From positions 124,001-188,000 of IMG/VR virus record IMGVR_UViG_3300031707_000001: a stretch of DNA of 64,000 bases; one strand, given 5' to 3'. The first letter of the stretch is position 1, and the number at the start of each line of letters is the position of its first letter. Made by a program: the position numbers and the translations under genes. Under the pieces are notes generated by a model. The model did no database searches. It had not been told where the DNA came from and worked only from the letters and a program-made list of their open reading frames with translations. Of the stretch, positions 1 through 64,000 are shown piece after piece.

Positions 1-2
1 TT

Positions 3-1124
3 ACGGCCGACTTCAGTAAGAATGCCAATCGCAAGGCGTATATCAATGTCGAGGACGATGGCAGTATTATCATGCGGGATGCTTGGGGCTCTGAGATCAT
101 CATGGGCTATGGTGGTATTACCATCAACTGTGCCGGCAACATTATGATTCGAAGTGGACAGAGTACGGTAGTATTGGCCGGAAAAGACTTCATTGGCAAA
201 GCTAAGAATTGCATGGACCTGTCAGCGACAGACAAGGATGTACGTATCAAGGCCGAGAACAATATGCAGATTCATGGCAAGGGTGTATTGGTGGAAAGTA
301 CAGCTACGGTTGAATCTGCAGCAGCTGACAACCCTACTGGAGTTATTTTGAAGGCCAAAGATTCTCGTATCCTGGCAATCGGTAAGAAGGTGCATCTTGC
401 CGGTAAGGAATCTGTGCTTGTTGACGGGAAAGACGATCAAGGCAAGATGCAAGGTAATATGTATGTGGCAGTGAAAGAATTCAATGTCATAGCTACAGAG
501 ATGGCAAACGTTATAGCGGGCAAGGAAGCCGGGTTGCTTATGACGCCTCGTTCTGCCGCTCTCGCTGGCGGAGATGCTTCCCTTGTTGGTGGTGCCAACG
601 TTGCCGTATTGCATGGTGCAAAGGCGTGGGTTCCTTTGTACGAAGCAGATATGACTAGTAATTTCTATGCGATCTTAGCACAATATTTCGTCACCATATA
701 CAACATCTATATCACAGGAAACGGCTGGCTTGATCCGTTCAATCCTAGTAACCGGTACAACGTGGAGTTTTTGTTCCGTTCATCTTCAGAATATGGTACA
801 TTACAAGCAATGACGTTGGAAGGCGCCAGTGAGTTTCATGTCTATCAGGCTACGTGGACTTGCTTGGCTAACCAACACCAATCGATGCTTTCAGGTGTTA
901 CGGTTGTACCATGGAAAGAAAATAGTGTGAACGATACATATCCGTGGCCGGGTGCGGATATCTATGACAGAGAATCAGGATATGTAAAAGTCGATCCTGA
1001 ATCCAATAAGTCAAATATCGAGGATTTTCAAAACGAAATAGCAAAAATACGGAAGGAGGTTGTCAATCAGGTTGACAATCTCAAAGCAGTAGGATTCGAC
1101 GAATACGAAGTCGCACAAACATAA
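3..1124 (+). CDS. Baseplate hub/spike (VgrG/gp5-like) protein, 5'-truncated by the window
   Basis: Frame is open from position 3 (TADFSKNANRKAYINVEDDGSIIMRDAWGSEIIM...). Short repeated beta-strands (ITINCAGNIMIRSGQSTVVLAGKD) resemble gp5/VgrG C-terminal regions. It lies upstream of the chaperone and tape-measure genes. Confidence 0.5.
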   Translation, partial: TADFSKNANRKAYINVEDDGSIIMRDAWGSEIIMGYGGITINCAGNIMIRSGQSTVVLAGKDFIGKAKNCMDLSATDKDVRIKAENNMQIHGKGVLVESTATVESAAADNPTGVILKAKDSRILAIGKKVHLAGKESVLVDGKDDQGKMQGNMYVAVKEFNVIATEMANVIAGKEAGLLMTPRSAALAGGDASLVGGANVAVLHGAKAWVPLYEADMTSNFYAILAQYFVTIYNIYITGNGWLDPFNPSNRYNVEFLFRSSSEYGTLQAMTLEGASEFHVYQATWTCLANQHQSMLSGVTVVPWKENSVNDTYPWPGADIYDRESGYVKVDPESNKSNIEDFQNEIAKIRKEVVNQVDNLKAVGFDEYEVAQT

Positions 1125-1134
1125 GGAGCAGGTC

Positions 1135-1842
1135 ATGGACCTAAAAGAAAAACTAGCAGAAAGACTGGCACAAGGTGGAGCAATTGGTTCAGCAGACGTG
1201 GCTGAATTTTCCACCCCTGCCAAAGATAAAAAAGAGGTTAGTGGTGATGTTAAAACGCCTCTAACCGAGAATGCCAAAAAGGATCCTATCCTGAAAGCAT
1301 CAAATGATGGCGGAGTTGCCAGGGCGTTGGCGGATGAAGTTTCAACGTCTGCAATTTCCGAACCTGTGGTAATTTCGGACAAGGATAGAGAGGCGTTCTT
1401 GGATGCCTTGGTATCAGGCGCCCGGTTCGAATTGCCTTTCGAACTATTCAGAGGAAAAATCAAAGGACGTTTTCGTTCCCGTACTCAAGCTGAGACAGGG
1501 GCCGTTATATCCTATGTCAGCTATGAATGTAGGAAAGAAAAGGTCATCACAGGTATTGAATATTCCAATCGCCTGCGTAATATGCTGCTAGCAACACAGG
1601 TGAAGGAACTCAATGGTTTGGCATTTCTACCATTGAAGGATCCGCTCTTACGCACTATGGATGGCGAAAAGGCTATTGAACCTGGGTGGTTGGATCAGGT
1701 AACATATTGGGAAAAGCAGGGTGATGGTTTGGTCAACGCAATTTACAAGGAATTGCAAATATTTGAGCGGAAGTATTGGACAATGGTCGACAACGCCGGA
1801 GATCAAAATTTCTGGAATCCCGCAGGATCTACCTCCAAGTAG
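1135..1842 (+). CDS. Tail assembly chaperone (gpG-like)
   Basis: AAGGAG RBS. Ends just after an in-frame slippery heptamer and lies two ORFs upstream of the tape-measure-like gene. Confidence 0.7.
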   Translation: MDLKEKLAERLAQGGAIGSADVAEFSTPAKDKKEVSGDVKTPLTENAKKDPILKASNDGGVARALADEVSTSAISEPVVISDKDREAFLDALVSGARFELPFELFRGKIKGRFRSRTQAETGAVISYVSYECRKEKVITGIEYSNRLRNMLLATQVKELNGLAFLPLKDPLLRTMDGEKAIEPGWLDQVTYWEKQGDGLVNAIYKELQIFERKYWTMVDNAGDQNFWNPAGSTSK

Positions 1843-2180
1843 CGACTCTCCTGCGGGCAAGCCATGCTCCATTACAATTTGAGCATAGACACTCAGCATT
1901 GAGTATGCAGCTGAGAATGGACGTACACGAGTCGGTACTGTACCAGGAAGCCGGGCTAAGTTACATGATAGCCCTGGCGGCCTTGCATGCTCATGAAGAT
2001 TCGAATTTTGCAAAGGCCGGGGCGTTAGTGAATAAGATGTATTTCGATGCTATGGGTGCCATCCCATACATGACGGAAGGCCGTTCCGGAGACGAGATGG
2101 CAAACGAAGAACGTAATAAGGCTATCGAACGGTTCGAAGAGTATCGGAAGGCTACGATAAAAGAAGGACCAAGAAGGTAA
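1776..2180 (+). CDS. Tail assembly chaperone C-terminal extension (gpT-like), probably made as a 1135-2180 fusion by -1 frameshift
   Basis: ORF is in the -1 frame relative to 1135..1842, overlaps its end, and has no convincing start or RBS of its own at 1776. Confidence 0.7.
   Translation: MDNGRQRRRSKFLESRRIYLQVATLLRASHAPLQFEHRHSALSMQLRMDVHESVLYQEAGLSYMIALAALHAHEDSNFAKAGALVNKMYFDAMGAIPYMTEGRSGDEMANEERNKAIERFEEYRKATIKEGPRR
1806..1857 (+). other. Programmed -1 ribosomal frameshift signal
   Basis: In-frame A_AAT_TTC (X XXY YYZ) at 1806-1812, then a 6-nt spacer, then a perfect 9-bp stem CCCGCAGGA (1819-1827)/TCCTGCGGG (1849-1857). Confidence 0.85.
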
Positions 2181-2186
2181 CAGAAC

Positions 2187-5100
2187 ATGGCCTATGTACC
2201 CACAGATTTGTTGCAACGGATGCAAGGTGGTTCTACGACGCCCAGCTATGACCCAATAACCGGGCAACCTACGTATGCTCAACCGCAAGCGCCGGGGCTT
2301 CCGTTTATCTATGGGCAAGCACAGATGCCCGGCCCGCCCAATACGGGAAATCAATATGCCAACTTGGCTCTTGGCGTATTAGCACCAATTGCAGCCCAGA
2401 TGATGGGTATGCAGAATCCGCAATTTCAACCACAGGCTGGTCCAGGCGTAACACCTTCCATGGCCTATTACATGAGGGATGTGCAAGCACCCATCTTCCA
2501 GGCGGCACAGCAGCAATATCTGTGGCAATGGGGTGGTATGATGGGCGGTGCTGTTGGAGCCATGACTGGCAATGCACAAATACAGCAGAACATGATCAAT
2601 GCCGGTCAAAGCGATATTGGGCGTATGATAACACAGATGGTCATGAGTACACCCATAGCACAGAATATCATGGGTGGCGATCCCATGCGCATGCAGGAAT
2701 CCATTTTTGCTGCTCGTGGTTCCTTTGCTGGTAACCAGTTGGTAGATCCCAGGAACCTTTCAGCACAAGTGGGTATGGCCCGCCAGACCAACGACTTCAT
2801 AATGAATCTCACCGGCGCCATGTATGGACGTCCTGATGGCGGTATGGGAATCACACCTAACTTCTCTTTTACCAGAGGGTTCGGTGCCCAGGATATCGGT
2901 ACGCTGGCGCAACAGATGGCGATCCGTGGCACGCCAGGGTTTGTTGGTTTGACCGAAACTGCGGGAATGGACCCAGGACAGGCCAGGGCTGTGGAAGGTG
3001 TACGGTCGACAGGTCGGGTGCAGCAATTAGGACAGATGCTAGGAACAGTATCGGCGCTCAGCGAATTGATGGGTGGCGGTACTATGAACGAACTTATTAC
3101 TACATTGGATAGGTTGACAAATATGCGTTGGCCTACACTCAATGCTGCCAGATTGGAGCAGACATTTCGCCAGATGTCTGCGACGGCACAGGTGATCGGC
3201 GTAAGCGGACCAACAATGATGGCAACGGCGGAGAACTTCCAGCAGGGTATGAACATGGCGGCGGGCATTGGGCCGGCACAAGCGGCGCTGGGCGTTACGG
3301 CCGGTGGATATGCAGATTTGCCTGTTGCAGGGTACCTGACCAATCTGACTCTTGGTGGAGCAAAGGCCCGGGGTGTTCAAGGTGATCCTGTAGCCGTGGC
3401 CCGTATGGCTGCGCAACAGACGGCTTTGATGAACATTGGTTTCAACGCCCCATTTGGACGAGATGCCAGATTGATGGGATGGTTGGCAGAAACCGGGCAG
3501 ATCGATGTAGGCACGTTCAATAACTTTGTACAGTCAACGAATCCAGAACAAGCCCAAGCTTTTGCAAACCAGGCTTTCACCAGTGCGTTTGGGACCAATG
3601 GGCCTGCTCGGGCCCGACGCATGATGTTGGATCCAGCCATGGCGTCCGTGGTTACACAAGGTACACAATACTTTGCTGGGCCGGTAACCGAAGGCATTGT
3701 CAATTTTCAGAATGTGGAGTTTGCCGAGCGTGCGCACCGTGGATTGATGCAGACTGAAGCTGGATTTGCCAGACGGTTGGCTACTGAAGCTGGAAGACTA
3801 CCTGGCCTACCTGTACCGTTGGCAGCGCATGCACGTATGCAGGGAACGCTTGATTACTTGACTGCCGTAGCCCGGGAGCCCGGTTTGGCAGCTGATGTTC
3901 GACAAATATTCGATCAGGCAACAGGTGAAGGATTGCAGCCACAGCAGGCAATGGCAAGGGTTCAGCAGTTCATGACAGCTAATCCGGCTTTTGAACCCCA
4001 TCGAATGGCTATCCGGCAAGCCCAACAGGAATCATTGATGGGTGAAGAGACAAACCGTATTGCCTTCTTAAGTCCTGAGTTGCAGGAAGATGCTATTACA
4101 AGAGCACAACGTCGGGTGTGGCGTACGGATCCATCTTTACGTCCACTCATTGGCGAAATTGATGGAATGTTTGCTCGGGCCAATCAGATGGAGAGAACAG
4201 GCGATCAGACCGGTGCAAGTAAACTTCGTGAAGATGCACGGCAAAAACAGATACACGAACTTGAAGGTCATATTCCTCCTCATTTGAAAGATGCAGGCGA
4301 GCATGTACGAGCATTCAAGTCAAAGCAACTTATGGATATTCGTGCTCGGTCGGGTGCCGCCAGACTAGCCGGCGAGGCCATTGATGCGGGTAGAAAAGTA
4401 GGTGCAGACATCGGTACGGTCGTTGATGAGCAAGCTGCTATTATGCGAATGTTCGAAGCCGTAAGAGGTGGACAAGATTATACGCCGATTCTGATGCAAT
4501 TGCATGCCACGACAGATCCAGCAGAGTGGAGAGCAGGCGGACGCATGGGCAATATTGCGCTGGCGCTTAGAGAGGGTACAACGTCCACTAAGTTCCTCGA
4601 ACAAGAGGCCGGCCAACGAGCAGTTTTGGGCGCTTTGCGTTTGCAATATGGAAGCACAGAGGCCGCACAAGGCGGGTTTGCTGGTACAGGTCAGGCAGTT
4701 TCAGATCGCATATTAGGCGCCATCGTTACTCGATCGGTGGCAGGTACTGCCCAGGAGTTGGCTCAAAGTAAGAAACTTTCTGATTTGAGACAGTCTGGTG
4801 CCTATAGAACATTTCAACAGAGAGTTACGGAAGGACTTACAGGTGAAATATCTCCAGCAGACGTTTTTGGATTGGAAGGCTTAAATGAACAACGCAAACT
4901 GTCTGCCCGTGATGAACGTTTGCAACAGGCTTTGGAAGACGTAGGTGTAGGAAGCACAGGTGCGGCATTTTTATTGGATGCCAAATTGTCATCGAAACAA
5001 AAAGAATCACTGGGAATAAAGAGCAAAGAAGATCTGATGATGGCAGCAGGAAGTAACGCCGAAGCTATCAAAAAATGGGATGTAAAGGCACGGCGAGCAC

Positions 5101-5258
5101 TCGGTGAAGCAGCGTTGCAGGTTTCAGAAAAAGAGTCTAAAGAACGAGGCGAAGGCGACGGTAAAGATCTTGGTCGAGTCAGATTGACTGGCGAACTGGT
5201 TTTGAAGCAGAACGGTGTAACGATTGGAACGGTCCAACGTATGCATAGCAAATCATAG
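2187..5258 (+). CDS. Tape-measure-like protein
   Basis: 1023 aa, rich in A/G/Q/M, looks helical, and directly follows the frameshifted chaperone pair. Confidence 0.7.
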   Translation: MAYVPTDLLQRMQGGSTTPSYDPITGQPTYAQPQAPGLPFIYGQAQMPGPPNTGNQYANLALGVLAPIAAQMMGMQNPQFQPQAGPGVTPSMAYYMRDVQAPIFQAAQQQYLWQWGGMMGGAVGAMTGNAQIQQNMINAGQSDIGRMITQMVMSTPIAQNIMGGDPMRMQESIFAARGSFAGNQLVDPRNLSAQVGMARQTNDFIMNLTGAMYGRPDGGMGITPNFSFTRGFGAQDIGTLAQQMAIRGTPGFVGLTETAGMDPGQARAVEGVRSTGRVQQLGQMLGTVSALSELMGGGTMNELITTLDRLTNMRWPTLNAARLEQTFRQMSATAQVIGVSGPTMMATAENFQQGMNMAAGIGPAQAALGVTAGGYADLPVAGYLTNLTLGGAKARGVQGDPVAVARMAAQQTALMNIGFNAPFGRDARLMGWLAETGQIDVGTFNNFVQSTNPEQAQAFANQAFTSAFGTNGPARARRMMLDPAMASVVTQGTQYFAGPVTEGIVNFQNVEFAERAHRGLMQTEAGFARRLATEAGRLPGLPVPLAAHARMQGTLDYLTAVAREPGLAADVRQIFDQATGEGLQPQQAMARVQQFMTANPAFEPHRMAIRQAQQESLMGEETNRIAFLSPELQEDAITRAQRRVWRTDPSLRPLIGEIDGMFARANQMERTGDQTGASKLREDARQKQIHELEGHIPPHLKDAGEHVRAFKSKQLMDIRARSGAARLAGEAIDAGRKVGADIGTVVDEQAAIMRMFEAVRGGQDYTPILMQLHATTDPAEWRAGGRMGNIALALREGTTSTKFLEQEAGQRAVLGALRLQYGSTEAAQGGFAGTGQAVSDRILGAIVTRSVAGTAQELAQSKKLSDLRQSGAYRTFQQRVTEGLTGEISPADVFGLEGLNEQRKLSARDERLQQALEDVGVGSTGAAFLLDAKLSSKQKESLGIKSKEDLMMAAGSNAEAIKKWDVKARRALGEAALQVSEKESKERGEGDGKDLGRVRLTGELVLKQNGVTIGTVQRMHSKS

Positions 5259-5268
5259 GAACTATACC

Positions 5269-5784
5269 ATGTACGTATTTGGATACGATAACCGCATGGC
5301 CGGAACATTTACAGCTGTGGATTTGAACACTGAAAAGGGACACGGTGCGTTTTTGGAATTGGTCCAGGGTGCAAATCTTCCACAGGGTTTTTTGGATTCG
5401 ATGATTGTAACCGGGATAAGCTTTTCCGAAAGAGAAAAGTTTCATATTGTAGATTGCTTTAACGACGTTGCTCATACATATGCTTTTGGTCACGATCCTA
5501 CATCAAGTATGGTTTCGATCAGCTATGTCGGATTTTTGGTTTCACCGTGCACAAAAGGAGCAGGAGGAGAAGCAACATTTGATTCGTTAACTCGCATGTT
5601 AGAGGCATACTCATCCAACCGAATATCTAAAAATCCTGTGGCATTGAATGTGCATCTTGGAGCTACGTTGCTGAAGGGATTCCTCATTTCAATTCAATCC
5701 GGGACATCTAGTGTGGACTACAACCTTCAAAACTATTCCATGGAACTGCTTGCCGTGGATGTGATCGAGCCTAACTATGGTTAA
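5269..5784 (+). CDS. Hypothetical tail protein
   Basis: AGGA RBS before ATG 5269; follows the tape measure in the tail operon. Confidence 0.55.
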   Translation: MYVFGYDNRMAGTFTAVDLNTEKGHGAFLELVQGANLPQGFLDSMIVTGISFSEREKFHIVDCFNDVAHTYAFGHDPTSSMVSISYVGFLVSPCTKGAGGEATFDSLTRMLEAYSSNRISKNPVALNVHLGATLLKGFLISIQSGTSSVDYNLQNYSMELLAVDVIEPNYG

Positions 5785-6583
5785 CCAAACACGTACAATT
5801 CTGCTTAATCGGCCGTCGCCATACTTCGATGGAGTTGTGGGTTCCGAATACATTTCGCCGGAGTTTTCGCCGGCCATCCTGGATACGGAAATGACCCGCA
5901 TTCATGATCTATTATTTCCTCAAGGCATCGATAAGTTCACGGAAAACTACATCGTGGCTTTGTTGCTGCATATTTTGCATACACCTGAATTGTTGTCTTA
6001 CACCCTTTATCCGGACGATCGAATTACTTATGACTTATCCCAGGACGCCACGGGACACATCACTAATGCTCCTGTCGTTATGACCTCGATTTTAGTCGGA
6101 TCCAATGTGGTGCCATCCTATAAATTGAATGCGGACAACTATCCACAGAATCTGATTTACGCCGGCGAACATACCTGGGTTTGTACGAAGACCGGAGCAA
6201 CTCAGTTAAGGATCGTGCATAACGAAATGACAGAAACGGTAAACATTGCAGCAGGAACTCGTAGTGAGTTGATCGAACTCCTTCCCGGATATCTCTATGC
6301 CTATTTTGATATGCCTTCACAGCAACTAACAGGTACAGTCCAGGTAACCTATACTACCAAAGTGGCGCCACCGTATAACATTGCTGCCAAGTTTGATGAA
6401 CTATTACAGTTAGTGCATCAGGAGGGTATGCTGGCTGACTTGTTTGCACCGGCGCCGGGATATTCTGTACAGCTTCAGAATTTGAGGGATGCATTGAACA
6501 ATAGCCCAGAGATTACACTTCGTTTTGGATCGTTGGTGTTGGCATTCGTATATCATTGTGCTTTGTTATCCAAGGTAACTTGA
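5777..6583 (+). CDS. Hypothetical structural protein
   Basis: 268-aa ORF overlapping the previous stop in a tightly packed operon. Confidence 0.55.
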   Translation: MVNQTRTILLNRPSPYFDGVVGSEYISPEFSPAILDTEMTRIHDLLFPQGIDKFTENYIVALLLHILHTPELLSYTLYPDDRITYDLSQDATGHITNAPVVMTSILVGSNVVPSYKLNADNYPQNLIYAGEHTWVCTKTGATQLRIVHNEMTETVNIAAGTRSELIELLPGYLYAYFDMPSQQLTGTVQVTYTTKVAPPYNIAAKFDELLQLVHQEGMLADLFAPAPGYSVQLQNLRDALNNSPEITLRFGSLVLAFVYHCALLSKVT

Positions 6584-6584
6584 C

Positions 6585-8222
6585 ATGGCTGATAAGATTC
6601 CCAATATTGAAAACGTATACACCTTCAAGAATGTAAAGTTTACCACTACTGAAACGGAAGGTGGAAATTCGAAAGACTGGTGTGTCTCTTACATAGAAAT
6701 TGTTTTGGTCGAAAACGGAATACCTAAGATTGAACTACACGTTGATCCTATGCATAAGCCAGACGATAGTACTGGTGCATCTAGCATTGAAGGGCTGAAA
6801 ACGTTTGCTGCTTGGAATCTGGAAGTCCAAAGACTTGCATCAATAAAAGCAAATGCTTTACTGGAGTTTGAAGTATGGCGAGGGGATAAGAAAGATCAAT
6901 CCTTTGCTATTGAAGATTGGATAGTTACTGAAGGTGGATTACTAACGGGCCACGGTAATTTTGAACTGGTCATAGTGATCCAACATCCTTTGGTATTGGC
7001 GAATTTCTTTAGTACAAGCATCAGTAATCTCGCTGTGCCGGAAACGCCTATGACAGATGCTATCTTAACTACAGATATGGTGGAAGCTATTGCCAGTACT
7101 TTGGAACTTTATGCAATATCTACATTCAATACTGTATCTACTGAACCGCCGTGTGCCAACATTGTCGCACAAGAGCCTGAAGTAGATATTGCCGCCCAAT
7201 TTGCGTCTGAAATGTCTGAATTGACAAGTACCATACGTACCGAACTGAAATGGAATGGTGGATTCTACGATCTACCCGGCGGAACAACATATGCGTTTTG
7301 GCCAGTATGCAACGGAGAATTGACATCATCAGTGGAGTATATGGGAATTTCACTTGCCCACTATTTTTGGGGTTTGCGAGACACAAACGTGTGGGATATT
7401 ATTGCACAGCAAATAGTTGGGCACTGGTGTGTTAGTATTCTTCCTACATATTGGAAAGCGTTAACGTTGACTCCGACTACACCGTGGGCAAAACCTTCGA
7501 TCGTAATCGATGATACCAATATTTCAGAATCTCAATTTCCGGGCTACGAACGCAATATCATTGCTGGTGTGGTCCTATACATGCAAGGACCTAATTCAGG
7601 TGTGGGTTATACTGATTGGTTAGGCGGCGAAGCTGATGAAGAACAAATGACTGATGGTGTTGTTTATCGTCTGCCAAACAATGCCATAGGGGCGATTGAG
7701 GACCACAATGTTCCCGGTTGGTTAAGCAGTGTAATGATGGCCGCAGCTTCGGCGTCAGGTGAATACGGTGCAAGTAACCAGGCAAGCAGCAATATGGTGA
7801 CACCGAGCAATACACCACAAGGGAATGCCCCAGACGCTACAACCGGAAATCTGTATTTACAGAGCGCCGAAGAGTTTCGATGCGCCCTTTATCACTGTGC
7901 ACATCAGATATTTCTGACACAGTTCAAAAGCGGTACGCAGGCCAATGTCAGTATGCGTTTGATGCTTTCCCAAAAAACTGCAGCAGATAACCACGACGAT
8001 GACATCATCCCGGGTAAAAGTTGTCGTATAACTTCGAAAGGTCAAGCTGTTTTGGACTTCTACATCACGATGGTTGTTCATCGTATTGACTTTGCTCACT
8101 CAGTAGCCGATACTACTTTGGCGGGTAAGTATGTGCGTCCTCCGAACGGATTTGAAAATTTGTTGGACACAACCTCTACGGTACCGAATCCAGCCTATGT
8201 TGAATTAGCAGGAGCAGGTTAA
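6585..8222 (+). CDS. Putative baseplate hub/tail protein
   Basis: 545 aa. The C-terminal IIPGKSCRI...FYITMVVHRID pattern resembles the end of gpD/gp27-like hub proteins; context supports this. Confidence 0.45.
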   Translation: MADKIPNIENVYTFKNVKFTTTETEGGNSKDWCVSYIEIVLVENGIPKIELHVDPMHKPDDSTGASSIEGLKTFAAWNLEVQRLASIKANALLEFEVWRGDKKDQSFAIEDWIVTEGGLLTGHGNFELVIVIQHPLVLANFFSTSISNLAVPETPMTDAILTTDMVEAIASTLELYAISTFNTVSTEPPCANIVAQEPEVDIAAQFASEMSELTSTIRTELKWNGGFYDLPGGTTYAFWPVCNGELTSSVEYMGISLAHYFWGLRDTNVWDIIAQQIVGHWCVSILPTYWKALTLTPTTPWAKPSIVIDDTNISESQFPGYERNIIAGVVLYMQGPNSGVGYTDWLGGEADEEQMTDGVVYRLPNNAIGAIEDHNVPGWLSSVMMAAASASGEYGASNQASSNMVTPSNTPQGNAPDATTGNLYLQSAEEFRCALYHCAHQIFLTQFKSGTQANVSMRLMLSQKTAADNHDDDIIPGKSCRITSKGQAVLDFYITMVVHRIDFAHSVADTTLAGKYVRPPNGFENLLDTTSTVPNPAYVELAGAG

Positions 8223-8920
8223 TGACTATCCCTGAATATGATGTATGGAAAAAGGAACCTTCGCCGGAGAATATGGCCAAGGTGGTAACAGCGTTGGATC
8301 CTACAATCAACGCCGAGATCCAGCGGTATAACGGGCCGAAGCCCTTGCTGCGAAGCAAAGCCAAGCTGCTGGCGGTGAATGCTGTGCGAACGTATGATCC
8401 CAATAGGGGAGCCCATATTCGATCCTGGCTTGTGACGCAGCTTCAGCCACTAAGCCGGTATGGACAGCAACTGCGTCCTGTGCATGCTTCGGAGATGGCT
8501 ATACGCCAGGCGGCAGAACTGAACCGCCTTGAAAAGGAGTACGGGGATAAGCACGGCCGGAATCCCACCTTACCGGAATTGGCAGACGAGGTTGGGATAC
8601 CTGTGGCTCGCATCAATAAGATTCGTAAGCAGGTAAAACCTTCAATATCCGAATCTGCTTTCATGGAGGCAGATGACGACGAGGGGAAATCCATGCCCGG
8701 AACGCAAGCTCCAGATGTGCTAGGCATGGCTGAGGAAATAGTGTATGATTCTTTGAGTCCACGGGATCGGATGATTCACGATCTCAAAGTGGGGCGCCAC
8801 GGTAAGCCTGTATTGCCCAATCAGGAAATAGCCAAACGGCTGGGCGTAACGCCGGCGCTGATCAGTCAGCGTAGTCAGCAGATTGCCATGCAGATACAGG
8901 ATATAGCTTCGAAGAGGTAA
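8222..8920 (+). CDS. Sigma-70 family RNA polymerase sigma factor
   Basis: Region 2-like AVRTYDPNRGAHIRSWL, region 3 GRNPTLPELADEVGI, region 4 HTH LSPRDR...NQEIAKRLGVTPALISQR. Confidence 0.85.
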   Translation: MTIPEYDVWKKEPSPENMAKVVTALDPTINAEIQRYNGPKPLLRSKAKLLAVNAVRTYDPNRGAHIRSWLVTQLQPLSRYGQQLRPVHASEMAIRQAAELNRLEKEYGDKHGRNPTLPELADEVGIPVARINKIRKQVKPSISESAFMEADDDEGKSMPGTQAPDVLGMAEEIVYDSLSPRDRMIHDLKVGRHGKPVLPNQEIAKRLGVTPALISQRSQQIAMQIQDIASKR

Positions 8921-8921
8921 T

Positions 8922-9353
8922 ATGTTTTCGGATGCCATCAAATATTTTGATAAGTATCGCCAGGACCGGGGCGAAGCTTTGAACAACCAAAAGCGTATGC
9001 GCTGGTCTACCAGCGATGTAAAAGATCTGAAGTCCTTGCAAGAGACATTTTCGTCGACCAAGGAGAATGCGGATTGGCAAAGCAGCTACGATAAGCTAAA
9101 GACGGCACAGAAAACCAAAAAAGCTGTACCGCAAGAAACGATTTCCAAGCGACAAGCACAGCAAATGAAGATCAGCTTTCTGGCGGGTTGTCGCCGGGAT
9201 TTGAGAATTCTATTCATTTCCGGAACGAATGCTATGAGGACGCCGTTGGATTGGGACCGTTATGAATTCATGAAAGTAGAATTCCATCGGCAGAAGTTGG
9301 CATTGTTGGAACAGGCAATCCACGAACGTGAAGGCAAGCCGAGCGGAGGATAA
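8922..9353 (+). CDS. Hypothetical protein
   Basis: 143-aa ORF with GAGG RBS, packed in the operon. Confidence 0.6.
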   Translation: MFSDAIKYFDKYRQDRGEALNNQKRMRWSTSDVKDLKSLQETFSSTKENADWQSSYDKLKTAQKTKKAVPQETISKRQAQQMKISFLAGCRRDLRILFISGTNAMRTPLDWDRYEFMKVEFHRQKLALLEQAIHEREGKPSGG

Positions 9354-9355
9354 GT

Positions 9356-9856
9356 ATGCCCACATTCATGCCTTACACGGATGATTATACGAATAGACAG
9401 GTAGACATAGAGTTGCTGCAGTCTATTTCTCAACCTGTAGATTTGAAGCAGGTGTCGATTAGCTCAGTCACTTTGTCACCCAAGGCTGTTACTGGCATTC
9501 AGAAACTAGTTCAACGTTATGCATCTGCGTTGTTGGCATATCTAGGATCAGTACATTTTGCGCAGGATTATGGTACCAACTTGATATCAACTGTACTGGC
9601 AGGTGGAGTACAGAACATTGCTCAGCTTCAGGCTGCCTTTGCCAGTGCAAACAGTTTGGCTATAGGTTCGTTACGAGCAGACGATCGTAAGACAGTAATA
9701 TTCGGGGCGCTTCCAGACGACGAAAATATAGCCTCTGCTCAGTTGCTGGACCAACAGATCGTTTATGAGACAGCAACGGTCAACCTGAAAGTATTGATAA
9801 CAACGCTGGCTGGTGATAGCGTTACATTCGTTGTTCCAGCAACAACTTCGAGGTAA
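9356..9856 (+). CDS. Baseplate wedge protein (gp25/gpW-like)
   Basis: TGIQKLVQR...GS....DYGT motif, size, and position just before a baseplate J-like gene. Confidence 0.65.
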   Translation: MPTFMPYTDDYTNRQVDIELLQSISQPVDLKQVSISSVTLSPKAVTGIQKLVQRYASALLAYLGSVHFAQDYGTNLISTVLAGGVQNIAQLQAAFASANSLAIGSLRADDRKTVIFGALPDDENIASAQLLDQQIVYETATVNLKVLITTLAGDSVTFVVPATTSR

Positions 9857-9860
9857 AATT

Positions 9861-11474
9861 ATGCCAACATTGAACGACGTAACCCAAGCTCAATTTGATG
9901 CGGCTGAGGCGGTAGTGATTTCCTTGGTTCGAGCAGCATATCCTTCGTTGGATTTGCGCCGTGGAACAGTTCTTCGGGACATGCTGATTCGGCCGAATGC
10001 TGCTATCTATGCCAACAACGCAGATATGCTGGCAGAACTACAGACTCGTATGTCACTGGTGAACCTGGCTGCCAGTCCAACACCTGTTCCGGCAGAATGG
10101 GCAAACGCTATTCTGGCCAATTTCGGTGTTACACTGAATGCAGGTACCGCAGCTACCGGACTTGCCAAAGTTGTTGTAAACGGAGCCCGGACCTACAATC
10201 TTTCCATAGGGTTCCAGTTGACAACATTGAGTGGTTTGCTTTATGCAACTACGCAGAACTACACCGTTAAAGTTGAGGCTGATACGTCTACTGGGGAGAT
10301 AGAACTGGTCCCAGTAGGTGATGGCAACTACTATTTTATTCTTCCTGTGACAGCCATAGCCACTGGGTCCCAATACGTTATTACGCAAGGTACAGCGTTG
10401 GATGACGTGACAACACTTTACAGCTTTGTTGCAGCAGAAGCCTATATAGATTTCAGTGGCGGAACATCAGCCGAAACCTTGGATGAAGCCCTAGTGCGTC
10501 TACCGGCAGCGGTTTCCTATAGGGCTTTGGAATCCAGAACCTCGATTTATACAAAACTGCATAACGCATTTCCGGTAATTCAGGCTTTGGGAATCCAAGG
10601 ATACGGCGATCCGGCACAATTACGAGACAAACACAATCCTATGGGGTTTGCTGTGGGTAGTCGGGTAGACATCTATGCTCGTACGTTTACGATGCCGGCG
10701 ACTGTGGTACTGACAAAGACAGCCACGCAAATCGGAGCCAACACGTTCCAGTTTACGATTGGGCGCACAGAGGCTCCTGGCTACTACATAATCAAATCGA
10801 TCACCGAGACGGATTCGTCGGTTAGTCCTGGAAGTTCAGCAGTACCGATAGGTTCGTATACTTTTACTGAAGTACGGGAAGCAGACGGATTGCAGAATAC
10901 TTTCCATGATATTGATCCAGCCAATGGTATGATCGAGACAGCTTACTCCATCTACCAGAAATCGACCGTGATCGTTACAGGTGTACCTGTTGTTGCAACC
11001 ACGCACAGTTTCAAGGTTACGGTTTATGTGGCGCCATCCTTGACAGAAGTGCAGAACTATGTGGACAATGCAGATATCCGAAATCTGGAAGGCGATTATG
11101 TTATGCGTTGTCCGTTGATGTGTTTGGTAGAATTGACAGCGCCCGTGCACTACAAGGCCAAGACGCCTATTGATGTAGAAAAGATGCGTACAGATGTGTA
11201 TAATTACATCAACGCACGCAATTTCGTGGGTCGTTTGACACGTTCCGAACTGGCTTCGATCTTAAGGGACGATGGGGCGGCCTGGGTCGACCTCGCACCA
11301 AACGGTATGATACTAAATGGTACAATAAGGGATGCCGCCGGCGCCATTCTGCATTTGACCGGCGATGCTTTGGATATCGAAACCGTTTATGATCCTCAAA
11401 AACTGGTGACGGCGGATACGGTGGTCTTTGCCACCGAACTATCCAACATAAACATCGTGGCCATACCCGAATGA
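9861..11474 (+). CDS. Baseplate J-like protein
   Basis: DLRRGTVLRDMLIRP, ATGLAKV, VTAIATGSQY and FSGGTSAET patterns typical of gpJ/gp47; GAGG RBS. Confidence 0.75.
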   Translation: MPTLNDVTQAQFDAAEAVVISLVRAAYPSLDLRRGTVLRDMLIRPNAAIYANNADMLAELQTRMSLVNLAASPTPVPAEWANAILANFGVTLNAGTAATGLAKVVVNGARTYNLSIGFQLTTLSGLLYATTQNYTVKVEADTSTGEIELVPVGDGNYYFILPVTAIATGSQYVITQGTALDDVTTLYSFVAAEAYIDFSGGTSAETLDEALVRLPAAVSYRALESRTSIYTKLHNAFPVIQALGIQGYGDPAQLRDKHNPMGFAVGSRVDIYARTFTMPATVVLTKTATQIGANTFQFTIGRTEAPGYYIIKSITETDSSVSPGSSAVPIGSYTFTEVREADGLQNTFHDIDPANGMIETAYSIYQKSTVIVTGVPVVATTHSFKVTVYVAPSLTEVQNYVDNADIRNLEGDYVMRCPLMCLVELTAPVHYKAKTPIDVEKMRTDVYNYINARNFVGRLTRSELASILRDDGAAWVDLAPNGMILNGTIRDAAGAILHLTGDALDIETVYDPQKLVTADTVVFATELSNINIVAIPE

Positions 11475-13093
11475 AAACACTTGCTATACCGATTGAGAAC
11501 TTCGTAAAGAACGGCAATACCCTTGTCGACTGGATGGGTACTTTCTGGACTCGAATCTACGAAAATTCCGACCTGGTCAAGAATGTACAGCAAGGGGGAG
11601 GATTGCTGCTTGCCCAACTTTACCTGGACTTCATGGAAAGTGTGTCGCTCATAAACCGAAACGAAGTTCCTGCATTTCATCGGGAACGTTGGATGCCTCT
11701 GGTCATACGCCTGTCTCAAGCCGGGACTGGAAAGGCTACGTTGATAAAAGCAGGTATGGTTCCAACGCCAGTGATTGGACCTCAGACAGGTTCGGAATTT
11801 GTGCCCGGAGAAGTCTTCAAGGTGGGTGGAAATGCCGAATATGCCGCTGCAATAAGTTATCCACTAAGCGTTGATATTGAAGATGTCATAACGTGCATTT
11901 CGGATAACATTCTATCACCAAAGGTGGTGCTTGTTCGTGACCAGGATTTCATTGTAGAAGAGAACACAATCGTATTCTTGAAACAGAACGATCCGTTCAA
12001 GATGAGTGCTTTTCCGCAGCGTGACCTGAATAATGACAAAGAGATACTCCTGTGGGCCTGTGATACGCTCGTGGATAAGGAATACGTTTACAAGTACTTA
12101 AGCTATGTATTGGGGATCGAGGCAACTTCAACGGAGTACTTCCAAAAGATGGTAAATGCGCTGTGGAATGCCTATAACTATGGCACTCCGATAGGCGTGT
12201 TCAAGAGCGCCGTGGGAGCCATTTTGGGTGAGCCTACGATAATACATGCAACTGAAACGGTACAGGCCATCATTGCCGGCAACGCCTATACCCAGGTGAT
12301 TACGGATAAGGAAGTTTACAACGTGTCGAAAGCGTCGACACTCAGGGACGTATGTGTCGTTGGTGGAATCTTGCAGATGGGTGAATTTCTAACCGAAACC
12401 GTGCGCTTGTATGAAACCCTGGATCCGATGAAACTGATGGCCGTAAGCGAATTCGGAAACAGGTTCCGGAACGATGTTCGTAGTTTGTTTTTTGAAAAGG
12501 CGTTGCTTCGAAGTCCGTTGCATTTTGGCGTGGGCGCCAGCTATGATGAGTCAGATATCGTAGTAGCCGGATTGGATAGCCAAGGCAACCCACGGATGAA
12601 GTTTACGGTTTATGGAAATCCTGATGACATCTCGTTGTTTTGGCAGGACTTCTGGCAATATCTGGAAGACCACAATATTACAAGTGAGACTTGTTTTCAG
12701 GCATATCTTGATGATATAGTATTGCCTGTTGACGGTACTGTTGTCGGGCATGTTCCTCCGCTGGAATACTTTCTTCGATACTTCATGCGGGCTAATGCCA
12801 TGGTCCTTGTGGTAGAAAGGAACAAGCTGGCAACTCCACCAGAAGGTATTGATCCGGTTGGACGTTTGCAGTTGTTGCGTCCTGTGCTTCCAGCCCATAT
12901 CATGTTGATTACGGTAGAGCATCAGTATCCCGAAGCACAGGAATATGATTTGGATGATTTAGGCAGTAATCTTGAACAAATGCAGGCATTGACGGTAACA
13001 AGTTCAGCGGTGCCAGGTGGTCCGTCTACGGCAACGTTGACATATAAGGATCGTCCTCCGGTAATACGGTGGATCGCACAATGTGGGAGTTAA
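11471..13093 (+). CDS. Baseplate wedge/tail protein (gpI-like position)
   Basis: ATGA overlap with the J-like gene; C-terminal LRPVLPAH motif as in gpI-like proteins. Confidence 0.55.
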   Translation: MKTLAIPIENFVKNGNTLVDWMGTFWTRIYENSDLVKNVQQGGGLLLAQLYLDFMESVSLINRNEVPAFHRERWMPLVIRLSQAGTGKATLIKAGMVPTPVIGPQTGSEFVPGEVFKVGGNAEYAAAISYPLSVDIEDVITCISDNILSPKVVLVRDQDFIVEENTIVFLKQNDPFKMSAFPQRDLNNDKEILLWACDTLVDKEYVYKYLSYVLGIEATSTEYFQKMVNALWNAYNYGTPIGVFKSAVGAILGEPTIIHATETVQAIIAGNAYTQVITDKEVYNVSKASTLRDVCVVGGILQMGEFLTETVRLYETLDPMKLMAVSEFGNRFRNDVRSLFFEKALLRSPLHFGVGASYDESDIVVAGLDSQGNPRMKFTVYGNPDDISLFWQDFWQYLEDHNITSETCFQAYLDDIVLPVDGTVVGHVPPLEYFLRYFMRANAMVLVVERNKLATPPEGIDPVGRLQLLRPVLPAHIMLITVEHQYPEAQEYDLDDLGSNLEQMQALTVTSSAVPGGPSTATLTYKDRPPVIRWIAQCGS

Positions 13094-13095
13094 CC

Positions 13096-13710
13096 ATGCG
13101 AATGAACAGTAATATGCAAAATTGGGCTAGGGGTCAGGTTCGTGGATATTTCTTCAACCCTAAGACCCTCGAACAGTGGGGCCACTTCCACATTAAGAAT
13201 GTAATCACCTACCGTGCTGCGGACATTATGGCACGCTTGCTTGGTGGAGACTCCAGCTACGTTCCGGGCTACATGGGTTTTGTCTATGGGGCATCAGCAA
13301 CTCCAGGTGCTGCGTTGATTGAACCGCCAACAGACCGGGAACAGACATGGGATAATTTGGCCGTTGAATTGGGCGATCCGGGAGTAACCGGAAATGTATT
13401 GATTACGCCTTTGACTGCGGGGCCAAGCTATGTTGTGGATGGCGATGCAAACAAATACAATGGCAACTCTGTTAACCTAGTAGCGCATACGGGCTCCCGG
13501 TTGGAATATGGTTTTCCTACCAGTTCACCGTATGCCGGCGTGTTGGCTGATGGGAATTACTTTTATCACGCCATGCTAATCACTCGTCTGGTTTCTGGAT
13601 CCACAATTACCTATTTACCTTTTGCCAGAGTTACATTGAAAGGTAGCAGTTATCCACAAAAGTCGGTCGGAAGTGAATTGGCGTTGTTTTGGAACGTTTC
13701 GTTTTTCTAA
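13096..13710 (+). CDS. Hypothetical baseplate/fibre-attachment protein
   Basis: KNVIT...FARVT...K....LALFWNVSF pattern resembles phage tail-fibre attachment domains. Confidence 0.5.
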   Translation: MRMNSNMQNWARGQVRGYFFNPKTLEQWGHFHIKNVITYRAADIMARLLGGDSSYVPGYMGFVYGASATPGAALIEPPTDREQTWDNLAVELGDPGVTGNVLITPLTAGPSYVVDGDANKYNGNSVNLVAHTGSRLEYGFPTSSPYAGVLADGNYFYHAMLITRLVSGSTITYLPFARVTLKGSSYPQKSVGSELALFWNVSFF

Positions 13711-13717
13711 TAATCAC

Positions 13718-14353
13718 ATGAACGTTATCTATTCTATAAGTAATTGTGTTGATGGGCAGACCTATATAGGCCAGTCATGCATAGGTTACAAAGAGCGTTG
13801 GAAGCGTCACCGTTTGCTGTTGAATGCTAATGCACACTTTAATACGCATTTGCAACGTGCATGGAATAAGTATGGAGCAGACAACTTTGAATTTAAGGTG
13901 TTATCACAGAATATTCCTGAATCATGGTTAGATCTTTCAGAGAGAGGTTGGATATTATTTCATAGACATACTTCTGGATGTTATAACCTTACTTCTGGCG
14001 GTAATACCCGAAAGCATTTTGCAGAAGAAACCAAATACAAAATTAGTGTTGCTACGCAGGGTCGGATACCTTGGAATCAGGGTAAACATACGTGCACTGA
14101 AGCACAAAGACAGATGTTGCGAGAACAGATGCTTGGCAATACACATGCTTGTGGTACAATACATTCAGCAGAGTTTTGTCGTCAAGTTAGTTTGCGTAGT
14201 TTGGGTAACAAGTTCTGGGCAGAACGTATCGGATATATGCATTCACCAGCGACCAAACAAAAAATGCAGTTAGCACACATTGGTTGCTGTCATTCAGAAG
14301 AGACCAAACAAAAACTCCGGGACGCTGCAAAACGTCGCTGGGCGAAGGAGTAG
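13718..14353 (+). CDS. Free-standing GIY-YIG homing endonuclease with NUMOD3-like repeats
   Basis: VIYSI...TYIGQS...RWKRH...HFNTHLQRAWNKYG...YNL; C-terminal HSxETKxK repeats. Confidence 0.9.
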   Translation: MNVIYSISNCVDGQTYIGQSCIGYKERWKRHRLLLNANAHFNTHLQRAWNKYGADNFEFKVLSQNIPESWLDLSERGWILFHRHTSGCYNLTSGGNTRKHFAEETKYKISVATQGRIPWNQGKHTCTEAQRQMLREQMLGNTHACGTIHSAEFCRQVSLRSLGNKFWAERIGYMHSPATKQKMQLAHIGCCHSEETKQKLRDAAKRRWAKE

Positions 14354-14358
14354 ATAAA

Positions 14359-17352
14359 ATGAGTCTTTGGGTTGCCGTACATGGCTTGGTTAATAACACG
14401 GATAAGTTGGATGCTGAAACTCTCAATCGGCCCATCTTCGAACTGACGGAACGCACGAACTATCTCTATAATAATCTGCAGTCGTTGATGGCAGCGGGTA
14501 TTTTTGAATCAGTTCGGCTCCCCGATGCTTCCCTGATTACTGTAGGAGCCGCTGCACCGGCCGTAGGAGATTTTGTCTACCTGCATCCCGTGGAAGGGAA
14601 GTATGCCAAAGCACAGGCAGACGTTGATGTTGATACTTTGCTGGCTACTGACTCTTCACTGGCCGTTGGACTGCTGATCTACAAAAATGGCAGCACAGGC
14701 ACAATCGTGCTATATGGAAAAGCTGAACTAACCGGACAGAACTACAGTACGATGTTGGAGTCTGGAGAATCATTCCGCAACGGTCCGTACTTTCTGTCGG
14801 CGTTGACAGCCGGCAAAATGACAGCGGCACCATCTGGCCCTTCGATCTACCTGGGCTATTTCATGCAAGATCCTTTGAACCCGGGCTATGGTGGATATGC
14901 ACTCCTAAGCCCACAATACAAGGATGTAGACGAAGCCCACGTACATCGATCTTATCCATTGTTTGCGCAGCCTGCGGGTACCCAATTTGTATCAGGTCCG
15001 ACACCGACTGATACGCATGCCGTTCTTGGTTTTGAACCCGTTATGCCGGCAGCAGGTGGGGACCATCTTTCTCGCACAGTCATAGCTGGTACCTGGGCGG
15101 GTTTGGAAGATGTTGACTATACGATCTGGTTGTCGGCTTCTTCGGATCCCAACGAGGTATTGGGTGCAACGACCAAACCAACTGATTTCAGCGATGCTTA
15201 CCTGCATTGGTCTTCCAGCGATATCCTGGAAGGCAAAGGCGCCGTGCGTGTATGGTCATATGATACTGTGTATGCATTCGGTACAAAAGGAGCAACCATA
15301 GCTCTACAGAATCCAGATACTACGAGTTGGAATACTCCATATACGTCCGCATCGGACGATGAAGATAAGCGTACATGGATTGTCAATGTGCCAAGTCAAA
15401 CGGCAGGGTGGCTTGCCCGTTATTCTCGATTGTACTTTGACGATCACCCAGCAGTAGACAATAAGTTTTCTTTCATCCTTCAGGGTGGGCCTGCCGACAA
15501 CGGTGACAGCAGGGAATGGGACCAGGTTACAGTAAAGGCCGGAGAACTGCATCGGATTGTATATACTACCAATCCTTCAGCAGCGCAAACGGTGACCATA
15601 GGTACAACGGTATTTGAGTTCAATACGGTACTGACAGTCGGAACCGTTCTTGTTGGTATTGGTACAGATGCCGATGAGTCGTTCCAGAATCTGTTGAATG
15701 CGATCATCAATGCAGGTTTGACGGGTATTGATGCAGCATTGAACATAGACGATGGACATCTCATGGTTTGTACGCCAACTACGACAACCGTATCCACGAC
15801 AGTAACAGGTGCATCAGCTAGTACAGTCTTTACTCCTGGTACTGGTAACCTGGCGTCAGGAACGGCAGCATTCTTGGTATATGATCAATATCACAAGGCA
15901 TTGGTGGCCACAACATCCTATTGGGGTGCTGCAATATACTGGACACCCAAAGCACTCAAGAACAACCTTAGCATTATTCCAATTCCGTACGATAGCGATG
16001 GTGCCGCCGCAACGGCAGATACCGTTGCTGTAGGCGATTACTGGGATGCGGAATATTCAGACGAGGCGCCTGGAGCGTATTTTGTATACTCTATGGGTAT
16101 GCATTCCAGCTTGAATGTATACTACCCACCGCTTCCGATAAGTGCTGCAGGTTTGATTCTGAACGGAGTGGAAATGGATTCCATGGACCAGTTCCCTCTC
16201 GATCCTACATATCGGACTGGTCGCAGCAGCATTTACTGGTATCCAGATTTGTTGGGTTCGGTGCCTTGGCCGAGAGATTGGGTTGATGTCAATAATCCAG
16301 GATCGTTGGCATATCAACAGCATTTGCTGTTCCGTTTCGTCACCATGTCAACCGGAGAAACCGGTTTGGTTACATCATGCCAGCCGGCACCAAATTCACC
16401 GATCAAGATTCTGCGTTGCGGAACAAACGAACCAGCAACATCGGGCGATCTTGCTTTCGATTTGAATCTGGAAATGTCCGAATCGAATGAGAACCTGGCA
16501 GGCTATCAGGTATTCAAACGGGCAACGGGTTCGAAGTTGCGTAAGGGGCCGGTGGTCGAAAAGGTTACATCCCGGGATGGGACGGTTGTAATCAGCTCCA
16601 GCAGCGGGGCGCCATCTGGTCAGGGCATAGTGGATCTAAGCGTAGGCTCCTTCCGCTACGAAGGCGACTTCGAAGAAGTGGCATTGCAGAATGCCAAACA
16701 GGAACTGATTGGCATGTTCCCGTATATTCGGCTGTTAGCTTCAACCAGCATACCATCCGGATTCGTGGCCAAGTTCCGTGTGCCACACACAGCGGGAGAC
16801 GCTACATACAAGGTCATTGTGTACATGACAGTATTTGGGGAAACGAGCATCCCGTATGTTGGTGGAGGATCCAAGCAATATGCAGGCGTTGACTTCTCAT
16901 ACTCTATATTGCCGGATTACACCCCATCCACACCACCAGGCGATCCGACCAATTATCCAGCTTGGAACTCGTTGGATCAAAACCTATCTGTTACCGATCG
17001 GTTAGGAATCATGGCTACAGGTACTCCAATCCATGCGGATATCCCGATCGGTAAATTTGACATCACAGGCGCTACTCCAACCTATACGGCCTATGATCCT
17101 ATGCTGATCCACAATAATCCGGCAGAACTGCCGGCTACCGATGAAGATCGTAAGATTGCCCAGGTATTGGGCAATCCGTTCCCGACAGCAGGAGACCTGG
17201 TATACTGGGATGTTGGCGCCTGGGGCGATCCAGACGTCCGGCCGGGCAGTCTGGTGGCTATCCGTATCCAGCGGTCAAATGCTGTGGCTACGCCGGCGTA
17301 CACTGGTACTTTGGGATTCATAAGTATTCGGTGGCGTCTGGTAGCAGTATAG
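14359..17352 (+). CDS. Large virion structural protein (tail/baseplate-associated)
   Basis: About 1000 aa, beta-rich. N-terminal NRPIFELTERTNYL and GDFVYL...AVGL...YFLSA..AGKMT motifs are seen in phage structural proteins. Confidence 0.6.
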   Translation: MSLWVAVHGLVNNTDKLDAETLNRPIFELTERTNYLYNNLQSLMAAGIFESVRLPDASLITVGAAAPAVGDFVYLHPVEGKYAKAQADVDVDTLLATDSSLAVGLLIYKNGSTGTIVLYGKAELTGQNYSTMLESGESFRNGPYFLSALTAGKMTAAPSGPSIYLGYFMQDPLNPGYGGYALLSPQYKDVDEAHVHRSYPLFAQPAGTQFVSGPTPTDTHAVLGFEPVMPAAGGDHLSRTVIAGTWAGLEDVDYTIWLSASSDPNEVLGATTKPTDFSDAYLHWSSSDILEGKGAVRVWSYDTVYAFGTKGATIALQNPDTTSWNTPYTSASDDEDKRTWIVNVPSQTAGWLARYSRLYFDDHPAVDNKFSFILQGGPADNGDSREWDQVTVKAGELHRIVYTTNPSAAQTVTIGTTVFEFNTVLTVGTVLVGIGTDADESFQNLLNAIINAGLTGIDAALNIDDGHLMVCTPTTTTVSTTVTGASASTVFTPGTGNLASGTAAFLVYDQYHKALVATTSYWGAAIYWTPKALKNNLSIIPIPYDSDGAAATADTVAVGDYWDAEYSDEAPGAYFVYSMGMHSSLNVYYPPLPISAAGLILNGVEMDSMDQFPLDPTYRTGRSSIYWYPDLLGSVPWPRDWVDVNNPGSLAYQQHLLFRFVTMSTGETGLVTSCQPAPNSPIKILRCGTNEPATSGDLAFDLNLEMSESNENLAGYQVFKRATGSKLRKGPVVEKVTSRDGTVVISSSSGAPSGQGIVDLSVGSFRYEGDFEEVALQNAKQELIGMFPYIRLLASTSIPSGFVAKFRVPHTAGDATYKVIVYMTVFGETSIPYVGGGSKQYAGVDFSYSILPDYTPSTPPGDPTNYPAWNSLDQNLSVTDRLGIMATGTPIHADIPIGKFDITGATPTYTAYDPMLIHNNPAELPATDEDRKIAQVLGNPFPTAGDLVYWDVGAWGDPDVRPGSLVAIRIQRSNAVATPAYTGTLGFISIRWRLVAV

Positions 17353-17361
17353 GAGGTTCAT

Positions 17362-17958
17362 ATGCGAGCGATTAGCTTACCCGCTTCATATGGTGTGAAC
17401 TATACCCTTGGTGATATTGGTTTTCAATTCGTAGACAATAGCTTTCTATCGGAAGGTATTGTGTTTTTTACTGGATGGGAAGCCATGTCAGATATCAAAG
17501 TATCACACTCATTCGTGATAACCGGACAAAACGAATGCATCGAATCGTTGAGTAATGGTGTGGATCAATCCACACTAGCGGAACGATTTGCCAGTTCGCA
17601 TACCCACGTAACTATTCGCCGTCCTGTAGATCTTACATTGCAGAGGGGTATGGATATTGTGAAGCGGGCGACATCGCTTTTGGGCACACCATATGATTTT
17701 CGATTGCTTGCTGGCATGATAGCAGCTAACAGTCGCCTGGTGAGATGGTTGCCAACAGTAATTTACATGGCCTATCGCCGCAAGGTTTGTTGGTACGCCC
17801 ATACTGAAGGTCAGTTGATCTGCGATGGCTTGTGTGTGAAGGCTTTGAACGCAGTACCCGAATATGCAGCAGCGTTGCCAGAAGAGTATTATGTTTATGA
17901 TCCGCAGATGCTTTTCGAGGACACAGTTGTATTCAAACCGTGGAAGAAGACTTTATGA
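17362..17958 (+). CDS. Permuted papain-like NlpC/P60 (YiiX/YaeF-like) protein
   Basis: GDI, then SHS (His), then A..LLGTPYDF, then ICDGL (Cys): His-before-Cys permuted order. AGGAGG RBS. Confidence 0.75.
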   Translation: MRAISLPASYGVNYTLGDIGFQFVDNSFLSEGIVFFTGWEAMSDIKVSHSFVITGQNECIESLSNGVDQSTLAERFASSHTHVTIRRPVDLTLQRGMDIVKRATSLLGTPYDFRLLAGMIAANSRLVRWLPTVIYMAYRRKVCWYAHTEGQLICDGLCVKALNAVPEYAAALPEEYYVYDPQMLFEDTVVFKPWKKTL

Positions 17959-18866
17959 GCAACATCAATGCTGAATGGCTCAACGAAAATTCTCTGCGCA
18001 ACTACCCATTTCGGGAAGATGCCCGGCTGATGCCGGTCGACGGTAGCGGCACAGTAATCTCGGACATTCGTATTCCCAACTATCTGGTTGTGGATTTCGT
18101 AATGACGATGCCCAGCGACCTGCCACAACATGTCTACCTGTCTCAACTTTCCAAGGTGGGTAAGCTTTTGACATTTGTCATCGTCGATGGTCTCGGCACG
18201 GTTATTACTACGCTGGCAGTTACCTATCCAACACCTGGCGCAAACCAGGAATATGACTTGGTTGGAAGTTTTGATTACAGCGATGCACGAGGAAAAATTG
18301 TACTGGGCGATCTTTCCCGTATTGACGAGGACCTTCCTGAAGGAATCTACACGTTTCAATTGACCGATGCTGAGTTCGAATTTACCACAGTTCGGCCGGC
18401 CGTTCGTGGCGTTCGCACACTGCAATTGGACAATAATGGTACGCTATCAGGATACATTACTGGACACGTCAAGTTGCTGGCTGGCGACAATGTACGGCTG
18501 ACGTACTTGCCAGCCTACAATGCCATTCGGATCGATGCAATCAGTAGCGGTGGCTTGAACGAGGAGTGCGATTGTGCCACAGTAATCGGGCGGCGAAACA
18601 TTGTGCGTACAATCAACGGTATCGCTTTGGAAGACTTAACAATTACGGGTGATGGGCAATGCGTTACCGTGGAGACGGCAGATAACAAAGTGGTTATCAG
18701 CGATGTTTGCTCCACACCTTGCTGCGGATGTCCGGAGTTGGAATTTCTGACGCAACAGCTCAAGATACTGGATGCCACGTTGTCCAATTTACAGAGCTAT
18801 GCCAATCAGCTCAACAATCAAATCACGACGTTCGTGAGTACGTTCGTCCTTACAATAGGCGCATAA
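17955..18866 (+). CDS. Structural protein, paralogue 1 of the N.N..R.YPF family
   Basis: EWLNENSLRNYPFRE; VRTINGI; PCCGCPEL; C-terminal coiled coil. Confidence 0.6.
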   Translation: MSNINAEWLNENSLRNYPFREDARLMPVDGSGTVISDIRIPNYLVVDFVMTMPSDLPQHVYLSQLSKVGKLLTFVIVDGLGTVITTLAVTYPTPGANQEYDLVGSFDYSDARGKIVLGDLSRIDEDLPEGIYTFQLTDAEFEFTTVRPAVRGVRTLQLDNNGTLSGYITGHVKLLAGDNVRLTYLPAYNAIRIDAISSGGLNEECDCATVIGRRNIVRTINGIALEDLTITGDGQCVTVETADNKVVISDVCSTPCCGCPELEFLTQQLKILDATLSNLQSYANQLNNQITTFVSTFVLTIGA

Positions 18867-18883
18867 CATTTTACGGATAAATA

Positions 18884-18912
18884 TTGACATAAAGCGTTTT
18901 ATGTAATAGACT
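18884..18912 (+). promoter_or_regulatory. Sigma-70 promoter with an internal palindrome
   Basis: TTGACA-17 nt-TAGACT; ACATAAA-gcgt-TTTATGT inverted repeat at 18887-18904. Confidence 0.75.
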
Positions 18913-18918
18913 ATGCTT

Positions 18919-19053
18919 ATGAAGATAATAAATAAGGCCGCCCAAGCACTTGGTAGACTGGGAAAAGGTAGACCTAAAACGCTTTCAAAAGCAGAACGGA
19001 AACGCCGCTCTGATTGGATGATACATCTTAATGGAATTAGAAAATTACAATGA
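18919..19053 (+). CDS. 44-aa basic protein, probably leaderless, coupled to tnpB
   Basis: MKIINKAAQALGRLGKGRPKTLSKAERKRRSDWMIHLNGIRKLQ. ATG lies 6 nt after the -10 box and the stop overlaps the tnpB start (ATGA). Not in the supplied ORF track. Confidence 0.7.
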   Translation: MKIINKAAQALGRLGKGRPKTLSKAERKRRSDWMIHLNGIRKLQ

Positions 19054-20102
19054 TCGTCCGAACACTAAAACTTCGTTTGACAAAAGTGCAAGAAACCATA
19101 CTCAATCAGTGGCTTTGGCATCTTACTGGAGTCTGGAATTGGGCCATTAAGAAGATTGAACACGATGCACACGATAAGATTTATCATTTCAAATTTAACT
19201 TTATTAACCTTGTAGCTAATCATAGTAAATGTATGGGAGTTCCCTCGCACGTTATGCAAGGCATTCTTAGCCAAGCATATTTATCGTGGCAACGTTGTTT
19301 CAAGAAATTGGGCGGAAAACCACACCTTAAAGGACAACGCAATAAGCTTAACTCCATCCCGTTTCCGGATCCAATCAAATTTCCCAAAGATGGCAAAATC
19401 GGTATTCTGGGAATCGGAAAGGTCAGATTTTACAAACAGGATCTTCCTGATGCTAAAATCAAATGTGGGCGTATTGTTCACAGAGCGTCAGGTTGGTACC
19501 TTTGTTTATGGTTTGATTGTGACCACAAGTTTTTTGTAAAGCAAACAGATAAAGCTGTTGGTATCGATCCTGGCTTCAAAACTTTGCTAACGCTTTCCGA
19601 TGGCGTTAAAATTGAGAACCCGAGAGAACTTCATAGGGGTTCTGAACGTTTAGCACAAGCGCAACGAGGCAAACGTAAGCATCTTTCGGCTCGTTTGCAG
19701 GAACGTCAAGCCAATCGTCGGAGAGACCGAAACCACAAGATTTCCAGAAAGCTTGTTGAGAATTACAAGACTATATGCTATTCTGATGACAGTTTCAAAG
19801 GGATGGTAAAGCGTTTTGGAAAAAGCGTTAGCGAGGCAGGACTATCACAATTGGTACAAATGCTTGCGTACAAGTGCCGTACAGGCAGTCGTGAGCTAGT
19901 GCCAGTTGAATCTTTCAATACCACCAAGACCTGCTCGGTTTGCGGAGCCCTAACCGGCCCCACAGGACTTAGCGGGCTTGCGGTAAGGCAATGGACGTGC
20001 TCCGCTTGTGGGGCGGATTTGGACCGGGACATTAATGCGGCCCAAAACGTTTTGTTTGCCGGGCTCGGAGCGAGCCACTTGACAGAAATCCCCGGAGGTT
20101 AA
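19050..20102 (+). CDS. tnpB: TnpB-family RNA-guided endonuclease-like protein (IS200/IS605/IS607 type)
   Basis: N-terminal RTLKLRL...VWNWA, RuvC-I VGIDPG, zinc finger CSVC...CSAC, RuvC-III DRDINAA. No tnpA nearby. Confidence 0.92.
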   Translation: MIVRTLKLRLTKVQETILNQWLWHLTGVWNWAIKKIEHDAHDKIYHFKFNFINLVANHSKCMGVPSHVMQGILSQAYLSWQRCFKKLGGKPHLKGQRNKLNSIPFPDPIKFPKDGKIGILGIGKVRFYKQDLPDAKIKCGRIVHRASGWYLCLWFDCDHKFFVKQTDKAVGIDPGFKTLLTLSDGVKIENPRELHRGSERLAQAQRGKRKHLSARLQERQANRRRDRNHKISRKLVENYKTICYSDDSFKGMVKRFGKSVSEAGLSQLVQMLAYKCRTGSRELVPVESFNTTKTCSVCGALTGPTGLSGLAVRQWTCSACGADLDRDINAAQNVLFAGLGASHLTEIPGG

Positions 20103-20103
20103 T

Positions 20104-21552
20104 ATGGGGGGTGCTCAGTTTCTCACGTCTAATCTGCAGATAGCTTATCCTTTCCGGGAGAACGCTTCCGGATTGGCACGTACGGTTCCATCTACTCACG
20201 GCGGTGCCGCCTCTCTTCCGTTAGATTTCCTTGTCGATGCTTACTTCTCGATTCGAGCAGACGACAGCTTATTGTATCTAAAAGAAATAAGTGCACTTGG
20301 GGGTACACAATATTCACTTGTCTTTGCCAACGTAGGTGGTACTCTGCAAGCATCAGTAACGGTGGATGTGGCGGGTTGGTCGCCTTTGATATCCTACGAT
20401 AGGGTCTCTGTTGAAGACGTATCCCACGGAGTTTATGGCAAACTGGTAATCTACATACCCTCAGCATTGGCTTATCTGGCAGGAACTGTCGGTACAGACA
20501 GCTTCGGCAATGGGTTGCCATTGGAGAATTCTGTAGCGGTACCACGCAATGCTTGTGTAGATACTTTTGAGTTATATGATGTGCTTCCACCTGTGCCCGA
20601 TCCGGATACGCCTGGTCCCATCAACGGAAACGTACGATTGACCAGCGGATATAACGTTGTTACGGAACTTGAAGCTGTAGCAGCCCAGGATTTGACAAAC
20701 ATCAACCTTTCAGCATCGCCTAAAAACCAGGCTCCTTGCACGCACGAGGATTCAACATACGTCAAAGGACTTATGCAGTTGCTTCCGGACGAGAATGGTA
20801 ACATACAGATTACCAGCGGCGATGACGGTTGCTATTCGATCGTCTTTGTATCGGCTACGGTAATGCAGATCCAAGGCACATGTACAGCTTGTTGTACGTG
20901 CGATGACTATAAGAACGTTGCAACCGCTTTGGAGAATTTGCTGATTAGGGCCAAGGCGGCTTTGGATATCTTGGACGATGCACACCACAACCCATTCCAC
21001 GGATATTCGTACGGAGTCGAGTATTTCAACAGCGTGGTGGCGCCGGAACGCATAGTGCCCAAGTTGTTGGCAACTGGGCACGCAGGAGCGGCTTGGTCCC
21101 AGGATCCTACTCTCCGAAGTGGTTCGTTGCAGTTGGCCACAATAACGCTTATTGTTCGACACAACTGGCGCTACAAGTATATGTTGATTACAAACTATAC
21201 GTTTGCTACGTCTGGCATGTCTGAAGTAGTTTCCTTGCGGGAATGGAGCACAACAAAGAATGGAACCGACAAGGTGATCTATAGGGGACCATTGACAAAC
21301 CTGGTTGGATTCAATTACTCTGGTGTGTTTCCGGTACCTCCGCCTTATCCATGGAATGCACTGCAGCAGTTGGGCCGGGGAGAGGAAATCCAGCATCATC
21401 TGTTGATCGAAGTTCCGTACTATGATGCTTCACCTATTACCTGGCATGTTCAGATTTCAGCAACCGCACAAGGCTTCAATGCCGTCGATGGTGGCGGTGC
21501 TCCTATCATTCTTGAATCTATGCCGTTGACGCAAAGCATGTTATTCACATGA
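20104..21552 (+). CDS. Structural protein, paralogue 2
   Basis: QFLTSNLQIAYPFRE; LLPDENGNIQI; CTACCTCDDY. Confidence 0.6.
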   Translation: MGGAQFLTSNLQIAYPFRENASGLARTVPSTHGGAASLPLDFLVDAYFSIRADDSLLYLKEISALGGTQYSLVFANVGGTLQASVTVDVAGWSPLISYDRVSVEDVSHGVYGKLVIYIPSALAYLAGTVGTDSFGNGLPLENSVAVPRNACVDTFELYDVLPPVPDPDTPGPINGNVRLTSGYNVVTELEAVAAQDLTNINLSASPKNQAPCTHEDSTYVKGLMQLLPDENGNIQITSGDDGCYSIVFVSATVMQIQGTCTACCTCDDYKNVATALENLLIRAKAALDILDDAHHNPFHGYSYGVEYFNSVVAPERIVPKLLATGHAGAAWSQDPTLRSGSLQLATITLIVRHNWRYKYMLITNYTFATSGMSEVVSLREWSTTKNGTDKVIYRGPLTNLVGFNYSGVFPVPPPYPWNALQQLGRGEEIQHHLLIEVPYYDASPITWHVQISATAQGFNAVDGGGAPIILESMPLTQSMLFT

Positions 21553-22250
21553 GAGATGTATCCTACATACAGTGGTGCAACGAGAACGCTGGTCGGGCTT
21601 ATCCGTTAGCAGAAACGGCTTCTCGAAAGGACAATGATGGAAACGTCATGCCTGACAACATTCTTCTGGACATGTGTTTGTTGGTGCCACCTATCCATGC
21701 CGATTGCTTTGTCAGTTCGATGCGTGTGACAGACAACATCATTTCCTTTGGTATCAGTTCGTCTACCAGCGGGTTGTTTGTGTTTACAGCTGCCTGGGCC
21801 AATATACAGTCAGGCGATTTTTCTGAATGGCTGTCTTATCCGTTGTCGCCGGTAATCGAAGACATCAGCGGATGGGTTGTACTGAATCGGAAAGAACCCG
21901 GCATGACAGGATACTGGAGGTTTTCGTCTAGCATACAGAGCGGTATTGAGACCCGGGCACTTAGGATCGTGGATAGTTTGCCCATTCGTAGTATCATTCG
22001 GAAGGATATGAATCCCTTGTTCTACATGGGTGGGGTAGTCAAGTTGCAGAGCGGCTCAGGAGTACAGATTGTCCGGGACGACGTCAACCCACAAAAGATA
22101 CTTGTGAAATTGACTCCGGACGCTAAAACGGCCATGCTTAGCCCATGCAATAAGCCGGCCGACGCAAAAATTTGTGGCGTGCCACCATTGCGGTCAATCA
22201 ATGGCGTTTGTCCTGATGAAAACGGCAAGATCACCATAAGGTTTGAATAA
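21549..22250 (+). CDS. Structural protein, paralogue 3
   Basis: QWCNENAGRAYPLAE; LRSINGVCPDENGKITI. Confidence 0.6.
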   Translation: MRDVSYIQWCNENAGRAYPLAETASRKDNDGNVMPDNILLDMCLLVPPIHADCFVSSMRVTDNIISFGISSSTSGLFVFTAAWANIQSGDFSEWLSYPLSPVIEDISGWVVLNRKEPGMTGYWRFSSSIQSGIETRALRIVDSLPIRSIIRKDMNPLFYMGGVVKLQSGSGVQIVRDDVNPQKILVKLTPDAKTAMLSPCNKPADAKICGVPPLRSINGVCPDENGKITIRFE

Positions 22251-23377
22251 TGCAACCCATACTATTAGGCGAATATAGAAATCAGAACAGCCGGCGAAAC
22301 TATCCGTTCCGGGATGGTGCTTCGTTGACGGATCAGACTGGTGTAGTGTTGCCAACTGATTTCTTGATTGATGCCTACATCTTTCCCATTGTCCTTCGGG
22401 AATCTGACACCGATCTTCGGGTAACCCAACCTATTGGCGACAGCATTTTTATATCCAAGATCGATCTCACTGAAAGAAAGATCTACATCAACAGCGTGTT
22501 AAGTGGCGTGGTATACGGCATTGCCGAATTCGAAGAGGGCGTGTATACAGCCTACGTCTATGAAGAGCCCAACTACCATCGGCAGATCGGCGTATTGGTA
22601 TTTGGAGACGGCTTGACTGCCGTTCTTCACGGAGCACCTGTACGCACCTTTGTGCCGTGGGCAACATCGTTTACTCCTTCAACCTTTACTATTCTGGACC
22701 AGGTTGGTGTACGAGGCTTTCTACTGGAAGATGGGTCGCTGATAACCGGTGACGTGATCATCGAAGGCCAAGATGGCATTGAGATAACCAGTTACATTAG
22801 TGGTGGCAGTAATACGTTGAAGTTTGAAGTAACAGGGCAGGCACCAGCCAAAGAAGCATGTGCTCCAAGTCAATGTCCGTTTATCAAGGAAATCTGCTTC
22901 GAACGGGCGGACGATAGTGAATTCATGATTGCTCAGCAGAGTACCAATACGGTCAATCTCAATGCGTTTGGGTTTACGTTGGACGATATCTGTGCTGCAC
23001 AGAAGGCACAGGTATTGCCCGATGAAGATGGCAATCTGCCGGCAGCGCCCAAAGCTGGGGATGATCCTTGTGGTACGATACCTACGCCGCCGGTACCGCC
23101 TACGCCTGTTGTGACGGCGCCGATTTGTTTCACCTTGGAGGGTTTGGGTGGAAACATCTTCATCATGACACCGTCAGCCCCTGGCGCTCGTAATCCGGTG
23201 GGCGTGAAGGAAGTAGATCAAAGTGGAAGTCAGTCGCTGGTACGTATCATTCAGGACAAGCCAATAGCTGGGTACCAGGAAATTACTGAACTGACCAATC
23301 AGGTAGCTACACCGCCTTATCTGGCGGGTGGGCTTGTTGTCTATTTCAAGGGCCTCAGAACCCAGAAGAGGAATTAA
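22250..23377 (+). CDS. Structural protein, paralogue 4
   Basis: EYRNQNSRRNYPFRD; LPTDFLIDA; LPDEDGN. Confidence 0.6.
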   Translation: MQPILLGEYRNQNSRRNYPFRDGASLTDQTGVVLPTDFLIDAYIFPIVLRESDTDLRVTQPIGDSIFISKIDLTERKIYINSVLSGVVYGIAEFEEGVYTAYVYEEPNYHRQIGVLVFGDGLTAVLHGAPVRTFVPWATSFTPSTFTILDQVGVRGFLLEDGSLITGDVIIEGQDGIEITSYISGGSNTLKFEVTGQAPAKEACAPSQCPFIKEICFERADDSEFMIAQQSTNTVNLNAFGFTLDDICAAQKAQVLPDEDGNLPAAPKAGDDPCGTIPTPPVPPTPVVTAPICFTLEGLGGNIFIMTPSAPGARNPVGVKEVDQSGSQSLVRIIQDKPIAGYQEITELTNQVATPPYLAGGLVVYFKGLRTQKRN

Positions 23378-23378
23378 C

Positions 23379-24155
23379 ATGCCACGTCAAGTTGAATGGT
23401 TGAATGCAAATGCCTACCGACGTTATCCGTTCGTCGAAGATCAGCAACTGGTATCTGGAAGCTTGACCATGGACGATTCCGTGATCCTGGACTTCAGTGG
23501 TGTCAGTTATCTTCAAGATCCTCGCCCAGTGGCCCTGCAGAGCGTTATGATTATACCAGGTACTCCCAAACAGGGCGTCTTCACTTTCATGTATGTAGGT
23601 GGTCCCGCCGTGTACAATCCATTCAGTTTTATTGTACCGGAGAATGCGGCTGTGCCTTACCAGGCTGTCTTGCACACCGTTGAGGCACATTATTTGGTTT
23701 GTGTTTTTGGGGAGGGACTACAGTCTTTTCTTCAGAATGCTCCAGGAACGTACGTATTTGCCGGACTCCCACAGATCGAGCCGGCGTTGGTTTCCTTTCA
23801 ACCTAATCACCGGGTAACGAATATAGTAGGAACCGGAGCGGGAAGTATAGACCTCGGTAACGGCATGATCCTTCTTGAAGAAGGACATAACTGTCAGATA
23901 GACCTCAACTGGTATTTGAATGCCATTAGTATTTCAGCTATACGTGGAGCTGGCGCAGGGATTGATTGCGCTCCAGTTACAACTGGTGTATTATTGTGCG
24001 AGGATGTTCTCTTGCGCATTAACGGAATGCACGGGAACGATCAAGGGGATTTTATCTTAGGCGGGGGCCCTGGTGTGGAAGTAATTGGCGTGCCAGACGA
24101 GCATAAGGTCATCATTAGGGCCAAGACGTTTGACGAACGCCAGTGTGGAGATTAG
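23379..24155 (+). CDS. Structural protein, paralogue 5
   Basis: EWLNANAYRRYPFVE; LLRINGMHGNDQGDFIL. Confidence 0.6.
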   Translation: MPRQVEWLNANAYRRYPFVEDQQLVSGSLTMDDSVILDFSGVSYLQDPRPVALQSVMIIPGTPKQGVFTFMYVGGPAVYNPFSFIVPENAAVPYQAVLHTVEAHYLVCVFGEGLQSFLQNAPGTYVFAGLPQIEPALVSFQPNHRVTNIVGTGAGSIDLGNGMILLEEGHNCQIDLNWYLNAISISAIRGAGAGIDCAPVTTGVLLCEDVLLRINGMHGNDQGDFILGGGPGVEVIGVPDEHKVIIRAKTFDERQCGD

Positions 24156-24156
24156 C

Positions 24157-25302
24157 ATGCGTTCAGCCTTTCATTTCAGCAGCGAATGTACAGTTATGGC
24201 AGTAAGCGTGGATATCTATAACTTCACGCCCAGCGGACTGCCTTTCTGTAGCATTCCCCCGTTTACAACACCCACAATGATTCCACGGGAACCACAGATC
24301 ATACTGCCACCCGTTGTTCCTCCCGATTTGTGTCACTGTATTACGTTTCTTTCGGCCGATACTACCATTCGTGTTGGAGGAGACATATCAACGCCTGCCT
24401 TCAATGTAGACATTCGTCGGTGTACTGAAGACTGCTGCAATCAGCAATTCAGCGTGCGTGGGACTTTGGATATTCCTTGTATGCCATTCAACGTGCAGTT
24501 GGACAAGACAATCCACGTAGGCAGTATGCCTGCTGTAAATTTTACTGGGGGTATGGTTGCCGGAACAGCTGGCGAATGCAGACTTAGCTTGAACCTAGAC
24601 ATTCAGATTCCCGGTGTAACCCCTGTCAATCTAGAAATGACGATTGGTGAGGTAATTATTAGTGTGGGTACTATTCCTTCGTTGGGGTTGGATTTTACCC
24701 AGCCGGCGCCCAACGTATGGGAGTTAGATGCTCATATTCGGTTTCCGTTAGGAGGGTCGACGCCACCCATACCTGTTTCCATTTGCAACTTGTTCACGGC
24801 AACAGCTATGGTAAGCGTACACGGATCAGGAATTTTCCAGGCCGATTTGTACTTCGGAGCATCGTGTACTTTGTACGGATCGTTCTATGTAAGCTTTCCA
24901 CATTTTAGCGGTGGCAGTGGAAATTTCAGTTGTGGTTTGTTGGAGGCTGGTTATGACATAGCCATTTATCCTACTGCTGGTCGATGCCTGATCCAACATA
25001 CAATCCCAGATTGGCAAACGCATGCTCGTACCTACAATGCAATAAACAATTTGACGGGTGGCGATGGGGGGACACTTTTTGGTATCTGGAGAGAGTTACA
25101 CTTTGTGCAGGATACGCCGTTTCGTGGACATTACACTATAGATATATCAACCTATGGAACGCATAAGTGGGGCGATGAATATGGCTTTGGCAATATTTTT
25201 GTGCTTCCGAGAGGTGGATTGCCTCGACAAGTTCTTCAAAGAGTGAATAACTTTTGGGAAGGTGATCATTTTACCTGGGATTGGGTGCGTGTCCACGATT
25301 AG
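24157..25302 (+). CDS. Hypothetical Cys/Pro-rich structural or fibre protein
   Basis: GGAG RBS; C-terminal LPRGG...QVL......D..W motif seen in phage fibres. Confidence 0.5.
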   Translation: MRSAFHFSSECTVMAVSVDIYNFTPSGLPFCSIPPFTTPTMIPREPQIILPPVVPPDLCHCITFLSADTTIRVGGDISTPAFNVDIRRCTEDCCNQQFSVRGTLDIPCMPFNVQLDKTIHVGSMPAVNFTGGMVAGTAGECRLSLNLDIQIPGVTPVNLEMTIGEVIISVGTIPSLGLDFTQPAPNVWELDAHIRFPLGGSTPPIPVSICNLFTATAMVSVHGSGIFQADLYFGASCTLYGSFYVSFPHFSGGSGNFSCGLLEAGYDIAIYPTAGRCLIQHTIPDWQTHARTYNAINNLTGGDGGTLFGIWRELHFVQDTPFRGHYTIDISTYGTHKWGDEYGFGNIFVLPRGGLPRQVLQRVNNFWEGDHFTWDWVRVHD

Positions 25303-25316
25303 CATGGAGACCAATT

Positions 25317-26417
25317 ATGCCTGCTCCTCTTAATCCTTTTACCCCGATAACGGACGGAACAGATTTGCAAGACAAAAAGATAATCAATGAGATTATCCTT
25401 GCTTTGTATGAACGTCGTAAAGCCTATGACGAGTATCCGCCTCCTCCAGCTCCAGACTCTATTCCGTCCGGTTATAAATCGGCAGCGTACTATCGTGAGG
25501 CCGGGGATTCGCTTCAATCTCAAGGCCTGTGGTGGGAGTTACAAGTTTATCTGTCTGGGCGTATTGGATATTTCATCGACGATCTCCAACCTATAGCACC
25601 AGGAAATACAAGTTTCAAGTATCTGGATTTCAAAACTTTATGTGATCCTTCTCACGCTAATATATGCGATCCTGCCAATCCCACAACACGTTATGGTTTC
25701 AGGAGAGTTCCTTATGGAAACGCTTGGCCTACCGATTGGACCGATTATGGTGATGCACAATATAAGTATTGGAGCGAACCCCCGGGTACGGGAGGCAATG
25801 TTCAAACTGACGACATACTCGGTCCTTGGTTGTTTGTTGATCTTCAAAGGGCATTAAGCGCAATGAAGTGGACAGCATTTGCCGGTGATTGGAATAGCAA
25901 TGAACCTCTTAGCTGGTGGATACAAACATCAGCATCGAGTTCTCCGATTTGTTCTACTGCACTCACAAATCACGATAATTCTTGGTCTGATCCATCATCT
26001 AAGGATATTCCGGGTTATCATTATGAGGTAGTAGCAAAAGGAACTAAGGTTAGTGGATCATATGCGTTTTATTCAGTACGCTACGCTTTTGGTCGCCCCT
26101 GGCTATACCAACCTCCAACTTTTCGTAAAAGTGCATACAGTTTGTATGTGATTCCTGAACCTGTTCAATTCTTTGATACTTTCAAAGATATAGATAGTTG
26201 GACTCCGCCACTTGTTCAGGGACAAATATACAAACTTGAAGACAACCCTGTGGTGTCTGATGCTGCACCCAGAAACAGCCCAAATACTTTTGGAAATTAC
26301 AACGGCGCACCGGTAGAAGCTGCTGGGCTGGGTTGTAGTCCGGATGTTTTAGGTCAATATAGTGTAGCATTCAGCGATACGTATTGGATTTTGAAATGGG
26401 AATTTGCTAATGCATAA
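25317..26417 (+). CDS. Hypothetical protein (possible tail tip/receptor-binding)
   Basis: GGAG RBS; aromatic- and Pro-rich, 366 aa, at the end of the tail module. Confidence 0.5.
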   Translation: MPAPLNPFTPITDGTDLQDKKIINEIILALYERRKAYDEYPPPPAPDSIPSGYKSAAYYREAGDSLQSQGLWWELQVYLSGRIGYFIDDLQPIAPGNTSFKYLDFKTLCDPSHANICDPANPTTRYGFRRVPYGNAWPTDWTDYGDAQYKYWSEPPGTGGNVQTDDILGPWLFVDLQRALSAMKWTAFAGDWNSNEPLSWWIQTSASSSPICSTALTNHDNSWSDPSSKDIPGYHYEVVAKGTKVSGSYAFYSVRYAFGRPWLYQPPTFRKSAYSLYVIPEPVQFFDTFKDIDSWTPPLVQGQIYKLEDNPVVSDAAPRNSPNTFGNYNGAPVEAAGLGCSPDVLGQYSVAFSDTYWILKWEFANA

Positions 26418-26429
26418 AGGAGAAATAAA

Positions 26430-26831
26430 ATGTCAGTAAGCATCACAGTAAAGTATTATCGAAGCGAGCCAACACCGTTGCTTCAAAGTTACGACCTCAA
26501 AGCCGTAGTTGAAGCAGCAACAGATATGCCCAAGGAAATCTTCGTCTTCCAGCGGGGCGTGGCACCGGCAACCCCTGACGGTGTACAGCCGCCGGGCGAT
26601 CGTTTTGTCTGCATCGCTGACCCGGTGGACCTGGAAGAGTTTCCTCCGAATGCTCCGGCGCTTGATGTGGAGATGCCGTACTACCGCCTCAAGGAAGTCA
26701 CGGTGCGCTTTCGCAGCCTCACGGAATTGGAGTACACTCGGGAGCTCATGGACGAGGATATTCGCCGCCTGGTGAATGCACTGAAAGCGACAGAGACACT
26801 GCCCGTGACGGAAGAAATCGTGTATGACTAG
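26430..26831 (+). CDS. Hypothetical protein
   Basis: AAGGAG RBS, 133 aa. Confidence 0.65.
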   Translation: MSVSITVKYYRSEPTPLLQSYDLKAVVEAATDMPKEIFVFQRGVAPATPDGVQPPGDRFVCIADPVDLEEFPPNAPALDVEMPYYRLKEVTVRFRSLTELEYTRELMDEDIRRLVNALKATETLPVTEEIVYD

Positions 26832-27132
26832 ACCTGTTATTCTTTCAGAAACGATGGTGCTGAAGGCATTGGCTGATCCAAAGTTTATAGCCCAAGCACC
26901 AGAATTTTCGGGTCTCCAGAGCAGGGCTAAAAGCCTGCCGCCCAAGCCATCAGGCTGTAGGCACTGTTACCAGGTTCGAGCTGTTACATCTTTACTGCGG
27001 GACTTCATCTATATGGCTATGGCGCTATCAGAGGAACCACGAGCACGAATGAAGAAGTACTTTGGGATCGAAGCCCTTATGTTAAATACGCACAATCCGA
27101 AAACCAATCAAGTCGAGGTAAAGATCATATGA
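26824..27132 (+). CDS. Hypothetical protein with CxxC
   Basis: Overlaps both neighbours; GCRHC. Confidence 0.6.
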   Translation: MTRPVILSETMVLKALADPKFIAQAPEFSGLQSRAKSLPPKPSGCRHCYQVRAVTSLLRDFIYMAMALSEEPRARMKKYFGIEALMLNTHNPKTNQVEVKII

Positions 27133-27764
27133 CACCCGAAATAAGTGCGAAGACTATAGTCGAAAATGCTGTGGCCGGCTGGCAACTTCCGTCAGGACTT
27201 ATATACGGAAGAGGTTTTGCAGATTGGAAGCCGGGCGCTTTACAACATAGCATTGAACTCATTTCTTTCGTGGAAGATCTTGTGGGTATGCAACAACATG
27301 GGATTGCATTGGAGATTGGCTTGGACAAAGGTGGTACTCACCTTGTGTGGAAACACCTCTATGCCAAAGTCATTTCCATAGACATCAATCTTAGCAATTC
27401 TGTAATGTTTGCATCGGGCCTTGTGCATAAACCTGAAGCAAGCAAGATCATTGTATCAAACTCACAACTTCCTTTGACGACTATACTTGTTGCTCAGGAG
27501 TTGAAAGGTGCGTTGGTGGATATGTTATTCATCGACGGGGACTACAACTACAATGCCGTTGAATCCGACTATCTCAACTACGAACCTTACGTGCGATCTG
27601 GAGGTATAGTTGCTTTCCACAATACAATTGGGCAGCAAGGTGTTAAGCAGTTTGTTCAAGAGTTGACGGCGGGCACGCATCCTGTAATCAAGCGTAAGTT
27701 TGCGTTTAAGGCATTTGTAGGCCCAGACAGACCACAAGGTATTGCCTATTATGTCAAGTCCTAG
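27129..27764 (+). CDS. Class I SAM-dependent methyltransferase (Methyltransf_24-like)
   Basis: LEIGLDKGGT; DMLFIDGD; GGIVAFHN. The usual DGDH and FHD motifs are altered. Confidence 0.85.
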   Translation: MTPEISAKTIVENAVAGWQLPSGLIYGRGFADWKPGALQHSIELISFVEDLVGMQQHGIALEIGLDKGGTHLVWKHLYAKVISIDINLSNSVMFASGLVHKPEASKIIVSNSQLPLTTILVAQELKGALVDMLFIDGDYNYNAVESDYLNYEPYVRSGGIVAFHNTIGQQGVKQFVQELTAGTHPVIKRKFAFKAFVGPDRPQGIAYYVKS

Positions 27765-27788
27765 TATAAAAAATATTTTCGAAATATG

Positions 27789-27817
27789 TTGACACTGGGA
27801 TTCAGTCATGATACATT
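27789..27817 (+). promoter_or_regulatory. Sigma-70 promoter, extended -10
   Basis: TTGACA-17 nt-TACATT, preceded by TGn. Confidence 0.7.
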
Positions 27818-27823
27818 TGTCTC

Positions 27824-27940
27824 AGAATGAAGGTAGTAGAAGGTAACCTACGACTTTTCTACACCAGCCTTTGCCCGAGGCTTGATTGTCCTTCCTTCAC
27901 CGTGGGGGTCCAGTCTAACGATTGGGCCCCCACTCCTTTT
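27824..27940 (+). ncRNA. Candidate structured small RNA or attenuator leader
   Basis: TGAAGG/CCTTCA closes two hairpins (GTAGAAG/TTTCTAC and AGCCT/AGGCT), followed by a terminator hairpin. No family recognised. Confidence 0.4.
27902..27940 (+). terminator. Intrinsic terminator
   Basis: GTGGGGGTCCAGTC-taac-GATTGGGCCCCCAC, then TCCTTTT. Confidence 0.7.
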
Positions 27941-28012
27941 GGCTTAATATCTCTCGTATTCCAGCTATAACTATTGAAGCAGAAAGTAGCCATTAACCAA
28001 AAGGAGGTTCAA

Positions 28013-28687
28013 ATGAGAACCCTAATTATACTGGCAGTGTTGATGTTCTCGAATGTTGTGTTTGCCCAAACCAAAGCGCATAAGCCTATGCCCAATAGGA
28101 ACGTGCCAACAGCACCGGCGGTAGCTGATCCGCCTATTGCTGTAACAACACAAACGCAGTCGCCCGAGCCGGACGCACTGGTCGAGTTGCGACAACAGCA
28201 TCAAAAGAAAATTGACGCTGTTGTTCGTCCACTGGCACAAAAATACGTGAAGGATCTTCAAAGCCTTCAAGAGACGTTTACCAAAGCCAACATGTTGCAG
28301 GAAGCGCTGGCTGTTCAGGCGGAGGTCAAATCGGCGCAAGATGAGCTTAACGTCGATAAACCTGTATTGGGTAGCATAGGCAAACATACGCTGAAAGTTC
28401 GGTTGACCGTCGACGGTACGGACAAGTTGATCCTGTCCAGATCCAGTCTGACGTATCAACATTTTGAATCCGCACCCGCCACAGGTGCTACGGTAAACGG
28501 GAAAGCATGGAGTCTGTCTAGCGCCTATGACATTAGACCAAACATCCCCAGTACGAGAAGTATGACGGCGAAGAAGATTGCCGGGCGAGGCAGAGTAAAC
28601 ATTGTCGAAACCAAAGATGGCGTCGTTGCCACGATTGAAGATCCAATACCCTATACCGATGTTTACGAAGTTGAGTTTACCTGGTAA
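28013..28687 (+). CDS. Exported protein (signal peptide), moron-like
   Basis: AAGGAGG RBS; MRTLIILAVLMFSNVVFA-Q signal peptide; helical Y...L..L...FTKA...EA.AV segment. Confidence 0.75.
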   Translation: MRTLIILAVLMFSNVVFAQTKAHKPMPNRNVPTAPAVADPPIAVTTQTQSPEPDALVELRQQHQKKIDAVVRPLAQKYVKDLQSLQETFTKANMLQEALAVQAEVKSAQDELNVDKPVLGSIGKHTLKVRLTVDGTDKLILSRSSLTYQHFESAPATGATVNGKAWSLSSAYDIRPNIPSTRSMTAKKIAGRGRVNIVETKDGVVATIEDPIPYTDVYEVEFTW

Positions 28688-28712
28688 TTACTGATAAGTT
28701 CGTGTCCTTGGG

Positions 28713-28739
28713 AAAAGAAGGCCACAGGGCCTTCTTTTT
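28713..28739. terminator. Bidirectional intrinsic terminator
   Basis: AAAAGAAGGCC-acag-GGCCTTCTTTTT. Confidence 0.75.
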
Positions 28740-28744
28740 AACTA

Positions 28745-28773
28745 TTGCATCCAACACATTGTTCTGTTACATT
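28745..28773 (+). promoter_or_regulatory. Sigma-70-like promoter
   Basis: TTGCAT-17 nt-TACATT with TGn extension. Confidence 0.55.
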
Positions 28774-28794
28774 GATGGCAACCATGGAGTAGCT

Positions 28795-29262
28795 ATGTAC
28801 TATATCAAGCCGCAGCCTATGGGCGTGACGCCACCGGTAGCTGAGGACGGCATTCCGCTTTGGAAGGCTGTTAGCGGCGATAAACTTGTGCTTCGAAGTC
28901 CTATTACGCTTTTGAACGGGACCCCCGTCAATCCTGGCAATTCCGTTCTGACGTTCGTTCTAACAGAAAATAGATTCGATCAGTTGGCTCTTTGGACGGG
29001 CGTTTGGCGTGACGGGATTGCAGAAGTGGATCCTGTCAATCATCCTGGCCTCGTTGAAGTTAGCATACCTCAGGACTTGGCCAACCGTCTGCGCCGGGGC
29101 ATATACAACTTTTCTTTGACTGTAACCGGACGCTTGGGACAAGATCCGGCCGTGACGCTGAAAGGCTCTTTGTTGATGGAGTACGAACCTTCGTCACCTG
29201 AGCACAACATACCCTACAAACACCAGGAATCGGATCACTACAACTATGAAGATTACCCCTAA
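28795..29262 (+). CDS. Hypothetical protein
   Basis: GGAG RBS before ATG 28795; beta-sandwich-like. Confidence 0.6.
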   Translation: MYYIKPQPMGVTPPVAEDGIPLWKAVSGDKLVLRSPITLLNGTPVNPGNSVLTFVLTENRFDQLALWTGVWRDGIAEVDPVNHPGLVEVSIPQDLANRLRRGIYNFSLTVTGRLGQDPAVTLKGSLLMEYEPSSPEHNIPYKHQESDHYNYEDYP

Positions 29263-29695
29263 CGAATTGTACGGTCTGGCCAGTTTGATTAAGGTAGCTC
29301 AAGAGAAACCTCCTGAGAAAAAGCGTAAGGAGCCCGAATATTCGGCGGCTTATCCTTCATATAGCAAATCGTTGGTAAGTCAGTTGCATGAAAACCCCAC
29401 GGGTGCGGGACTTCGGCGGGGACTTACGGCAGGTACACTTGGTGCAATCCTAGGGGCGTTGGCGACTCGTATCGCAACAGATCGTCCCGAGTTGATAGCT
29501 GCAGGGGGTTTGGGTGGCGGGCTGTTAGGGGCCATTCCCGGATATCAATCTGGCAAGCAAGAAGCACAAAGCGAGAACTCTCGTCGTTTATTTCTACGTC
29601 GGCTTGGTATTTCCCGACCCGGGGAATTGGAAGCTTTGATCCGCAAGTATCCTGAAGCGGAAAAAATGGTTCTTCAGGAAGGAGCAAACATCTAA
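29246..29695 (+). CDS. Glycine-zipper protein (possible internal virion/ejection protein)
   Basis: GTLGAILGAL and GGLGGGLLG motifs; N-terminal LIKVA. Confidence 0.55.
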   Translation: MKITPNELYGLASLIKVAQEKPPEKKRKEPEYSAAYPSYSKSLVSQLHENPTGAGLRRGLTAGTLGAILGALATRIATDRPELIAAGGLGGGLLGAIPGYQSGKQEAQSENSRRLFLRRLGISRPGELEALIRKYPEAEKMVLQEGANI

Positions 29696-30315
29696 TGCCT
29701 ATGGATCCAGCTACAATTGGTAAGGTGTTGAAAGTACTTGGTGGTGCGACTGCCGGTGGCGCCCTTGGCTATTACGCCAACCCTGAGTTGTTTGGCTATC
29801 AGGAGGTACCGGCAGCTCGTCGTACATCCATGACGCTTAATGCTGTTTTGGGTGGTTTACTTGCAGGTATGGGCAAGGGTGGCATAAAGTCAGTATGGAA
29901 GGGCCCTGTAGGGGAGACTTCAGGCAAATCCCTATCCAGACATCTGGCTATGCTAACAGCCCCAGCAATGGGCGAAACAATTCCGATCGTACAGGCCGGG
30001 TTACATCAGCAACGGGAAGCTGCTCGGGACGTGGGCAGCGCAGCCAGGGAACTAGCACAGTCGCAGGAGCAGTACAGTATACCTGGAGGCCTCAAACAGT
30101 TGCTTACCAGCAACGTTGGACGTGGAGCGGGTATGGGAGCTGCAGGGGCGGGATTGGCTGCCATTCTTACAGGACTTAAGCGTCGGCAGACAGAAGGAGA
30201 ACTGGAAGAAAGGACGCCTCGTGGACACATGGTAGGGAAGGATTTCCTAAAGTATTTGATACCTGCCGTTCTAGCCGGTGGCATTGCTGGCTCGTTCGTG
30301 CCAAAACAACAATGA
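29695..30315 (+). CDS. Glycine-zipper protein
   Basis: Several GxxxG hydrophobic segments. Confidence 0.55.
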   Translation: MPMDPATIGKVLKVLGGATAGGALGYYANPELFGYQEVPAARRTSMTLNAVLGGLLAGMGKGGIKSVWKGPVGETSGKSLSRHLAMLTAPAMGETIPIVQAGLHQQREAARDVGSAARELAQSQEQYSIPGGLKQLLTSNVGRGAGMGAAGAGLAAILTGLKRRQTEGELEERTPRGHMVGKDFLKYLIPAVLAGGIAGSFVPKQQ

Positions 30316-30345
30316 AATACGAACAACATAACGAAAGACGAATAT

Positions 30346-31230
30346 ATGAGAACGATGGCCGCAGGTCCGTTCGTCGGTGAATTCGGCTACGAACTTTTCG
30401 ACTGGCAAGGTTATCTTCGTACACTTGCTTCAACATTTGATCGTGTAATCATATCCACTCGCCCTGGCCACGAAGCACTTTACACTGATTTCTGTCAGGA
30501 ATTTCGGCCTTACTTTTCGCCTACACCAGCTTGTGTAGGTCGAAAGAACTTCATAACATCTCTTCCTGAAATTGTGTCCAAAGATGTATTCGCTGACATG
30601 AAGGATCCTAGGATTATTAAACTTCCTGGTGGTCAGCAATTCAGAGACACAGCGCCCAAATACATCAGGTATGGTGTTGCTTCGCCAGAGCTGAAGTATG
30701 ACGTAGTGTTACATGCACGATCTCTTAAGATTGTACCCAAAACTAAACTGGGTCTTTCGGCTACCATGAGAGCGCTTAAGGAAGCTAGAAACTGGTTACC
30801 GGAATATTGGGTTGAGTTGGTTGGTTTGTTACCTGGATTTCGCATTTGTTCCATTGGTGCCATAGATGGTGCACTACATGTTCCCGGTACAGAAAATCTA
30901 TTGGGAAAGCCTTTACGTGAACTAGTAAACGTATTGGCGAGCAGTACGGTAACTGTAGGCCCGTCGAGCGGCGCCATGCATCTGGCAACGTTGTGTGGTT
31001 GTCCACAGGTAGTATGGTTTGACCAGGATGCAGCAGCAGGTCCTGCTAATCTAAACGCTCGGTACACCCACGATTGGAATCCTTTTGGGGCCTACGTAGA
31101 GCTTATTTCTGATTCCTGGAAACCTACACCGGTTCGTGTAGCAGATGCCATCAAACGTACTTTTGAACTTCTTTCCAAGTCTCCGGAACGTAGAGCTTCC
31201 ACACCCGTTCCCGTTGGTGTTCCCGCCTAA
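30346..31230 (+). CDS. Glycosyltransferase, GT-B/GT9 (heptosyltransferase-like)
   Basis: RNW..EYW.EL; VGPSSGAMHLATLCGCPQVVWF. Confidence 0.8.
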   Translation: MRTMAAGPFVGEFGYELFDWQGYLRTLASTFDRVIISTRPGHEALYTDFCQEFRPYFSPTPACVGRKNFITSLPEIVSKDVFADMKDPRIIKLPGGQQFRDTAPKYIRYGVASPELKYDVVLHARSLKIVPKTKLGLSATMRALKEARNWLPEYWVELVGLLPGFRICSIGAIDGALHVPGTENLLGKPLRELVNVLASSTVTVGPSSGAMHLATLCGCPQVVWFDQDAAAGPANLNARYTHDWNPFGAYVELISDSWKPTPVRVADAIKRTFELLSKSPERRASTPVPVGVPA

Positions 31231-31915
31231 AAGCTACAAGTTTTTCGTCTGCATTTCGTTTCAAGGCGCAGACGTCGTGTGTAGCTGGATTTTCTTCCAA
31301 CCAGCCTTTTTGATGTGCCAGTACAATTGCTGGAATCCTGCTTTGCTGCATGATCCAGCCTACTTGGTCATCAATCTTGCCTGGAAGAAGTTGATGCCAT
31401 TTGATTCGCAATAAGTCGGTGTGGTAACCCATTGTGCCCGTACCCAAATGATGCACGATAACATCTTTCGATACATCGCCTGCCATATGAACTAAGAGGT
31501 ACGTTGAGGGTTGCATGCCATCTTGGGGTTCAGCATAGAACAGGCCATGAAAAGCAACTACAGCCTGACGTTTGTACTTTTCGATTCCTTGGATCGTGGT
31601 CCAAACGTAATTTGGAGGATATACAATATCATCGTCAGCAGTAATGAAATATCCGCATGTTCGGGCGGCGTAGTAAAACTTTCCTCGTGGACCCGTTTCT
31701 CTTGGCTGTCGAATGACATTGACTTTTGGATCGTCGAAAATTTTATTGTAGTAGCCTATTGGATATCCGTTGAGGCAGACATCAAAGTGATCGCATTGTG
31801 GGAGCAATGCTTCTATGGTACATTCCATTCCAATCTCTCGTTCGGGAATGGTAGCCATGGATACGGTTATCTGTTCGTTGTCATTCAGCGGACTTACCGA
31901 CGGGAATTCGTTCAT
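31151..31915 (-). CDS. Glycosyltransferase, GT-A fold (GT2-like)
   Basis: VSMATIPER; ITADDDIVYP (DxD motif); GTG; DD. Confidence 0.8.
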   Translation of the reverse strand: MNEFPSVSPLNDNEQITVSMATIPEREIGMECTIEALLPQCDHFDVCLNGYPIGYYNKIFDDPKVNVIRQPRETGPRGKFYYAARTCGYFITADDDIVYPPNYVWTTIQGIEKYKRQAVVAFHGLFYAEPQDGMQPSTYLLVHMAGDVSKDVIVHHLGTGTMGYHTDLLRIKWHQLLPGKIDDQVGWIMQQSRIPAIVLAHQKGWLEENPATHDVCALKRNADEKLVAFRREHQRERVWKLYVPETWKEVQKYV

Positions 31916-31916
31916 A

Positions 31917-34742
31917 TTATGCTCCTGCGATCATTCGTGGTAGCTGTACTACGTTGCTATTCGTTACCATACGTAAAACAATAGGCTCACCAATAATGTA
32001 TTTGTTCCAAATCATTCTGTCAAGAATCCAATACCGGTTGCGGTCGATGTCGAAGTCTTTGGCGGGGTGAATATGGTTGTAGCGTTCAAAATCTACACTA
32101 AGACTAGGCGGATTGAATACATTGCTATGTCGTCCCCACACATTTACAATATTGACTACACGGTGATCTATACAAACACAATCTTGCATCACGAAGATAG
32201 TAGGCAGATTGTCCTGGAGTTCTTTTTGGGTTGGAAATCCTTGGACGACACGAATAGGGCTCTTGTTCTCTGAAATTACTTCACCTAAGGCTTGCATGAA
32301 CATGTAGATGCAACTGATGCCATTGGCGGTGTAATAGTGCTTGATTACGTTTTCCATTTTCGTGTTGATGGGAACCCCAAGCGTACGGCACATGAGATGG
32401 TAAGCAGCCACGGCCGGAATTTCGGTATTGCGAAAGTCAGAGCGTTCTTCCACCGTCAATGTTTGGCTGGTTAATTCAAGCAGGATGCCAGGCAAGCTGG
32501 CTTGAAGTTGCATAATGTCTTCTGGTGCCAACGTATAGGTCTGTTGGGCCGTATAATCCGGGGTATCGATAAAGCTGATGCGGCTGTCACCCGTCAAAGC
32601 GATTGCAACTTCACTGTCAACAACTGATATGAGATTGACATCCAGTTCACCCAAAAGCTGCTTAATGCGATTGCAGGAAATATTGGGAAGTATCTGTATG
32701 CATGGCAGTGCGCCCAACTGCGATAGCTTCGCCAGATATTGTGTTACCTTTACGCTGGGCATGCGGGATACCTCATCGATATCGGCAAAGAGTTGATTCA
32801 GTTGTAGGTAAATAGGTGTCCAGATACCGGGGGTGGGTTCAACAAACAGCAAATGCTGTGGCACAGGCATTACCTTGTTTTCGTGACGGATTAGAGCGGC
32901 GATCAGATTATGTACGATGTGGCAAAAAGCGAATAAAAATCCGGCGATGTAAGGGTTTGTTTCGGCAACTTCCAGAAGTCTGCGCATGCTTGTGGACGAA
33001 TCGATAACAGCTGCTTCGTACCGCAATCCGTTGTAAAGCCGTAGAATGTCACGATCCAGTGTGAATACCTGATGTTGAGGCTCGACAAGTTTTCGGGCTG
33101 TATCAAGCACGAAATTTGGAAAATGTATCAGGGAGGAATTCACGCCAAGCGTTACGATTTCGTGGCGTACGTTTTTCCCTTCTGCCAATTTTGCCAGGAT
33201 ATCGGGCCAGGCAAATCCTTTTATTTCATAGAATGCAGGGTAGATCGATAGGCCTTGCCCAATAAAGACGCTACGGACGGCCTGCCGAAGATGGGCGGCC
33301 GATGTGAAAGCGTTCGAATGTAGGACTGCCGTAATAGCTGGGCCATCGCTGTCTGCACGTAATTTACAGACATATTTGATATCTTCACTTCGAGTCAATA
33401 TGCATTCTTCGACGGTGATGGCCACGTTGCTTAGTCGACGTTCTTCATTGTCAAATCCTAATGCCAAAAGTCCTGTGGTCGTCTGACGCAGTTCCCTGCC
33501 ATTAGCCAAACGTATTACGCTTTGTGGAAGCTGTCCGATTGTTTCGAGCAACGTAATCAATTCTGGAGGCACGACCATCGTGGCTGCCTTTTCGAGAAGC
33601 TCCGTACGTTGTTCCTTGGTTACGTTGTTGCTTTCAAAAGCTTTATAGATGACTTCGACATCTTTGTCTTCGATCAACTTGGCGAGCTTGTGTATGATCC
33701 ACGTATTCAAGGCTTCAGCAACGTGGTTGGGCTTAAGTGTTGGCGCTTCCAACGTATGGAGCGGAATGCTTTCCATCGGCCGGCCTTCAGGACCAACAAA
33801 GATAGGTACCTTCTTGTCCGGATGACCTTCAACAACTTCCGGGGCTGAAAATAGATGAAGGGCAAAAGCAAGGCTGAACTTGTATTCCTTGCTCGGCAAA
33901 ACTATGAGCCGTTCGATGTTGCGAAACCGGTGGGGTAACGGTAGGCCAGCCAAGCCAACCAGCGGCGGAGGTCGGGTTGAATATTCAGACCACCGCCGGT
34001 ACAAGTTGCAACAGACCATTTCGCTGGTAGCAGCAAAAAGGTCCTTGGTCGTATCCGAAACGTTGTTTTCCATGAACAGACCGATGTCCTTACGAACGAT
34101 CGGTATGGTTTGACTTGGAAGTGAATCTTCATCAAAATTCTGTACCCGAACATGCGTTACTTGTCCGTTGTACGTGTAGGGGTAAAGCGCACAGTGGGCT
34201 TTGCTGTGAGGTTTGAGTCCACGCAAGACTGGGGGTAAATCGTCTGGAATGAGCAATCCCAGCGTCTTGGGTACGTCATTCAGCGTCTGGCTGCCATATT
34301 GCAGGGCGCCGTGGGCAGCCATTTTATTGCGGAGCTTGGTGCCCTTAAGTGACTTTCTGATAGCGTTTTGTGTCTGAAGAAGGTAGTTGGAAATAGCCAA
34401 CTGGTTGGATTTGGAGTTGCGATACTCGTCTAACTGGCTGCCTGTAAAGTCTTCTTCAAGTATCGAAGCAAGTTCTTGTCCGGGAAGAAATAATCCAAAA
34501 GCTTCGTCCAACGAGATTTTTCGGACCTGCGCCAGCAGCATTACGGCATCCCCACTGAAATTGCAGTGGCTCTCGTTGCAGGTGAAACGCCAGGCGCCAT
34601 GGTCCGGATCACAAGCATCCCGGGCGATTCGAAGTGTATTTCCTAGGCCCGAATGGAGGGGGCAGGGCTGCAACGCTTCGGGTGTCGGATTCGTTATTGT
34701 GCAGCCAAGCTTCGTAAGAAATTCTATCCAGCGAATCTGCAT
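31917..34742 (-). CDS. Large primase-like protein with an N-terminal zinc-binding domain
   Basis: CPLH...FTCNESHCNFSGDAV.L......S..EA resembles the CHC2 zinc finger of DnaG. Downstream catalytic motifs are not recognisable. Confidence 0.5.
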   Translation of the reverse strand: MQIRWIEFLTKLGCTITNPTPEALQPCPLHSGLGNTLRIARDACDPDHGAWRFTCNESHCNFSGDAVMLLAQVRKISLDEAFGLFLPGQELASILEEDFTGSQLDEYRNSKSNQLAISNYLLQTQNAIRKSLKGTKLRNKMAAHGALQYGSQTLNDVPKTLGLLIPDDLPPVLRGLKPHSKAHCALYPYTYNGQVTHVRVQNFDEDSLPSQTIPIVRKDIGLFMENNVSDTTKDLFAATSEMVCCNLYRRWSEYSTRPPPLVGLAGLPLPHRFRNIERLIVLPSKEYKFSLAFALHLFSAPEVVEGHPDKKVPIFVGPEGRPMESIPLHTLEAPTLKPNHVAEALNTWIIHKLAKLIEDKDVEVIYKAFESNNVTKEQRTELLEKAATMVVPPELITLLETIGQLPQSVIRLANGRELRQTTTGLLALGFDNEERRLSNVAITVEECILTRSEDIKYVCKLRADSDGPAITAVLHSNAFTSAAHLRQAVRSVFIGQGLSIYPAFYEIKGFAWPDILAKLAEGKNVRHEIVTLGVNSSLIHFPNFVLDTARKLVEPQHQVFTLDRDILRLYNGLRYEAAVIDSSTSMRRLLEVAETNPYIAGFLFAFCHIVHNLIAALIRHENKVMPVPQHLLFVEPTPGIWTPIYLQLNQLFADIDEVSRMPSVKVTQYLAKLSQLGALPCIQILPNISCNRIKQLLGELDVNLISVVDSEVAIALTGDSRISFIDTPDYTAQQTYTLAPEDIMQLQASLPGILLELTSQTLTVEERSDFRNTEIPAVAAYHLMCRTLGVPINTKMENVIKHYYTANGISCIYMFMQALGEVISENKSPIRVVQGFPTQKELQDNLPTIFVMQDCVCIDHRVVNIVNVWGRHSNVFNPPSLSVDFERYNHIHPAKDFDIDRNRYWILDRMIWNKYIIGEPIVLRMVTNSNVVQLPRMIAGA

Positions 34743-35302
34743 AACGTATTCCAGCGTTTTAGATAATCAATTGCTCGTTCTAAATACTTCGTGTTGTCGT
34801 GGAAGCTGCCCAGGCCTTTATTACAAGCACTACATAATATACCTCGAACTTGGTTGGTGTTGTGGTCGTGGTCCGTACTTTTATCTCGATCGTTTATAAA
34901 AACTTGTTGGCATATAGCACAAACACCATCCTGTTCAGAAATAAGTTTATTGCGCTCATCTAAGGTTATACCATAGTGTTTTTGAAAATACCAGTTTCTT
35001 CGTTGTTGGGTAGTACGTATTGTCCAATCATGATGCCACTTCCTTGCATATTCAAGATGATTTTGTCGCCAAAGTGTGGCCTTAACGCTTTGGTTTTTTC
35101 TATGACATTTTGGGCAACGGTACTGCGTTTTTCCGGTTTTGGTAAACGGTTTGTGGCAGTCTATACAAGTTGGAATTTTTTGCGTTCTAATTTTGTTACA
35201 AAGTTCAATACATTCAGAACAACGTTTCTGATAACGTATTCTGAAAAATTTCGTATGACAAAGTGTGCAGGTTGAAGTTTTAGGCATATGCTTCTTTTTC
35301 AT
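34724..35302 (-). CDS. Endonuclease VII-family HNH homing endonuclease
   Basis: YGITL...QDGVCAIC...DHDH.T.QVRGILC..CNKGLG.F.DN...L.RAI.YL; N-terminal CxxC repeats. Confidence 0.92.
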   Translation of the reverse strand: MKKKHMPKTSTCTLCHTKFFRIRYQKRCSECIELCNKIRTQKIPTCIDCHKPFTKTGKTQYRCPKCHRKNQSVKATLWRQNHLEYARKWHHDWTIRTTQQRRNWYFQKHYGITLDERNKLISEQDGVCAICQQVFINDRDKSTDHDHNTNQVRGILCSACNKGLGSFHDNTKYLERAIDYLKRWNTLCRFAG

Positions 35303-35306
35303 TGTT

Positions 35307-35444
35307 CTACTTGCCCTTGTTTCGTACTCTAGGCTTATTCCAATATGGACTTTTGCAGCGTGGACACCAACGTGGTATTTGTACCGTTCGTGGTAACCAC
35401 TGATGCTGACAACGATTGCATTGGACGCTTGATACTGTTATCAT
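35307..35444 (-). CDS. 45-aa zinc-ribbon protein, probably leaderless
   Basis: MITVSSVQCNRCQHQWLPRTVQIPRWCPRCKSPYWNKPRVRNKGK, translated by hand; not in the ORF track. Confidence 0.85.
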   Translation of the reverse strand: MITVSSVQCNRCQHQWLPRTVQIPRWCPRCKSPYWNKPRVRNKGK

Positions 35445-35450
35445 GTCTAA

Positions 35451-35480
35451 ATATTACTATGATCGTATGTTCTCTGTCAA
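35451..35480 (-). promoter_or_regulatory. Sigma-70 promoter for the minus-strand operon
   Basis: TTGACA-18 nt-TAATAT, with the ATG 6 nt downstream. Confidence 0.65.
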
Positions 35481-35559
35481 TTACTTTTCTAACATTTGCA
35501 ACTAGACAGTATAAAGTAAGCGTGATAAGCTATTGACGAACTTAAAAAAGGAGTTGCGT

Positions 35560-36657
35560 ATGGACTTGCTACACGATCTGAGTGGACGACGTTGGCTGGA
35601 ACTTGCTGATCGGCATGAAGCTATCATACCTGCGTATGTGATGACTTCGGAAATGCCAAGCAAAGAAGCTGCAGCAGAATTGGAAGATGCGTTGTTTGCG
35701 GATCCTGCTCGCAGACTCTTTCCTGTTGATACACCAGCGGCGACCTGGTTATCTGCAGCCTACTTCTTGAAAAATGCAGCAACACTTCCTTACAAGAAAG
35801 ACGAAAAGGCTTTCGTCTTGGCTCGCATCGAAAAGGCGGCCGAAATCCATGGGGTCAGGGGTGATACAGAAAAGATTGCCGCAGCCATTCAAGCAGAGGA
35901 TGGTACGGAAAAGCAAGCCGAAGATAACGATGAGAATTACGGCTGGGTCATGGTAAGCGAAGCCACGGGACAGGTACTTGCACGCAAGTATCCCATGTTC
36001 GACGATCGTGGCGTCAAAATGGCTAGCTCGTACTTCGACGAAAACCGCAGTCATTATCCGATGGCCATACGCCGGACGATCGCCCGCAACATTATGAAGC
36101 GGGCAGAAGTCCACGGCGTTGGCATCGATGAACTACATCCTTCGGTGTTGCGTGAGGCCGGCTATGGAATTCCTCGCAAGGACGTATTGATGGAGGAAAT
36201 CCTGGAACGAGCCTACCTGACCAAGGACGCTGAATGTGCTGTTCTACTGGCCAACATCAACGAGATGATTGCTGCTCTGCCGGAAGAAGACATAGCACAG
36301 AGCCTGGACAAGATTGCTGAAGTCATTGAGGCTTACGACAGGACGTCGGATCTTACTCGTTACTACGGCACGAAGATCCTGATGCCTGCCGACTTCCTGT
36401 TCGACGTCAATATGAAGACGGCGGAGGAACTTGTGGCCGATGCGGTTGAGTTGGACCGTCATGTGTTCAGCCTGACCAAGTTGGCGGAATTACCGGCGCA
36501 GATGTACCAGGAAATTCTTGGCGAAGAGTTTGCTAAGGCAATCGTCAAGTCCGGTACGACGCAGGTCGACAAGGAAAAGCTTGCCGATAATCTGTACTCG
36601 TTACCCAAGCCGGATAAAGTTGCCCTCGAAGAGCATCTCGCCGAAATCTTCGGTTAA
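35560..36657 (+). CDS. Hypothetical protein with an internal duplication and many K-x-A motifs (possible head morphogenesis)
   Basis: AAGGAG RBS. Repeated unit RLFPVD...SAAYF...IEKAAEIHGV / RKYPMFD...ASSYF...IMKRAEVHGV. Confidence 0.65.
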   Translation: MDLLHDLSGRRWLELADRHEAIIPAYVMTSEMPSKEAAAELEDALFADPARRLFPVDTPAATWLSAAYFLKNAATLPYKKDEKAFVLARIEKAAEIHGVRGDTEKIAAAIQAEDGTEKQAEDNDENYGWVMVSEATGQVLARKYPMFDDRGVKMASSYFDENRSHYPMAIRRTIARNIMKRAEVHGVGIDELHPSVLREAGYGIPRKDVLMEEILERAYLTKDAECAVLLANINEMIAALPEEDIAQSLDKIAEVIEAYDRTSDLTRYYGTKILMPADFLFDVNMKTAEELVADAVELDRHVFSLTKLAELPAQMYQEILGEEFAKAIVKSGTTQVDKEKLADNLYSLPKPDKVALEEHLAEIFG

Positions 36658-36684
36658 CAACCGTCGATCAAACAGGAGGTGCTC

Positions 36685-37350
36685 ATGATGGGGGAACTCC
36701 AGGCTAAGCAATCTGCTCTCCAGACGCCTGAGACCCTGGCCACCGTGGTCCATGCCATTGTGCGAAAGCAATATGGCGAGGACGCATATGGTTGGGATCC
36801 AACGACGGTCTTTCTGGAATTGCAAGCAGACTTCCATGCCGACGTCGATACAACAGTCTTGGACCGCTGGTCAGCCATTTCGGTTATCATGACCAGTGAT
36901 GCTTTCTTCAAACGGTTGGATGCCTTCATGGGCATTTGCAATACGCTATCGTCTGGAGAACCGTTTTTCCAAGTATTCGACCCGGTAACGACGGAAGAGG
37001 TAGCTTGGGCTGTTGCTGAGGTTTCCTTGAATAGGGAACTTCTGCCGTTCAGTTATCCCATTCGGAAGTACATGAGGATGATGCTGGAGCAAGACGGTTA
37101 TGATCCAATGAACTATCCTGATCTCTTTCAGGAAATCATGGGGAAGAACCCCCGTGCCGAGGAAATCCGGAAGATCATTGGTCCGAGTACAAATCCGAAC
37201 CAAGGAAACATCGACGGTTATATTGACGAGCAACTGAAGGATATGGTATACCAGCTCAACAAGATTCCTGATTTGAAGGATTTGGATGACATCATCCTAC
37301 AACGTTCAATGGACGAATTTGTTGGAACAGTGGTAAAGAAAGTCGTGTAA
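36685..37350 (+). CDS. Hypothetical protein
   Basis: AGGAGG RBS; acidic, 221 aa. Confidence 0.7.
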   Translation: MMGELQAKQSALQTPETLATVVHAIVRKQYGEDAYGWDPTTVFLELQADFHADVDTTVLDRWSAISVIMTSDAFFKRLDAFMGICNTLSSGEPFFQVFDPVTTEEVAWAVAEVSLNRELLPFSYPIRKYMRMMLEQDGYDPMNYPDLFQEIMGKNPRAEEIRKIIGPSTNPNQGNIDGYIDEQLKDMVYQLNKIPDLKDLDDIILQRSMDEFVGTVVKKVV

Positions 37351-37354
37351 TATC

Positions 37355-38173
37355 ATGGCAGAGTACGCTCCAGTAACACTCGGGGTGCAAAAGCAGGGAC
37401 CAAACGTCGCTCTGATCAAACAAGGTCAACCGAACCTGTGCAGGCAACCTGAGACGCCTTCGTGTTTACCTGTGGCCGTTACTGGAGCCACTCTGTCCAA
37501 TGCAGCAAAGAAGTATTGTTACAAATGCAGACAAGATGTTTCAATAACCTGTTTTCGTAAAAATCGGGCTAAGAAAGACGGATTAAGTGATGAGTGTAAT
37601 TCGTGTCATGCCAAATATCAAAGGTACCGATGGTGGCATCAAACGATTACAGAACAAATGCGTACTAAGCATTATGCTAGAAACAAGCGTTATAGTAAGA
37701 CAGAAAAAGGAAAACTGAGTCATAGAAGAAGCTATATTAAATGGGCGCATAGTGCGAAAGGTTTGCTTTCTATTCGGCGTAGTATCAAAAAATACAATAG
37801 TTCACCAACAGGACGTTTGCGTTGCAGTTTGACACAGCACTTGTATCGAGCATTAAAACAAAATAAAGCAGGGCGTGCTTGGGAACAATTGGTGGGATAC
37901 AATGTGCATCAGTTAAAGGCGCATTTAGAATCTCAATTTGAGCCTGGTATGACTTGGGAAAATTATGGCCGAAATGGTTGGAATATAGACCACATTGTTC
38001 CAATCGTTGAGTTTAGTAAATATGCATTTGATTCCTCAGCAATCCAAACGTGTTTTGCACTTTCCAATCTTATGCCTCGTTGGGAGACTACCAAGATTGC
38101 ACAGACGTATGGAAGCGCACAAATTGGAAATTTCAATAAAGGGTCCAAAATACTCCAAGGTATGACAATATGA
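37355..38173 (+). CDS. HNH homing endonuclease
   Basis: CYKC...KDGL...CNSC N-terminal zinc module; LKAHLESQF..GMTWENYG...WNIDHIVP...CF...NL...N..KG. Confidence 0.9.
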   Translation: MAEYAPVTLGVQKQGPNVALIKQGQPNLCRQPETPSCLPVAVTGATLSNAAKKYCYKCRQDVSITCFRKNRAKKDGLSDECNSCHAKYQRYRWWHQTITEQMRTKHYARNKRYSKTEKGKLSHRRSYIKWAHSAKGLLSIRRSIKKYNSSPTGRLRCSLTQHLYRALKQNKAGRAWEQLVGYNVHQLKAHLESQFEPGMTWENYGRNGWNIDHIVPIVEFSKYAFDSSAIQTCFALSNLMPRWETTKIAQTYGSAQIGNFNKGSKILQGMTI

Positions 38174-39924
38174 AAGAATATGCACCAGGAATTGTTAACA
38201 AGGAAAATTATGGGGATCCAACCCGAAGTCTTGAAGCCGGGCAGTTGGCCGATTATGTCCTTCAACACCATACCACACACCGACATCCTAATACGCCTCA
38301 TTTGGATTTACGCATAGGCACACCAGCGACGGGTATGCATTCGTGGGCAATTCCTAAGGCTAAACTTCCAACAGCCGACGAGAAAAATTTAGCTATACAA
38401 ACGCAAATCCATTCCCCCGGATACAATACATTTCAGGGAAGCATTCGTAGTGGCTACGGCGAAGGTTTTGTTCGAAGACAGGATTTAGGAAAAGCACTTT
38501 TAACGAAAGTAACCCCCAACAGCGTATCGTTCACCATTTCTCATACCAAAGTTCCGGTGCGATACTCTTTGATTAGAATGGGAACTCGGGACGGAAGAAA
38601 CGGAAGAGATTGGTTGCTTGTTCACAAAGCTATTCCAAAAACCGTTGAAGGCGTTGGAGACAAGCCCAAGTACAAACTTATTGAGGCGGTCGATTTAGAT
38701 GATGCGCTTGAGCAGGCAACTGAAGTACAGGAAAAAATAGATGGTGCTGGAGGGGTCTACGAAATTGGATCTAAAGGTGAAACCGAAGCCTATAGTGTTA
38801 ATCCCCGGAAAACGGGTGAGCCAATTGTTCATACTGAGCGTACGGGATTGACTGGCGTAAAATCTCCTGAGGCTTTGTCAGGTACGACTCTTAGAGGTGA
38901 AATCTATGCCACGGATCCAAAAGGAAAGGCTATTCCTTTTCAAGAGTTGAGCGGGATTTTGAACTCAACGATCGCTAAAGCAGTAGAAACACGCCGAGTC
39001 AAAAAGCTGAAGATGCAACACGCTATATTCGATATTATTAAACACAAAGGTAAGGACGTATCCCAATTGCCTTTTGAAGAACGTAAGTCCCTTTTGAAGG
39101 AAGTAGTACCGCAGTTACCGTCCGAACACTTTCATTCCCCGCTATCGGCCACGGAAGAAGAGGATAAGACCCGGATGTTGGAAGACATTCGTACCGGAAA
39201 AAATCCCCGAACTTCTGAAGGTATTATCATGCACCTTCCCGGTAATAAGGTGTGGAAGTACAAGTTTCGTCCCGAATCCCGGGGATACGTTACGGGTGTC
39301 TTTCCGGGCAAAGCCGGCCGTACGGGATTGCCTGGCGGCGTAACATTCTCGGAGACCCCAGGCGGTGAAGAACTAGGACACCTTGGCTCAGGTTTCACGG
39401 TAGATGAACTCAAAGATATTGCCAAGAACCTGGAAGCCTACAAGACCAAACCAATGCGAATCACGCACATGGGCAAGTTCCCAGCCGGTACGCTACGAGC
39501 GCCCGTGTTCAGCGGATGGGAGACCGATGTAAAGGAAAGTACTGATATGCGCATGAAGATTTCTCCTTTGGTACGTGCTTTTGTCAAACAGGCTTTGACG
39601 GCCACTACAAGCGGACAGACGGCCGATGCTACAACAGCACCGCAGGCTGGTTATGCCATGAAGCCTTACGGCGATCAAGGCTACGATGCTTCGTTAACGC
39701 CTCAACGGGATCTTGCCCGTACAGGCTCTCCTGGAGCGCAGATACAACCCGGTCCCGAGATCCAACCGTTCTACAATCCGGCAGCAAGACCCGGTGTACC
39801 TGCAGGCGTGGTAGCACGACCTGGGACGGGTACATTGACAGCCAGTGAATCCGGACAAGCCGGGCAGGTCAAGAAATTCCTGACACCAAAAGGTGGTCCA
39901 ATCGCTACAGCAACAGGAACCTAA
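38170..39924 (+). CDS. ATP-dependent DNA ligase fused to an N-terminal LigD-type 3'-phosphoesterase domain
   Basis: PE domain: Q.H.......HLDLR...SWAIPK...LAIQT..H...Y..F.G.I..GYG.G. Ligase motifs: EKIDG, RGEI, FDI, EGII, KYK, GSGFT, LRAPVF. Confidence 0.9.
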   Translation: MKEYAPGIVNKENYGDPTRSLEAGQLADYVLQHHTTHRHPNTPHLDLRIGTPATGMHSWAIPKAKLPTADEKNLAIQTQIHSPGYNTFQGSIRSGYGEGFVRRQDLGKALLTKVTPNSVSFTISHTKVPVRYSLIRMGTRDGRNGRDWLLVHKAIPKTVEGVGDKPKYKLIEAVDLDDALEQATEVQEKIDGAGGVYEIGSKGETEAYSVNPRKTGEPIVHTERTGLTGVKSPEALSGTTLRGEIYATDPKGKAIPFQELSGILNSTIAKAVETRRVKKLKMQHAIFDIIKHKGKDVSQLPFEERKSLLKEVVPQLPSEHFHSPLSATEEEDKTRMLEDIRTGKNPRTSEGIIMHLPGNKVWKYKFRPESRGYVTGVFPGKAGRTGLPGGVTFSETPGGEELGHLGSGFTVDELKDIAKNLEAYKTKPMRITHMGKFPAGTLRAPVFSGWETDVKESTDMRMKISPLVRAFVKQALTATTSGQTADATTAPQAGYAMKPYGDQGYDASLTPQRDLARTGSPGAQIQPGPEIQPFYNPAARPGVPAGVVARPGTGTLTASESGQAGQVKKFLTPKGGPIATATGT

Positions 39925-40319
39925 TGGACGAAGTTACATTACATTTTGTGGATAAGGCGGGCAATGTCAAAGCCGAAGTAGCTGCCGAGATTGCAGAAAC
40001 ACCAGCCGATCGGCGTATGGGGCTTTCCAAGCGAGCATTTCTTCCATCCGGTAGAGGCATGTTTTTTGACAAGGCTGGAGCCTTTTGGATGAAGGATGTC
40101 AACTTTCCATTGGACATCGTTTTCTTGGATAAGCAGGGAACCGTACTTGAGAAACAGCATATGCCACAGGTCGAAGAGCCTACAGCATTGAAGCCACTTT
40201 ATGTGTCTTCGTCCAAGGAAGCTGCACATGCTTTGGAACTGCCGGCTGGCTGGTTTGATCGTCAAGGTTTGGCTGTAGGAATGAAACTTAGGCCAGTAGA
40301 GAGCAGACTGGACAGATGA
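39924..40319 (+). CDS. DUF192-family protein
   Basis: EIAETP..R..GL..R..L....GM.F....FWMKDV.FPLDIVFLD...ALELPAG. Confidence 0.9.
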   Translation: MDEVTLHFVDKAGNVKAEVAAEIAETPADRRMGLSKRAFLPSGRGMFFDKAGAFWMKDVNFPLDIVFLDKQGTVLEKQHMPQVEEPTALKPLYVSSSKEAAHALELPAGWFDRQGLAVGMKLRPVESRLDR

Positions 40320-40337
40320 TAGAAGCTTTGATACTAT
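40309..40337 (+). promoter_or_regulatory. Sigma-70 promoter (extended -10) for the secreted-protein cassette
   Basis: TGGACA-17 nt-TACTAT with TGn. Confidence 0.6.
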
Positions 40338-40376
40338 GGGTTGAAATTGAGTACATTTTGATCAAGGAGAAAACAC

Positions 40377-40766
40377 ATGAATTGGAAGAATGGATTGACC
40401 TCGATAGTCGTTATGTTGGTGGCGTTTTCGATTACAGCATTTGCTCAAACTCCCAGCGGAAACCGGGTGAATAACAGCGAAACGATTTTGATGACCAACA
40501 ATACGGTGAGGATCACGTTGGCCCAGACAACACAACCGGTAAGTCCTGCCCAGGTTGAACTGACGTTCAAGGCTCCGGTAACTGCTACCTTCACCTTCAA
40601 CTATGAGCGTGGGGCTTACACCAATATGGTGATCAACAGGACCCTTACAAACCTGGTAACGTATATTTGGAACTGCCCTCGGGATTTGAAGCTGGTGGGA
40701 AACGATACACTGGTATTCACCAAGTCTGTCAGTGATCGGGCTCAGTTAACGATCAATTGGAAGTAA
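40377..40766 (+). CDS. Small exported beta-rich protein
   Basis: Signal peptide MNWKNGLTSIVVMLVAFSITAFA-Q; AAGGAG RBS. Confidence 0.75.
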   Translation: MNWKNGLTSIVVMLVAFSITAFAQTPSGNRVNNSETILMTNNTVRITLAQTTQPVSPAQVELTFKAPVTATFTFNYERGAYTNMVINRTLTNLVTYIWNCPRDLKLVGNDTLVFTKSVSDRAQLTINWK

Positions 40767-40779
40767 GGAGACAGTATTC

Positions 40780-43068
40780 ATGAAGAAACTGATTCATGTG
40801 TTTTTCGGTTTGTTGTTGGCGGTACTGCCTCTTGCAGCCCAAGAGATTGATAACGGAGCGCCGGTATACGTCGTTGAGATTATCAATGGCGTTCCGTATT
40901 TATCTGGCGCCGGCGGAGGTGGAGGCACCCCGGTCGATCTTACACCATATCTAAAGAAAGACGGTACAATCGCTTATACGGCCGATCAGAACGGCGGCGG
41001 ATTTGGAATTACCAATCTTGGGGCATTGATACCGTTTGGAAGCAATACTGTAAACTTGGGATCGCTGCTACATCCATGGGGAAGCATATATGCAAGCGGG
41101 CATACCATCTATTTGGACGGCATTCCAATGCTTTCGGTATCGAACAGTCAATTAGTTGTAGCATATCCAGTAGCCTCCAGCAATGGAACAACCTACACGA
41201 CAACAGTTGATCTTAGTGGTTTGTCCAATCAAGTTGCAGCCATAGAGGCTCGTACTAACGCCTGGAATACTGGATCCGCTGAAGGCAACTATGCTTCGAA
41301 CTGGATCGGTACGTATGGACCAGTTTTGGCCAGCACAAGTTATGTTGATAATGCTGTGTCCGGATATGCGCCCACCTCATCGATCAATGGAGTCTCTGGG
41401 CGTGTTTCTGCAATCGAAAGCAAAACCAATGACTGGAATACAGCTTATGGTTGGGGCAACCATGCTGTTGCAGGATACGCCGGTACAGGATCTGTGAACG
41501 CCGTTTCGGCGAGAGTTGGTACGATTGAAAGCAAAACCAATGACTGGAATGCTGTCTATTCCTGGATGCAGTCCAATTCTAATGGTTTGAGTTTTGTATT
41601 TTCTCAAACCAACTCGTGGACAGTAGGCGCCTCAGCGGGTAACTATGCATCCAATTGGATCGCAGTCTGGAGTCCAACTCTTGCCAGTACAAACTTTGTT
41701 ACTGATCTTTTGACTGGCTATGCTTCGACCTCAACGGTAAATGCGGTTTCTAGTAGGGTCGGAACCATCGAGGGACAAACTAACGCTTGGAATACAGCTA
41801 CAGCTTATGTAGCAGCAAAGTCGAATAACTGGGATACGGCGTATAACCATCTTTCAACCTTGTTTGCTGGATCGGGTACTACTGGCAATGTAACAAGTGC
41901 CACTGCCAATACCAACCAATACCTTCGTGGCGACGGTACCTGGCAGACTGTTGCAGCCTCAGGGGCTGGCGATGTTTTCAAGGGTAGTAACAATACCTAC
42001 TCTGCCGGAACAACTCAGTCCATGCCATATGCGATTATCAATAACGGATTGGAAGTGTATGGGAACACAATTCATACAAATTGTGGAGTTAGTTTGGGCT
42101 CTACAGATACAACCAAGGCCAAATTTTATGTCAATGGCGAGAGCGGAGCATATACAAACAAGCCTCTTGTCTGGTTCAATAGGAGTGCAGCGGCTACAGG
42201 CCCTATCTTGCAGTGGGGAACCAATGGTGTCCTTCTTGGGAGTATTGATGTGAATGGAAGCGTCTCTGTTCCATCAATAGGTATCTCAAACAATCTTACA
42301 CTCGGTGGGGTTACAGTGAGTTCCTTCTCGACGAACACTCCGATCTTTGCGGATGGCTCCCAGCCATTCAACGCCACTATGAATGCTGGAACTTTCGGAG
42401 TAACGAATCTTGGCACATTGCTTCCATTTGGCAGTAATACCTGTGATCTTGGAAGTGCCGCTCTTCCGTGGAGAAATGCGTATTACGTTTCGCATACGAT
42501 CTATATGGGCGGGTGGCCTATTTCTGTTGACGATGGCACCGGAAAACTCCTTGTACCGGGAGTTCAGTATTCTGCTCCACAATACACTATAAAGTCTGTG
42601 GCCGCTTCTGATATGATGCTTCGTGGTGCCGCTACTGATCCTGCATGGGATGGGCTCAAGGTTCGTATGACCTTCTCTGGGACGAATCTGAACGGGGTGA
42701 GTTTCATTTGCGATCTTCCGCAGTACAGTCCCGAAACCGATATAGTTCCGTTGATCTTGTGGGAAGGAAATGATGTGAATGTTTCCAATGTAATCTGGCA
42801 GATGGATTACATCTGGCGCAATATAGGTGATATTTCTACCTATGGAGATTGGACTACGCTTGCTGTGACTAATGTCAATCCTGCTTTGAAATGGCAATCT
42901 AAGGTATCCCGTTTTCCGACGGTTTCGGGAGCAGGGAAGAATAAGAATTCTGTCATTCAAATCAGACTGCAACGCCGTGGTGACTTGGACGATAACAACG
43001 ATACTGCGAGTCTTCTTTTCTTCGGGCTTAGGTATGCAATCCAAGCCACAGGTGAGGATGCACAATAA
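40780..43068 (+). CDS. Tail-fibre-like protein with a Sec signal peptide
   Basis: MKKLIHVFFGLLLAVLPLAA-Q; fibre motifs YLKKDG...ITNLG, P..SNT.DLGS...W (twice), TAYGWGNHA.AGY, YLRGDGTW. Confidence 0.75.
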   Translation: MKKLIHVFFGLLLAVLPLAAQEIDNGAPVYVVEIINGVPYLSGAGGGGGTPVDLTPYLKKDGTIAYTADQNGGGFGITNLGALIPFGSNTVNLGSLLHPWGSIYASGHTIYLDGIPMLSVSNSQLVVAYPVASSNGTTYTTTVDLSGLSNQVAAIEARTNAWNTGSAEGNYASNWIGTYGPVLASTSYVDNAVSGYAPTSSINGVSGRVSAIESKTNDWNTAYGWGNHAVAGYAGTGSVNAVSARVGTIESKTNDWNAVYSWMQSNSNGLSFVFSQTNSWTVGASAGNYASNWIAVWSPTLASTNFVTDLLTGYASTSTVNAVSSRVGTIEGQTNAWNTATAYVAAKSNNWDTAYNHLSTLFAGSGTTGNVTSATANTNQYLRGDGTWQTVAASGAGDVFKGSNNTYSAGTTQSMPYAIINNGLEVYGNTIHTNCGVSLGSTDTTKAKFYVNGESGAYTNKPLVWFNRSAAATGPILQWGTNGVLLGSIDVNGSVSVPSIGISNNLTLGGVTVSSFSTNTPIFADGSQPFNATMNAGTFGVTNLGTLLPFGSNTCDLGSAALPWRNAYYVSHTIYMGGWPISVDDGTGKLLVPGVQYSAPQYTIKSVAASDMMLRGAATDPAWDGLKVRMTFSGTNLNGVSFICDLPQYSPETDIVPLILWEGNDVNVSNVIWQMDYIWRNIGDISTYGDWTTLAVTNVNPALKWQSKVSRFPTVSGAGKNKNSVIQIRLQRRGDLDDNNDTASLLFFGLRYAIQATGEDAQ
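41416..41550 (+). repeat. 24-bp direct repeat within coding repeats
   Basis: GAAAGCAAAACCAATGACTGGAAT at 41416-41439 and 41527-41550. Confidence 0.85.
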
Positions 43069-46000
43069 TGAGATTTCTAACTTCTGTTGTGATGCTCCTT
43101 GGGCTATCCCTGTGTGCGTCAGCGGTTGATTACACATGGGACGGTGGCAATACTGCTGGTTATCAGTGGACCGCTCCTACCAACTGGAATCTGGACGCTG
43201 GTGCTCCCACTACTACGGCAGACAGGGCAATTTTTAACACTACAGGAACCACTAAGAATCCTACCGTTGATGTAAATATTGCTTTGGATGAATTTGTAGT
43301 TGGTGGAACTACGGGTTGGACGTGGTATCGGATAGGTGATATTACAAGTTTGGATATGCTTACCTACGGAAGCAGTGGAAGTTCCACAATGAATCCCGCT
43401 ATCACCGGGAAACGTCTTCTTGTAACTAACGGTATTCTCACTTTGAATGCTTCCAACAACTTTTCTGATACCGTTACGTTTCTGGCTGGTTCTGTTGTAT
43501 TAGGTACATCAGGTCAGATTGGAACAAATACTCCAATTCATATGGACGGATTTAGTGTATTGACGCTGAATTCTAGTAATAACTGGTATTCTTCTCAAAC
43601 TACTACAGTAGATTCTGTCATTGGCGGAACGGGCACGATAGAGTTGAAGTATAATGGAGCACCCATTCCTGTCTCAACAAATTCGTCTGGTGTTGTATCT
43701 GTTAATCAGGTCTCGTATAGCTATCCTCTTGATCTTGCATCAATTGGTATGATGTATCTCGGTTCCACAAATTTAGGAACCAATACTGCAACCAGTCTTG
43801 GAGTGGGTTCCGATGGAAACTATAGGATAGGCGCAGGTGGTGGAACAATAGCATTTGATTCTGCGGGTAGTGATCTAGGCGTGTTTACAGGAGCATGTAA
43901 TCTTGTTGTTGGAAGAAACGGTGGTGGAGTTAAGTATACAGGAACAGCCGTGCTGTCCGATTCCAATACCTTCTCTGGAACGATAATTGTCAATCGGGGA
44001 AGCACTCTAACAGGGTTGGCAATGACCAACAATAGTGGAGGTAGTCCCTTTGGAGCCACTAATGGAGTAGTCACGCTCAATTCGGGGGTTCTTAAATTGT
44101 CTCGTGGGTCGGCTACTACTATCAGACAACCTGTTGTTAAAGGAGCCATGAATCTTACTGGAGGTTCTACTGTTTATCTGGATGGAAATCATGCCACGGC
44201 AAATGTTCAGATCACTTTCGATTCAATTACGAAAGACCCCATATATGATTCTGCTCTGACAATTCAATATGTCAGTGCTCTTGGAACAAAGGAGAGATTT
44301 TTTGTCAATACTGGGGATTCGTATATCACAAACGATGCTCAGGGCATGATAAACGCTATGTATGTTGGGCTACAGGGAACTACCCTTTATTATCCTCTTA
44401 CCAGAAGTGGAGCATCTTCTCCTTACGAACTATTGACAACAAACTATACTTATACGACAGGGGCCGCTAGTCCATTCTCTAATTCTATACCTACAAGTAT
44501 TGTTTTGGTGTCTAATGCTGGAGGTTATAGTCCAGAACTTATTTACGGCCAAACGATCACGAATTGGGCAACAGCTTTTGCTTGGAATGGTCATTGGAAC
44601 TCGTCTGCTGGTTCAACTATAGTAATTCAAAGTGGTTTATTGATATACGAATATTCAGGTGGTCCTAGCTTCCGGTCCAACTTGGATTTTTCACTTGCAT
44701 CTCAGGGTAGAATAGTTACGATGTCTGGTGGAACCCTTAATGCACTTGGGAATATTACTTCTCCATATCTTGTAAAATCAGGACCGGGAGGACTTAGTCT
44801 GGGTTCGGCAGCTCCGGGACATACGGGGATCAATGGAAAGCTATTAGTTTCTGAAGGTCTTGTGGAATTTGATCAGATTGGAGGAGCCGATTTCTTTTCA
44901 AACATACCTAATGCAACCAATCTAATTTTAACCGGCGGAAGTATAGCTTGTACTGCGGGAAGATGTAGTTTCCAAACAAACATTACTGTCATAATAGGTC
45001 CAACCGGAGGAACTATCACATCTGGTGACTATATGTCATTTTATGGAAAGGTTACTGGTCCCGGTTTGATGTGTTGGAATGGACTTGCCGGTAAAGAGTT
45101 AAGATTTAGGGGTGTGGGTAACGATTGGTCTGGTGGTTTGTATGCTAGTTTAGGGATTGTCACTGTTTATGATGGAAGTAGTTTAGGAAGTGGTCCTATA
45201 AGAATGGCTGCTGGAACTACACTTAATGTCAGAACCAATCTGGATATTTCTTCTCTTCGAGGCAGGGGTGCTGTAGTGATTGGAAATGATGTGGCTACTG
45301 GAACTAAATATCTGACCGTCGGAAGCGGAAACACGGACGATAACTTTCCGGGTGTCATAAGCGATCAAGCATCTACTAGAAATGGATCGTTGATTAAAAC
45401 GGGAACAGGGACTATGACATTATGGGGACCGAATACCTTTACTGGCGGAACAACAATCAATGGGGGAATTCTGGCTGTTACAGGATTCTCCTTGCATGAT
45501 ACGGGTACGGTAACTGTTGCTGGTGGAACTTTGAGTATGATTGATAGTGAGACTGTTGGGAATGTAACTTTGAATTCTGGTTCAATTACTGGAAATAGTA
45601 CATTAACTACTGGAAATTTATATCTCAATCAAGGGACAGTAGATTCTATTCTCTCTACCGCATCTAACTTCGTGAAGAACACTTCGGGAACTGTTACGCT
45701 GAACAAAGCGAATACATTTTCCGGGTCGGCAATCATCACAAACGGATTGTTGCTCGTCCAAGGAAGCATTGGTGCAGGCACAACACTTACAAACTATATG
45801 GGCACACTTGGCGGGACTGGGACTGTGTATCGTCATGTTGAAATGATGCCGGGAAGCTATCTTACACCCGGAGCTTCGATTGGAACGATTACTGTTAGCA
45901 ATTTGAACTTTGAAGTGGGCAGCACTGTGGACTTTGAATTGGCGACAACGAATGCAAGTGACTTTGTTCAAGTCAATGGATTGCTGGGGTTGGGTGGCAA

Positions 46001-46238
46001 TATTCGAGTTGTGCCGTCAACGGGATTCGGATATGGAGTATATCCGCTCTTTGGATATACAACGATCACAACGAATCAAGCACCGAGGATTATCACGCCT
46101 GCCGGGTATGCAGGAACTTTGAGCACTGACGATTCCGCCAAGAAGGTATATTTGACAATAGGTTCTGACGCTCTTCGACCTGTCAAGTCGGGAACGTCTT
46201 TACTTTTGAAATCGGGTAAGATATTGTTGAGTAAGTAG
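43068..46238 (+). CDS. Exported beta-helical adhesin with autotransporter-associated beta-strand repeats, no translocator barrel
   Basis: Signal peptide; TWDGG....W....NW start; LIKTGTGTMTLWGPNTFTGGTTINGG and FVKNTSGTVTLNKANTFSG repeats; GTLGGTG...LTPGASIGT. Confidence 0.85.
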   Translation: MRFLTSVVMLLGLSLCASAVDYTWDGGNTAGYQWTAPTNWNLDAGAPTTTADRAIFNTTGTTKNPTVDVNIALDEFVVGGTTGWTWYRIGDITSLDMLTYGSSGSSTMNPAITGKRLLVTNGILTLNASNNFSDTVTFLAGSVVLGTSGQIGTNTPIHMDGFSVLTLNSSNNWYSSQTTTVDSVIGGTGTIELKYNGAPIPVSTNSSGVVSVNQVSYSYPLDLASIGMMYLGSTNLGTNTATSLGVGSDGNYRIGAGGGTIAFDSAGSDLGVFTGACNLVVGRNGGGVKYTGTAVLSDSNTFSGTIIVNRGSTLTGLAMTNNSGGSPFGATNGVVTLNSGVLKLSRGSATTIRQPVVKGAMNLTGGSTVYLDGNHATANVQITFDSITKDPIYDSALTIQYVSALGTKERFFVNTGDSYITNDAQGMINAMYVGLQGTTLYYPLTRSGASSPYELLTTNYTYTTGAASPFSNSIPTSIVLVSNAGGYSPELIYGQTITNWATAFAWNGHWNSSAGSTIVIQSGLLIYEYSGGPSFRSNLDFSLASQGRIVTMSGGTLNALGNITSPYLVKSGPGGLSLGSAAPGHTGINGKLLVSEGLVEFDQIGGADFFSNIPNATNLILTGGSIACTAGRCSFQTNITVIIGPTGGTITSGDYMSFYGKVTGPGLMCWNGLAGKELRFRGVGNDWSGGLYASLGIVTVYDGSSLGSGPIRMAAGTTLNVRTNLDISSLRGRGAVVIGNDVATGTKYLTVGSGNTDDNFPGVISDQASTRNGSLIKTGTGTMTLWGPNTFTGGTTINGGILAVTGFSLHDTGTVTVAGGTLSMIDSETVGNVTLNSGSITGNSTLTTGNLYLNQGTVDSILSTASNFVKNTSGTVTLNKANTFSGSAIITNGLLLVQGSIGAGTTLTNYMGTLGGTGTVYRHVEMMPGSYLTPGASIGTITVSNLNFEVGSTVDFELATTNASDFVQVNGLLGLGGNIRVVPSTGFGYGVYPLFGYTTITTNQAPRIITPAGYAGTLSTDDSAKKVYLTIGSDALRPVKSGTSLLLKSGKILLSK

Positions 46239-46253
46239 TGAAAGGATAAAGCA

Positions 46254-46412
46254 ATGAGAATTCTGTCTGTTCTGCTCGTAATTGTAATGGGTGCCTTTCT
46301 GATGGGTTGTGCTGGAACTAAATCGGCCGATAGTAAAGCGGGCCCGAAGAGTCCGGCAAAGATGATGGTAAAAGATACACGTCCTCGTCCGCTTCCGGCC
46401 GGCATAAAGTAA
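46254..46412 (+). CDS. 52-aa lipoprotein
   Basis: MRILSVLLVIVMGAFLMG-CAGTK... has a lipobox; AAGGA RBS; not in the ORF track. Confidence 0.75.
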   Translation: MRILSVLLVIVMGAFLMGCAGTKSADSKAGPKSPAKMMVKDTRPRPLPAGIK

Positions 46413-46430
46413 CATCGAATGGGGGTTCTT

Positions 46431-47726
46431 ATGTGGAAATGGTTGCAGAATCTTATTGATCAGATTTCCAAATGGATCAAGCCGAAGCCCACACCAACAC
46501 CTCCGGCGCCAGACAACCCTTCGCAACTCAGAGGTTACGGTATGGTTTGTCATTGGATGACGCTACCTGATTTTATAGCCTTCGCAAAGGCCATAAAGGA
46601 TAGTGGTTGCAACTGTACCTCCATAGAACTGTTCGGCAGGGAAGAGGATAGTTGGATCAACCGCCAGGACTTCTTGAAACAGCAACTGTCTAATCTCCTT
46701 ACTGCGTGTCGAGCCAACGGCATAACGCTATTCGTCAATATGGTAAACTGGGGTAGTGGTAGTTTGACAAGCCAACCTGATACGTGGTTTCAAGGATGGT
46801 TGGATTTCATCAAGCAATTGGGGCCCGACAAATTGATTGTCCAGGCTGCCGCAGAGTGGCATGATGGCAAGGCTGCTGCGTGGTGTCAAATGGCTGAGTC
46901 GACCTTGTCCGGCTTTAAGCTGTCCTGGAATCAAGGATCCAGGCCTTCTACAGCTTCTGCCAAGTACGCTTACATCGACTATCATTCAGCTTCCATAGGT
47001 GATTACGGAGTGTCGAATAAACGCATAATCTGCAACACCGATAGTGGAATACTTACCGAGATGGAGAATGGTGGCATAATGGGGCAGACGTTTATACCTG
47101 AGAAAGTCACACAATTTGCGACTGGCGCTCTGGCCCAGGGCAAGTCTGTCAACTTGTACGGGTACAATCATAAGAGCCTTGATGTCGAAGCAGTAAAGAC
47201 TTTGGGAAAAGTTGGAAATCCTAATCCAACGCCAACTCCGACCCCGAGTCCGGACGGATTTGTCTTTGGACAGAATTGCATTTGGCTGGGAGACATACCT
47301 TGCTCTAAAGACGCACAAGTAGCGCCCAATGCGAAGATACTAACTGCAAATGCTTCAAATACGAGCTATGTCAATCTTACATACGCTTCCGAGGCTAGTC
47401 AGCAGTGGTGGAAGCCTTACGACCAGTTTTGCTACGGACCACACGGGGCTCAATACAAAGCAGCCGACGGTAATTGGTACGCCGGTCGTGCTGATTGGTT
47501 TCCTATACAGTTGAGAAACAAGATTGAGATAGGGAACTATTGGAAGAGTGATACGCCATTTAAGGATCATCCCCCTGTAGTCGGCAATCCTTTCTACTTC
47601 TTTGTGTATTCGTCCGACGGGAAAAATCGATCTACAGCCATACAAGTTGTATGGAAACTGGGATTCTTCCGCTCCATATGGCGGAGATTGAAGACAACGA
47701 ATAAGAAGATGCGAGGTATTAAATGA
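46431..47726 (+). CDS. Putative glycoside-hydrolase-like protein with Pro/Thr linkers
   Basis: TIM-barrel-like alternating pattern (ACRANGITLFVNM...AAEW...YIDYH...NTD), two PT linkers, amphipathic termini. Confidence 0.45.
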   Translation: MWKWLQNLIDQISKWIKPKPTPTPPAPDNPSQLRGYGMVCHWMTLPDFIAFAKAIKDSGCNCTSIELFGREEDSWINRQDFLKQQLSNLLTACRANGITLFVNMVNWGSGSLTSQPDTWFQGWLDFIKQLGPDKLIVQAAAEWHDGKAAAWCQMAESTLSGFKLSWNQGSRPSTASAKYAYIDYHSASIGDYGVSNKRIICNTDSGILTEMENGGIMGQTFIPEKVTQFATGALAQGKSVNLYGYNHKSLDVEAVKTLGKVGNPNPTPTPTPSPDGFVFGQNCIWLGDIPCSKDAQVAPNAKILTANASNTSYVNLTYASEASQQWWKPYDQFCYGPHGAQYKAADGNWYAGRADWFPIQLRNKIEIGNYWKSDTPFKDHPPVVGNPFYFFVYSSDGKNRSTAIQVVWKLGFFRSIWRRLKTTNKKMRGIK

Positions 47727-50700
47727 CTTGGAAAAGGCTTATCGGATTTTTGGCAGGTGTAGCGGTTGCTTCTGTGGCTTTTGCCCAGAGTCAAAATAAC
47801 GTGTTGTCACAACTGGGCGTAAAAGGCGTTACCGATCAGATCTATGGTACGAATCCAGCGCTCTATGCCGGCTATTTGGTTAAGACTGGAACGAACGGGC
47901 TATTCAGTACATCGATGATGTCTACGGATATTGTGCCACGGCGTTGGTTTGAGACAGTTTTTCTGGATAGCGTAAATGGGTTGAATGCAACCAATTCCGG
48001 AACTGCGACCTGTCCGTACAAGACCTTCGCCTACGCCGCTGCTCGAACGACAAACGATACCGCTTTCGTATTCGCTCCCGGGACTTATGCGGGGGATACG
48101 ATTACGAACTCGCATGTACACCACGTAGCGTTGATCGGCTTGGATCCTACCAATACAACCATGACTGGTATATTGAACTTCAACGCCAATCTTATGGCCG
48201 GTACCCAGGACATTTCGGTGGATCTGTATGGTATCAACGTTGATACTGTGCGTCAGTATCAATATGGGTTGTTCAATGTTGGTCTCTACAATAGAGCAAA
48301 GGTAACAAGTCAGATTACAAGACTTTCTACCAATCTCAATAGCTCGTTGACACTTTTCATGGATCCTTCAACTTATTTGGCATCACCGATCACTACGAGC
48401 AACGCAACGATAGTTATCAAGGCTTATGTGCCACAAGGAACAGCCGCAGGACAATTGACGTGTTGGGACGGCGCTAATTGGGCAATCGTAGCTGCTGGCA
48501 CAACGAATCAAGTCCTCTATGGGGGTACTGTTCCGTTTTGGGGAAGTGCGTCGATCGTATACACGAATACAGCTATACCTGGAGACTTTACGCCTGCTAT
48601 CAGCAATAGATATAGCATAGGTTCTCAAACTATGCCCTGGAGCAACGGTTGGTTTGCTACAGGTTTGTATGTGGGCGGGTCGAACGTGTTGAACAGCATT
48701 TACGTGGGTAATTACGCATCCAACTGGATTTCGGTATATGGGTCTGCTCTTGCTTCTACGAATTATGTGAATGCGAGTATCTCCAACATAACGCTTGCTA
48801 CAGTTGTGGCCAACGGAAGCAATGCTTTTTCTTCCGTGGTGGTAGATGGAATACGAACTCCAGATGATGCGCCATATGTAGCTCTTGCTGTAGGCGTTAC
48901 CAATCGAACGCTTAATTATCAAGGAACAGAAGTTGTTAACTGGAGTTTAGGCGGCGTTAATAACGGTTGGCTAATGAAACGTCCTCTTCGTAGTGATTCC
49001 GACGGCGCCCCGAGTTTCGATCCAAACGAACGGGCTTTGATGGGGGCCTGGATCGCAAGTAACAATTTAACCGTGTGTGATTCACTATTTGTCAGCAACA
49101 ACATATCTGAGGCAGGCACTAACCTGGTATTGAAATATGCGTCTGTTCTTGAACCATTAGCCGTTGCAGCCAGTAACCACGCCTTTTATGCTTCTGAAGC
49201 CGGGCATTCCACAAATGCGGACAACGCAATGCAACTCAATTCTATCGGTGCGTCGGCATTTGCTCGGAGAGATACTACCAATACTTTCACTCAGCCACAG
49301 ACTATCAGCATTAATAGCGCTGCAACTATAGTATCAGACGCAACTAACTCCAACTCCAGCGGAGGAGCTTTATACCACATTGCCGGGGATACTGGAGAAT
49401 ATCTGCAACTCGGTGTATTTGGTTCGGCGTTTGCACTTCCAGGTGTTCGCCAACAGGGCTTTATCGGCTGTTCCACAAACATAATCATCGGGCTGGATAT
49501 GGATGTAGCATCTGGTGGAACGAGCGTATTTGATGTCTATACGGGAGGCTATCTTGCGGTTACTCCAACGCTTCGTGTTTCCGGAACCAACATCATGGAA
49601 AACGGGGTAGCATTGGGCAACAAATATGCGCCTAAAAATATAGAAACGTTGCAAACTGTGACAACGAGAGGGAACACTTCCGATCAGGATTTGGCTCTGA
49701 GTGGATCCAAAATTATCGTGGGTGGGTTGATAGGAGGTCCGGGAGGACAAACAACTTGGGGATTAGGTGCGTGGGGTGCAGATTTTGGAGTTCTAAATCC
49801 TTACGGAATTCAAAATCTTGATGCCAAAGCAACGTGGAATTTTGGATATTGCAACGGCTTTCCACCTAACATCTACGCCGCTCAAACTAACCAAGGTTAC
49901 GGATCGCTAAATCTAGGCTATATCAATTGTGCTGTATCTTCGGCTGCTCAGCTAATGACTGGTCGTGGTTCCTTGAACGTAGGTAACCTGGCCAACGGTG
50001 AATATCAAAATACAAGCGGCAACGGAGCGTTAAACGTCGGCGCCAACAACACGTTGACACACGACTATTCTGCTGTCTTCGGCAATGGCCAAGTCTCGTA
50101 TGAGACCAATTCAGTATCTGCTCGCAAGTATTACGAAGCTGGAGCCGCCCTGTCCAACAGGTATGCTGGAATTGCTATTGAAGGATGGACCAACAATTGG
50201 AATATAGGAGCAGCAGAAGGCAACTATGCTTCTAATTGGGTCTATACTTGGGGCCCTGCTTTGGCCACTACGAATTATGTGAATGCTAGTATCTCCAACG
50301 TGACTCTTGCTACAGTTGTGGCAGCGGGAAGTAATGCTTCTGCAGTAATCACCGCATATGGCGTGCGAAATGAAAATGAATCTCCTATGCTGGTCCCATC
50401 AGTTTGCGTAAGTAATCGGACGTTAAACGTTGGCGGTGTTCCATATCTAAAATGGGACAGTAGTTGGTTATACTTTCTCCAGCCCATACGAAGCAACGCA
50501 GATGGCGGAGAGAGCATGGAAGCTAACGATCGTGTCTTGTGGGGCAACTGGGTTGCAACAAACGATTTCGCAGTAGCCGGCACGATTACCGAGGGATCAC
50601 AAACACTGAGTCAGAAGTATGACTCCAAAATACGCCCAGTGGAAGTAAAGACTGACAACTACAACGTGCTTACGAATGATGTCGCAAAAACGTTTGTAAT

Positions 50701-50959
50701 GAATACGGCTTCAAAGACCAATTTCCTGCCATCAGTAGATGCTTCTAATGTGGGTATTTGGTATACCTTCGTGAAGCATAATACCGGCACGTTGACGATA
50801 AAGGCGGCAGGTATCACTCAGATAGCCGACAGCGGACAGGGTGATACGATTTATGATTCTCAGGCTGCCGAAGTCTATGCCACAGTAACGCTCCAACTTG
50901 TCACCAGCACGAACTGGGTAATAACAGGTGCCCACGGAACTTGGACAACCACGGACTAA
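47723..50959 (+). CDS. Tail-fibre-like protein with a Sec signal peptide
   Basis: MTWKRLIGFLAGVAVASVAFA-Q; G....PYKT..YA and PGTY motifs; ETLQTVTTRGN; GNYASNW repeats shared with 40780; C-terminal KTDNY.V...D...LP......G..Y domain. Confidence 0.75.
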   Translation: MTWKRLIGFLAGVAVASVAFAQSQNNVLSQLGVKGVTDQIYGTNPALYAGYLVKTGTNGLFSTSMMSTDIVPRRWFETVFLDSVNGLNATNSGTATCPYKTFAYAAARTTNDTAFVFAPGTYAGDTITNSHVHHVALIGLDPTNTTMTGILNFNANLMAGTQDISVDLYGINVDTVRQYQYGLFNVGLYNRAKVTSQITRLSTNLNSSLTLFMDPSTYLASPITTSNATIVIKAYVPQGTAAGQLTCWDGANWAIVAAGTTNQVLYGGTVPFWGSASIVYTNTAIPGDFTPAISNRYSIGSQTMPWSNGWFATGLYVGGSNVLNSIYVGNYASNWISVYGSALASTNYVNASISNITLATVVANGSNAFSSVVVDGIRTPDDAPYVALAVGVTNRTLNYQGTEVVNWSLGGVNNGWLMKRPLRSDSDGAPSFDPNERALMGAWIASNNLTVCDSLFVSNNISEAGTNLVLKYASVLEPLAVAASNHAFYASEAGHSTNADNAMQLNSIGASAFARRDTTNTFTQPQTISINSAATIVSDATNSNSSGGALYHIAGDTGEYLQLGVFGSAFALPGVRQQGFIGCSTNIIIGLDMDVASGGTSVFDVYTGGYLAVTPTLRVSGTNIMENGVALGNKYAPKNIETLQTVTTRGNTSDQDLALSGSKIIVGGLIGGPGGQTTWGLGAWGADFGVLNPYGIQNLDAKATWNFGYCNGFPPNIYAAQTNQGYGSLNLGYINCAVSSAAQLMTGRGSLNVGNLANGEYQNTSGNGALNVGANNTLTHDYSAVFGNGQVSYETNSVSARKYYEAGAALSNRYAGIAIEGWTNNWNIGAAEGNYASNWVYTWGPALATTNYVNASISNVTLATVVAAGSNASAVITAYGVRNENESPMLVPSVCVSNRTLNVGGVPYLKWDSSWLYFLQPIRSNADGGESMEANDRVLWGNWVATNDFAVAGTITEGSQTLSQKYDSKIRPVEVKTDNYNVLTNDVAKTFVMNTASKTNFLPSVDASNVGIWYTFVKHNTGTLTIKAAGITQIADSGQGDTIYDSQAAEVYATVTLQLVTSTNWVITGAHGTWTTTD

Positions 50960-50969
50960 GGAGACTACG

Positions 50970-51860
50970 ATGCCAGACGTATCAGTAAACAGATTTGGAG
51001 CGGCAAAGGGACTCATAATGTCGGACGTTACACAGACCAATGTTAACTTGAGTTCTTTGTTAAGCTGGATTTCTCAGAACAATAATATAGACCTAAGAGA
51101 TTTCAAAGCAGCTACTAATGTAGTTTTAGGGACTTTGCCAAATAAAATACGTGGTATAGATATAAGTGGTCTACCTTCTTTGACTAGCTTATCTATAACT
51201 TCTTCGGATTCTAATTCCCGACCTTACCTTCGGATAAGAGATTGCATTTCGTTATCTTCTTTTGGTAGTGGTAGTGCAGGATATTTTCGTAGCGTGGATG
51301 CTAGTGGTTGTACATCACTTACCACTCTAACGGCAGTTATTAAATGGCAGGCGGGCGATCCTTATCCTATAGCATTTGCTGGATGTAATGCTCTTACTAA
51401 TTTGGACTTTTATGGTGGAGTAGGGGCTTCTGATTTTGGAGCAATTACTATGGACTTCAGTGCTCTTCCTGCTTTGAGATATATTAACTCAAGAACTGCT
51501 ACTGGCCTTGTGGGGTTTATTGCGCCACCTTGTTCTTCCAATGCGTACTTCAGTTTTTACAACTGCACAAGTTTACTTACTGCTGATCTTTCTTTGGCTA
51601 CAGATTTGACCAATGTAAGTTTTCAACAGTGTTCTGCGTTGACTACTATAACAATTTCTCCGAGCATTACAGCAATTACTTTGGATGCTGCGTTGTGTTA
51701 TCTTTCTGAAGCCTGTGTGAATGACCTTGTAGCCAAGGGTGTAGCCTCTGGATTGAGTAGTCAAACTTTGCATATAGGGGGAGGAAATAACCACGCACTA
51801 ACTGGTCAGGGTATTACGGATAAGGCTACTTTGCAGGGAAGAGGTTGGACAGTTAATTGA
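50970..51860 (+). CDS. Leucine-rich-repeat-like protein
   Basis: Repeats ISGLPSLTSL, ASGCTSLTTL, FAGCNALTNL, FYNCTSLLTA, FQQCSALTTI; AAGGAG RBS. Confidence 0.75.
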   Translation: MPDVSVNRFGAAKGLIMSDVTQTNVNLSSLLSWISQNNNIDLRDFKAATNVVLGTLPNKIRGIDISGLPSLTSLSITSSDSNSRPYLRIRDCISLSSFGSGSAGYFRSVDASGCTSLTTLTAVIKWQAGDPYPIAFAGCNALTNLDFYGGVGASDFGAITMDFSALPALRYINSRTATGLVGFIAPPCSSNAYFSFYNCTSLLTADLSLATDLTNVSFQQCSALTTITISPSITAITLDAALCYLSEACVNDLVAKGVASGLSSQTLHIGGGNNHALTGQGITDKATLQGRGWTVN

Positions 51861-51878
51861 CAAGTTAAAGGAAAACGA

Positions 51879-52265
51879 ATGAAAACAAAAATTCTAGTGT
51901 GGGCGTTAATGGCGTGTTTGGCTACTCCGGCAATTGCGTATGATTGGTTGACAACTATGCAGGCACCGGTGGAGAATCGGCTTCTATCTATTGGTATATG
52001 CTCGTACAGCGAAAGTGCGCATCCTTTAGCTGCAGCCGCTTATTTCAACTTTTGTCCTCTTACTTTCTTCGATGATCATCTTCGTATTGGTGTTGGTATG
52101 CTTGGTGGCTACGATGATGGGGACGTGCTGTTCAAACTTCATACTTCCGTGAGTACTAGGATCTTTGATTCATTGGAGGTCGGTGTGTGGTATGCACCGT
52201 TTTGGGGCTTGTCCCGGTATGAAGATCCATACGGCGTAATGGTTGGATACGTATTCAAACTCTAG
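51879..52265 (+). CDS. Small exported protein, possible outer-membrane beta-barrel (subunit)
   Basis: Signal peptide; alternating amphipathic strands; ends in YGVMVGYVFKL, similar to a beta-signal. Confidence 0.6.
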   Translation: MKTKILVWALMACLATPAIAYDWLTTMQAPVENRLLSIGICSYSESAHPLAAAAYFNFCPLTFFDDHLRIGVGMLGGYDDGDVLFKLHTSVSTRIFDSLEVGVWYAPFWGLSRYEDPYGVMVGYVFKL

Positions 52266-52273
52266 GAGACGCT

Positions 52274-53092
52274 ATGAACTATAGACTTGGTTGGATACGA
52301 GACTTTGCAGACATCAGAGATTTTCACGTTAAACACGAAGAGGTGCTGCCGTACAAGTTGGAAGAAGCACCGTTAGAGCCTGAATGTAAAATTGCAATCC
52401 TGCCGCCCATAAAGAACCAGGACCAACTCGGCAGTTGTACGGCGAACGCCGGCACCTACATGTACGAGACGTTTGCTTTGCAACTCCAAGGCGCCGGTAC
52501 CGTTCCGGCTTTGAGTAGGTTGTTCCTGTACAAAGCTACTCGGAGATTGGAGGGGTCGAAAGGAGACACAGGTGCTCAACTTCGAGATACAATGAAGTCG
52601 TTGGTACTATTTGGACTTCCTCCTGAGTCATATTGGCCGTACGACATCTCGAAGTTTGACAACGATCCTACTGCCTTTGAGTACAGTATGGCTCAAAACT
52701 ACCAGGCTCAGACTTACTACCGGTTGGATCCACAGGGCAAAGATGCAGAAAGCGTTATTGCTTCGATCAAGTTGAACTTAGCTGCTAATCGAGCCTGTAT
52801 ATTCGGCTTTACGGTCTATCACAACTGCATGAATAACGGTAACGGAAACGTAAGGCTGCCCGGGCTCTTTGACTTCGTAGATGGCGGCCATGCCATATGT
52901 GCCGTAGGATATGACGATACTCGGGTTATCGAGGGATCTACAGGGGCCTTCATATTTGCCAATTCCTGGGGTACCGTCTGGGGAGATGCAGGTTTCGGTT
53001 ATCTGCCCTACGATTACGTGCGAAAAGGCTTGGCCACCGACTGGTGGACCATGATGAATGGGGAATGGGTCAATTTGGACGTTTTCAAGTAA
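52274..53092 (+). CDS. Papain-like cysteine protease (C1 family)
   Basis: NQDQLGSCTANA (Q, C), GGHAICAVGYDD (H), ANSWG..WG..G.G (N). Confidence 0.93.
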   Translation: MNYRLGWIRDFADIRDFHVKHEEVLPYKLEEAPLEPECKIAILPPIKNQDQLGSCTANAGTYMYETFALQLQGAGTVPALSRLFLYKATRRLEGSKGDTGAQLRDTMKSLVLFGLPPESYWPYDISKFDNDPTAFEYSMAQNYQAQTYYRLDPQGKDAESVIASIKLNLAANRACIFGFTVYHNCMNNGNGNVRLPGLFDFVDGGHAICAVGYDDTRVIEGSTGAFIFANSWGTVWGDAGFGYLPYDYVRKGLATDWWTMMNGEWVNLDVFK

Positions 53093-53393
53093 CAGACCTA
53101 CATAGCCTAATTACCTGTTTCTAGGGCTTAGGAGCCCTTATAGGGGCTTTATTTCCATAGGTGGTGGTAAGATGCCTACCCCTAAATCTGGGGCTAAAAC
53201 CGGTTATAATTAGGTGTAGAAGAACTAGCATTTGCCATATATGGGTCGTTAGCAGAATACGTGCTAATGCATAGGTACGAAAACACTCTGCGGCAGCCAA
53301 CGTTGGAGTGACAAGTACCAAGGTCTTCAGCCACTGGCTGGTGGAGCTGAATACCCGTTTCGACGCTTACCCGGCGTATAATCTCCTATCCTC

Positions 53394-55142
53394 CTAGAGT
53401 TTGATGGAGGCAAGAATATCCCGAGGATCAATGTGGTCTATAGTTGGCGCCTCGCCCGACAGCGCTCTTTCTTTACCCAAGGCGTGGGCCGGTATGACAT
53501 CTACCATTTCGCTATTCATCAGCTTCATGGCTACCATAGAGGCAAAGCATAGTGCGTGGGCAAAGTCGTCTGGCCGGTTGGGGTTACGCATAAAATGCCG
53601 GTAGTCCATACCACCAGATTCTACGGCTTCTTCGTAGGGACTCAGCAGATCGGCGGTGTAGATATCGAACTCTTCTTTAGGTGGGAACTTCACCCGACCG
53701 TACCTGATAGCTAAAAAAAGAAGTTCCAGGGCTGTTGTTTTGTCCACTGTCCAACGAGTATGTCCCAACGTAGGGTTGTATGCCAGAAGGTGGTTCTGCC
53801 GGGTGTACATGATCTGGACAACAGGTAATCCAAAGCGTTGTTCCAGCATGACGTTCTGGGTAAACCCCACACCATAGTCTGCTGCCAAAATGCGGCAGTG
53901 ATAGAAGTGATGTGCCTGGGCGACTTCGCTTAGAACGGTATCGGGGTCAAAGCCCACGAACCGGCGGGCCCAGAGGACATCCAGATTTCCGTCTGCTCGT
54001 ACGCCAATGATCGTATGAACGGTAAATGAGTCTTGTTCGGCAACACCCCAGTCTATACCACCCACAGTGAAAATGTACTCATGCATCCGCTTCTGTAATT
54101 CCTTGATGCTGGGAAGCGTGCTGTTTCGATCGATATCCTCTTGGGTGATAATGCGTGCGCCCAAGGAGCAGGAGATCCCCAGGATTTCCTGCATAACGAT
54201 CGGAAGTGGAAGACGCAGTACTTTTCTAGTCAATGTTGACCACTTGTATGGATCCTCCACAATGGCCGGCACGACTATTTGGGGAATGTGAAATCCTCGA
54301 AACAAGTGATGACGATCCGGATGGGCAGCCACAAATTGTCCGTCCCTAACATTTAACAGTTTACCACATTTGATGCAGTGAACACCGTCACCTTGAATCA
54401 TGTTGAGAACTTTGCCTTCAGTGTTTGGGATATTCCAGAAATTACATGCTGGACACTTCATGACCCACTCACACATGGATGATTCTTCCCACAAGGATTC
54501 GATGGTGTTATCGGTTGTCTTGGCGGTCCCTGTGAATCGACGAACTCCCCAACTGGATGCTGTCAACGATTCCGAGATAATCGGAATGTTGTCAACCAAC
54601 TGGTCCTGGATTTCATCAAAATCGATTCTATCTGCATAGATACCACGAGCTCGATCGCTTGAGGTTTTGGCATATGTAAGTTGTATGCCTGAACCGTTAG
54701 CGAAGCCGTGATTGTGGACGCTCTTGACGATCTTTGAGTCCGAAAGGACGTTTTCCAGTGATTGCCTTTGAAGCCAGTTTGCCATATGACAAGAAGCAAT
54801 GGCTTCGTTCAGATACTGCGTGGAATAACGCTGTGTCTGGGCTTGCAGTGGCGCCACATACAACAGTTGCATATGGGGCACCATAATGAGATCCGCTATC
54901 TCGGAACGAGAAAGGTTCATTGTCTTACCGATTTGCCGCCCACACATGAAAATAGTGTCCGGCACGTATTCGGGACTATACATTTCTCGAAATTGAGGCC
55001 AGCGGTCTAAACTATATGGTTGCCCACGCACTCGAAACAACAGTGGTAACAGGTCGGCCCGGTGTATGGTGGATTCCACCGTACATTCGGGATTCTGTAA
55101 TACCTTTTCGAGGGAATCTAAATTAAGCGTGGGGTTATCCAT
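53394..55142 (-). CDS. terL: Terminase large subunit
   Basis: GRQIGKT Walker A, FDEIQD Walker B, TGT coupling motif, CxxC..CxxC insert as in gpA-like terminases, nuclease GIDWG and PDDFAHA. Confidence 0.88.
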   Translation of the reverse strand: MDNPTLNLDSLEKVLQNPECTVESTIHRADLLPLLFRVRGQPYSLDRWPQFREMYSPEYVPDTIFMCGRQIGKTMNLSRSEIADLIMVPHMQLLYVAPLQAQTQRYSTQYLNEAIASCHMANWLQRQSLENVLSDSKIVKSVHNHGFANGSGIQLTYAKTSSDRARGIYADRIDFDEIQDQLVDNIPIISESLTASSWGVRRFTGTAKTTDNTIESLWEESSMCEWVMKCPACNFWNIPNTEGKVLNMIQGDGVHCIKCGKLLNVRDGQFVAAHPDRHHLFRGFHIPQIVVPAIVEDPYKWSTLTRKVLRLPLPIVMQEILGISCSLGARIITQEDIDRNSTLPSIKELQKRMHEYIFTVGGIDWGVAEQDSFTVHTIIGVRADGNLDVLWARRFVGFDPDTVLSEVAQAHHFYHCRILAADYGVGFTQNVMLEQRFGLPVVQIMYTRQNHLLAYNPTLGHTRWTVDKTTALELLFLAIRYGRVKFPPKEEFDIYTADLLSPYEEAVESGGMDYRHFMRNPNRPDDFAHALCFASMVAMKLMNSEMVDVIPAHALGKERALSGEAPTIDHIDPRDILASIKL

Positions 55143-55170
55143 GGAGACATTAATCCAGAACTGGACCAAT

Positions 55171-55264
55171 TTGCTTGCGGGTTCGGTTCGTTGTATAGTA
55201 TCATACTTTCAGACCTTGGAATCTGCTTTGCATATAGAGTATGCAAAAACAGGGCAGATGTCAA
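55171..55264. promoter_or_regulatory. Face-to-face sigma-70 promoters with an inverted repeat
   Basis: Plus strand TTGCTT-17-TATAGT (55171-55199); minus strand TTGACA-17-TACTCT (55264-55236); palindrome TTTGCATA-tagag-TATGCAAA (55227-55247). Confidence 0.6.
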
Positions 55265-55282
55265 TAAGGTGTTACCAGGAGT

Positions 55283-55480
55283 ATGAACTCAATGATAAGC
55301 AAGTCAGCGACACAATACCTGAGACTACGATATACCCGAGATTTTCTGCGGGTCCTTCCGGACCTTCCCGAGACAGCGATGCCTCGGTACCAGGAGTCAA
55401 TAAGTCTATCGCATCGCAGGGGACAAAAGCGGTTGAGCGTTTGGACGCAATACCGCAAACAACTATTGTGGACGCCATAG
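55283..55480 (+). CDS. Hypothetical protein
   Basis: AGGAG RBS, 65 aa. Confidence 0.5.
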   Translation: MNSMISKSATQYLRLRYTRDFLRVLPDLPETAMPRYQESISLSHRRGQKRLSVWTQYRKQLLWTP

Positions 55481-55609
55481 ATGATTGAGGTAACATTGGC
55501 CGGACTGGCCATCTACACCCTTTACAAGGTGCAGCTTCTGATGGCTAGGGTGGACCACGTCCTGCAGGAGGAGGCCAACAAAAACAATCCTCCTGAAACT
55601 AAACAATAA
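55481..55609 (+). CDS. 42-aa membrane-anchored peptide
   Basis: MIEVTLAGLAIYTLYKVQLLMARVDHVLQEEANKNNPPETKQ; abuts the previous stop; not in the ORF track. Confidence 0.55.
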   Translation: MIEVTLAGLAIYTLYKVQLLMARVDHVLQEEANKNNPPETKQ

Positions 55610-55629
55610 GCAAACAATAAGGGGTACGT

Positions 55630-55824
55630 ATGCTTTTCGGATCAGTACTGGTGATCGGAGCATCGTTTTACTTCTTTCGTTTGATGAAGAACTATGAACG
55701 GCAATGGGAAGACTTGAAAAGGTCGACCGAGCAAAAGATTGCCGAGGCTGTGGAACTGGAGCAGAAGTGGGATGAAGAGAAAAGTCACACCGACGATCCG
55801 GAACCTACGCCAATAGAAGTCTAA
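55630..55824 (+). CDS. Small membrane-anchored protein
   Basis: N-terminal hydrophobic helix with a charged tail; AAGGGG RBS. Confidence 0.65.
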   Translation: MLFGSVLVIGASFYFFRLMKNYERQWEDLKRSTEQKIAEAVELEQKWDEEKSHTDDPEPTPIEV

Positions 55825-55850
55825 CCATCATTCAATCGAAAGGGAAGACG

Positions 55851-56249
55851 ATGAGCAAAGGTGGATGGGCATTCTTAGGAGTCACTGCTCTCATGGCAGC
55901 CATGGACGGAGCGTTACTGGCAACACTTGCTGCGGCAGGTCTTGGCGTGGTGGCGTTTTCCATCTTGTGTCGCCAGGCCCACAAGCCGGGCGAGACATTG
56001 GCAAAGATTGAAGAACAGAAGATCCGTGATCGTGTCCTTGTTTGCAAGAACAAGGAAATGCGCAAACGTATGGACGAGGCAATCAAGCACGACTTGACTG
56101 ACTTGTCGAAAGCCCGGGAGCTTGACAAATACGGAGGACGTGAGGCCGCTAAATGGGCAGGAATAGGCATATTCGCCTGTCCTATCCTGGCAGTGGCATT
56201 GATCGCCCAACTTGTAATTGCCAAGCGTCGGGCAGAATTTGTGAAATAA
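55851..56249 (+). CDS. Membrane protein
   Basis: Two or three hydrophobic segments. Confidence 0.65.
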   Translation: MSKGGWAFLGVTALMAAMDGALLATLAAAGLGVVAFSILCRQAHKPGETLAKIEEQKIRDRVLVCKNKEMRKRMDEAIKHDLTDLSKARELDKYGGREAAKWAGIGIFACPILAVALIAQLVIAKRRAEFVK

Positions 56250-56255
56250 GTGGCA

Positions 56256-56296
56256 AGCCGCCTGTGGGGTTAATTCCCTGCAGGCGGCTACTTTTC
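56256..56296 (+). terminator. Intrinsic terminator
   Basis: AGCCGCCTGTGGGG...TCCCTGCAGGCGGCT, then ACTTTT. Confidence 0.7.
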
Positions 56297-56350
56297 TGCT
56301 GGTAATTCGGTTCGCTCTTAGCTATCATAAACACAATCGAAAGGGATAAT

Positions 56351-57238
56351 ATGCCGAAAAGCGAAATCATAAACAAAGATCCATTCTGTGAAGTGCGCCT
56401 GGAGAATATCACCCACGGTGGGCACAAGACGGACAAATTCCTAATCGCCCTTCAACATCCTGAAGCTCCTGAGACGTTTCTGGAAATTCCGGGCGTTGGA
56501 ACCGTCCACAGCGCCGACTATACGCTTGTGACCAACAAACAAGTTCACGACATGGCCAGCCAGGTCATCGTTGATTCCCACATGACATTTGAACCCGTCC
56601 CAACCTGGGGTGAGGGACATTCCAAGAATCTTTATTGGAACGGTCGTCGTTTCAGCGAGAAGTGGTTCTGCAAGGATACGGCCGTTGCCGTGCCTGGCGG
56701 TTCGTCCATGATGCTGGGAATGGAAGTTACGAACAGTTACGACGGCAGCGCCAAAGTGGGCTTGGCCTTCTTTGCCATGCATGTTGCCTGTTCGAACCAA
56801 TTCTATAGCTGCAACATGATGGGTCAACCCTTCGAGTTTCCACACGTCAACCGTGGTGGTAAACTGGAAGAGGATATTGGTGATGCTATGCTGCAGATTC
56901 AGGAAAAAGCCAGTACCTTTGGCAAGATCGTTCCGAATATCAAGCGTATGCAGGAGACCCACGTTGCGTCGTTCAAAGGTTTCCTGAACTTGCGTAAAGA
57001 GCTTACGACTACGACTGGCGTAGAGATTCGGGACAAACAGTTGCTGGATGAATTGTCCGGAGAAGGCATTACCAGTGAATTGAAAATGCACGATGTACAT
57101 TACAAAGATCCTTCTAGTTATTGGGATATTGCCAACGCTTATACGGCGGTGACAACCCACTTGGTTTGTGGGCCAAGAGGTAGTGATCATTCACAGCGGG
57201 TGGTGGACTTCTTACTAAAGAGGGCCATTGCAGCGTAG
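56351..57238 (+). CDS. DUF932/DUF945-like protein
   Basis: VHSADY.LV.N...V.NSYDGS...ACSN...H motif. Confidence 0.75.
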   Translation: MPKSEIINKDPFCEVRLENITHGGHKTDKFLIALQHPEAPETFLEIPGVGTVHSADYTLVTNKQVHDMASQVIVDSHMTFEPVPTWGEGHSKNLYWNGRRFSEKWFCKDTAVAVPGGSSMMLGMEVTNSYDGSAKVGLAFFAMHVACSNQFYSCNMMGQPFEFPHVNRGGKLEEDIGDAMLQIQEKASTFGKIVPNIKRMQETHVASFKGFLNLRKELTTTTGVEIRDKQLLDELSGEGITSELKMHDVHYKDPSSYWDIANAYTAVTTHLVCGPRGSDHSQRVVDFLLKRAIAA

Positions 57239-57247
57239 TTAAACGTC

Positions 57248-57278
57248 GGGAGTGGGGCTCATTGCCCCACTCCCTTTT
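57248..57278 (+). terminator. Intrinsic terminator
   Basis: GGGAGTGGGGC-tcatt-GCCCCACTCCC-TTTT. Confidence 0.8.
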
Positions 57279-57289
57279 ATGGAGGTCGC

Positions 57290-57730
57290 ATGCACGCAAT
57301 TTTACATCTTACAGTGTCTGATGATATAATCATCGACCCAGCTACTACCAAACAGCCAGCTGTTGTTCGTAAGGTCGATATAGTGGATAAGATGGAACTC
57401 AATATCGATGTTGTCTACGAGGAATTCAAACGAGCGTGGAGTAGTTCTGTGGCAGCTACACTCGGCTCATTGTTCGAACACGCTTTTGATAAATTCGAAA
57501 CAGCTGCCAAAACTGCTATAGCGATCGCTCAAGAAGAAAAGATGGCTGCTGCAGAAAAGGCGGCGGCTGAAGCCAAGGCAGATGCAGCCAAGAAATTGAC
57601 TGAAGGCGTGGCGCCTAAGGAAGAAGTGAAAGTGGCAACTGCAATTGAAGTTGCAACTTCTACGAAAAAGGAACCAACAGCAGTACAACCAACGCCTGCT
57701 GCACCGAAAACGCAATCGAAGGATAAGTAA
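57290..57730 (+). CDS. Hypothetical protein with an Ala/Lys/Glu-rich tail
   Basis: GGAGG RBS. Confidence 0.65.
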   Translation: MHAILHLTVSDDIIIDPATTKQPAVVRKVDIVDKMELNIDVVYEEFKRAWSSSVAATLGSLFEHAFDKFETAAKTAIAIAQEEKMAAAEKAAAEAKADAAKKLTEGVAPKEEVKVATAIEVATSTKKEPTAVQPTPAAPKTQSKDK

Positions 57731-57733
57731 CAA

Positions 57734-58360
57734 ATGGCAGAGTCAGTTCAACGCAAGTGTCCCAAATGCGGGGAACTTCGGGATTTACATCTTTTCGAAT
57801 ACAACCCGAAAACCGGCCGCAGAAATTACTCGTGCGCCTTCTGCAAACAGCAGAAAGTCAATCTTCCGTGGGATTGGGCTTGTGCCCTCCGGAAGTCGAC
57901 TCGGATGCATGTTGGCAAAGCGCAAGGCAGGGAAGGCAAGTACTTCGATGCCCTGGACGAGGATATGATCCGGGCGTTGATGAGGGCACAGGGCAATAAG
58001 TGTGCATTGACTCAAGCTGTTTTGCAATTGCCTTCCTCTGACCAACTCAAAGTACTCTCCTCTGACAAGACAGGTAATAACGTCACGCTGACGGCGTGGA
58101 AAGCAACCTTACCGCCTCATCTACAGAAATTCGTGCCCGTTGTTGTTAGAGTAAGCACGGAAGGCTCCTGGATTCCTGGCAACGTTGTTATCATATGCGA
58201 TTATCTAAAGGAATTCTACGAGGCTGCCGGAAATATTGGTTTGCTTCAGGATTGCTGCAAATTGATCATGAGCAATACACCTATGTCAGTTCCTCAAAAG
58301 GTGTTTCTGGACAAGATACGTCAGGACATCCTTGAGGAGAATTTGAAAGCCAATTTATGA
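57734..58360 (+). CDS. Zinc-finger protein, possibly a degenerate HNH-like nuclease
   Basis: CPKC...CAFC; QGNKCALT...GSW.PGNV.IIC. Confidence 0.55.
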   Translation: MAESVQRKCPKCGELRDLHLFEYNPKTGRRNYSCAFCKQQKVNLPWDWACALRKSTRMHVGKAQGREGKYFDALDEDMIRALMRAQGNKCALTQAVLQLPSSDQLKVLSSDKTGNNVTLTAWKATLPPHLQKFVPVVVRVSTEGSWIPGNVVIICDYLKEFYEAAGNIGLLQDCCKLIMSNTPMSVPQKVFLDKIRQDILEENLKANL

Positions 58361-58860
58361 ACCCCCATGCTTATCTGTTCGTCGACGGCTCGTCGTCACG
58401 GAAGGACGATGTCGGCGCCTGGGCAGCAATAGCTGCAACGGCTACACAACGTAAAGTACTTTATGGGCTTTCCTATCCGACAACTATTAGTCGTATGGAA
58501 CTCACACCAATCATTGAAGGGTTACGGTGGATGCGAAAGAACTGGTCCAGAGAGTCGCCAGGTTTTCGAGTTACCGTGACGTCGGATTCTGAATATACCG
58601 TAAAGACATTGTGCGGGCTATATCCCAGGCACAAGAACGAAGATCTTTGGCATGCTTACGATGAGATAGCCAAAGGTATGCAAATCAAGTTCATATGGCG
58701 GGAACGCAATAGTCTCGACTATATGGAATTCTGCGACGGCATCTGCAACTCGTTGCGGAGAACCGTTATTGACTCCCTTACGAAAGCGATAGGGGACGCC
58801 CGAAATTTAGAACAGCTGATACCAATTAGCACATTGCAAGAGGAGACAGAAAAAGTATGA
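58357..58860 (+). CDS. rnhA: Ribonuclease HI
   Basis: FVDGSS...GAWA; TISRMEL; SDSEY; KNEDLW; terminal CD. Confidence 0.9.
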   Translation: MNPHAYLFVDGSSSRKDDVGAWAAIAATATQRKVLYGLSYPTTISRMELTPIIEGLRWMRKNWSRESPGFRVTVTSDSEYTVKTLCGLYPRHKNEDLWHAYDEIAKGMQIKFIWRERNSLDYMEFCDGICNSLRRTVIDSLTKAIGDARNLEQLIPISTLQEETEKV

Positions 58861-59603
58861 GTTTTCTTACACCGCTACGACACCGAGAACCGGCATATAC
58901 ATTGGAAGATCAAATAGCGAACTTTTGTTATGCACGTAAAGCCGACGGTTCGATAGCTAACTATGATGATAATCGAGCGTCTCGTACACGTACGGACTTT
59001 AGTCTTTATACTCGACAGTATATAGCAGGTCCAAGAAGTCCCGAAGTGTCATTCCATATAATTACTACCTTAGAGGGGCATGTTTATTGTATTGCCAATG
59101 GCACGCTGGATGTTGAGGTCAAACAAAAGCTGACACAGTATGATGTGACTAAGTGGTCGCTACTTCAAAATTTGAATTTGACACCAGACGATATTTGGAT
59201 ACCCGAGAACGAGTCGTTTATTGAGGATACATTAAGTGTCAATAAAATGTGGGGGTGGGGCAATTGGAATTCTACTTTAATCATACAAAATTGGGTTCCA
59301 GAAGACGGACGAGTCTATTCTGTGGTAATGGGTACTTGTGATCTCGTGTTACAGCATAGACTCAATCAGCAAGCAAATCGTCAAGTTGGTGATGAACTTA
59401 AAGGCAAGGTCATTTTGGATCTGCGTATCGGAACCAGAATCTATGGTGAGGATATTAGCAAGTCAGAAATATTATTACCTATACTATTGCAAAAAGCTAC
59501 TGACATAGGTGCAACAAAGACATTGTTGACAAAAGAGCAAAACGGAACGCCCAGAACACCGGAGCAAATTCAACACGATTTAGCAACCAAAGGTATTGTT
59601 TGA
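58857..59603 (+). CDS. Hypothetical protein
   Basis: ATGA-coupled 248-aa ORF. Confidence 0.6.
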   Translation: MSFLTPLRHREPAYTLEDQIANFCYARKADGSIANYDDNRASRTRTDFSLYTRQYIAGPRSPEVSFHIITTLEGHVYCIANGTLDVEVKQKLTQYDVTKWSLLQNLNLTPDDIWIPENESFIEDTLSVNKMWGWGNWNSTLIIQNWVPEDGRVYSVVMGTCDLVLQHRLNQQANRQVGDELKGKVILDLRIGTRIYGEDISKSEILLPILLQKATDIGATKTLLTKEQNGTPRTPEQIQHDLATKGIV

Positions 59604-59606
59604 AAT

Positions 59607-60701
59607 ATGAAAATCGTACACACTGCGGATCATCACCTGGGCTATCGCCAGTATGGCTTTGCCCAGCGAGAAGAAGACTTCATGAAAGCCTTCCGCCACG
59701 TCATTGAGCGTGCCGTGGCGTTGAAAGCAAATATGATCATTATTGCTGGTGATCTCTTTGATATACCTAAGCCAGCCGCTTACGTGGTACAGGGCGTATG
59801 TGAAGCCATAGCTTATGCTAAGGCGGCCGGACTGTACATAGCTGGCATTGACGGCAATCACGACGTTACCAGCGGTAATTGGTTAAAGGTCTGTGGCATT
59901 AACGATCTTGAAACCAGTGAAAAAGAGCCCCGCAGCTATAGCTATATGGGTGTTACGATCGCAGCGCTGCCATATTTGCGTCCGACCGTATTCAAAGATC
60001 GTCTGAAGAAAATGGCGGATGCCGGTATTAAGGCCGAGGTCTTTGTCATGCATCAAGCCGTAGCCGAGATGGCTGATTTTGCCGCACAGGAGATTACGCT
60101 TATGGAGATTGCTCCGTGGTTGAATCAAATGGGCGTACGGTATGTAGCTATGGGTGACATCCACAACTACAAGGAAATGGAATTCGCCGGCATTCGCTTT
60201 GTCTATGCTGGATCCACTGAGGTATGTGCCATCGACGAACACAGGGACAAGAGTTTCTCGATCGTTGAATTTGGTGCACACAATGCAATGACGACGGCAA
60301 CAGAACCTATACCGATTCGCCCCGTTGTGGAACGCTACCTACAATCGGAAAAGGACCTGGACGAGTTGCTGGTGCAGCTTGCCGGCGATCCTTTGGCCAT
60401 TCTGTGGTACGAGCCGGAAAAGGCGGATCTTGCCAGACGGGCAGAAGCCCTGCTCCTCGACAAGAAGATCCTTCATCGGATTTGTCCCACGGCAGCAAAG
60501 AGCCTGGCTACGATTACAGCACAACTGAATCGTGAGCAGCTTGAACGAAAGGGCGCCCTCATACGATTGAAGGATGCTGTGAATGCATTCTTCGAAGACA
60601 ACAGTGAGCAACAAGAACTCATATACCAGTTATTGAATACTCCAGATGCAGTGGAAAATACAGTAAAAGCATATCTATCGTCCAAAGGGGTACTACCATG
60701 A
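59607..60701 (+). CDS. sbcD: Mre11/SbcD-like metallophosphoesterase nuclease
   Basis: HTADHHLG, AGDLFD, GNHD, MHQ, MGDIH, YAGS. Confidence 0.93.
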   Translation: MKIVHTADHHLGYRQYGFAQREEDFMKAFRHVIERAVALKANMIIIAGDLFDIPKPAAYVVQGVCEAIAYAKAAGLYIAGIDGNHDVTSGNWLKVCGINDLETSEKEPRSYSYMGVTIAALPYLRPTVFKDRLKKMADAGIKAEVFVMHQAVAEMADFAAQEITLMEIAPWLNQMGVRYVAMGDIHNYKEMEFAGIRFVYAGSTEVCAIDEHRDKSFSIVEFGAHNAMTTATEPIPIRPVVERYLQSEKDLDELLVQLAGDPLAILWYEPEKADLARRAEALLLDKKILHRICPTAAKSLATITAQLNREQLERKGALIRLKDAVNAFFEDNSEQQELIYQLLNTPDAVENTVKAYLSSKGVLP

Positions 60702-60973
60702 ACACAGAAAGCCTAATTGCAATGGCAAAAGACTATGACGTCGACTATGATGCAGTGAGTGTAGCAGCAATTGCTACTGTACTGACACGACGTAGCGGTG
60801 AGAAAAAGGATCTGAGAACGCTATTTGACAACCTCCAGCGCATTCTGGACACAGATGAACTGGTCGATGTAGTCAAATGGGGTACATGGGTAAAACACGC
60901 AAACAAGGAGGATCTGCAAGGCAAGACAGCTCAAGAGCTAATGGCTTTGCAGAAAGAAACAGCCTATGCCTAA
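60698..60973 (+). CDS. Hypothetical protein
   Basis: Coupled ORF, 91 aa. Confidence 0.6.
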   Translation: MNTESLIAMAKDYDVDYDAVSVAAIATVLTRRSGEKKDLRTLFDNLQRILDTDELVDVVKWGTWVKHANKEDLQGKTAQELMALQKETAYA

Positions 60974-61283
60974 AACATCCAAAACAAGCACAAGAAAGAC
61001 AGTCATTCTGGGAGGATACGGAGCGCAGGTACATGCCGAGCGAGATGCTCAGGAATTCATGCGCCCGGATGTCTTCCAGTACAAGACAGCCTTCTTTGCC
61101 AACCCTATCAACTTTGGCATTGAAGCCAAGGTGACCAAGGCGGAAGCAATCAAGGTAGATAAACCCGATAGTCCGCTCTATCCGTGGGGCGTCAAGATGA
61201 CAGTCAGTGCCAAAGGACCGAAAGCGGTGAACTGGATGACTGACTTCGAAAACCGCATTCGGATACATCGGGTCAACAGATGA
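60966..61283 (+). CDS. Hypothetical protein
   Basis: Coupled ORF, 105 aa. Confidence 0.6.
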   Translation: MPKTSKTSTRKTVILGGYGAQVHAERDAQEFMRPDVFQYKTAFFANPINFGIEAKVTKAEAIKVDKPDSPLYPWGVKMTVSAKGPKAVNWMTDFENRIRIHRVNR

Positions 61284-63478
61284 AGTTAAAGAAGTTAGTT
61301 CTTCACAACTATAAGCAGCATCCCCACCTGGAACAGGATTTCGTCGGGAACGTAATCGGTATTGTCGGCCGTAACGGTTCTGGTAAGTCCAACCTTCTGG
61401 GTGGGTTGCAGTTTGCTTTTGCCGGTGAACAGCCTGGTTTCAACAAGGTAGATCTTCTGAGTTGGGGTTCCACGGACGGATATGTCCAGGTCGATTTCGA
61501 CCACGCAGGGAAGCCCGGGCACATTGAGAGAAGCCTGACAGGAAGCTATGCGCTGTTCACATACGGCGACGAAACTTATCGGGGAATCAACAAAGTTGGG
61601 GAAGGCATCCAACTTCATCTTGGTCTGGACAAGGACCTGCTCAAGCAGGCTATCTTTGTTCGCCAGGCAGAAATTGATTCTATCCTCTTTGAGGATCCCC
61701 GGGAACGAGAGTTGGCATTCCAGAAGCTTTGTGGAATTGGCGATGCTGCTAAGATCCATAAGAAGCTGGGTGACGAACTTGTCAAGCTAAGCGTATTGCC
61801 GCCCAACTACGATGAGCAGATTGCTGAAGGGCAGAAGCGTTATAGTGAGATGGCTGATCGTTTACGGCAGCTCAAAGACACGGCAGACGCTGCTGCATCC
61901 CAACACGCCAAACTGCCCAAGTTGGCTTCACTGCAGGGTACGATCATGTCGTATGCCAGTATGCTAAATACCCTGGGGCAATACGTTAAGATCAGCAACG
62001 ACCTGGCACAAGTCAAGGTCCGGCTGGTGGAACTTGAAGACAAGCTGTTGATTACTCCAGATAATGGAACCGAGGATATTGGTAAGCTCGATCAACAGCT
62101 GGTCGAACTCGATAAGTCTATTCGTTTGGTAGAGGAGTATCAACGATGTCTCAAGAGCTTCGAGGATTCCGGTAATGCTATTGTAGCATTAGGGGATACC
62201 CCTAAGCCGCCGACGTTGCCGTTTACGGATGCACAGCTTGTTGAGCTAATGCAGAAGGCAGAAGCTTTCAATAAGGCATATGCCGACGCAGCGGCTAACG
62301 AACGTCTTTATGCCGATTTGGCTCGAACGCTAAAGGACAAGCCGCTTACGGAATGTCCAATCTGTGGTGGTCCCATCAAAGACTTACAGCGTATCCAACA
62401 GAAAATGCAAGAGTATCACGTGCAGACGATTAATATTTGTAGGGTCAACTATGCAGCACAGCATCACGAGGCAAAGACCAAGCAAGAGCAAGCCATTGCC
62501 GCCTACATGGAAGCAAGTACACGCTACAACGCAAAGTATGCTATGCTGCTGGCTCAGTTTGGTAAAGCTGAAACAGCTATGAAGTCGGCGCCAAAAGTCA
62601 ACCAAGCCTTGACAGAATTGACGGCTGCGGCGCAGCGTGCTCAGGAAAAACGTACACAGTTGACCAAGCTTCTACGGGAGATCAGTGCTCAGCAACAGGA
62701 ACGCAAAACCTGTGGACAACGTATTGAACAGTTGTCCAAGGAACTAAGTTGCCTGCATACTACAATCCTGGGTATGGAAGACGTGGCCAAACAGCTAACG
62801 TTGGGTGTAAATACTGTGCCCGGTTACATTCAACGATGTATGGCACAGTTGAATGAACAGATTACACAGATCCAGGCATTGGATCAGCAACTGGCGCAAC
62901 TCAACGGAATGATTCGAGAATTGGCTAACAGCCTTCAAATATTGGAAGATACGCTTAAAGCGTTGGATGACAAACGTGCTAAAGAGGGCCCGTTTAGGGC
63001 AACGCTCAAAGTGTTAACCGAGGTCCGTGACTGGTTTCACTACAACAACGGACCACATACGTTGGCTACAGCAGTATTGGCAGAAATGAACCAGGATGTG
63101 AATAGCTTCTTGGGACAGTTCTCCGCTCCGTTCTCTGTAATCCAGGGCTCGGAATCACTTGGATTCAAATGTATCTTCCACGATGGTCGAGCCGTACCTT
63201 CGGAACCACCGGATGCACACCACCTATCGGGAGGACAGAAGATCCAGTTGGCGATAGCATTTCGATTCGCCAGTTACTGTATGTTTGCAAGTAAACTGGG
63301 CCTCTTGAGTCTGGATGAACCTACCGTTTATCTCGACGACCAAAATGTAGGCGCCTTTTGTACGTTGCTTCAAAAGATAAAGGAAGTAGCACAAAAGATG
63401 GACCTGCAAGTTTTGATAGCCACGCATGAGCGGGCTGTTATGCCGTTTATTGATACAGTAATCAGCTTAGCTGATTGA
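61280..63478 (+). CDS. sbcC: Rad50/SbcC-like SMC ATPase
   Basis: GRNGSGKS Walker A, coiled coils with CPICG zinc hook, LSGGQ signature, LDEPT Walker B, ATH. Confidence 0.95.
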   Translation: MKLKKLVLHNYKQHPHLEQDFVGNVIGIVGRNGSGKSNLLGGLQFAFAGEQPGFNKVDLLSWGSTDGYVQVDFDHAGKPGHIERSLTGSYALFTYGDETYRGINKVGEGIQLHLGLDKDLLKQAIFVRQAEIDSILFEDPRERELAFQKLCGIGDAAKIHKKLGDELVKLSVLPPNYDEQIAEGQKRYSEMADRLRQLKDTADAAASQHAKLPKLASLQGTIMSYASMLNTLGQYVKISNDLAQVKVRLVELEDKLLITPDNGTEDIGKLDQQLVELDKSIRLVEEYQRCLKSFEDSGNAIVALGDTPKPPTLPFTDAQLVELMQKAEAFNKAYADAAANERLYADLARTLKDKPLTECPICGGPIKDLQRIQQKMQEYHVQTINICRVNYAAQHHEAKTKQEQAIAAYMEASTRYNAKYAMLLAQFGKAETAMKSAPKVNQALTELTAAAQRAQEKRTQLTKLLREISAQQQERKTCGQRIEQLSKELSCLHTTILGMEDVAKQLTLGVNTVPGYIQRCMAQLNEQITQIQALDQQLAQLNGMIRELANSLQILEDTLKALDDKRAKEGPFRATLKVLTEVRDWFHYNNGPHTLATAVLAEMNQDVNSFLGQFSAPFSVIQGSESLGFKCIFHDGRAVPSEPPDAHHLSGGQKIQLAIAFRFASYCMFASKLGLLSLDEPTVYLDDQNVGAFCTLLQKIKEVAQKMDLQVLIATHERAVMPFIDTVISLAD

Positions 63479-63512
63479 ATACAGTGCACAGTGCAGCCTA
63501 AAGGGTAAGTAA

Positions 63513-64000
63513 ATGAGTGAAACAACAATAGATAAAGAATTAGCTCCAGCAATCCAACAGATGACTGCTTTGTACAAGCAGCTCATGGAAAAACTGGGAC
63601 AAGCAACGCCGGAACTGAAGGTCATAAGGGTTAAGGCTTCGGCCAAAACCAAAACGTCCAAACGTTGCATAGCACCTCAGTTGGTGCATGAGTTTGTCGA
63701 ATGGTTTATCAAAACACCAGAAGATCAACTCTATAATGTGAAACGGGGACAATGGGAATGCAAAGTGGGTGACTCTGTATCTAAGACAGCACATACGCTG
63801 GTCTTCCACAGTAGGATTACCAAAAACCGTGTAGATGCTGCAGACGTAATCTGCATCCGTCCTCCGGGCGTCAAGTTGGCTATTTTCAATGCCAGCCGAA
63901 TCGCCTACGGTACGTCATATGCCGCACAAAAGGAACCACAAGCCATTGCCGAACGCTGTGGGGCAGTTCCTATTCCGTTCCAGAACGTAGTAGCCAAGGA
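63513..64000 (+). CDS. Hypothetical protein, 3'-truncated by the window
   Basis: MSETTIDKELAPAIQQM... stays open to the window end. Confidence 0.6.
   Translation, partial: MSETTIDKELAPAIQQMTALYKQLMEKLGQATPELKVIRVKASAKTKTSKRCIAPQLVHEFVEWFIKTPEDQLYNVKRGQWECKVGDSVSKTAHTLVFHSRITKNRVDAADVICIRPPGVKLAIFNASRIAYGTSYAAQKEPQAIAERCGAVPIPFQNVVAK

What the first reader, a model, noticed from the sequence alone, without database searches (positions are those of the whole stretch)
40309..53092. Phage cassette of Sec-exported tail-fibre-like proteins, with adhesin, lipoprotein, putative beta-barrel and protease
Seen: behind one promoter, six of nine co-oriented genes have export signals (40377, 40780, 43068, 47723, 51879 and lipoprotein 46254). 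Two of them are built from classic tail-fibre motifs (TAYGWGNHA.AGY, P..NT.DLGS..W, YLRGDGTW, TLQTVT.RGN). Established: tailed-phage fibres normally fold in the cytoplasm and have no signal peptides. Inference, and my best candidate for an undescribed system: either fibres mature in the periplasm and join virions at lysis, or the phage builds a fibre/adhesin structure on the infected cell surface.
Basis: partly seen in the sequence, partly recalled or inferred. Interest (0 to 1): 0.85.

Follow-up and report, generated by a model that had tools for sequence, protein, structure and literature searches.

The report
Phage cassette of exported fibre-like proteins
An uncultured 211-kb tailed phage carries a gene block in which the tail-fibre-like proteins and several small partners bear secretion signals, so they are probably sent into the infected cell's envelope rather than built directly into virus particles; the pattern is real and unusual, but its purpose is not settled.

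Summary
Window 40377-53092 is a tightly packed, co-oriented nine-gene block between a DNA ligase/DUF192 pair and the large terminase of a 211-kb jumbo phage contig. Six products have classical Sec signals: five signal-peptidase-I type and one lipoprotein. Only one of 63 other genes in the window does (Fisher p = 3.6e-6). Each signal-bearing start has a Shine-Dalgarno site, and the signals recur in relatives from independent assemblies. For the g6 N-terminal module, 34 of 40 representative homologues carry a signal peptide or lipoprotein signal. The six without one start at the conserved motif, and one of them lies in a signal-free baseplate/fibre module of a distant relative. A core of fibre-like protein, PATR protein, tiny lipoprotein and C1 peptidase also occurs in a phage with T4-type head genes. 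The "one promoter" claim is unsupported. The "beta-barrel" call is consistent but unproven.

Best reading (about 0.45): tail-fibre/tailspike-derived proteins redirected to the infected cell's envelope, each paired with a small exported partner, probably masking or destroying receptors. Main rival (about 0.25): true virion fibres that mature in the periplasm. This is a new variant of phage-encoded envelope proteins. Interest 0.65.

The parts
39924..40319 (+). DUF192 gene. It is the conserved left neighbour of the cassette and has no signal peptide. In relatives it is fused to the ligase.
   Evidence: Pfam PF02643, 81 bits. A ligase-DUF192 pair directly precedes the exported g6-like gene in L035 and L036, with one HNH gene between in L032, and precedes g1/g2-like in L031.
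40320..40376 (+). 57-nt gap before g1, holding an SD (AAGGAG) and weak sigma-70-like hexamers. Promoter status is unproven.
   Evidence: The matches are 9 of 12 and not above the shuffled expectation.
40377..40766 (+). g1: 129-aa exported protein (signal peptide, AFA|Q) with no family match. Small partner encoded directly upstream of g2.
   Evidence: Signal call. A 68%-identical homologue with a signal peptide sits directly upstream of the g2-like gene in L031. No Pfam or PHROG hit.
40780..43068 (+). g2: 762-aa fibre-like protein with a signal peptide (LAA|QE). It is a mosaic: the N-terminus is shared with L031, and residues 243-762 are shared with L030.
   Evidence: Homologues P0005-P0009 all carry signal peptides. 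The distant classical fibres P0010-P0014 do not.
43068..46238 (+). g3: 1056-aa exported PATR beta-strand-repeat protein (ASA|VD). It has no autotransporter barrel and no PEP-CTERM. Its C-terminal ~130 residues and tail are conserved.
   Evidence: PF12951 40.1 bits and TIGR02601 49 bits. The alignment with L030 is. A Verrucomicrobiaceae MAG homologue has a signal peptide, the same N-terminal motif and a PEP-CTERM tail.
46254..46412 (+). g4: 52-aa lipoprotein (lipobox LMG|C) with a proline-rich mature part of 34 residues. Small partner of g3.
   Evidence: A homologue follows the PATR gene in L030 with the same C-terminal RPRP.PAG.K motif. Small lipoproteins also occur in the L027 and L031 cassettes.
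46419..47726 (+). g5: 435-aa protein with no signal peptide, no family match and a Pro/Thr linker. No homologue was found among the loci fetched or the proteins retrieved with other queries; no database search was run with g5 itself.
47723..50959 (+). g6: 1078-aa exported fibre/tailspike-like protein (AFA|QS). It has a conserved N-terminal module (LG.KGVTD motif plus a short right-handed beta-helix) and a variable fibre-like remainder.
50970..51860 (+). g7: about 296-aa protein with no signal peptide and a sub-threshold BspA-type LRR match. The likely start is the ATG at 50970, not the GTG at 50928.
   Evidence: LRR_5 at 23.2 bits against a cut-off of 27.7..
51879..52265 (+). g8: 128-aa exported protein (AIA|YD). 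It is predicted as six long antiparallel strands and is a candidate small or partial outer-membrane barrel. It is always followed by the C1 peptidase.
   Evidence: The g8-g9 adjacency also occurs in L027 and L046.
52274..53092 (+). g9: papain-family (C1A, xylellain-like) cysteine peptidase with no signal peptide. It is the last gene of the cassette.
   Evidence: PF00112 48 bits. PDB 3OIS at E = 2e-31, with the GSC and GGHA motifs aligned. Homologues end the cassettes in L027, L030 and L046.
53394..55169 (-). Large terminase, convergent with the cassette; the right boundary.
   Evidence: phrog_675 at E = 4e-54.

Best explanation
The block is a hypervariable accessory locus of an uncultured jumbo-phage lineage. 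The host is possibly a diderm of the Verrucomicrobiota, on weak evidence.

Shown: six of the nine products cross the inner membrane by the Sec route. g1, g2, g3, g6 and g8 have signal-peptidase-I sites, and g4 is a lipoprotein. g2 and g6 descend from phage tail-fibre/tailspike modules.

Inferred: in this lineage those modules have been given export signals and now work in the envelope of the infected cell, not in the virion. Each large protein is held or handled by a small exported partner encoded next to it: g1 with g2, lipoprotein g4 with the PATR protein g3, and the OMP-like g8 with g6.

The job I think most likely is the one T5 Llp and the Cor proteins do, carried out with receptor-binding hardware. 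The proteins would bind or cut the phage's own receptor or surface polymer from within. That blocks superinfection and stops progeny being wasted on debris, and the gene stays linked to the fibre locus.

g5, g7 and the C1 peptidase g9 have no signal and stay cytoplasmic until lysis. g9 may process envelope or cassette proteins at that point; this is speculation.
For: (1) The export signals are real and selected.
- SD-backed starts.
- 6 of 9 in the cassette against 1 of 63 elsewhere.
- 34 of 40 g6-family representatives carry signals that differ in sequence but keep the n/h/c architecture.
- 5 of 5 close g2 homologues carry them.

(2) Five family members, including the one in the closest relative (terminase 72% identical), are lipoproteins. 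A tether with a median of 34 residues precedes the conserved motif, against about 11 in SPase-I forms and 9 in signal-free forms. A lipid anchor suits a membrane-tethered envelope protein and fits poorly with incorporation into a tail.

(3) Small exported partners are co-inherited. g1-g2 recurs in L031; g3-g4 in L030 with conserved C-termini; and g8 with g6 in L027. The lipoprotein form of g6 in L024 has no g8.

(4) Cellular relatives are secreted proteins. A PEP-CTERM PATR protein occurs in a Verrucomicrobiaceae MAG, and a signal-bearing protein with fibre motifs sits in a housekeeping context in Elusimicrobiales.

(5) The cassette lies away from the signal-free baseplate module at 9.8-24 kb.

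(6) There is precedent for the logic. T5 Llp is a small periplasmic lipoprotein encoded next to the receptor-binding protein gene. It prevents superinfection and adsorption to lysed fragments, and purified pb5 added to cells also blocks infection (PMC9586334). Huge phages are now reported to encode OMPs and signal-bearing substrates for surface display (bioRxiv 10.64898/2026.10.24.761521).
Against: - The g6 module has the conserved-N, variable-C layout of a virion receptor-binding protein and is a fixed feature of the lineage. Its signal-free homologue sits in a relative's fibre module.
- Signal-free fibre-like genes share the operon (L024 715-aa protein).
- No route across the outer membrane was identified.
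- No catalytic site or receptor is known.
- The C-terminal 520 residues of g2 are 52% identical between phages of 32% and 47% GC. That is odd for a host-specific receptor binder.
- All localisation is inferred from sequence alone.
Confidence: 0.45

Rival explanations
1. True virion fibres that mature in the periplasm. g2 and g6 (perhaps also g3) are the phage's receptor-binding fibres. They are exported, folded and trimmed in the periplasm, with g1, g4 and g8 acting as periplasmic chaperones. They dock onto finished particles when holin lesions merge the cytoplasm and periplasm at lysis.
For: - The N-terminal module is conserved and the C-terminus is highly variable, with lengths from about 290 to 2200 aa among full-length representatives (shorter entries may be fragments), as in receptor-binding proteins.
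- g2 is a mosaic, with a lineage-specific N-terminus and an exchangeable C-terminus.
- The signal-free homologue P0046 lies in the fibre module of L033. The baseplate paralogues of L033 are orthologous to window 17940-23377.
- The g6-like gene holds a fixed position across the lineage.
- Fold matches, though weak, are to tailspikes and phage fibres.
- No other obvious long fibre gene was recognised in the window.
Against: - Lipoprotein variants would be covalently anchored to a membrane.
- An OMP-like protein and a lipoprotein are odd fibre chaperones.
- The exported proteins are poor in cysteine, so disulfide formation is not the reason for export.
- Possible partner proteins g5 and g7 are not exported.
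- I found no precedent in tailed phages.
Confidence: 0.25
2. Exit or lysis toolkit. The exported beta-helix proteins strip capsule, EPS or S-layer from within. The small Pro-rich lipoprotein and the OMP-like protein, together with the cytoplasmic C1 peptidase, help breach the outer layers at lysis. This would be a spanin-like or depolymerase-like role.
For: - g4 resembles o-spanins in size and proline content.
- The g6 N-terminal domain is a short right-handed beta-helix, as in depolymerases, and four family members match DUF1565.
- The signal-free peptidase would reach the envelope only after holin action, like a canonical endolysin. It always ends the cassette.
- The locus adjoins the terminase, and small membrane proteins lie on the terminase's far side.
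Against: - No i-spanin partner is present. The neighbouring genes lack an N-terminal membrane anchor.
- No catalytic motif or glycoside hydrolase/lyase family match was found.
- Most of g2 and g6 is fibre-like rather than enzyme-like.
- C1A peptidases are not known lysis enzymes (my own knowledge).
Confidence: 0.12
3. Adhesion or host-conversion cassette. The genes were captured from, or copy, host surface proteins (PATR, LRR and fibre-like adhesins). They make the infected cell stick to particles or to neighbouring hosts.
For: - g3 shares its N-terminal motif with a PEP-CTERM surface protein of a Verrucomicrobiaceae MAG.
- g7 has a BspA-type LRR hint.
- The core module moves between unrelated phage backbones.
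- Sortase-based surface display has been proposed for huge phages.
Against: - No outer-membrane translocation signal is present. g3 lacks both a PEP-CTERM tail and a barrel.
- g7 has no signal peptide.
- g6 is a core gene of the lineage, not a sporadic one.
Confidence: 0.1
4. Sec-exported polymorphic-toxin or bacteriocin-like proteins that use fibre repeats as a stalk and carry variable C-terminal killing domains.
For: Cellular polymorphic toxins combine signal peptides with tail-fibre repeats and variable C-termini (PMC3482391). The g6 family has just such variable C-termini.
Against: - No toxin, pre-toxin or HINT domain appears in g2 or g6 or across the family.
- The C-terminus of g2 is conserved, not polymorphic.
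- No typical small immunity gene follows.
Confidence: 0.04
5. Artefact: wrong start codons or chimeric assembly with host DNA.
For: None found.
Against: - SD sites occur only at the signal-bearing starts.
- The signals are conserved in homologues from at least ten independent assemblies.
- Phage genes flank both sides, and GC content is uniform.
Confidence: 0.02

Closest known systems
T5 Llp and Cor-type superinfection-exclusion lipoproteins encoded next to receptor-binding protein genes
   Same: They are phage-encoded, exported by Sec/Lol and act in the infected cell's envelope. The genes are linked to the fibre or receptor-binding locus. They protect against superinfection and against loss of progeny on debris (PMC9586334). 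g4 is a lipoprotein of similar size.
   Different: Here the exported proteins include very large proteins that are themselves fibre- or tailspike-derived. No sequence relation to Llp or Cor was tested or seen. The function is untested.
Lambda Lom and Bor (outer-membrane barrel and lipoprotein morons in or near the tail-fibre region)
   Same: A small signal-bearing beta-rich protein and a lipoprotein sit beside fibre genes. Fold matches of g8 include Ail (Ail/Lom family membership from my own knowledge).
   Different: g8 is predicted with six strands, not eight, and matches weakly. This phage shows no sign of lysogeny. The role of Lom and Bor is from my own knowledge.
Outer-membrane proteins and sortase-B surface-display modules of huge phages (bioRxiv 10.64898/2026.10.24.761521)
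   Same: Jumbo phages encode signal-bearing envelope proteins. These include six-stranded partial barrels predicted to dimerise, and substrates proposed to be displayed on the host surface.
   Different: That work does not mention tail fibres ('tail fib' has 0 occurrences). The present case has no sortase and concerns fibre- or tailspike-derived proteins in a probable diderm host.
Verrucomicrobial PATR / PEP-CTERM surface proteins and autotransporter passengers
   Same: g3 has PATR repeats above threshold and the same N-terminal motif after the signal peptide as a Verrucomicrobiaceae MAG protein.
   Different: g3 has neither a PEP-CTERM tail nor a barrel domain. Instead it has a conserved C-terminal tail and a companion lipoprotein.
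Classical tail fibres and tailspikes of tailed phages
   Same: They share motifs, a conserved N-terminus with a variable C-terminus, a beta-helix domain and mosaic exchange. A signal-free homologue lies in a fibre module.
   Different: Classical fibres have no signal peptide (0 of 14 here) and fold in the cytoplasm.
Filamentous-phage adsorption protein pIII
   Same: A receptor-binding protein with a Sec signal that joins the particle at the membrane (my own knowledge).
   Different: It belongs to non-tailed phages that assemble by extrusion. There is no homology.
Streptococcus mitis phage SM1 PblA/PblB
   Same: Fibre-like phage proteins that end up on bacterial surfaces and act as adhesins (my own knowledge).
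   Different: They have no signal peptide, are released by lysis and occur in a monoderm host.
Rz1-type o-spanins
   Same: g4 is a tiny proline-rich lipoprotein.
   Different: There is no adjacent or embedded i-spanin with an N-terminal membrane anchor. g4 is co-inherited with the PATR gene instead.

Membership tests
Sec (SPase I) signal peptide | A positively charged n-region, a hydrophobic h-region of 7-15 residues and a small-x-small site 15-35 residues from the start | tested here: met
   g1, g2, g3, g6 and g8 meet it by a rule-based script and by eye. The feature is conserved in homologues. It was not run through SignalP or DeepTMHMM, which were unavailable.
Sec (SPase I) signal peptide | Actual translocation and cleavage | not testable with these tools
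   Needs PhoA or Bla fusions, or N-terminal proteomics.
Bacterial lipoprotein (SPase II) | A lipobox [LVI][ASTVI][GAS]C after an h-region | tested here: met
   g4 has LMG|C at residue 19. Its homologue in L030 has FLG|C. Lipoprotein forms of g6 include P0019 (L024), P0027, P0043 and P0051.
PATR (autotransporter-associated beta-strand repeat) proteins | PF12951 / TIGR02601 repeats above the curated cut-off | tested here: met
   g3 scores 40.1 bits against 27, and 49 bits against 19.85.
Classical (type Va) autotransporter | A C-terminal 12-stranded translocator barrel domain | tested here: not met
   No barrel domain appears in g3 by Pfam or NCBIfam. The protein ends in a short conserved tail.
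PEP-CTERM sorted proteins | A C-terminal PEP motif, a hydrophobic helix and a basic tail | tested here: not met
   Present in the Verrucomicrobiaceae MAG homologue but absent from g3.
Peptidase C1 (papain family) | The Pfam PF00112 domain with catalytic Cys and His | tested here: met
   g9 scores 48 bits against 20.7. The alignment to 3OIS (E = 2e-31) shows GSCTANA and GGHA conserved.
Tailed-phage tail fibre / tailspike | Sequence or fold relation to fibre or tailspike modules | tested here: met
   Motif matches to long fibre ORFs in other viral contigs. g6 has a homologue in the fibre module of L033. The beta-helix model best matches the CBA120 TSP1 tailspike and phage 7-7-1 fibres, but weakly, at E >= 0.04.
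Tailed-phage tail fibre / tailspike | Presence in the virion | not testable with these tools
   There is no cultured relative. tblastn of g2 against 50,697 phage records found nothing.
Tailed-phage tail fibre / tailspike | Cytoplasmic synthesis, meaning no export signal | tested here: not met
   g2 and g6 and most of their close homologues carry signals.
Small outer-membrane beta-barrel (OmpX / Ail / Lom / OmpA-N type, or six-stranded DUF680 type) | A signal peptide, a closed or oligomeric transmembrane beta-barrel and a C-terminal aromatic beta-signal | tested here: inconclusive
   g8 has a signal peptide. The AF2 model (pLDDT 77) has six long antiparallel strands. Foldseek best hits are OMP barrels and phage 'OMP beta-barrel' proteins, but at E = 0.014-0.1 and TM about 0.4. 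Six of seven homologues have Phe as the last or next-to-last residue; the window protein ends in Leu. No Pfam hit.
Two-component spanin | An o-spanin lipoprotein paired with an adjacent or overlapping i-spanin that has an N-terminal membrane anchor | tested here: not met
   g4 looks like an o-spanin, but g3 has a cleavable signal and g5 has no hydrophobic N-terminus.
BspA-type LRR surface protein (g7) | The LRR_5 domain above the cut-off, plus an export signal | tested here: not met
   23.2 bits against 27.7. No signal at either candidate start.
Known anti-phage defence systems | A match to PADLOC models | tested here: not met
   No hit for any cassette protein.

The most novel reading that the evidence does not exclude
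A lineage of tailed jumbo phages routes its real receptor-binding fibres through the Sec pathway. Either the fibres mature in the periplasm and are mounted on particles only when lysis merges the compartments, or the infected cell displays phage fibres on its own envelope and so becomes a fibre-bearing 'virocell' that binds receptors or neighbouring cells. Either outcome would be a step in tailed-phage morphogenesis or spread that has not been described.
Probability: 0.25. Interest if true: 0.9.

Novelty: new variant of a known kind. Interest (0 to 1): 0.65.

Why it matters
Tail fibres are the textbook case of phage proteins made and assembled in the cytoplasm. Here a fibre/tailspike module is found in three states across one family: signal-free (one such copy lies in a fibre module), fused to a cleavable signal peptide, and fused to a lipoprotein anchor with a tether. 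That gives a natural experiment on how receptor-binding hardware is reused.

If the exported forms mask or destroy receptors, exclusion systems would extend from tiny lipoproteins to whole fibre-derived proteins. It would also explain why such genes stay in fibre loci. If they are virion parts, tailed-phage assembly has a periplasmic branch.

It also adds a diderm, fibre-based case to the recent report that huge phages target the host envelope. Finally, it gives a simple screen for virome annotation: fibre motifs plus a signal peptide.

Tried and rejected
- tblastn of g2 against 50,697 phage records found no match. The terminase has only relatives below 30% identity, so there is no cultured relative.
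- Sequence search of g2, g5 and g6 against PDB found nothing useful.
- Pfam, PHROGs and NCBIfam gave nothing for g1, g5, g6 and g8, and for g2 only a weak match to a PHROG of unknown function.
- PADLOC found nothing.
- The promoter/terminator scan was not above the shuffled expectation, so I dropped "one promoter".
- The metagenome scan with the g3 C-terminus found only the source contig and two weak partial matches. The module is rare, or the pattern search is too strict.
- The genome scan with g3 gave a single Verrucomicrobiaceae MAG hit, which is only a weak host clue.
- Disulfide formation as the reason for export is rejected. g2, g3 and g6 have 3-7 cysteines per 760-1080 residues.
- I guessed that the 454-aa signal-bearing protein of L024 is a glycoside hydrolase. 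Pfam does not support this.
- Spanin, classical autotransporter, PEP-CTERM and polymorphic-toxin readings each fail a defining feature (see the membership table).
- Shared receptor-binding domains between exported and signal-free fibre-like proteins of one genome: none found.
- Context look-ups for two more signal-free family members were uninformative because the contigs were short.

Full report
WHAT THE WINDOW IS

The window is bases 124001-188000 of IMG/VR contig IMGVR_UViG_3300031707_000001 (210.7 kb). The same genome occurs as a 211.6-kb JGI contig. It is a tailed jumbo phage, with these recognisable genes:
- a large terminase at 53394-55169 on the minus strand (phrog_675, E = 4e-54);
- a gp6-like baseplate wedge at 9813-11474;
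- an ATP-dependent ligase at 38170-39924;
- SbcCD-like nucleases, an RNase H and HNH endonucleases;
- its own sigma-factor-like gene, a GIY-YIG/NUMOD3 homing endonuclease and a TnpB gene.

No cultured phage is close. The best terminase identity is 29%, and the fibre-like g2 has no tblastn match in 50,697 phage records.

CHECKING THE OBSERVATION

From 40377 to 53092 there are nine co-oriented genes, separated by -4 to +18 nt. I call them g1 to g9.

A rule-based scan of 72 greedily called ORFs (n-region charge, h-region hydropathy, -3/-1 rule, lipobox) flagged signals only in g1, g2, g3, g4 (lipoprotein), g6 and g8. When every in-frame start in the first 60 codons was allowed, one more convincing case appeared outside the cassette. 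It starts at the ATG at 28013, which is preceded by AAGGAGG. That gives 6 of 9 against 1 of 63, Fisher p = 3.6e-6.

The first ATG of each signal-bearing gene has a 4-5 nt SD core at normal spacing, and none of the downstream in-frame starts has one. g2 and g3 have no start codon after the signal region in the first 45 codons. So the escape route "true starts lie downstream" is closed.

The fibre motifs are there. g2 residues 206-262 match long ORFs in about 20 other viral contigs, and none of the 14 complete ORFs among them has a signal peptide.

Family matches are as follows:
- g3 has PATR repeats above threshold.
- g9 is a papain-family peptidase. Its closest solved relative is the cysteine protease of PDB entry 3OIS (xylellain, by my recollection), and the catalytic Cys and His motifs align.
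- g7 has only a sub-threshold LRR hint.

The sigma-70 scan gives 9-of-12 matches at 40309 and 40328. The 19-kb region holds fewer promoter-like sites than its shuffles, and the scan lists no terminator-like site on the + strand between 37316 and 40376. "One promoter" is therefore not supported.

THE SIGNALS ARE A LINEAGE TRAIT

*g6 homologues in relatives*
- In L024 (terminase 72% identical), the g6 homologue next to the terminase is a lipoprotein with lipobox LTG|C. It is preceded by a 454-aa protein with a signal peptide.
- L027 has the order: PATR-like gene, g6-like gene (signal), 51-aa lipoprotein, 66-aa gene, g8-like gene (signal), C1 peptidase, terminase.
- L032, L035, L036 and L039 are progressively more distant. 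Ligase identity is about 51% in L035 and L036. L032, L035 and L036 keep the order ligase, DUF192, signal-bearing g6-like gene, with one HNH gene between DUF192 and the g6-like gene in L032. L039 keeps the upstream DUF6582-like gene and a signal-bearing g6-like gene preceded by a small signal-bearing gene. In L032 six or seven of the nine genes from g6 onward have export signals.

*The g6 N-terminal module across the protein library*
A search of 1.84 billion representative proteins with g6 residues 1-340 found 62 relatives. Forty of them match from their own N-terminus. Of those 40:
- 27 have SPase-I signals;
- 5 have lipoprotein signals;
- 2 more look like signals by eye;
- 6 have none and begin within a few residues of the conserved LG.KGVTD motif.

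The distance from the predicted cleavage site to that motif has a median of 11 residues in SPase-I forms. In signal-free forms the distance from Met1 has a median of 9. Lipoprotein forms have a median of 34, which amounts to a tether. The signal sequences share no sequence conservation, only the usual n/h/c architecture. That is the expected signature of a functional signal.

*g2 homologues*
The five closest homologues all have signals, and the five distant classical fibres do not.

A MOBILE CORE AND PAIRED PARTNERS

L030 is a 32%-GC phage contig that encodes T4-type portal, prohead protease and Gp23-type capsid proteins. It carries the following genes in this order:
- a g2-like protein with a signal, 52% identical over 520 residues;
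- a PATR protein with a signal, whose conserved C-terminal ~130 residues end in VKSGTSLL...;
- a 55-aa lipoprotein with the same C-terminal RPRP.PAG.K motif as g4;
- a C1 peptidase.

Each large exported protein thus travels with a small exported one:
- g1 with g2, also in L031 at 68% identity;
- g4 with g3, also in L030;
- g8 with g6, also in L027. g8 is always followed by the C1 peptidase, as also seen in L046, where the peptidase is 69% identical to g9.

The lipoprotein form of g6 in L024 has no g8. That is suggestive, but it rests on three cases.

STRUCTURE

The AF2 model of g6 residues 1-340 used 38 sequences and reached mean pLDDT 80. It shows an N-terminal helix (the signal), a small N-terminal element and a short right-handed beta-helix at residues 77-275. 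The best PDB matches are the CBA120 TSP1 tailspike, Agrobacterium phage 7-7-1 fibres and polysaccharide lyases or esterases. All are weak, at E >= 0.04. Four family members match DUF1565.

The g8 model used 7 sequences and reached pLDDT 77. It shows the signal helix followed by six long antiparallel strands. The best matches are small outer-membrane barrels (OprF-N, Ail, OmpA, NspA) and phage proteins named as OMP beta-barrels or DUF680, at E = 0.014-0.3 and TM about 0.4. "Putative beta-barrel" is reasonable but unproven. A 2026 preprint reports six-stranded partial barrels in huge phages that are predicted to dimerise.

ORIGIN OF THE MODULES

The signal-free family member P0046 lies in L033, a 176-kb contig. 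Its five baseplate paralogues, which share an N-terminal W.N.N..R.FPF motif, are orthologous to window 17940-24155. It sits among other signal-free fibre genes. So g6 descends from, or shares ancestry with, a real fibre or tailspike of this wider group.

Cellular secreted relatives also exist. The only genome hit of g3 is a Verrucomicrobiaceae MAG protein with a signal peptide, the same AVDYTWDGGN start and a PEP-CTERM tail. A signal-bearing protein with g2 motifs sits among housekeeping genes in an Elusimicrobiales MAG. Cellular polymorphic toxins also use signal peptides with tail-fibre repeats (PMC3482391).

HOW IT MOST LIKELY WORKS

Shown: export signals on six products, fibre/tailspike ancestry of g2 and g6, conserved pairing with small exported proteins, and conservation across a lineage.

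Inferred: the site of action. I favour action in the infected cell's envelope (confidence about 0.45), for four reasons:
- lipid-anchored variants with tethers make sense for envelope proteins and not for tail parts;
- the partners are a lipoprotein and an OMP-like protein;
- cellular homologues are secreted proteins;
- known exported phage proteins fall into the exclusion, lysis or conversion classes.

Linkage of an exclusion gene to the receptor-binding locus has a clear precedent in T5. There the periplasmic lipoprotein Llp, encoded next to pb5, blocks FhuA and prevents both superinfection and adsorption to lysed fragments. Purified pb5 added to cells also blocks infection (PMC9586334). A fibre-derived protein exported into the envelope could do the same job by binding or cutting the receptor polymer from within.

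Three things support it. The family has the layout of a receptor-binding protein, it holds a fixed place in the lineage, and it has the signal-free homologue in L033. Lesser rivals are an exit or lysis toolkit (0.12), an adhesion or conversion cassette (0.10), a toxin-like system (0.04) and artefact (0.02).

COMPARISON WITH WHAT IS KNOWN

Five full-text searches found no report of tailed-phage fibres or receptor-binding proteins with Sec or lipoprotein signals.

The nearest published idea is the October 2026 preprint on huge-phage envelope proteins, which covers OMPs, PspA and sortase B with signal-bearing substrates. It does not mention tail fibres.

I therefore class this as a new variant of a known kind, phage-encoded envelope proteins, and not as categorically new. 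Export across the inner membrane is ordinary biology, and the function is not established.

LIMITS
- No dedicated signal-peptide predictor, multimer modelling or expression data were available.
- The host is unknown. Verrucomicrobiota is only hinted at.
- The family is rare in the collections searched.
- Several co-occurrence arguments rest on two or three loci.

Noticed in passing
window 19050-20102 (+), with upstream gap 18867-19049: A TnpB/IS605 OrfB-type gene (Cas12f1-like TNB at 69.6 bits, OrfB_IS605) is inserted between baseplate paralogues that are contiguous in L033. A near-consensus TTGACA...TAGACT promoter-like site lies upstream. A TnpB-like ORF also occurs in relative L039 at 4330-5379 (by its N-terminal sequence only).
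   Followed up: partly
window 17940-24155 (+): Five tandem paralogues share an N-terminal W.N.N..R.YPF motif: 17940-18866, 20104-21552, 21549-22250, 22250-23377 and 23328-24155. They are orthologous, in order, to five genes of L033. They are probably baseplate or fibre-socket proteins; no family match was found for the four that were scanned (23328-24155 was not).
   Followed up: partly
window 28013-28687 (+), with upstream gap 27765-27973: This is the only convincing signal-peptide protein outside the cassette (VFA|QT, SD AAGGAGG), and it has no family match. It lies downstream of a strong sigma-70-like promoter (TTGACA-17-GATACA, by eye; the region was not scanned) and a GC-rich hairpin.
   Followed up: partly
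window 13673-14353 (+): A GIY-YIG plus NUMOD3 homing endonuclease sits inside the baseplate module. HNH / endonuclease VII-like genes lie at 37355-38173 and 57734-58360.
   Followed up: yes
window 8222-8920 (+): A phage-encoded sigma-70-family protein (regions 3 and 4) lies within the structural region. Phage promoters may therefore not follow the host consensus, which limits any promoter scan.
   Followed up: no
window 27129-27764, 30346-31230 (+), 31151-31915 (-); L024 11850-13175; L030 15156-18815: Methyltransferase and glycosyltransferase genes (weak GT9, sub-threshold GT2, and GT1 in L030) recur near the exported-protein cassettes in this window and in relatives. They may modify surface glycans or glycosylate proteins.
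   Followed up: partly
L035 2748-5789 and L036 7302-10019, compared with window 38170-40319: In relatives the ligase (LigD_N) and DUF192 are one fused protein, with an added Peptidase_C39 domain in L035. In the window they are separate adjacent genes. DUF192 therefore seems tied to the ligase, not to the cassette.
   Followed up: partly
L024 14290-16437 (-): A 715-aa fibre-like protein with 56 cysteines and no signal peptide lies directly downstream of the lipoprotein form of g6. It is an oddly cysteine-rich cytoplasmic protein in the same operon.
   Followed up: no
window 55463-56249: Small membrane proteins of 64-132 aa with hydrophobic N-termini lie on the far side of the terminase. Similar ones occur in L024 at 8790-9703. 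They are possible holin-type lysis genes.
   Followed up: no
window 46145-46238 and L030 13740-13827; window 46380-46412: The C-terminal tail of the PATR protein (VKSGTSLL...K.LLS) and the C-terminus of the following lipoprotein (RPRP.PAG.K) are both conserved between phages of 47% and 32% GC. This suggests a direct contact between the two proteins.
   Followed up: partly

What the first reader, a model, noticed from the sequence alone, without database searches (positions are those of the whole stretch)
40377..50959. S/T-N dipeptide enrichment concentrated in the exported proteins
Seen (hand count, approximate): about 28 TN/SN in the 762-aa protein, roughly 40% of its Asn, and more than 40 in the 1078-aa protein. 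The similarly sized structural protein at 14359, which has no signal peptide, has only a few. Inference: a sequon for periplasmic glycosylation by the host (reverse order to N-x-S/T). That would explain why fibres are exported, namely to acquire host glycans.
Basis: partly seen in the sequence, partly recalled or inferred. Interest (0 to 1): 0.7.

Follow-up and report, generated by a model that had tools for sequence, protein, structure and literature searches.

The report
Thr-Asn signature of exported phage proteins
The phage's signal-peptide proteins really do carry far too many Thr-Asn (and some Ser-Asn) pairs, and the same oddity marks exported proteins of several other phages and of some Verrucomicrobiota/Lentisphaerota bacteria, so it looks like a host-linked mark of the cell envelope, possibly a new modification site, whose chemistry is still untested.

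Summary
The counts are right. [ST]N occurs 28, 27 and 43 times in the 762-, 1056- and 1078-aa signal-peptide proteins (expected 13.5, 18.3, 19.4), and about 42% of Asn in the first and third follow Ser/Thr. The excess survives composition shuffles and repeat collapse. It is directional (N[ST], [ST]xN and NxS/T are about 1) and in-frame only, so it acts at the amino-acid level.

The core signal is Thr-Asn. Signal-peptide proteins on eight other phage/prophage contigs show it (TN 257 vs 98 expected). Some of these have no BLAST similarity to the fibres or to each other. Proteins without a signal peptide do not show it, including most SP-less homologues and T4 fibres.

A Limisphaerales genome, one of the bacterial genomes that hold relatives of the PATR protein, has TN as the top dipeptide of its exported proteins (551 vs 257, z 18). 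Most other sampled Verrucomicrobiota do not.

The link to export and to the host is therefore supported. A PglB-type N-glycosylation reading is not: canonical sequons are not enriched overall and STT3 is absent from the TN-positive genomes. My preferred reading, unproven, is an envelope-side modification motif, probably on Thr. The main rival is a lineage-specific structural preference.

The parts
40780..43068 (+). 762-aa fibre-like protein with a Sec-type signal peptide (ends LAA|QE); internal repeats; C-terminal beta-sandwich domain resembling carbohydrate-binding modules; TN 15 vs 6.7 expected, SN 13 vs 6.8
43068..46238 (+). 1056-aa signal-peptide protein with a PATR repeat (autotransporter-passenger-like beta-helix); no beta-barrel domain hit; TN 18 vs 10.3 expected, SN not enriched
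47723..50959 (+). 1078-aa fibre/tailspike-like protein with a signal peptide (AFA|QS); TN 25 vs 10.6 expected, SN 18 vs 8.9; residues about 306-455 and 822-955 are duplicated
40377..40766 (+). 129-aa signal-peptide protein inside the reported span; no enrichment (3 vs 2.9)
46419..47726 (+). 435-aa protein without a signal peptide, lying between the exported genes; no enrichment (4 vs 3.6)
50928..51860 (+). 310-aa protein with weak BspA-type leucine-rich repeat hits; no signal peptide seen
51879..52265 (+). 128-aa signal-peptide protein with only 2 Asn and no enrichment; a homologue holds the same position in L006
52274..53092 (+). Papain-family (C1) peptidase without a signal peptide; a C1 peptidase follows the exported-protein genes in L004 and L006 too, and in the window and L006 a minus-strand terminase comes next
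30346..31230 (+). 294-aa GT9-like (heptosyltransferase-like) putative glycosyltransferase; a lead only
31151..31915 (-). ORF with a weak GT2 match, below the family cut-off
27129..27764 (+). Methyltransf_24-family methyltransferase near the putative glycosyltransferases
14284..17352 (+).

Best explanation
Shown. The window belongs to a 210.7-kb phage with direct terminal repeats, found in sediment metagenomes. It encodes a cluster of Sec-signal-peptide proteins: two fibre-like proteins and one PATR beta-helix protein. In these, Asn is preceded by Thr (and, inside fibre repeats, Ser) two to four times more often than composition predicts. The bias acts at the amino-acid level and is directional. 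It is specific for Thr (not Val or Ile, and not Ser outside the fibres) and for Asn (not Asp or Gln). It is restricted to signal-peptide proteins. It recurs in signal-peptide proteins of eight other phage or prophage contigs, some with no BLAST similarity to the fibres or to each other. It also recurs in the exported proteins of some PVC-group bacteria (a Limisphaerales MAG, a Lentisphaeraceae MAG and one further Verrucomicrobiota genome) but not of most others sampled. TN positions turn over between orthologues while their density is kept.

Inferred. The phage's host belongs to such a lineage, and Thr-Asn is a short motif selected in proteins that leave the cytoplasm there. The most likely meaning is an acceptor site for a covalent modification made on the periplasmic or outer face of the envelope. 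I favour O-glycosylation of the Thr by a host polyprenol-dependent GT-C enzyme. This would resemble the lineage-specific general O-glycosylation of Bacteroidota, with a different sequon. Phage proteins that work in or pass through that envelope carry the same motif. No modification has been observed.
For: Statistics within the phage. In-frame only.

Thr and Asn specificity, gap and direction controls: (proteins without BLAST similarity to the fibres or each other: TN 79 vs 20, SN 1.15, NT 1.15, T.N 0.75), (VN 0.77, IN 0.61, TD 0.81, TQ 0.84).

Link to export. Own genome, SP-like ORFs 71 vs 34.4, the rest 124 vs 133.7. Homologues, 17/54 vs 1/80. Eight other phage contigs, SP class 257 vs 98.2, 13/25 individually significant against 1/78, Fisher p 6e-9.

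Not a fold effect. The enriched proteins share no BLAST similarity. TN-rich Limisphaerales proteins carry Ig, LamG, PKD, Big_7, PATR and InlB-B domains. T4 gp34-37 show 34 vs 37.

Host-lineage trait. Bacterial relatives of the PATR protein lie in Limisphaerales, Kiritimatiellia, Verrucomicrobiae and Lentisphaeraceae. G001 SP class 551 vs 257, z 18. G004 1.57; G002 and G003 none. Only 1 of 10 further Verrucomicrobiota genomes is positive.

Sequon-like turnover: 37% of TN kept between orthologues and 25 gains.

Local context: flanks are depleted of charged residues, with Gly at -2 relative to Asn (just before the Thr) and Thr at +2.

GT-C capacity: 11 PMT_2-type genes in G001. TMEM260-like genes occur in all three TN-positive genomes and in none of seven genomes lacking the trait.
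Against: No chemical evidence of any modification. No known transferase reads Thr-Asn (literature search). The TMEM260-like correlation is weak: four genomes that are negative or ambiguous for the trait also carry the family.

Signal peptides were called with a crude home-made rule, and the bacterial genomes were sampled at only 60-600 kb each. The small exported proteins of the phage lack the bias. In L004 the excess is mostly Ser-Asn rather than Thr-Asn. In the one confident structural region (the C-terminal domain of the 762-aa protein) the three [ST]N sit at strand/loop borders, which also fits a purely structural role. The host is inferred, not shown.
Confidence: 0.4

Rival explanations
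1. Structural preference without modification. In the beta-rich extracytoplasmic proteins of these lineages, a Thr ends a strand and an Asn starts the turn (or the pair caps or stacks in solenoids and fibres). The bias would then reflect how these proteins fold outside the cytoplasm. The phage proteins share it because they were acquired from, or co-evolved with, host surface proteins.
For: Part of the fibre signal sits in recurring structural repeats such as the TN-x-W-N-x-A-Y and YASNW motifs, and SP-less tail fibres also carry [ST]NW before the WxxAYGWG motif. Flanks of TN sites are hydrophobic or uncharged, as for strands. In the confident C-terminal domain the [ST]N lie at strand ends. 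The PATR protein is a beta-helix type.
Against: Val-Asn, Ile-Asn and (outside the fibres) Ser-Asn are not enriched, nor are Thr-Asp or Thr-Gln, which a generic strand-end/turn rule would predict. Homologues without signal peptides but sharing domains mostly lack the bias. T4 fibres lack it. Most Verrucomicrobiota with similar domain families lack it. Sites turn over between orthologues.
Confidence: 0.3
2. One reading: [ST]-N is a reversed N-glycosylation sequon, and the Asn is glycosylated in the periplasm by a host oligosaccharyltransferase.
For: The bias is export-specific and host-lineage-specific. At Limisphaerales TN sites Thr is 1.8-fold enriched two residues after the Asn, so a minority of sites also form N-x-T.
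Against: No STT3/PglB match in the TN-positive genomes G001 and G004 and no multi-spanning enzyme in the phage. N-x-S/T has O/E 0.69-1.13, and D/E-x-N-x-S/T occurs 0-3 times per protein (the 3 sites in the 762-aa protein are nominally above its 0.7 expected, z +2.7, but none occur in the other three proteins). No enzyme known to read a residue at -1 turned up in the literature search.
Confidence: 0.1
3. Cytoplasmic O-glycosylation before export by phage-encoded glycosyltransferases, in the manner of the TibC/AAH heptosyltransferases that modify Ser/Thr in strand-loop-strand motifs of autotransporter passengers. The GT9-like ORF at 30346-31230 would be the enzyme.
For: The phage has two weak GT9-like ORFs, a GT1-family enzyme and a weak GT2 hit. 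By language-model features the 30346 ORF sits in a viral GT9-like cluster, and structural neighbours of that cluster's model include a largely viral cluster named as autotransporter strand-loop-strand O-heptosyltransferase. L004 has two GT1-family genes and a methyltransferase right after its exported-protein cluster.
Against: The GT9 matches are below the cut-off and there is no TibC N-terminal domain. The PATR (passenger-like) protein is the least enriched of the three. The retrieved parts of L005, L006 and L008-L012 show no glycosyltransferase. The bacterial proteome-wide trait points to a host function.
Confidence: 0.1
4. Artefact of composition, low-complexity stretches, repeats or gene calling.
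For: Repeats do contribute. About a third to a half of the [ST]N in the two fibres lie in repeated modules, and one homologue (P0008) is explained entirely by a 72-aa tandem repeat.
Against: Shuffles, repeat masking, gap and direction controls, frame specificity and non-repetitive proteins with no BLAST similarity to each other all keep the signal. The same pipeline gives about 1 or less in 10 of 14 bacterial genomes sampled.
Confidence: 0.03

Closest known systems
General O-glycosylation of Bacteroidota (motif D-S/T-A/I/L/V/M/T; own knowledge)
   Same: A short, lineage-specific motif on many unrelated Sec-exported proteins, read on the periplasmic side. This is the model that the Thr-Asn pattern most resembles.
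   Different: The motif differs: D-[ST]-[AILVMT] is not significantly enriched here. The lineage also differs (PVC group). No modification or enzyme is known for Thr-Asn.
PglB/STT3 N-glycosylation (D/E-x-N-x-S/T) and cytoplasmic NGT (N-x-S/T)
   Same: Asn-centred short sequons on exported proteins.
   Different: Those sequons are not enriched overall. STT3 was not found in the TN-positive genomes. Here the informative neighbour is at -1 and must be Thr.
TibC/AAH autotransporter heptosyltransferases (GT9-like)
   Same: They hyper-glycosylate Ser/Thr of exported beta-helix adhesins. The phage has GT9-like ORFs and a PATR beta-helix protein.
   Different: Those enzymes act in the cytoplasm on a structural motif, not a dipeptide. 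The phage ORFs match only weakly and lack the TibC N-terminal domain.
Eukaryotic TMEM260/TMTC/PMT-type GT-C O-mannosyltransferases and their bacterial homologues (own knowledge)
   Same: Lumenal or periplasmic O-mannosylation of Thr/Ser on strands of Ig-like and cadherin-like domains. TMEM260-like genes are present in all three TN-positive genomes.
   Different: No dipeptide sequon is known for them. The family also occurs in genomes without the trait. Bacterial members are uncharacterised.
PEP-CTERM protein composition (Haft et al. 2006, PMC1569441)
   Same: Exported proteins of environmental bacteria that are rich in Thr, Ser and Asn and poor in basic residues. The authors read this as a hint of glycosylation.
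   Different: That was single-residue composition. The present signal is an ordered dipeptide after correcting for composition, and the phage proteins have no PEP-CTERM tail by eye.
Phage tail fibres and Bdellovibrio fibre adhesins
   Same: The 762- and 1078-aa proteins have tail-fibre-type repeats. The 762-aa protein has a beta-sandwich tip that matches phage baseplate and fibre proteins, carbohydrate-binding modules and Bdellovibrio Bd1399.
   Different: They carry cleavable-looking signal peptides, unlike fibres assembled in the cytoplasm. They lie away from the baseplate module, between DNA-metabolism genes and the terminase.

Membership tests
PglB-type N-glycosylation substrates | Acceptor sequon D/E-x-N-x-S/T (or N-x-S/T) enriched or present at the Asn in question | tested here: not met
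   N-x-S/T O/E 0.69, 0.96, 1.13 and 0.74. D/E-x-N-x-S/T occurs 3, 0, 0 and 0 times.
PglB-type N-glycosylation substrates | An STT3/PglB oligosaccharyltransferase in the host or phage | tested here: not met
   No PF02516 match in the TN-positive genomes G001 and G004; a match only in the TN-negative G002. The phage has no protein with more than four hydrophobic spans. The true host is unknown.
Bacteroidota-type general O-glycosylation | Motif D-[ST]-[AILVMT] on exported proteins | tested here: inconclusive
   O/E 1.08, 1.64, 1.97 and 1.90, all z below 2. It does not explain the TN signal.
TibC/AAH (BAHT) glycosylation system | GT9-fold heptosyltransferase with a TibC-type N-terminal domain | tested here: not met
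   PF01075 matches with E 0.007 and 4e-4, below the cut-off. No TibC_1st hit. No PDB sequence match. Only resemblance by features in the Atlas.
TibC/AAH (BAHT) glycosylation system | Autotransporter passenger substrate | tested here: inconclusive
   A PATR repeat is present in the 1056-aa protein above the cut-off, but there is no beta-barrel domain hit and it shows the weakest TN excess.
GT-C (TMEM260/PMT-like) protein O-mannosylation | Presence of the transferase in genomes that show the trait and absence elsewhere | tested here: inconclusive
   PF11028 is present in 3 of 3 TN-positive genomes, absent from 7 TN-negative genomes and present in 4 negative or ambiguous genomes. PMT_2 is present in all four genomes tested.
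GT-C (TMEM260/PMT-like) protein O-mannosylation | Sugar attached to Thr of the motif | not testable with these tools
   Needs mass spectrometry.
Phage tail-fibre proteins | Fibre repeats and a distal binding domain, with homologues in phage structural modules | tested here: met
   Repeats. The C-terminal beta-sandwich matches carbohydrate-binding modules and phage fibre proteins. Homologues lie in the structural regions of L008 and L010.
Phage tail-fibre proteins | Assembly in the cytoplasm (no export signal) and presence in the virion | tested here: not met
   N-termini look like Sec signal peptides and are conserved as such in homologues. Presence in the virion is not testable here.
Classical autotransporter (type Va) | C-terminal beta-barrel translocator domain | tested here: not met
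   The only Pfam hit in the 1056-aa protein is PATR.

The most novel reading that the evidence does not exclude
Thr-Asn is the acceptor motif of an undescribed general protein-modification system of the cell envelope in some PVC-group bacteria (Limisphaerales, some Lentisphaerota). Their phages, across very different genome types, export fibre-like and other proteins that carry the same motif. The dipeptide signature would then both reveal a new sequon and serve as a host-prediction mark for uncultured phages.
Probability: 0.35. Interest if true: 0.9.

Novelty: new variant of a known kind. Interest (0 to 1): 0.78.

Why it matters
If Thr-Asn marks a modification site, this would be a new lineage-wide protein-modification code in poorly studied Verrucomicrobiota and Lentisphaerota, found from sequence alone. 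It would give a concrete target for glycoproteomics and for finding the enzyme by phylogenetic profiling.

Whatever the chemistry, the signature links uncultured phages to a host lineage through the make-up of their exported proteins. It also draws attention to a recurrent, unexplained class of phage fibre-like proteins that carry signal peptides.

Tried and rejected
- Megablast of the region against cultured phages found nothing. The terminase is only 29% identical to cultured phages.
- AlphaFold of the 226-aa protein failed (pLDDT 33). AlphaFold of the 762-aa protein was confident only for the signal-peptide helix and residues about 620-758, so TN sites could not be placed on a structure.
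- A DNA-level motif was rejected. Composition and repeats were rejected as the full cause.
- A generic tail-fibre property was rejected using T4 gp34-37.
- A Bacteroidota host, suggested by Gln after the signal-peptide cleavage sites, was not pursued. Homologues with the Bacteroidota-style AQ..FKYQ start lack the bias, and by eye Limisphaerales signal peptides also end in AQ.
- A PDB sequence search with the GT9-like ORF gave nothing. The two GT9-like ORFs are not detectably similar to each other.
- Literature searches found no Thr-Asn sequon and nothing useful on tail fibres with signal peptides.
Full report
**What the window is.** The window is bases 124001-188000 of a 210,732-bp virus record with direct terminal repeats. 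It recurs in sediment metagenomes. Its terminase is only about 29% identical to those of cultured phages. A baseplate module lies at about 1-26 kb of the window (gp6-like wedge at 9813).

The reported span (40377-50959) lies elsewhere, between DNA-metabolism genes and a minus-strand terminase (53394-55169). The DNA-metabolism genes are endonuclease VII, a LigD-like ligase and a DUF192 protein.

The span holds, in order:
- a 129-aa signal-peptide protein;
- a 762-aa fibre-like protein with a signal peptide;
- a 1056-aa signal-peptide protein with a PATR repeat;
- a 435-aa protein without a signal peptide;
- a 1078-aa fibre/tailspike-like protein with a signal peptide.

These are followed by a BspA-type LRR protein, a 128-aa signal-peptide protein and a papain-family peptidase.

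**The observation.** The hand counts are correct:

| Protein | [ST]N observed | Expected | z |
|---|---|---|---|
| 762 aa | 28 | 13.5 | 4.6-4.8 |
| 1056 aa (PATR) | 27 | 18.3 | 2.5 |
| 1078 aa | 43 | 19.4 | 6.1 |

In the 762- and 1078-aa proteins 42% of Asn follow Ser/Thr. The control protein at 14284-17352 has 6 against 7.2 expected. TN and SN are the top dipeptides of the two fibres.

Internal and shared repeats exist and contribute. Masking the later copies still leaves O/E 2.2, 1.43 and 1.81. Removing every repeated stretch leaves 1.66, 1.55 and 1.78.

The reverse order and other spacings are not enriched. Codon pairs are diverse. ACNAAY is found 187 times in frame against 9-10 in the other frames.

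**Sharpening the signal.** A fourth protein outside the window (genome 207686-208366) also carries a signal peptide. It has 12 [ST]N against 2.9 expected, so 12 of its 17 Asn follow Ser/Thr.

I then looked at relatives of the window proteins, found by protein search, and at their contigs. On eight other phage or prophage contigs, with G+C from 32% to 59%, the signal-peptide proteins carry the bias and their neighbours do not:
- TN 257 vs 98.2 expected in 25 signal-peptide proteins, 13 of them individually significant;
- 1 of 78 other proteins significant (Fisher p 6e-9).

Several enriched proteins have no BLAST similarity to the fibres or to one another and are not repetitive. In that subset TN is 79 vs 20 (O/E 3.95, z 13), while SN is 1.15, NT 1.15 and T-x-N 0.75.

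Val-Asn, Ile-Asn, Thr-Asp and Thr-Gln are not enriched. The core signal is therefore Thr-Asn. Ser-Asn is added mainly inside fibre repeats, and it dominates in the low-G+C contig L004.

Among full-length homologues of the 762-aa protein, 17 of 54 with a signal peptide are TN-enriched at p<0.01, against 1 of 80 without. T4 long-tail-fibre proteins, which are equally rich in Asn, Ser and Thr, show 34 vs 37.

Within this phage, signal-peptide-like ORFs have TN 71 vs 34.4 and all other ORFs have 124 vs 133.7.

Between orthologue pairs only 37% of TN sites are kept, and 25 new ones appear elsewhere. Thr and Asn in TN are only slightly better conserved than other Thr and Asn. Density is maintained while positions drift.

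**Link to a host lineage.**
- By features, the PATR protein resembles PATR proteins of Verrucomicrobiota and Kiritimatiellota.
- A scan of species genomes found relatives in Limisphaerales, Kiritimatiellia, Verrucomicrobiae and Lentisphaeraceae MAGs, plus one Anaerolineales MAG.
- In a 598-kb sample of the Limisphaerales genome (G001), proteins with signal-peptide-like starts have TN 551 vs 257 (O/E 2.14, z 18). This is by far the top dipeptide; SN is 0.84, NT 0.85 and T-x-N 0.88.
- The remaining G001 proteins give 1.45. This class contains some missed exported proteins, because the longest-ORF starts overshoot the true starts.
- The TN-rich proteins there carry many different extracellular domains: Ig_3, I-set, LamG_3, Big_7, PKD, InlB-B and PATR.
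- The Lentisphaeraceae genome shows 1.57 against 0.88.
- The Kiritimatiellia and Verrucomicrobiae genomes show no excess.
- Of ten further Verrucomicrobiota genomes drawn evenly from the phylum, only one is positive (24 vs 9.4).

The same pipeline thus gives about 1 or less in most genomes. The bias is a lineage-restricted property of exported proteins, and the phage shares it. This makes a Limisphaerales-like host plausible but does not prove it.

**What it most likely means.** Four features point to molecular recognition outside the cytoplasm rather than to a general folding propensity:
- strict Thr and Asn specificity;
- restriction to exported proteins;
- independence from fold;
- positional turnover with maintained density, in a restricted set of lineages.

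At Limisphaerales TN sites charged residues are depleted from -4 to +5. Gly is favoured at -2 relative to Asn (just before the Thr), and Thr is favoured two residues after the Asn.

A PglB-type reading is unlikely. Canonical sequons are not enriched overall. STT3 is absent from the TN-positive genomes. The phage has no multi-spanning enzyme.

Polyprenol-dependent GT-C genes are plentiful (11 PMT_2-type in G001). TMEM260-like genes are present in all three TN-positive genomes and absent from seven genomes without the trait, but they also occur in four genomes that are negative or ambiguous. This is a lead, not evidence.

The phage itself encodes a GT1-family enzyme, two weak GT9-like ORFs, a weak GT2 hit and a methyltransferase. 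L004 has two GT1-family genes right after its exported cluster. Other contigs show none in the parts retrieved. A cytoplasmic phage-encoded glycosylation therefore stays a minor rival.

The structural rival (Thr ending a strand, Asn opening a turn) fits the hydrophobic, uncharged flanks. It also fits the three sites that could be placed in the confident C-terminal beta-sandwich. It does not explain the exclusion of Ser, Val, Ile, Asp and Gln, or the absence of the bias from homologues without signal peptides.

**What is known.** I found no description of a Thr-Asn motif. The nearest published ideas are:
- a proposed G-T/S-x O-glycosylation motif in a planctomycete S-layer protein (PMC5088730).

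The closest working analogy is the general O-glycosylation of Bacteroidota with its own three-residue motif (own knowledge).

**Limits.**
- Signal peptides were called with a simple hydrophobicity and -3/-1 rule, not with SignalP.
- Gene calls are longest ORFs.
- Bacterial genomes were sampled, not surveyed.
- Genome handles are anonymous, so the taxonomy of the second positive Verrucomicrobiota genome is unknown.
- No structure of the TN-rich regions was obtained.
- Nothing here shows a modification.
- Why fibre-like proteins carry signal peptides remains unexplained, as does whether they are virion parts.

Noticed in passing
window 17940-26417: Five or six consecutive genes start with a shared N-terminal motif (N-x-N/S-x-x-R/A-x-Y-P-F/L-R-E/D). 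They look like a paralogous set of baseplate or fibre proteins with a common attachment domain. None has a signal peptide or the TN bias.
   Followed up: no
window 40780-53092 and 53394-55169; L004:10001-15020; L006:378-6653: Conserved gene order across phages of 32%, 47% and 56% G+C. In all three, signal-peptide fibre genes are followed by a C1 (papain-type) peptidase without a signal peptide. A PATR beta-helix protein sits between them in the window and L004. A minus-strand terminase follows the peptidase in the window and L006. The role of the peptidase is unknown.
   Followed up: partly
window 40780, 47723, 40377, 27974 (N-termini); L006, L008; G001 loci: Predicted signal-peptide cleavage sites are often followed by Gln (AFA|Q, LAA|Q, VFA|Q). 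The same is seen by eye in Limisphaerales proteins, recalling the pyroglutamate 'Q-rule' described for Bacteroidota.
   Followed up: no
genome 207686-208366 (L003:7686-8366), outside the window: A 217-226-aa signal-peptide protein in which 12 of 17 Asn follow Ser/Thr. It has one 45-47%-identical homologue (P0161), also TN-rich, and no family assignment.
   Followed up: partly
L008:1330-14559; L010:8076-11384; L009:10001-18656: Signal-peptide, TN-rich proteins sit inside the structural modules of quite different phages (a Mu-like phage, and one encoding ERF and YqaJ). Exported fibre-like proteins are therefore a recurrent and unexplained phage feature.
   Followed up: partly
L011 (JGI contig of 447,162 bp, range 122591-144636): A Mu-like prophage region (Mu portal, Gam, AAA_22 transposition protein) carries the TN-rich signal-peptide protein P0157. 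This contig could name a host directly, but it is not held in the searchable genomes.
   Followed up: partly
window 38170-39924 and 39924-40319: A LigD-like enzyme that fuses a 3'-phosphoesterase domain to an ATP-dependent ligase, followed by a DUF192 protein that lacks the signal peptide which, from my own knowledge, is usual for that family.
   Followed up: no
window 40780-43068, residues about 620-758: The confidently modelled C-terminal beta-sandwich resembles carbohydrate-binding modules (CBM6/16/61), phage baseplate and fibre proteins and Bdellovibrio Bd1399. More than 100 metagenomic proteins share this domain as their C-terminus.
   Followed up: partly
P0008 (homologue, 931 aa): Nine tandem 72-aa repeats each contain G/A-A-S-N-x-Y-Y and W-E-T-A-Y-G-W-G-D-H. 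Its whole [ST]N excess comes from these repeats, a reminder that single proteins can mislead.
   Followed up: yes
L004:10001-11707 (P0005): In the 32% G+C T4-like contig the exported fibre is enriched in Ser-Asn rather than Thr-Asn (TN O/E 1.16 for its signal-peptide class). The Ser/Thr balance may differ between host lineages.
   Followed up: no
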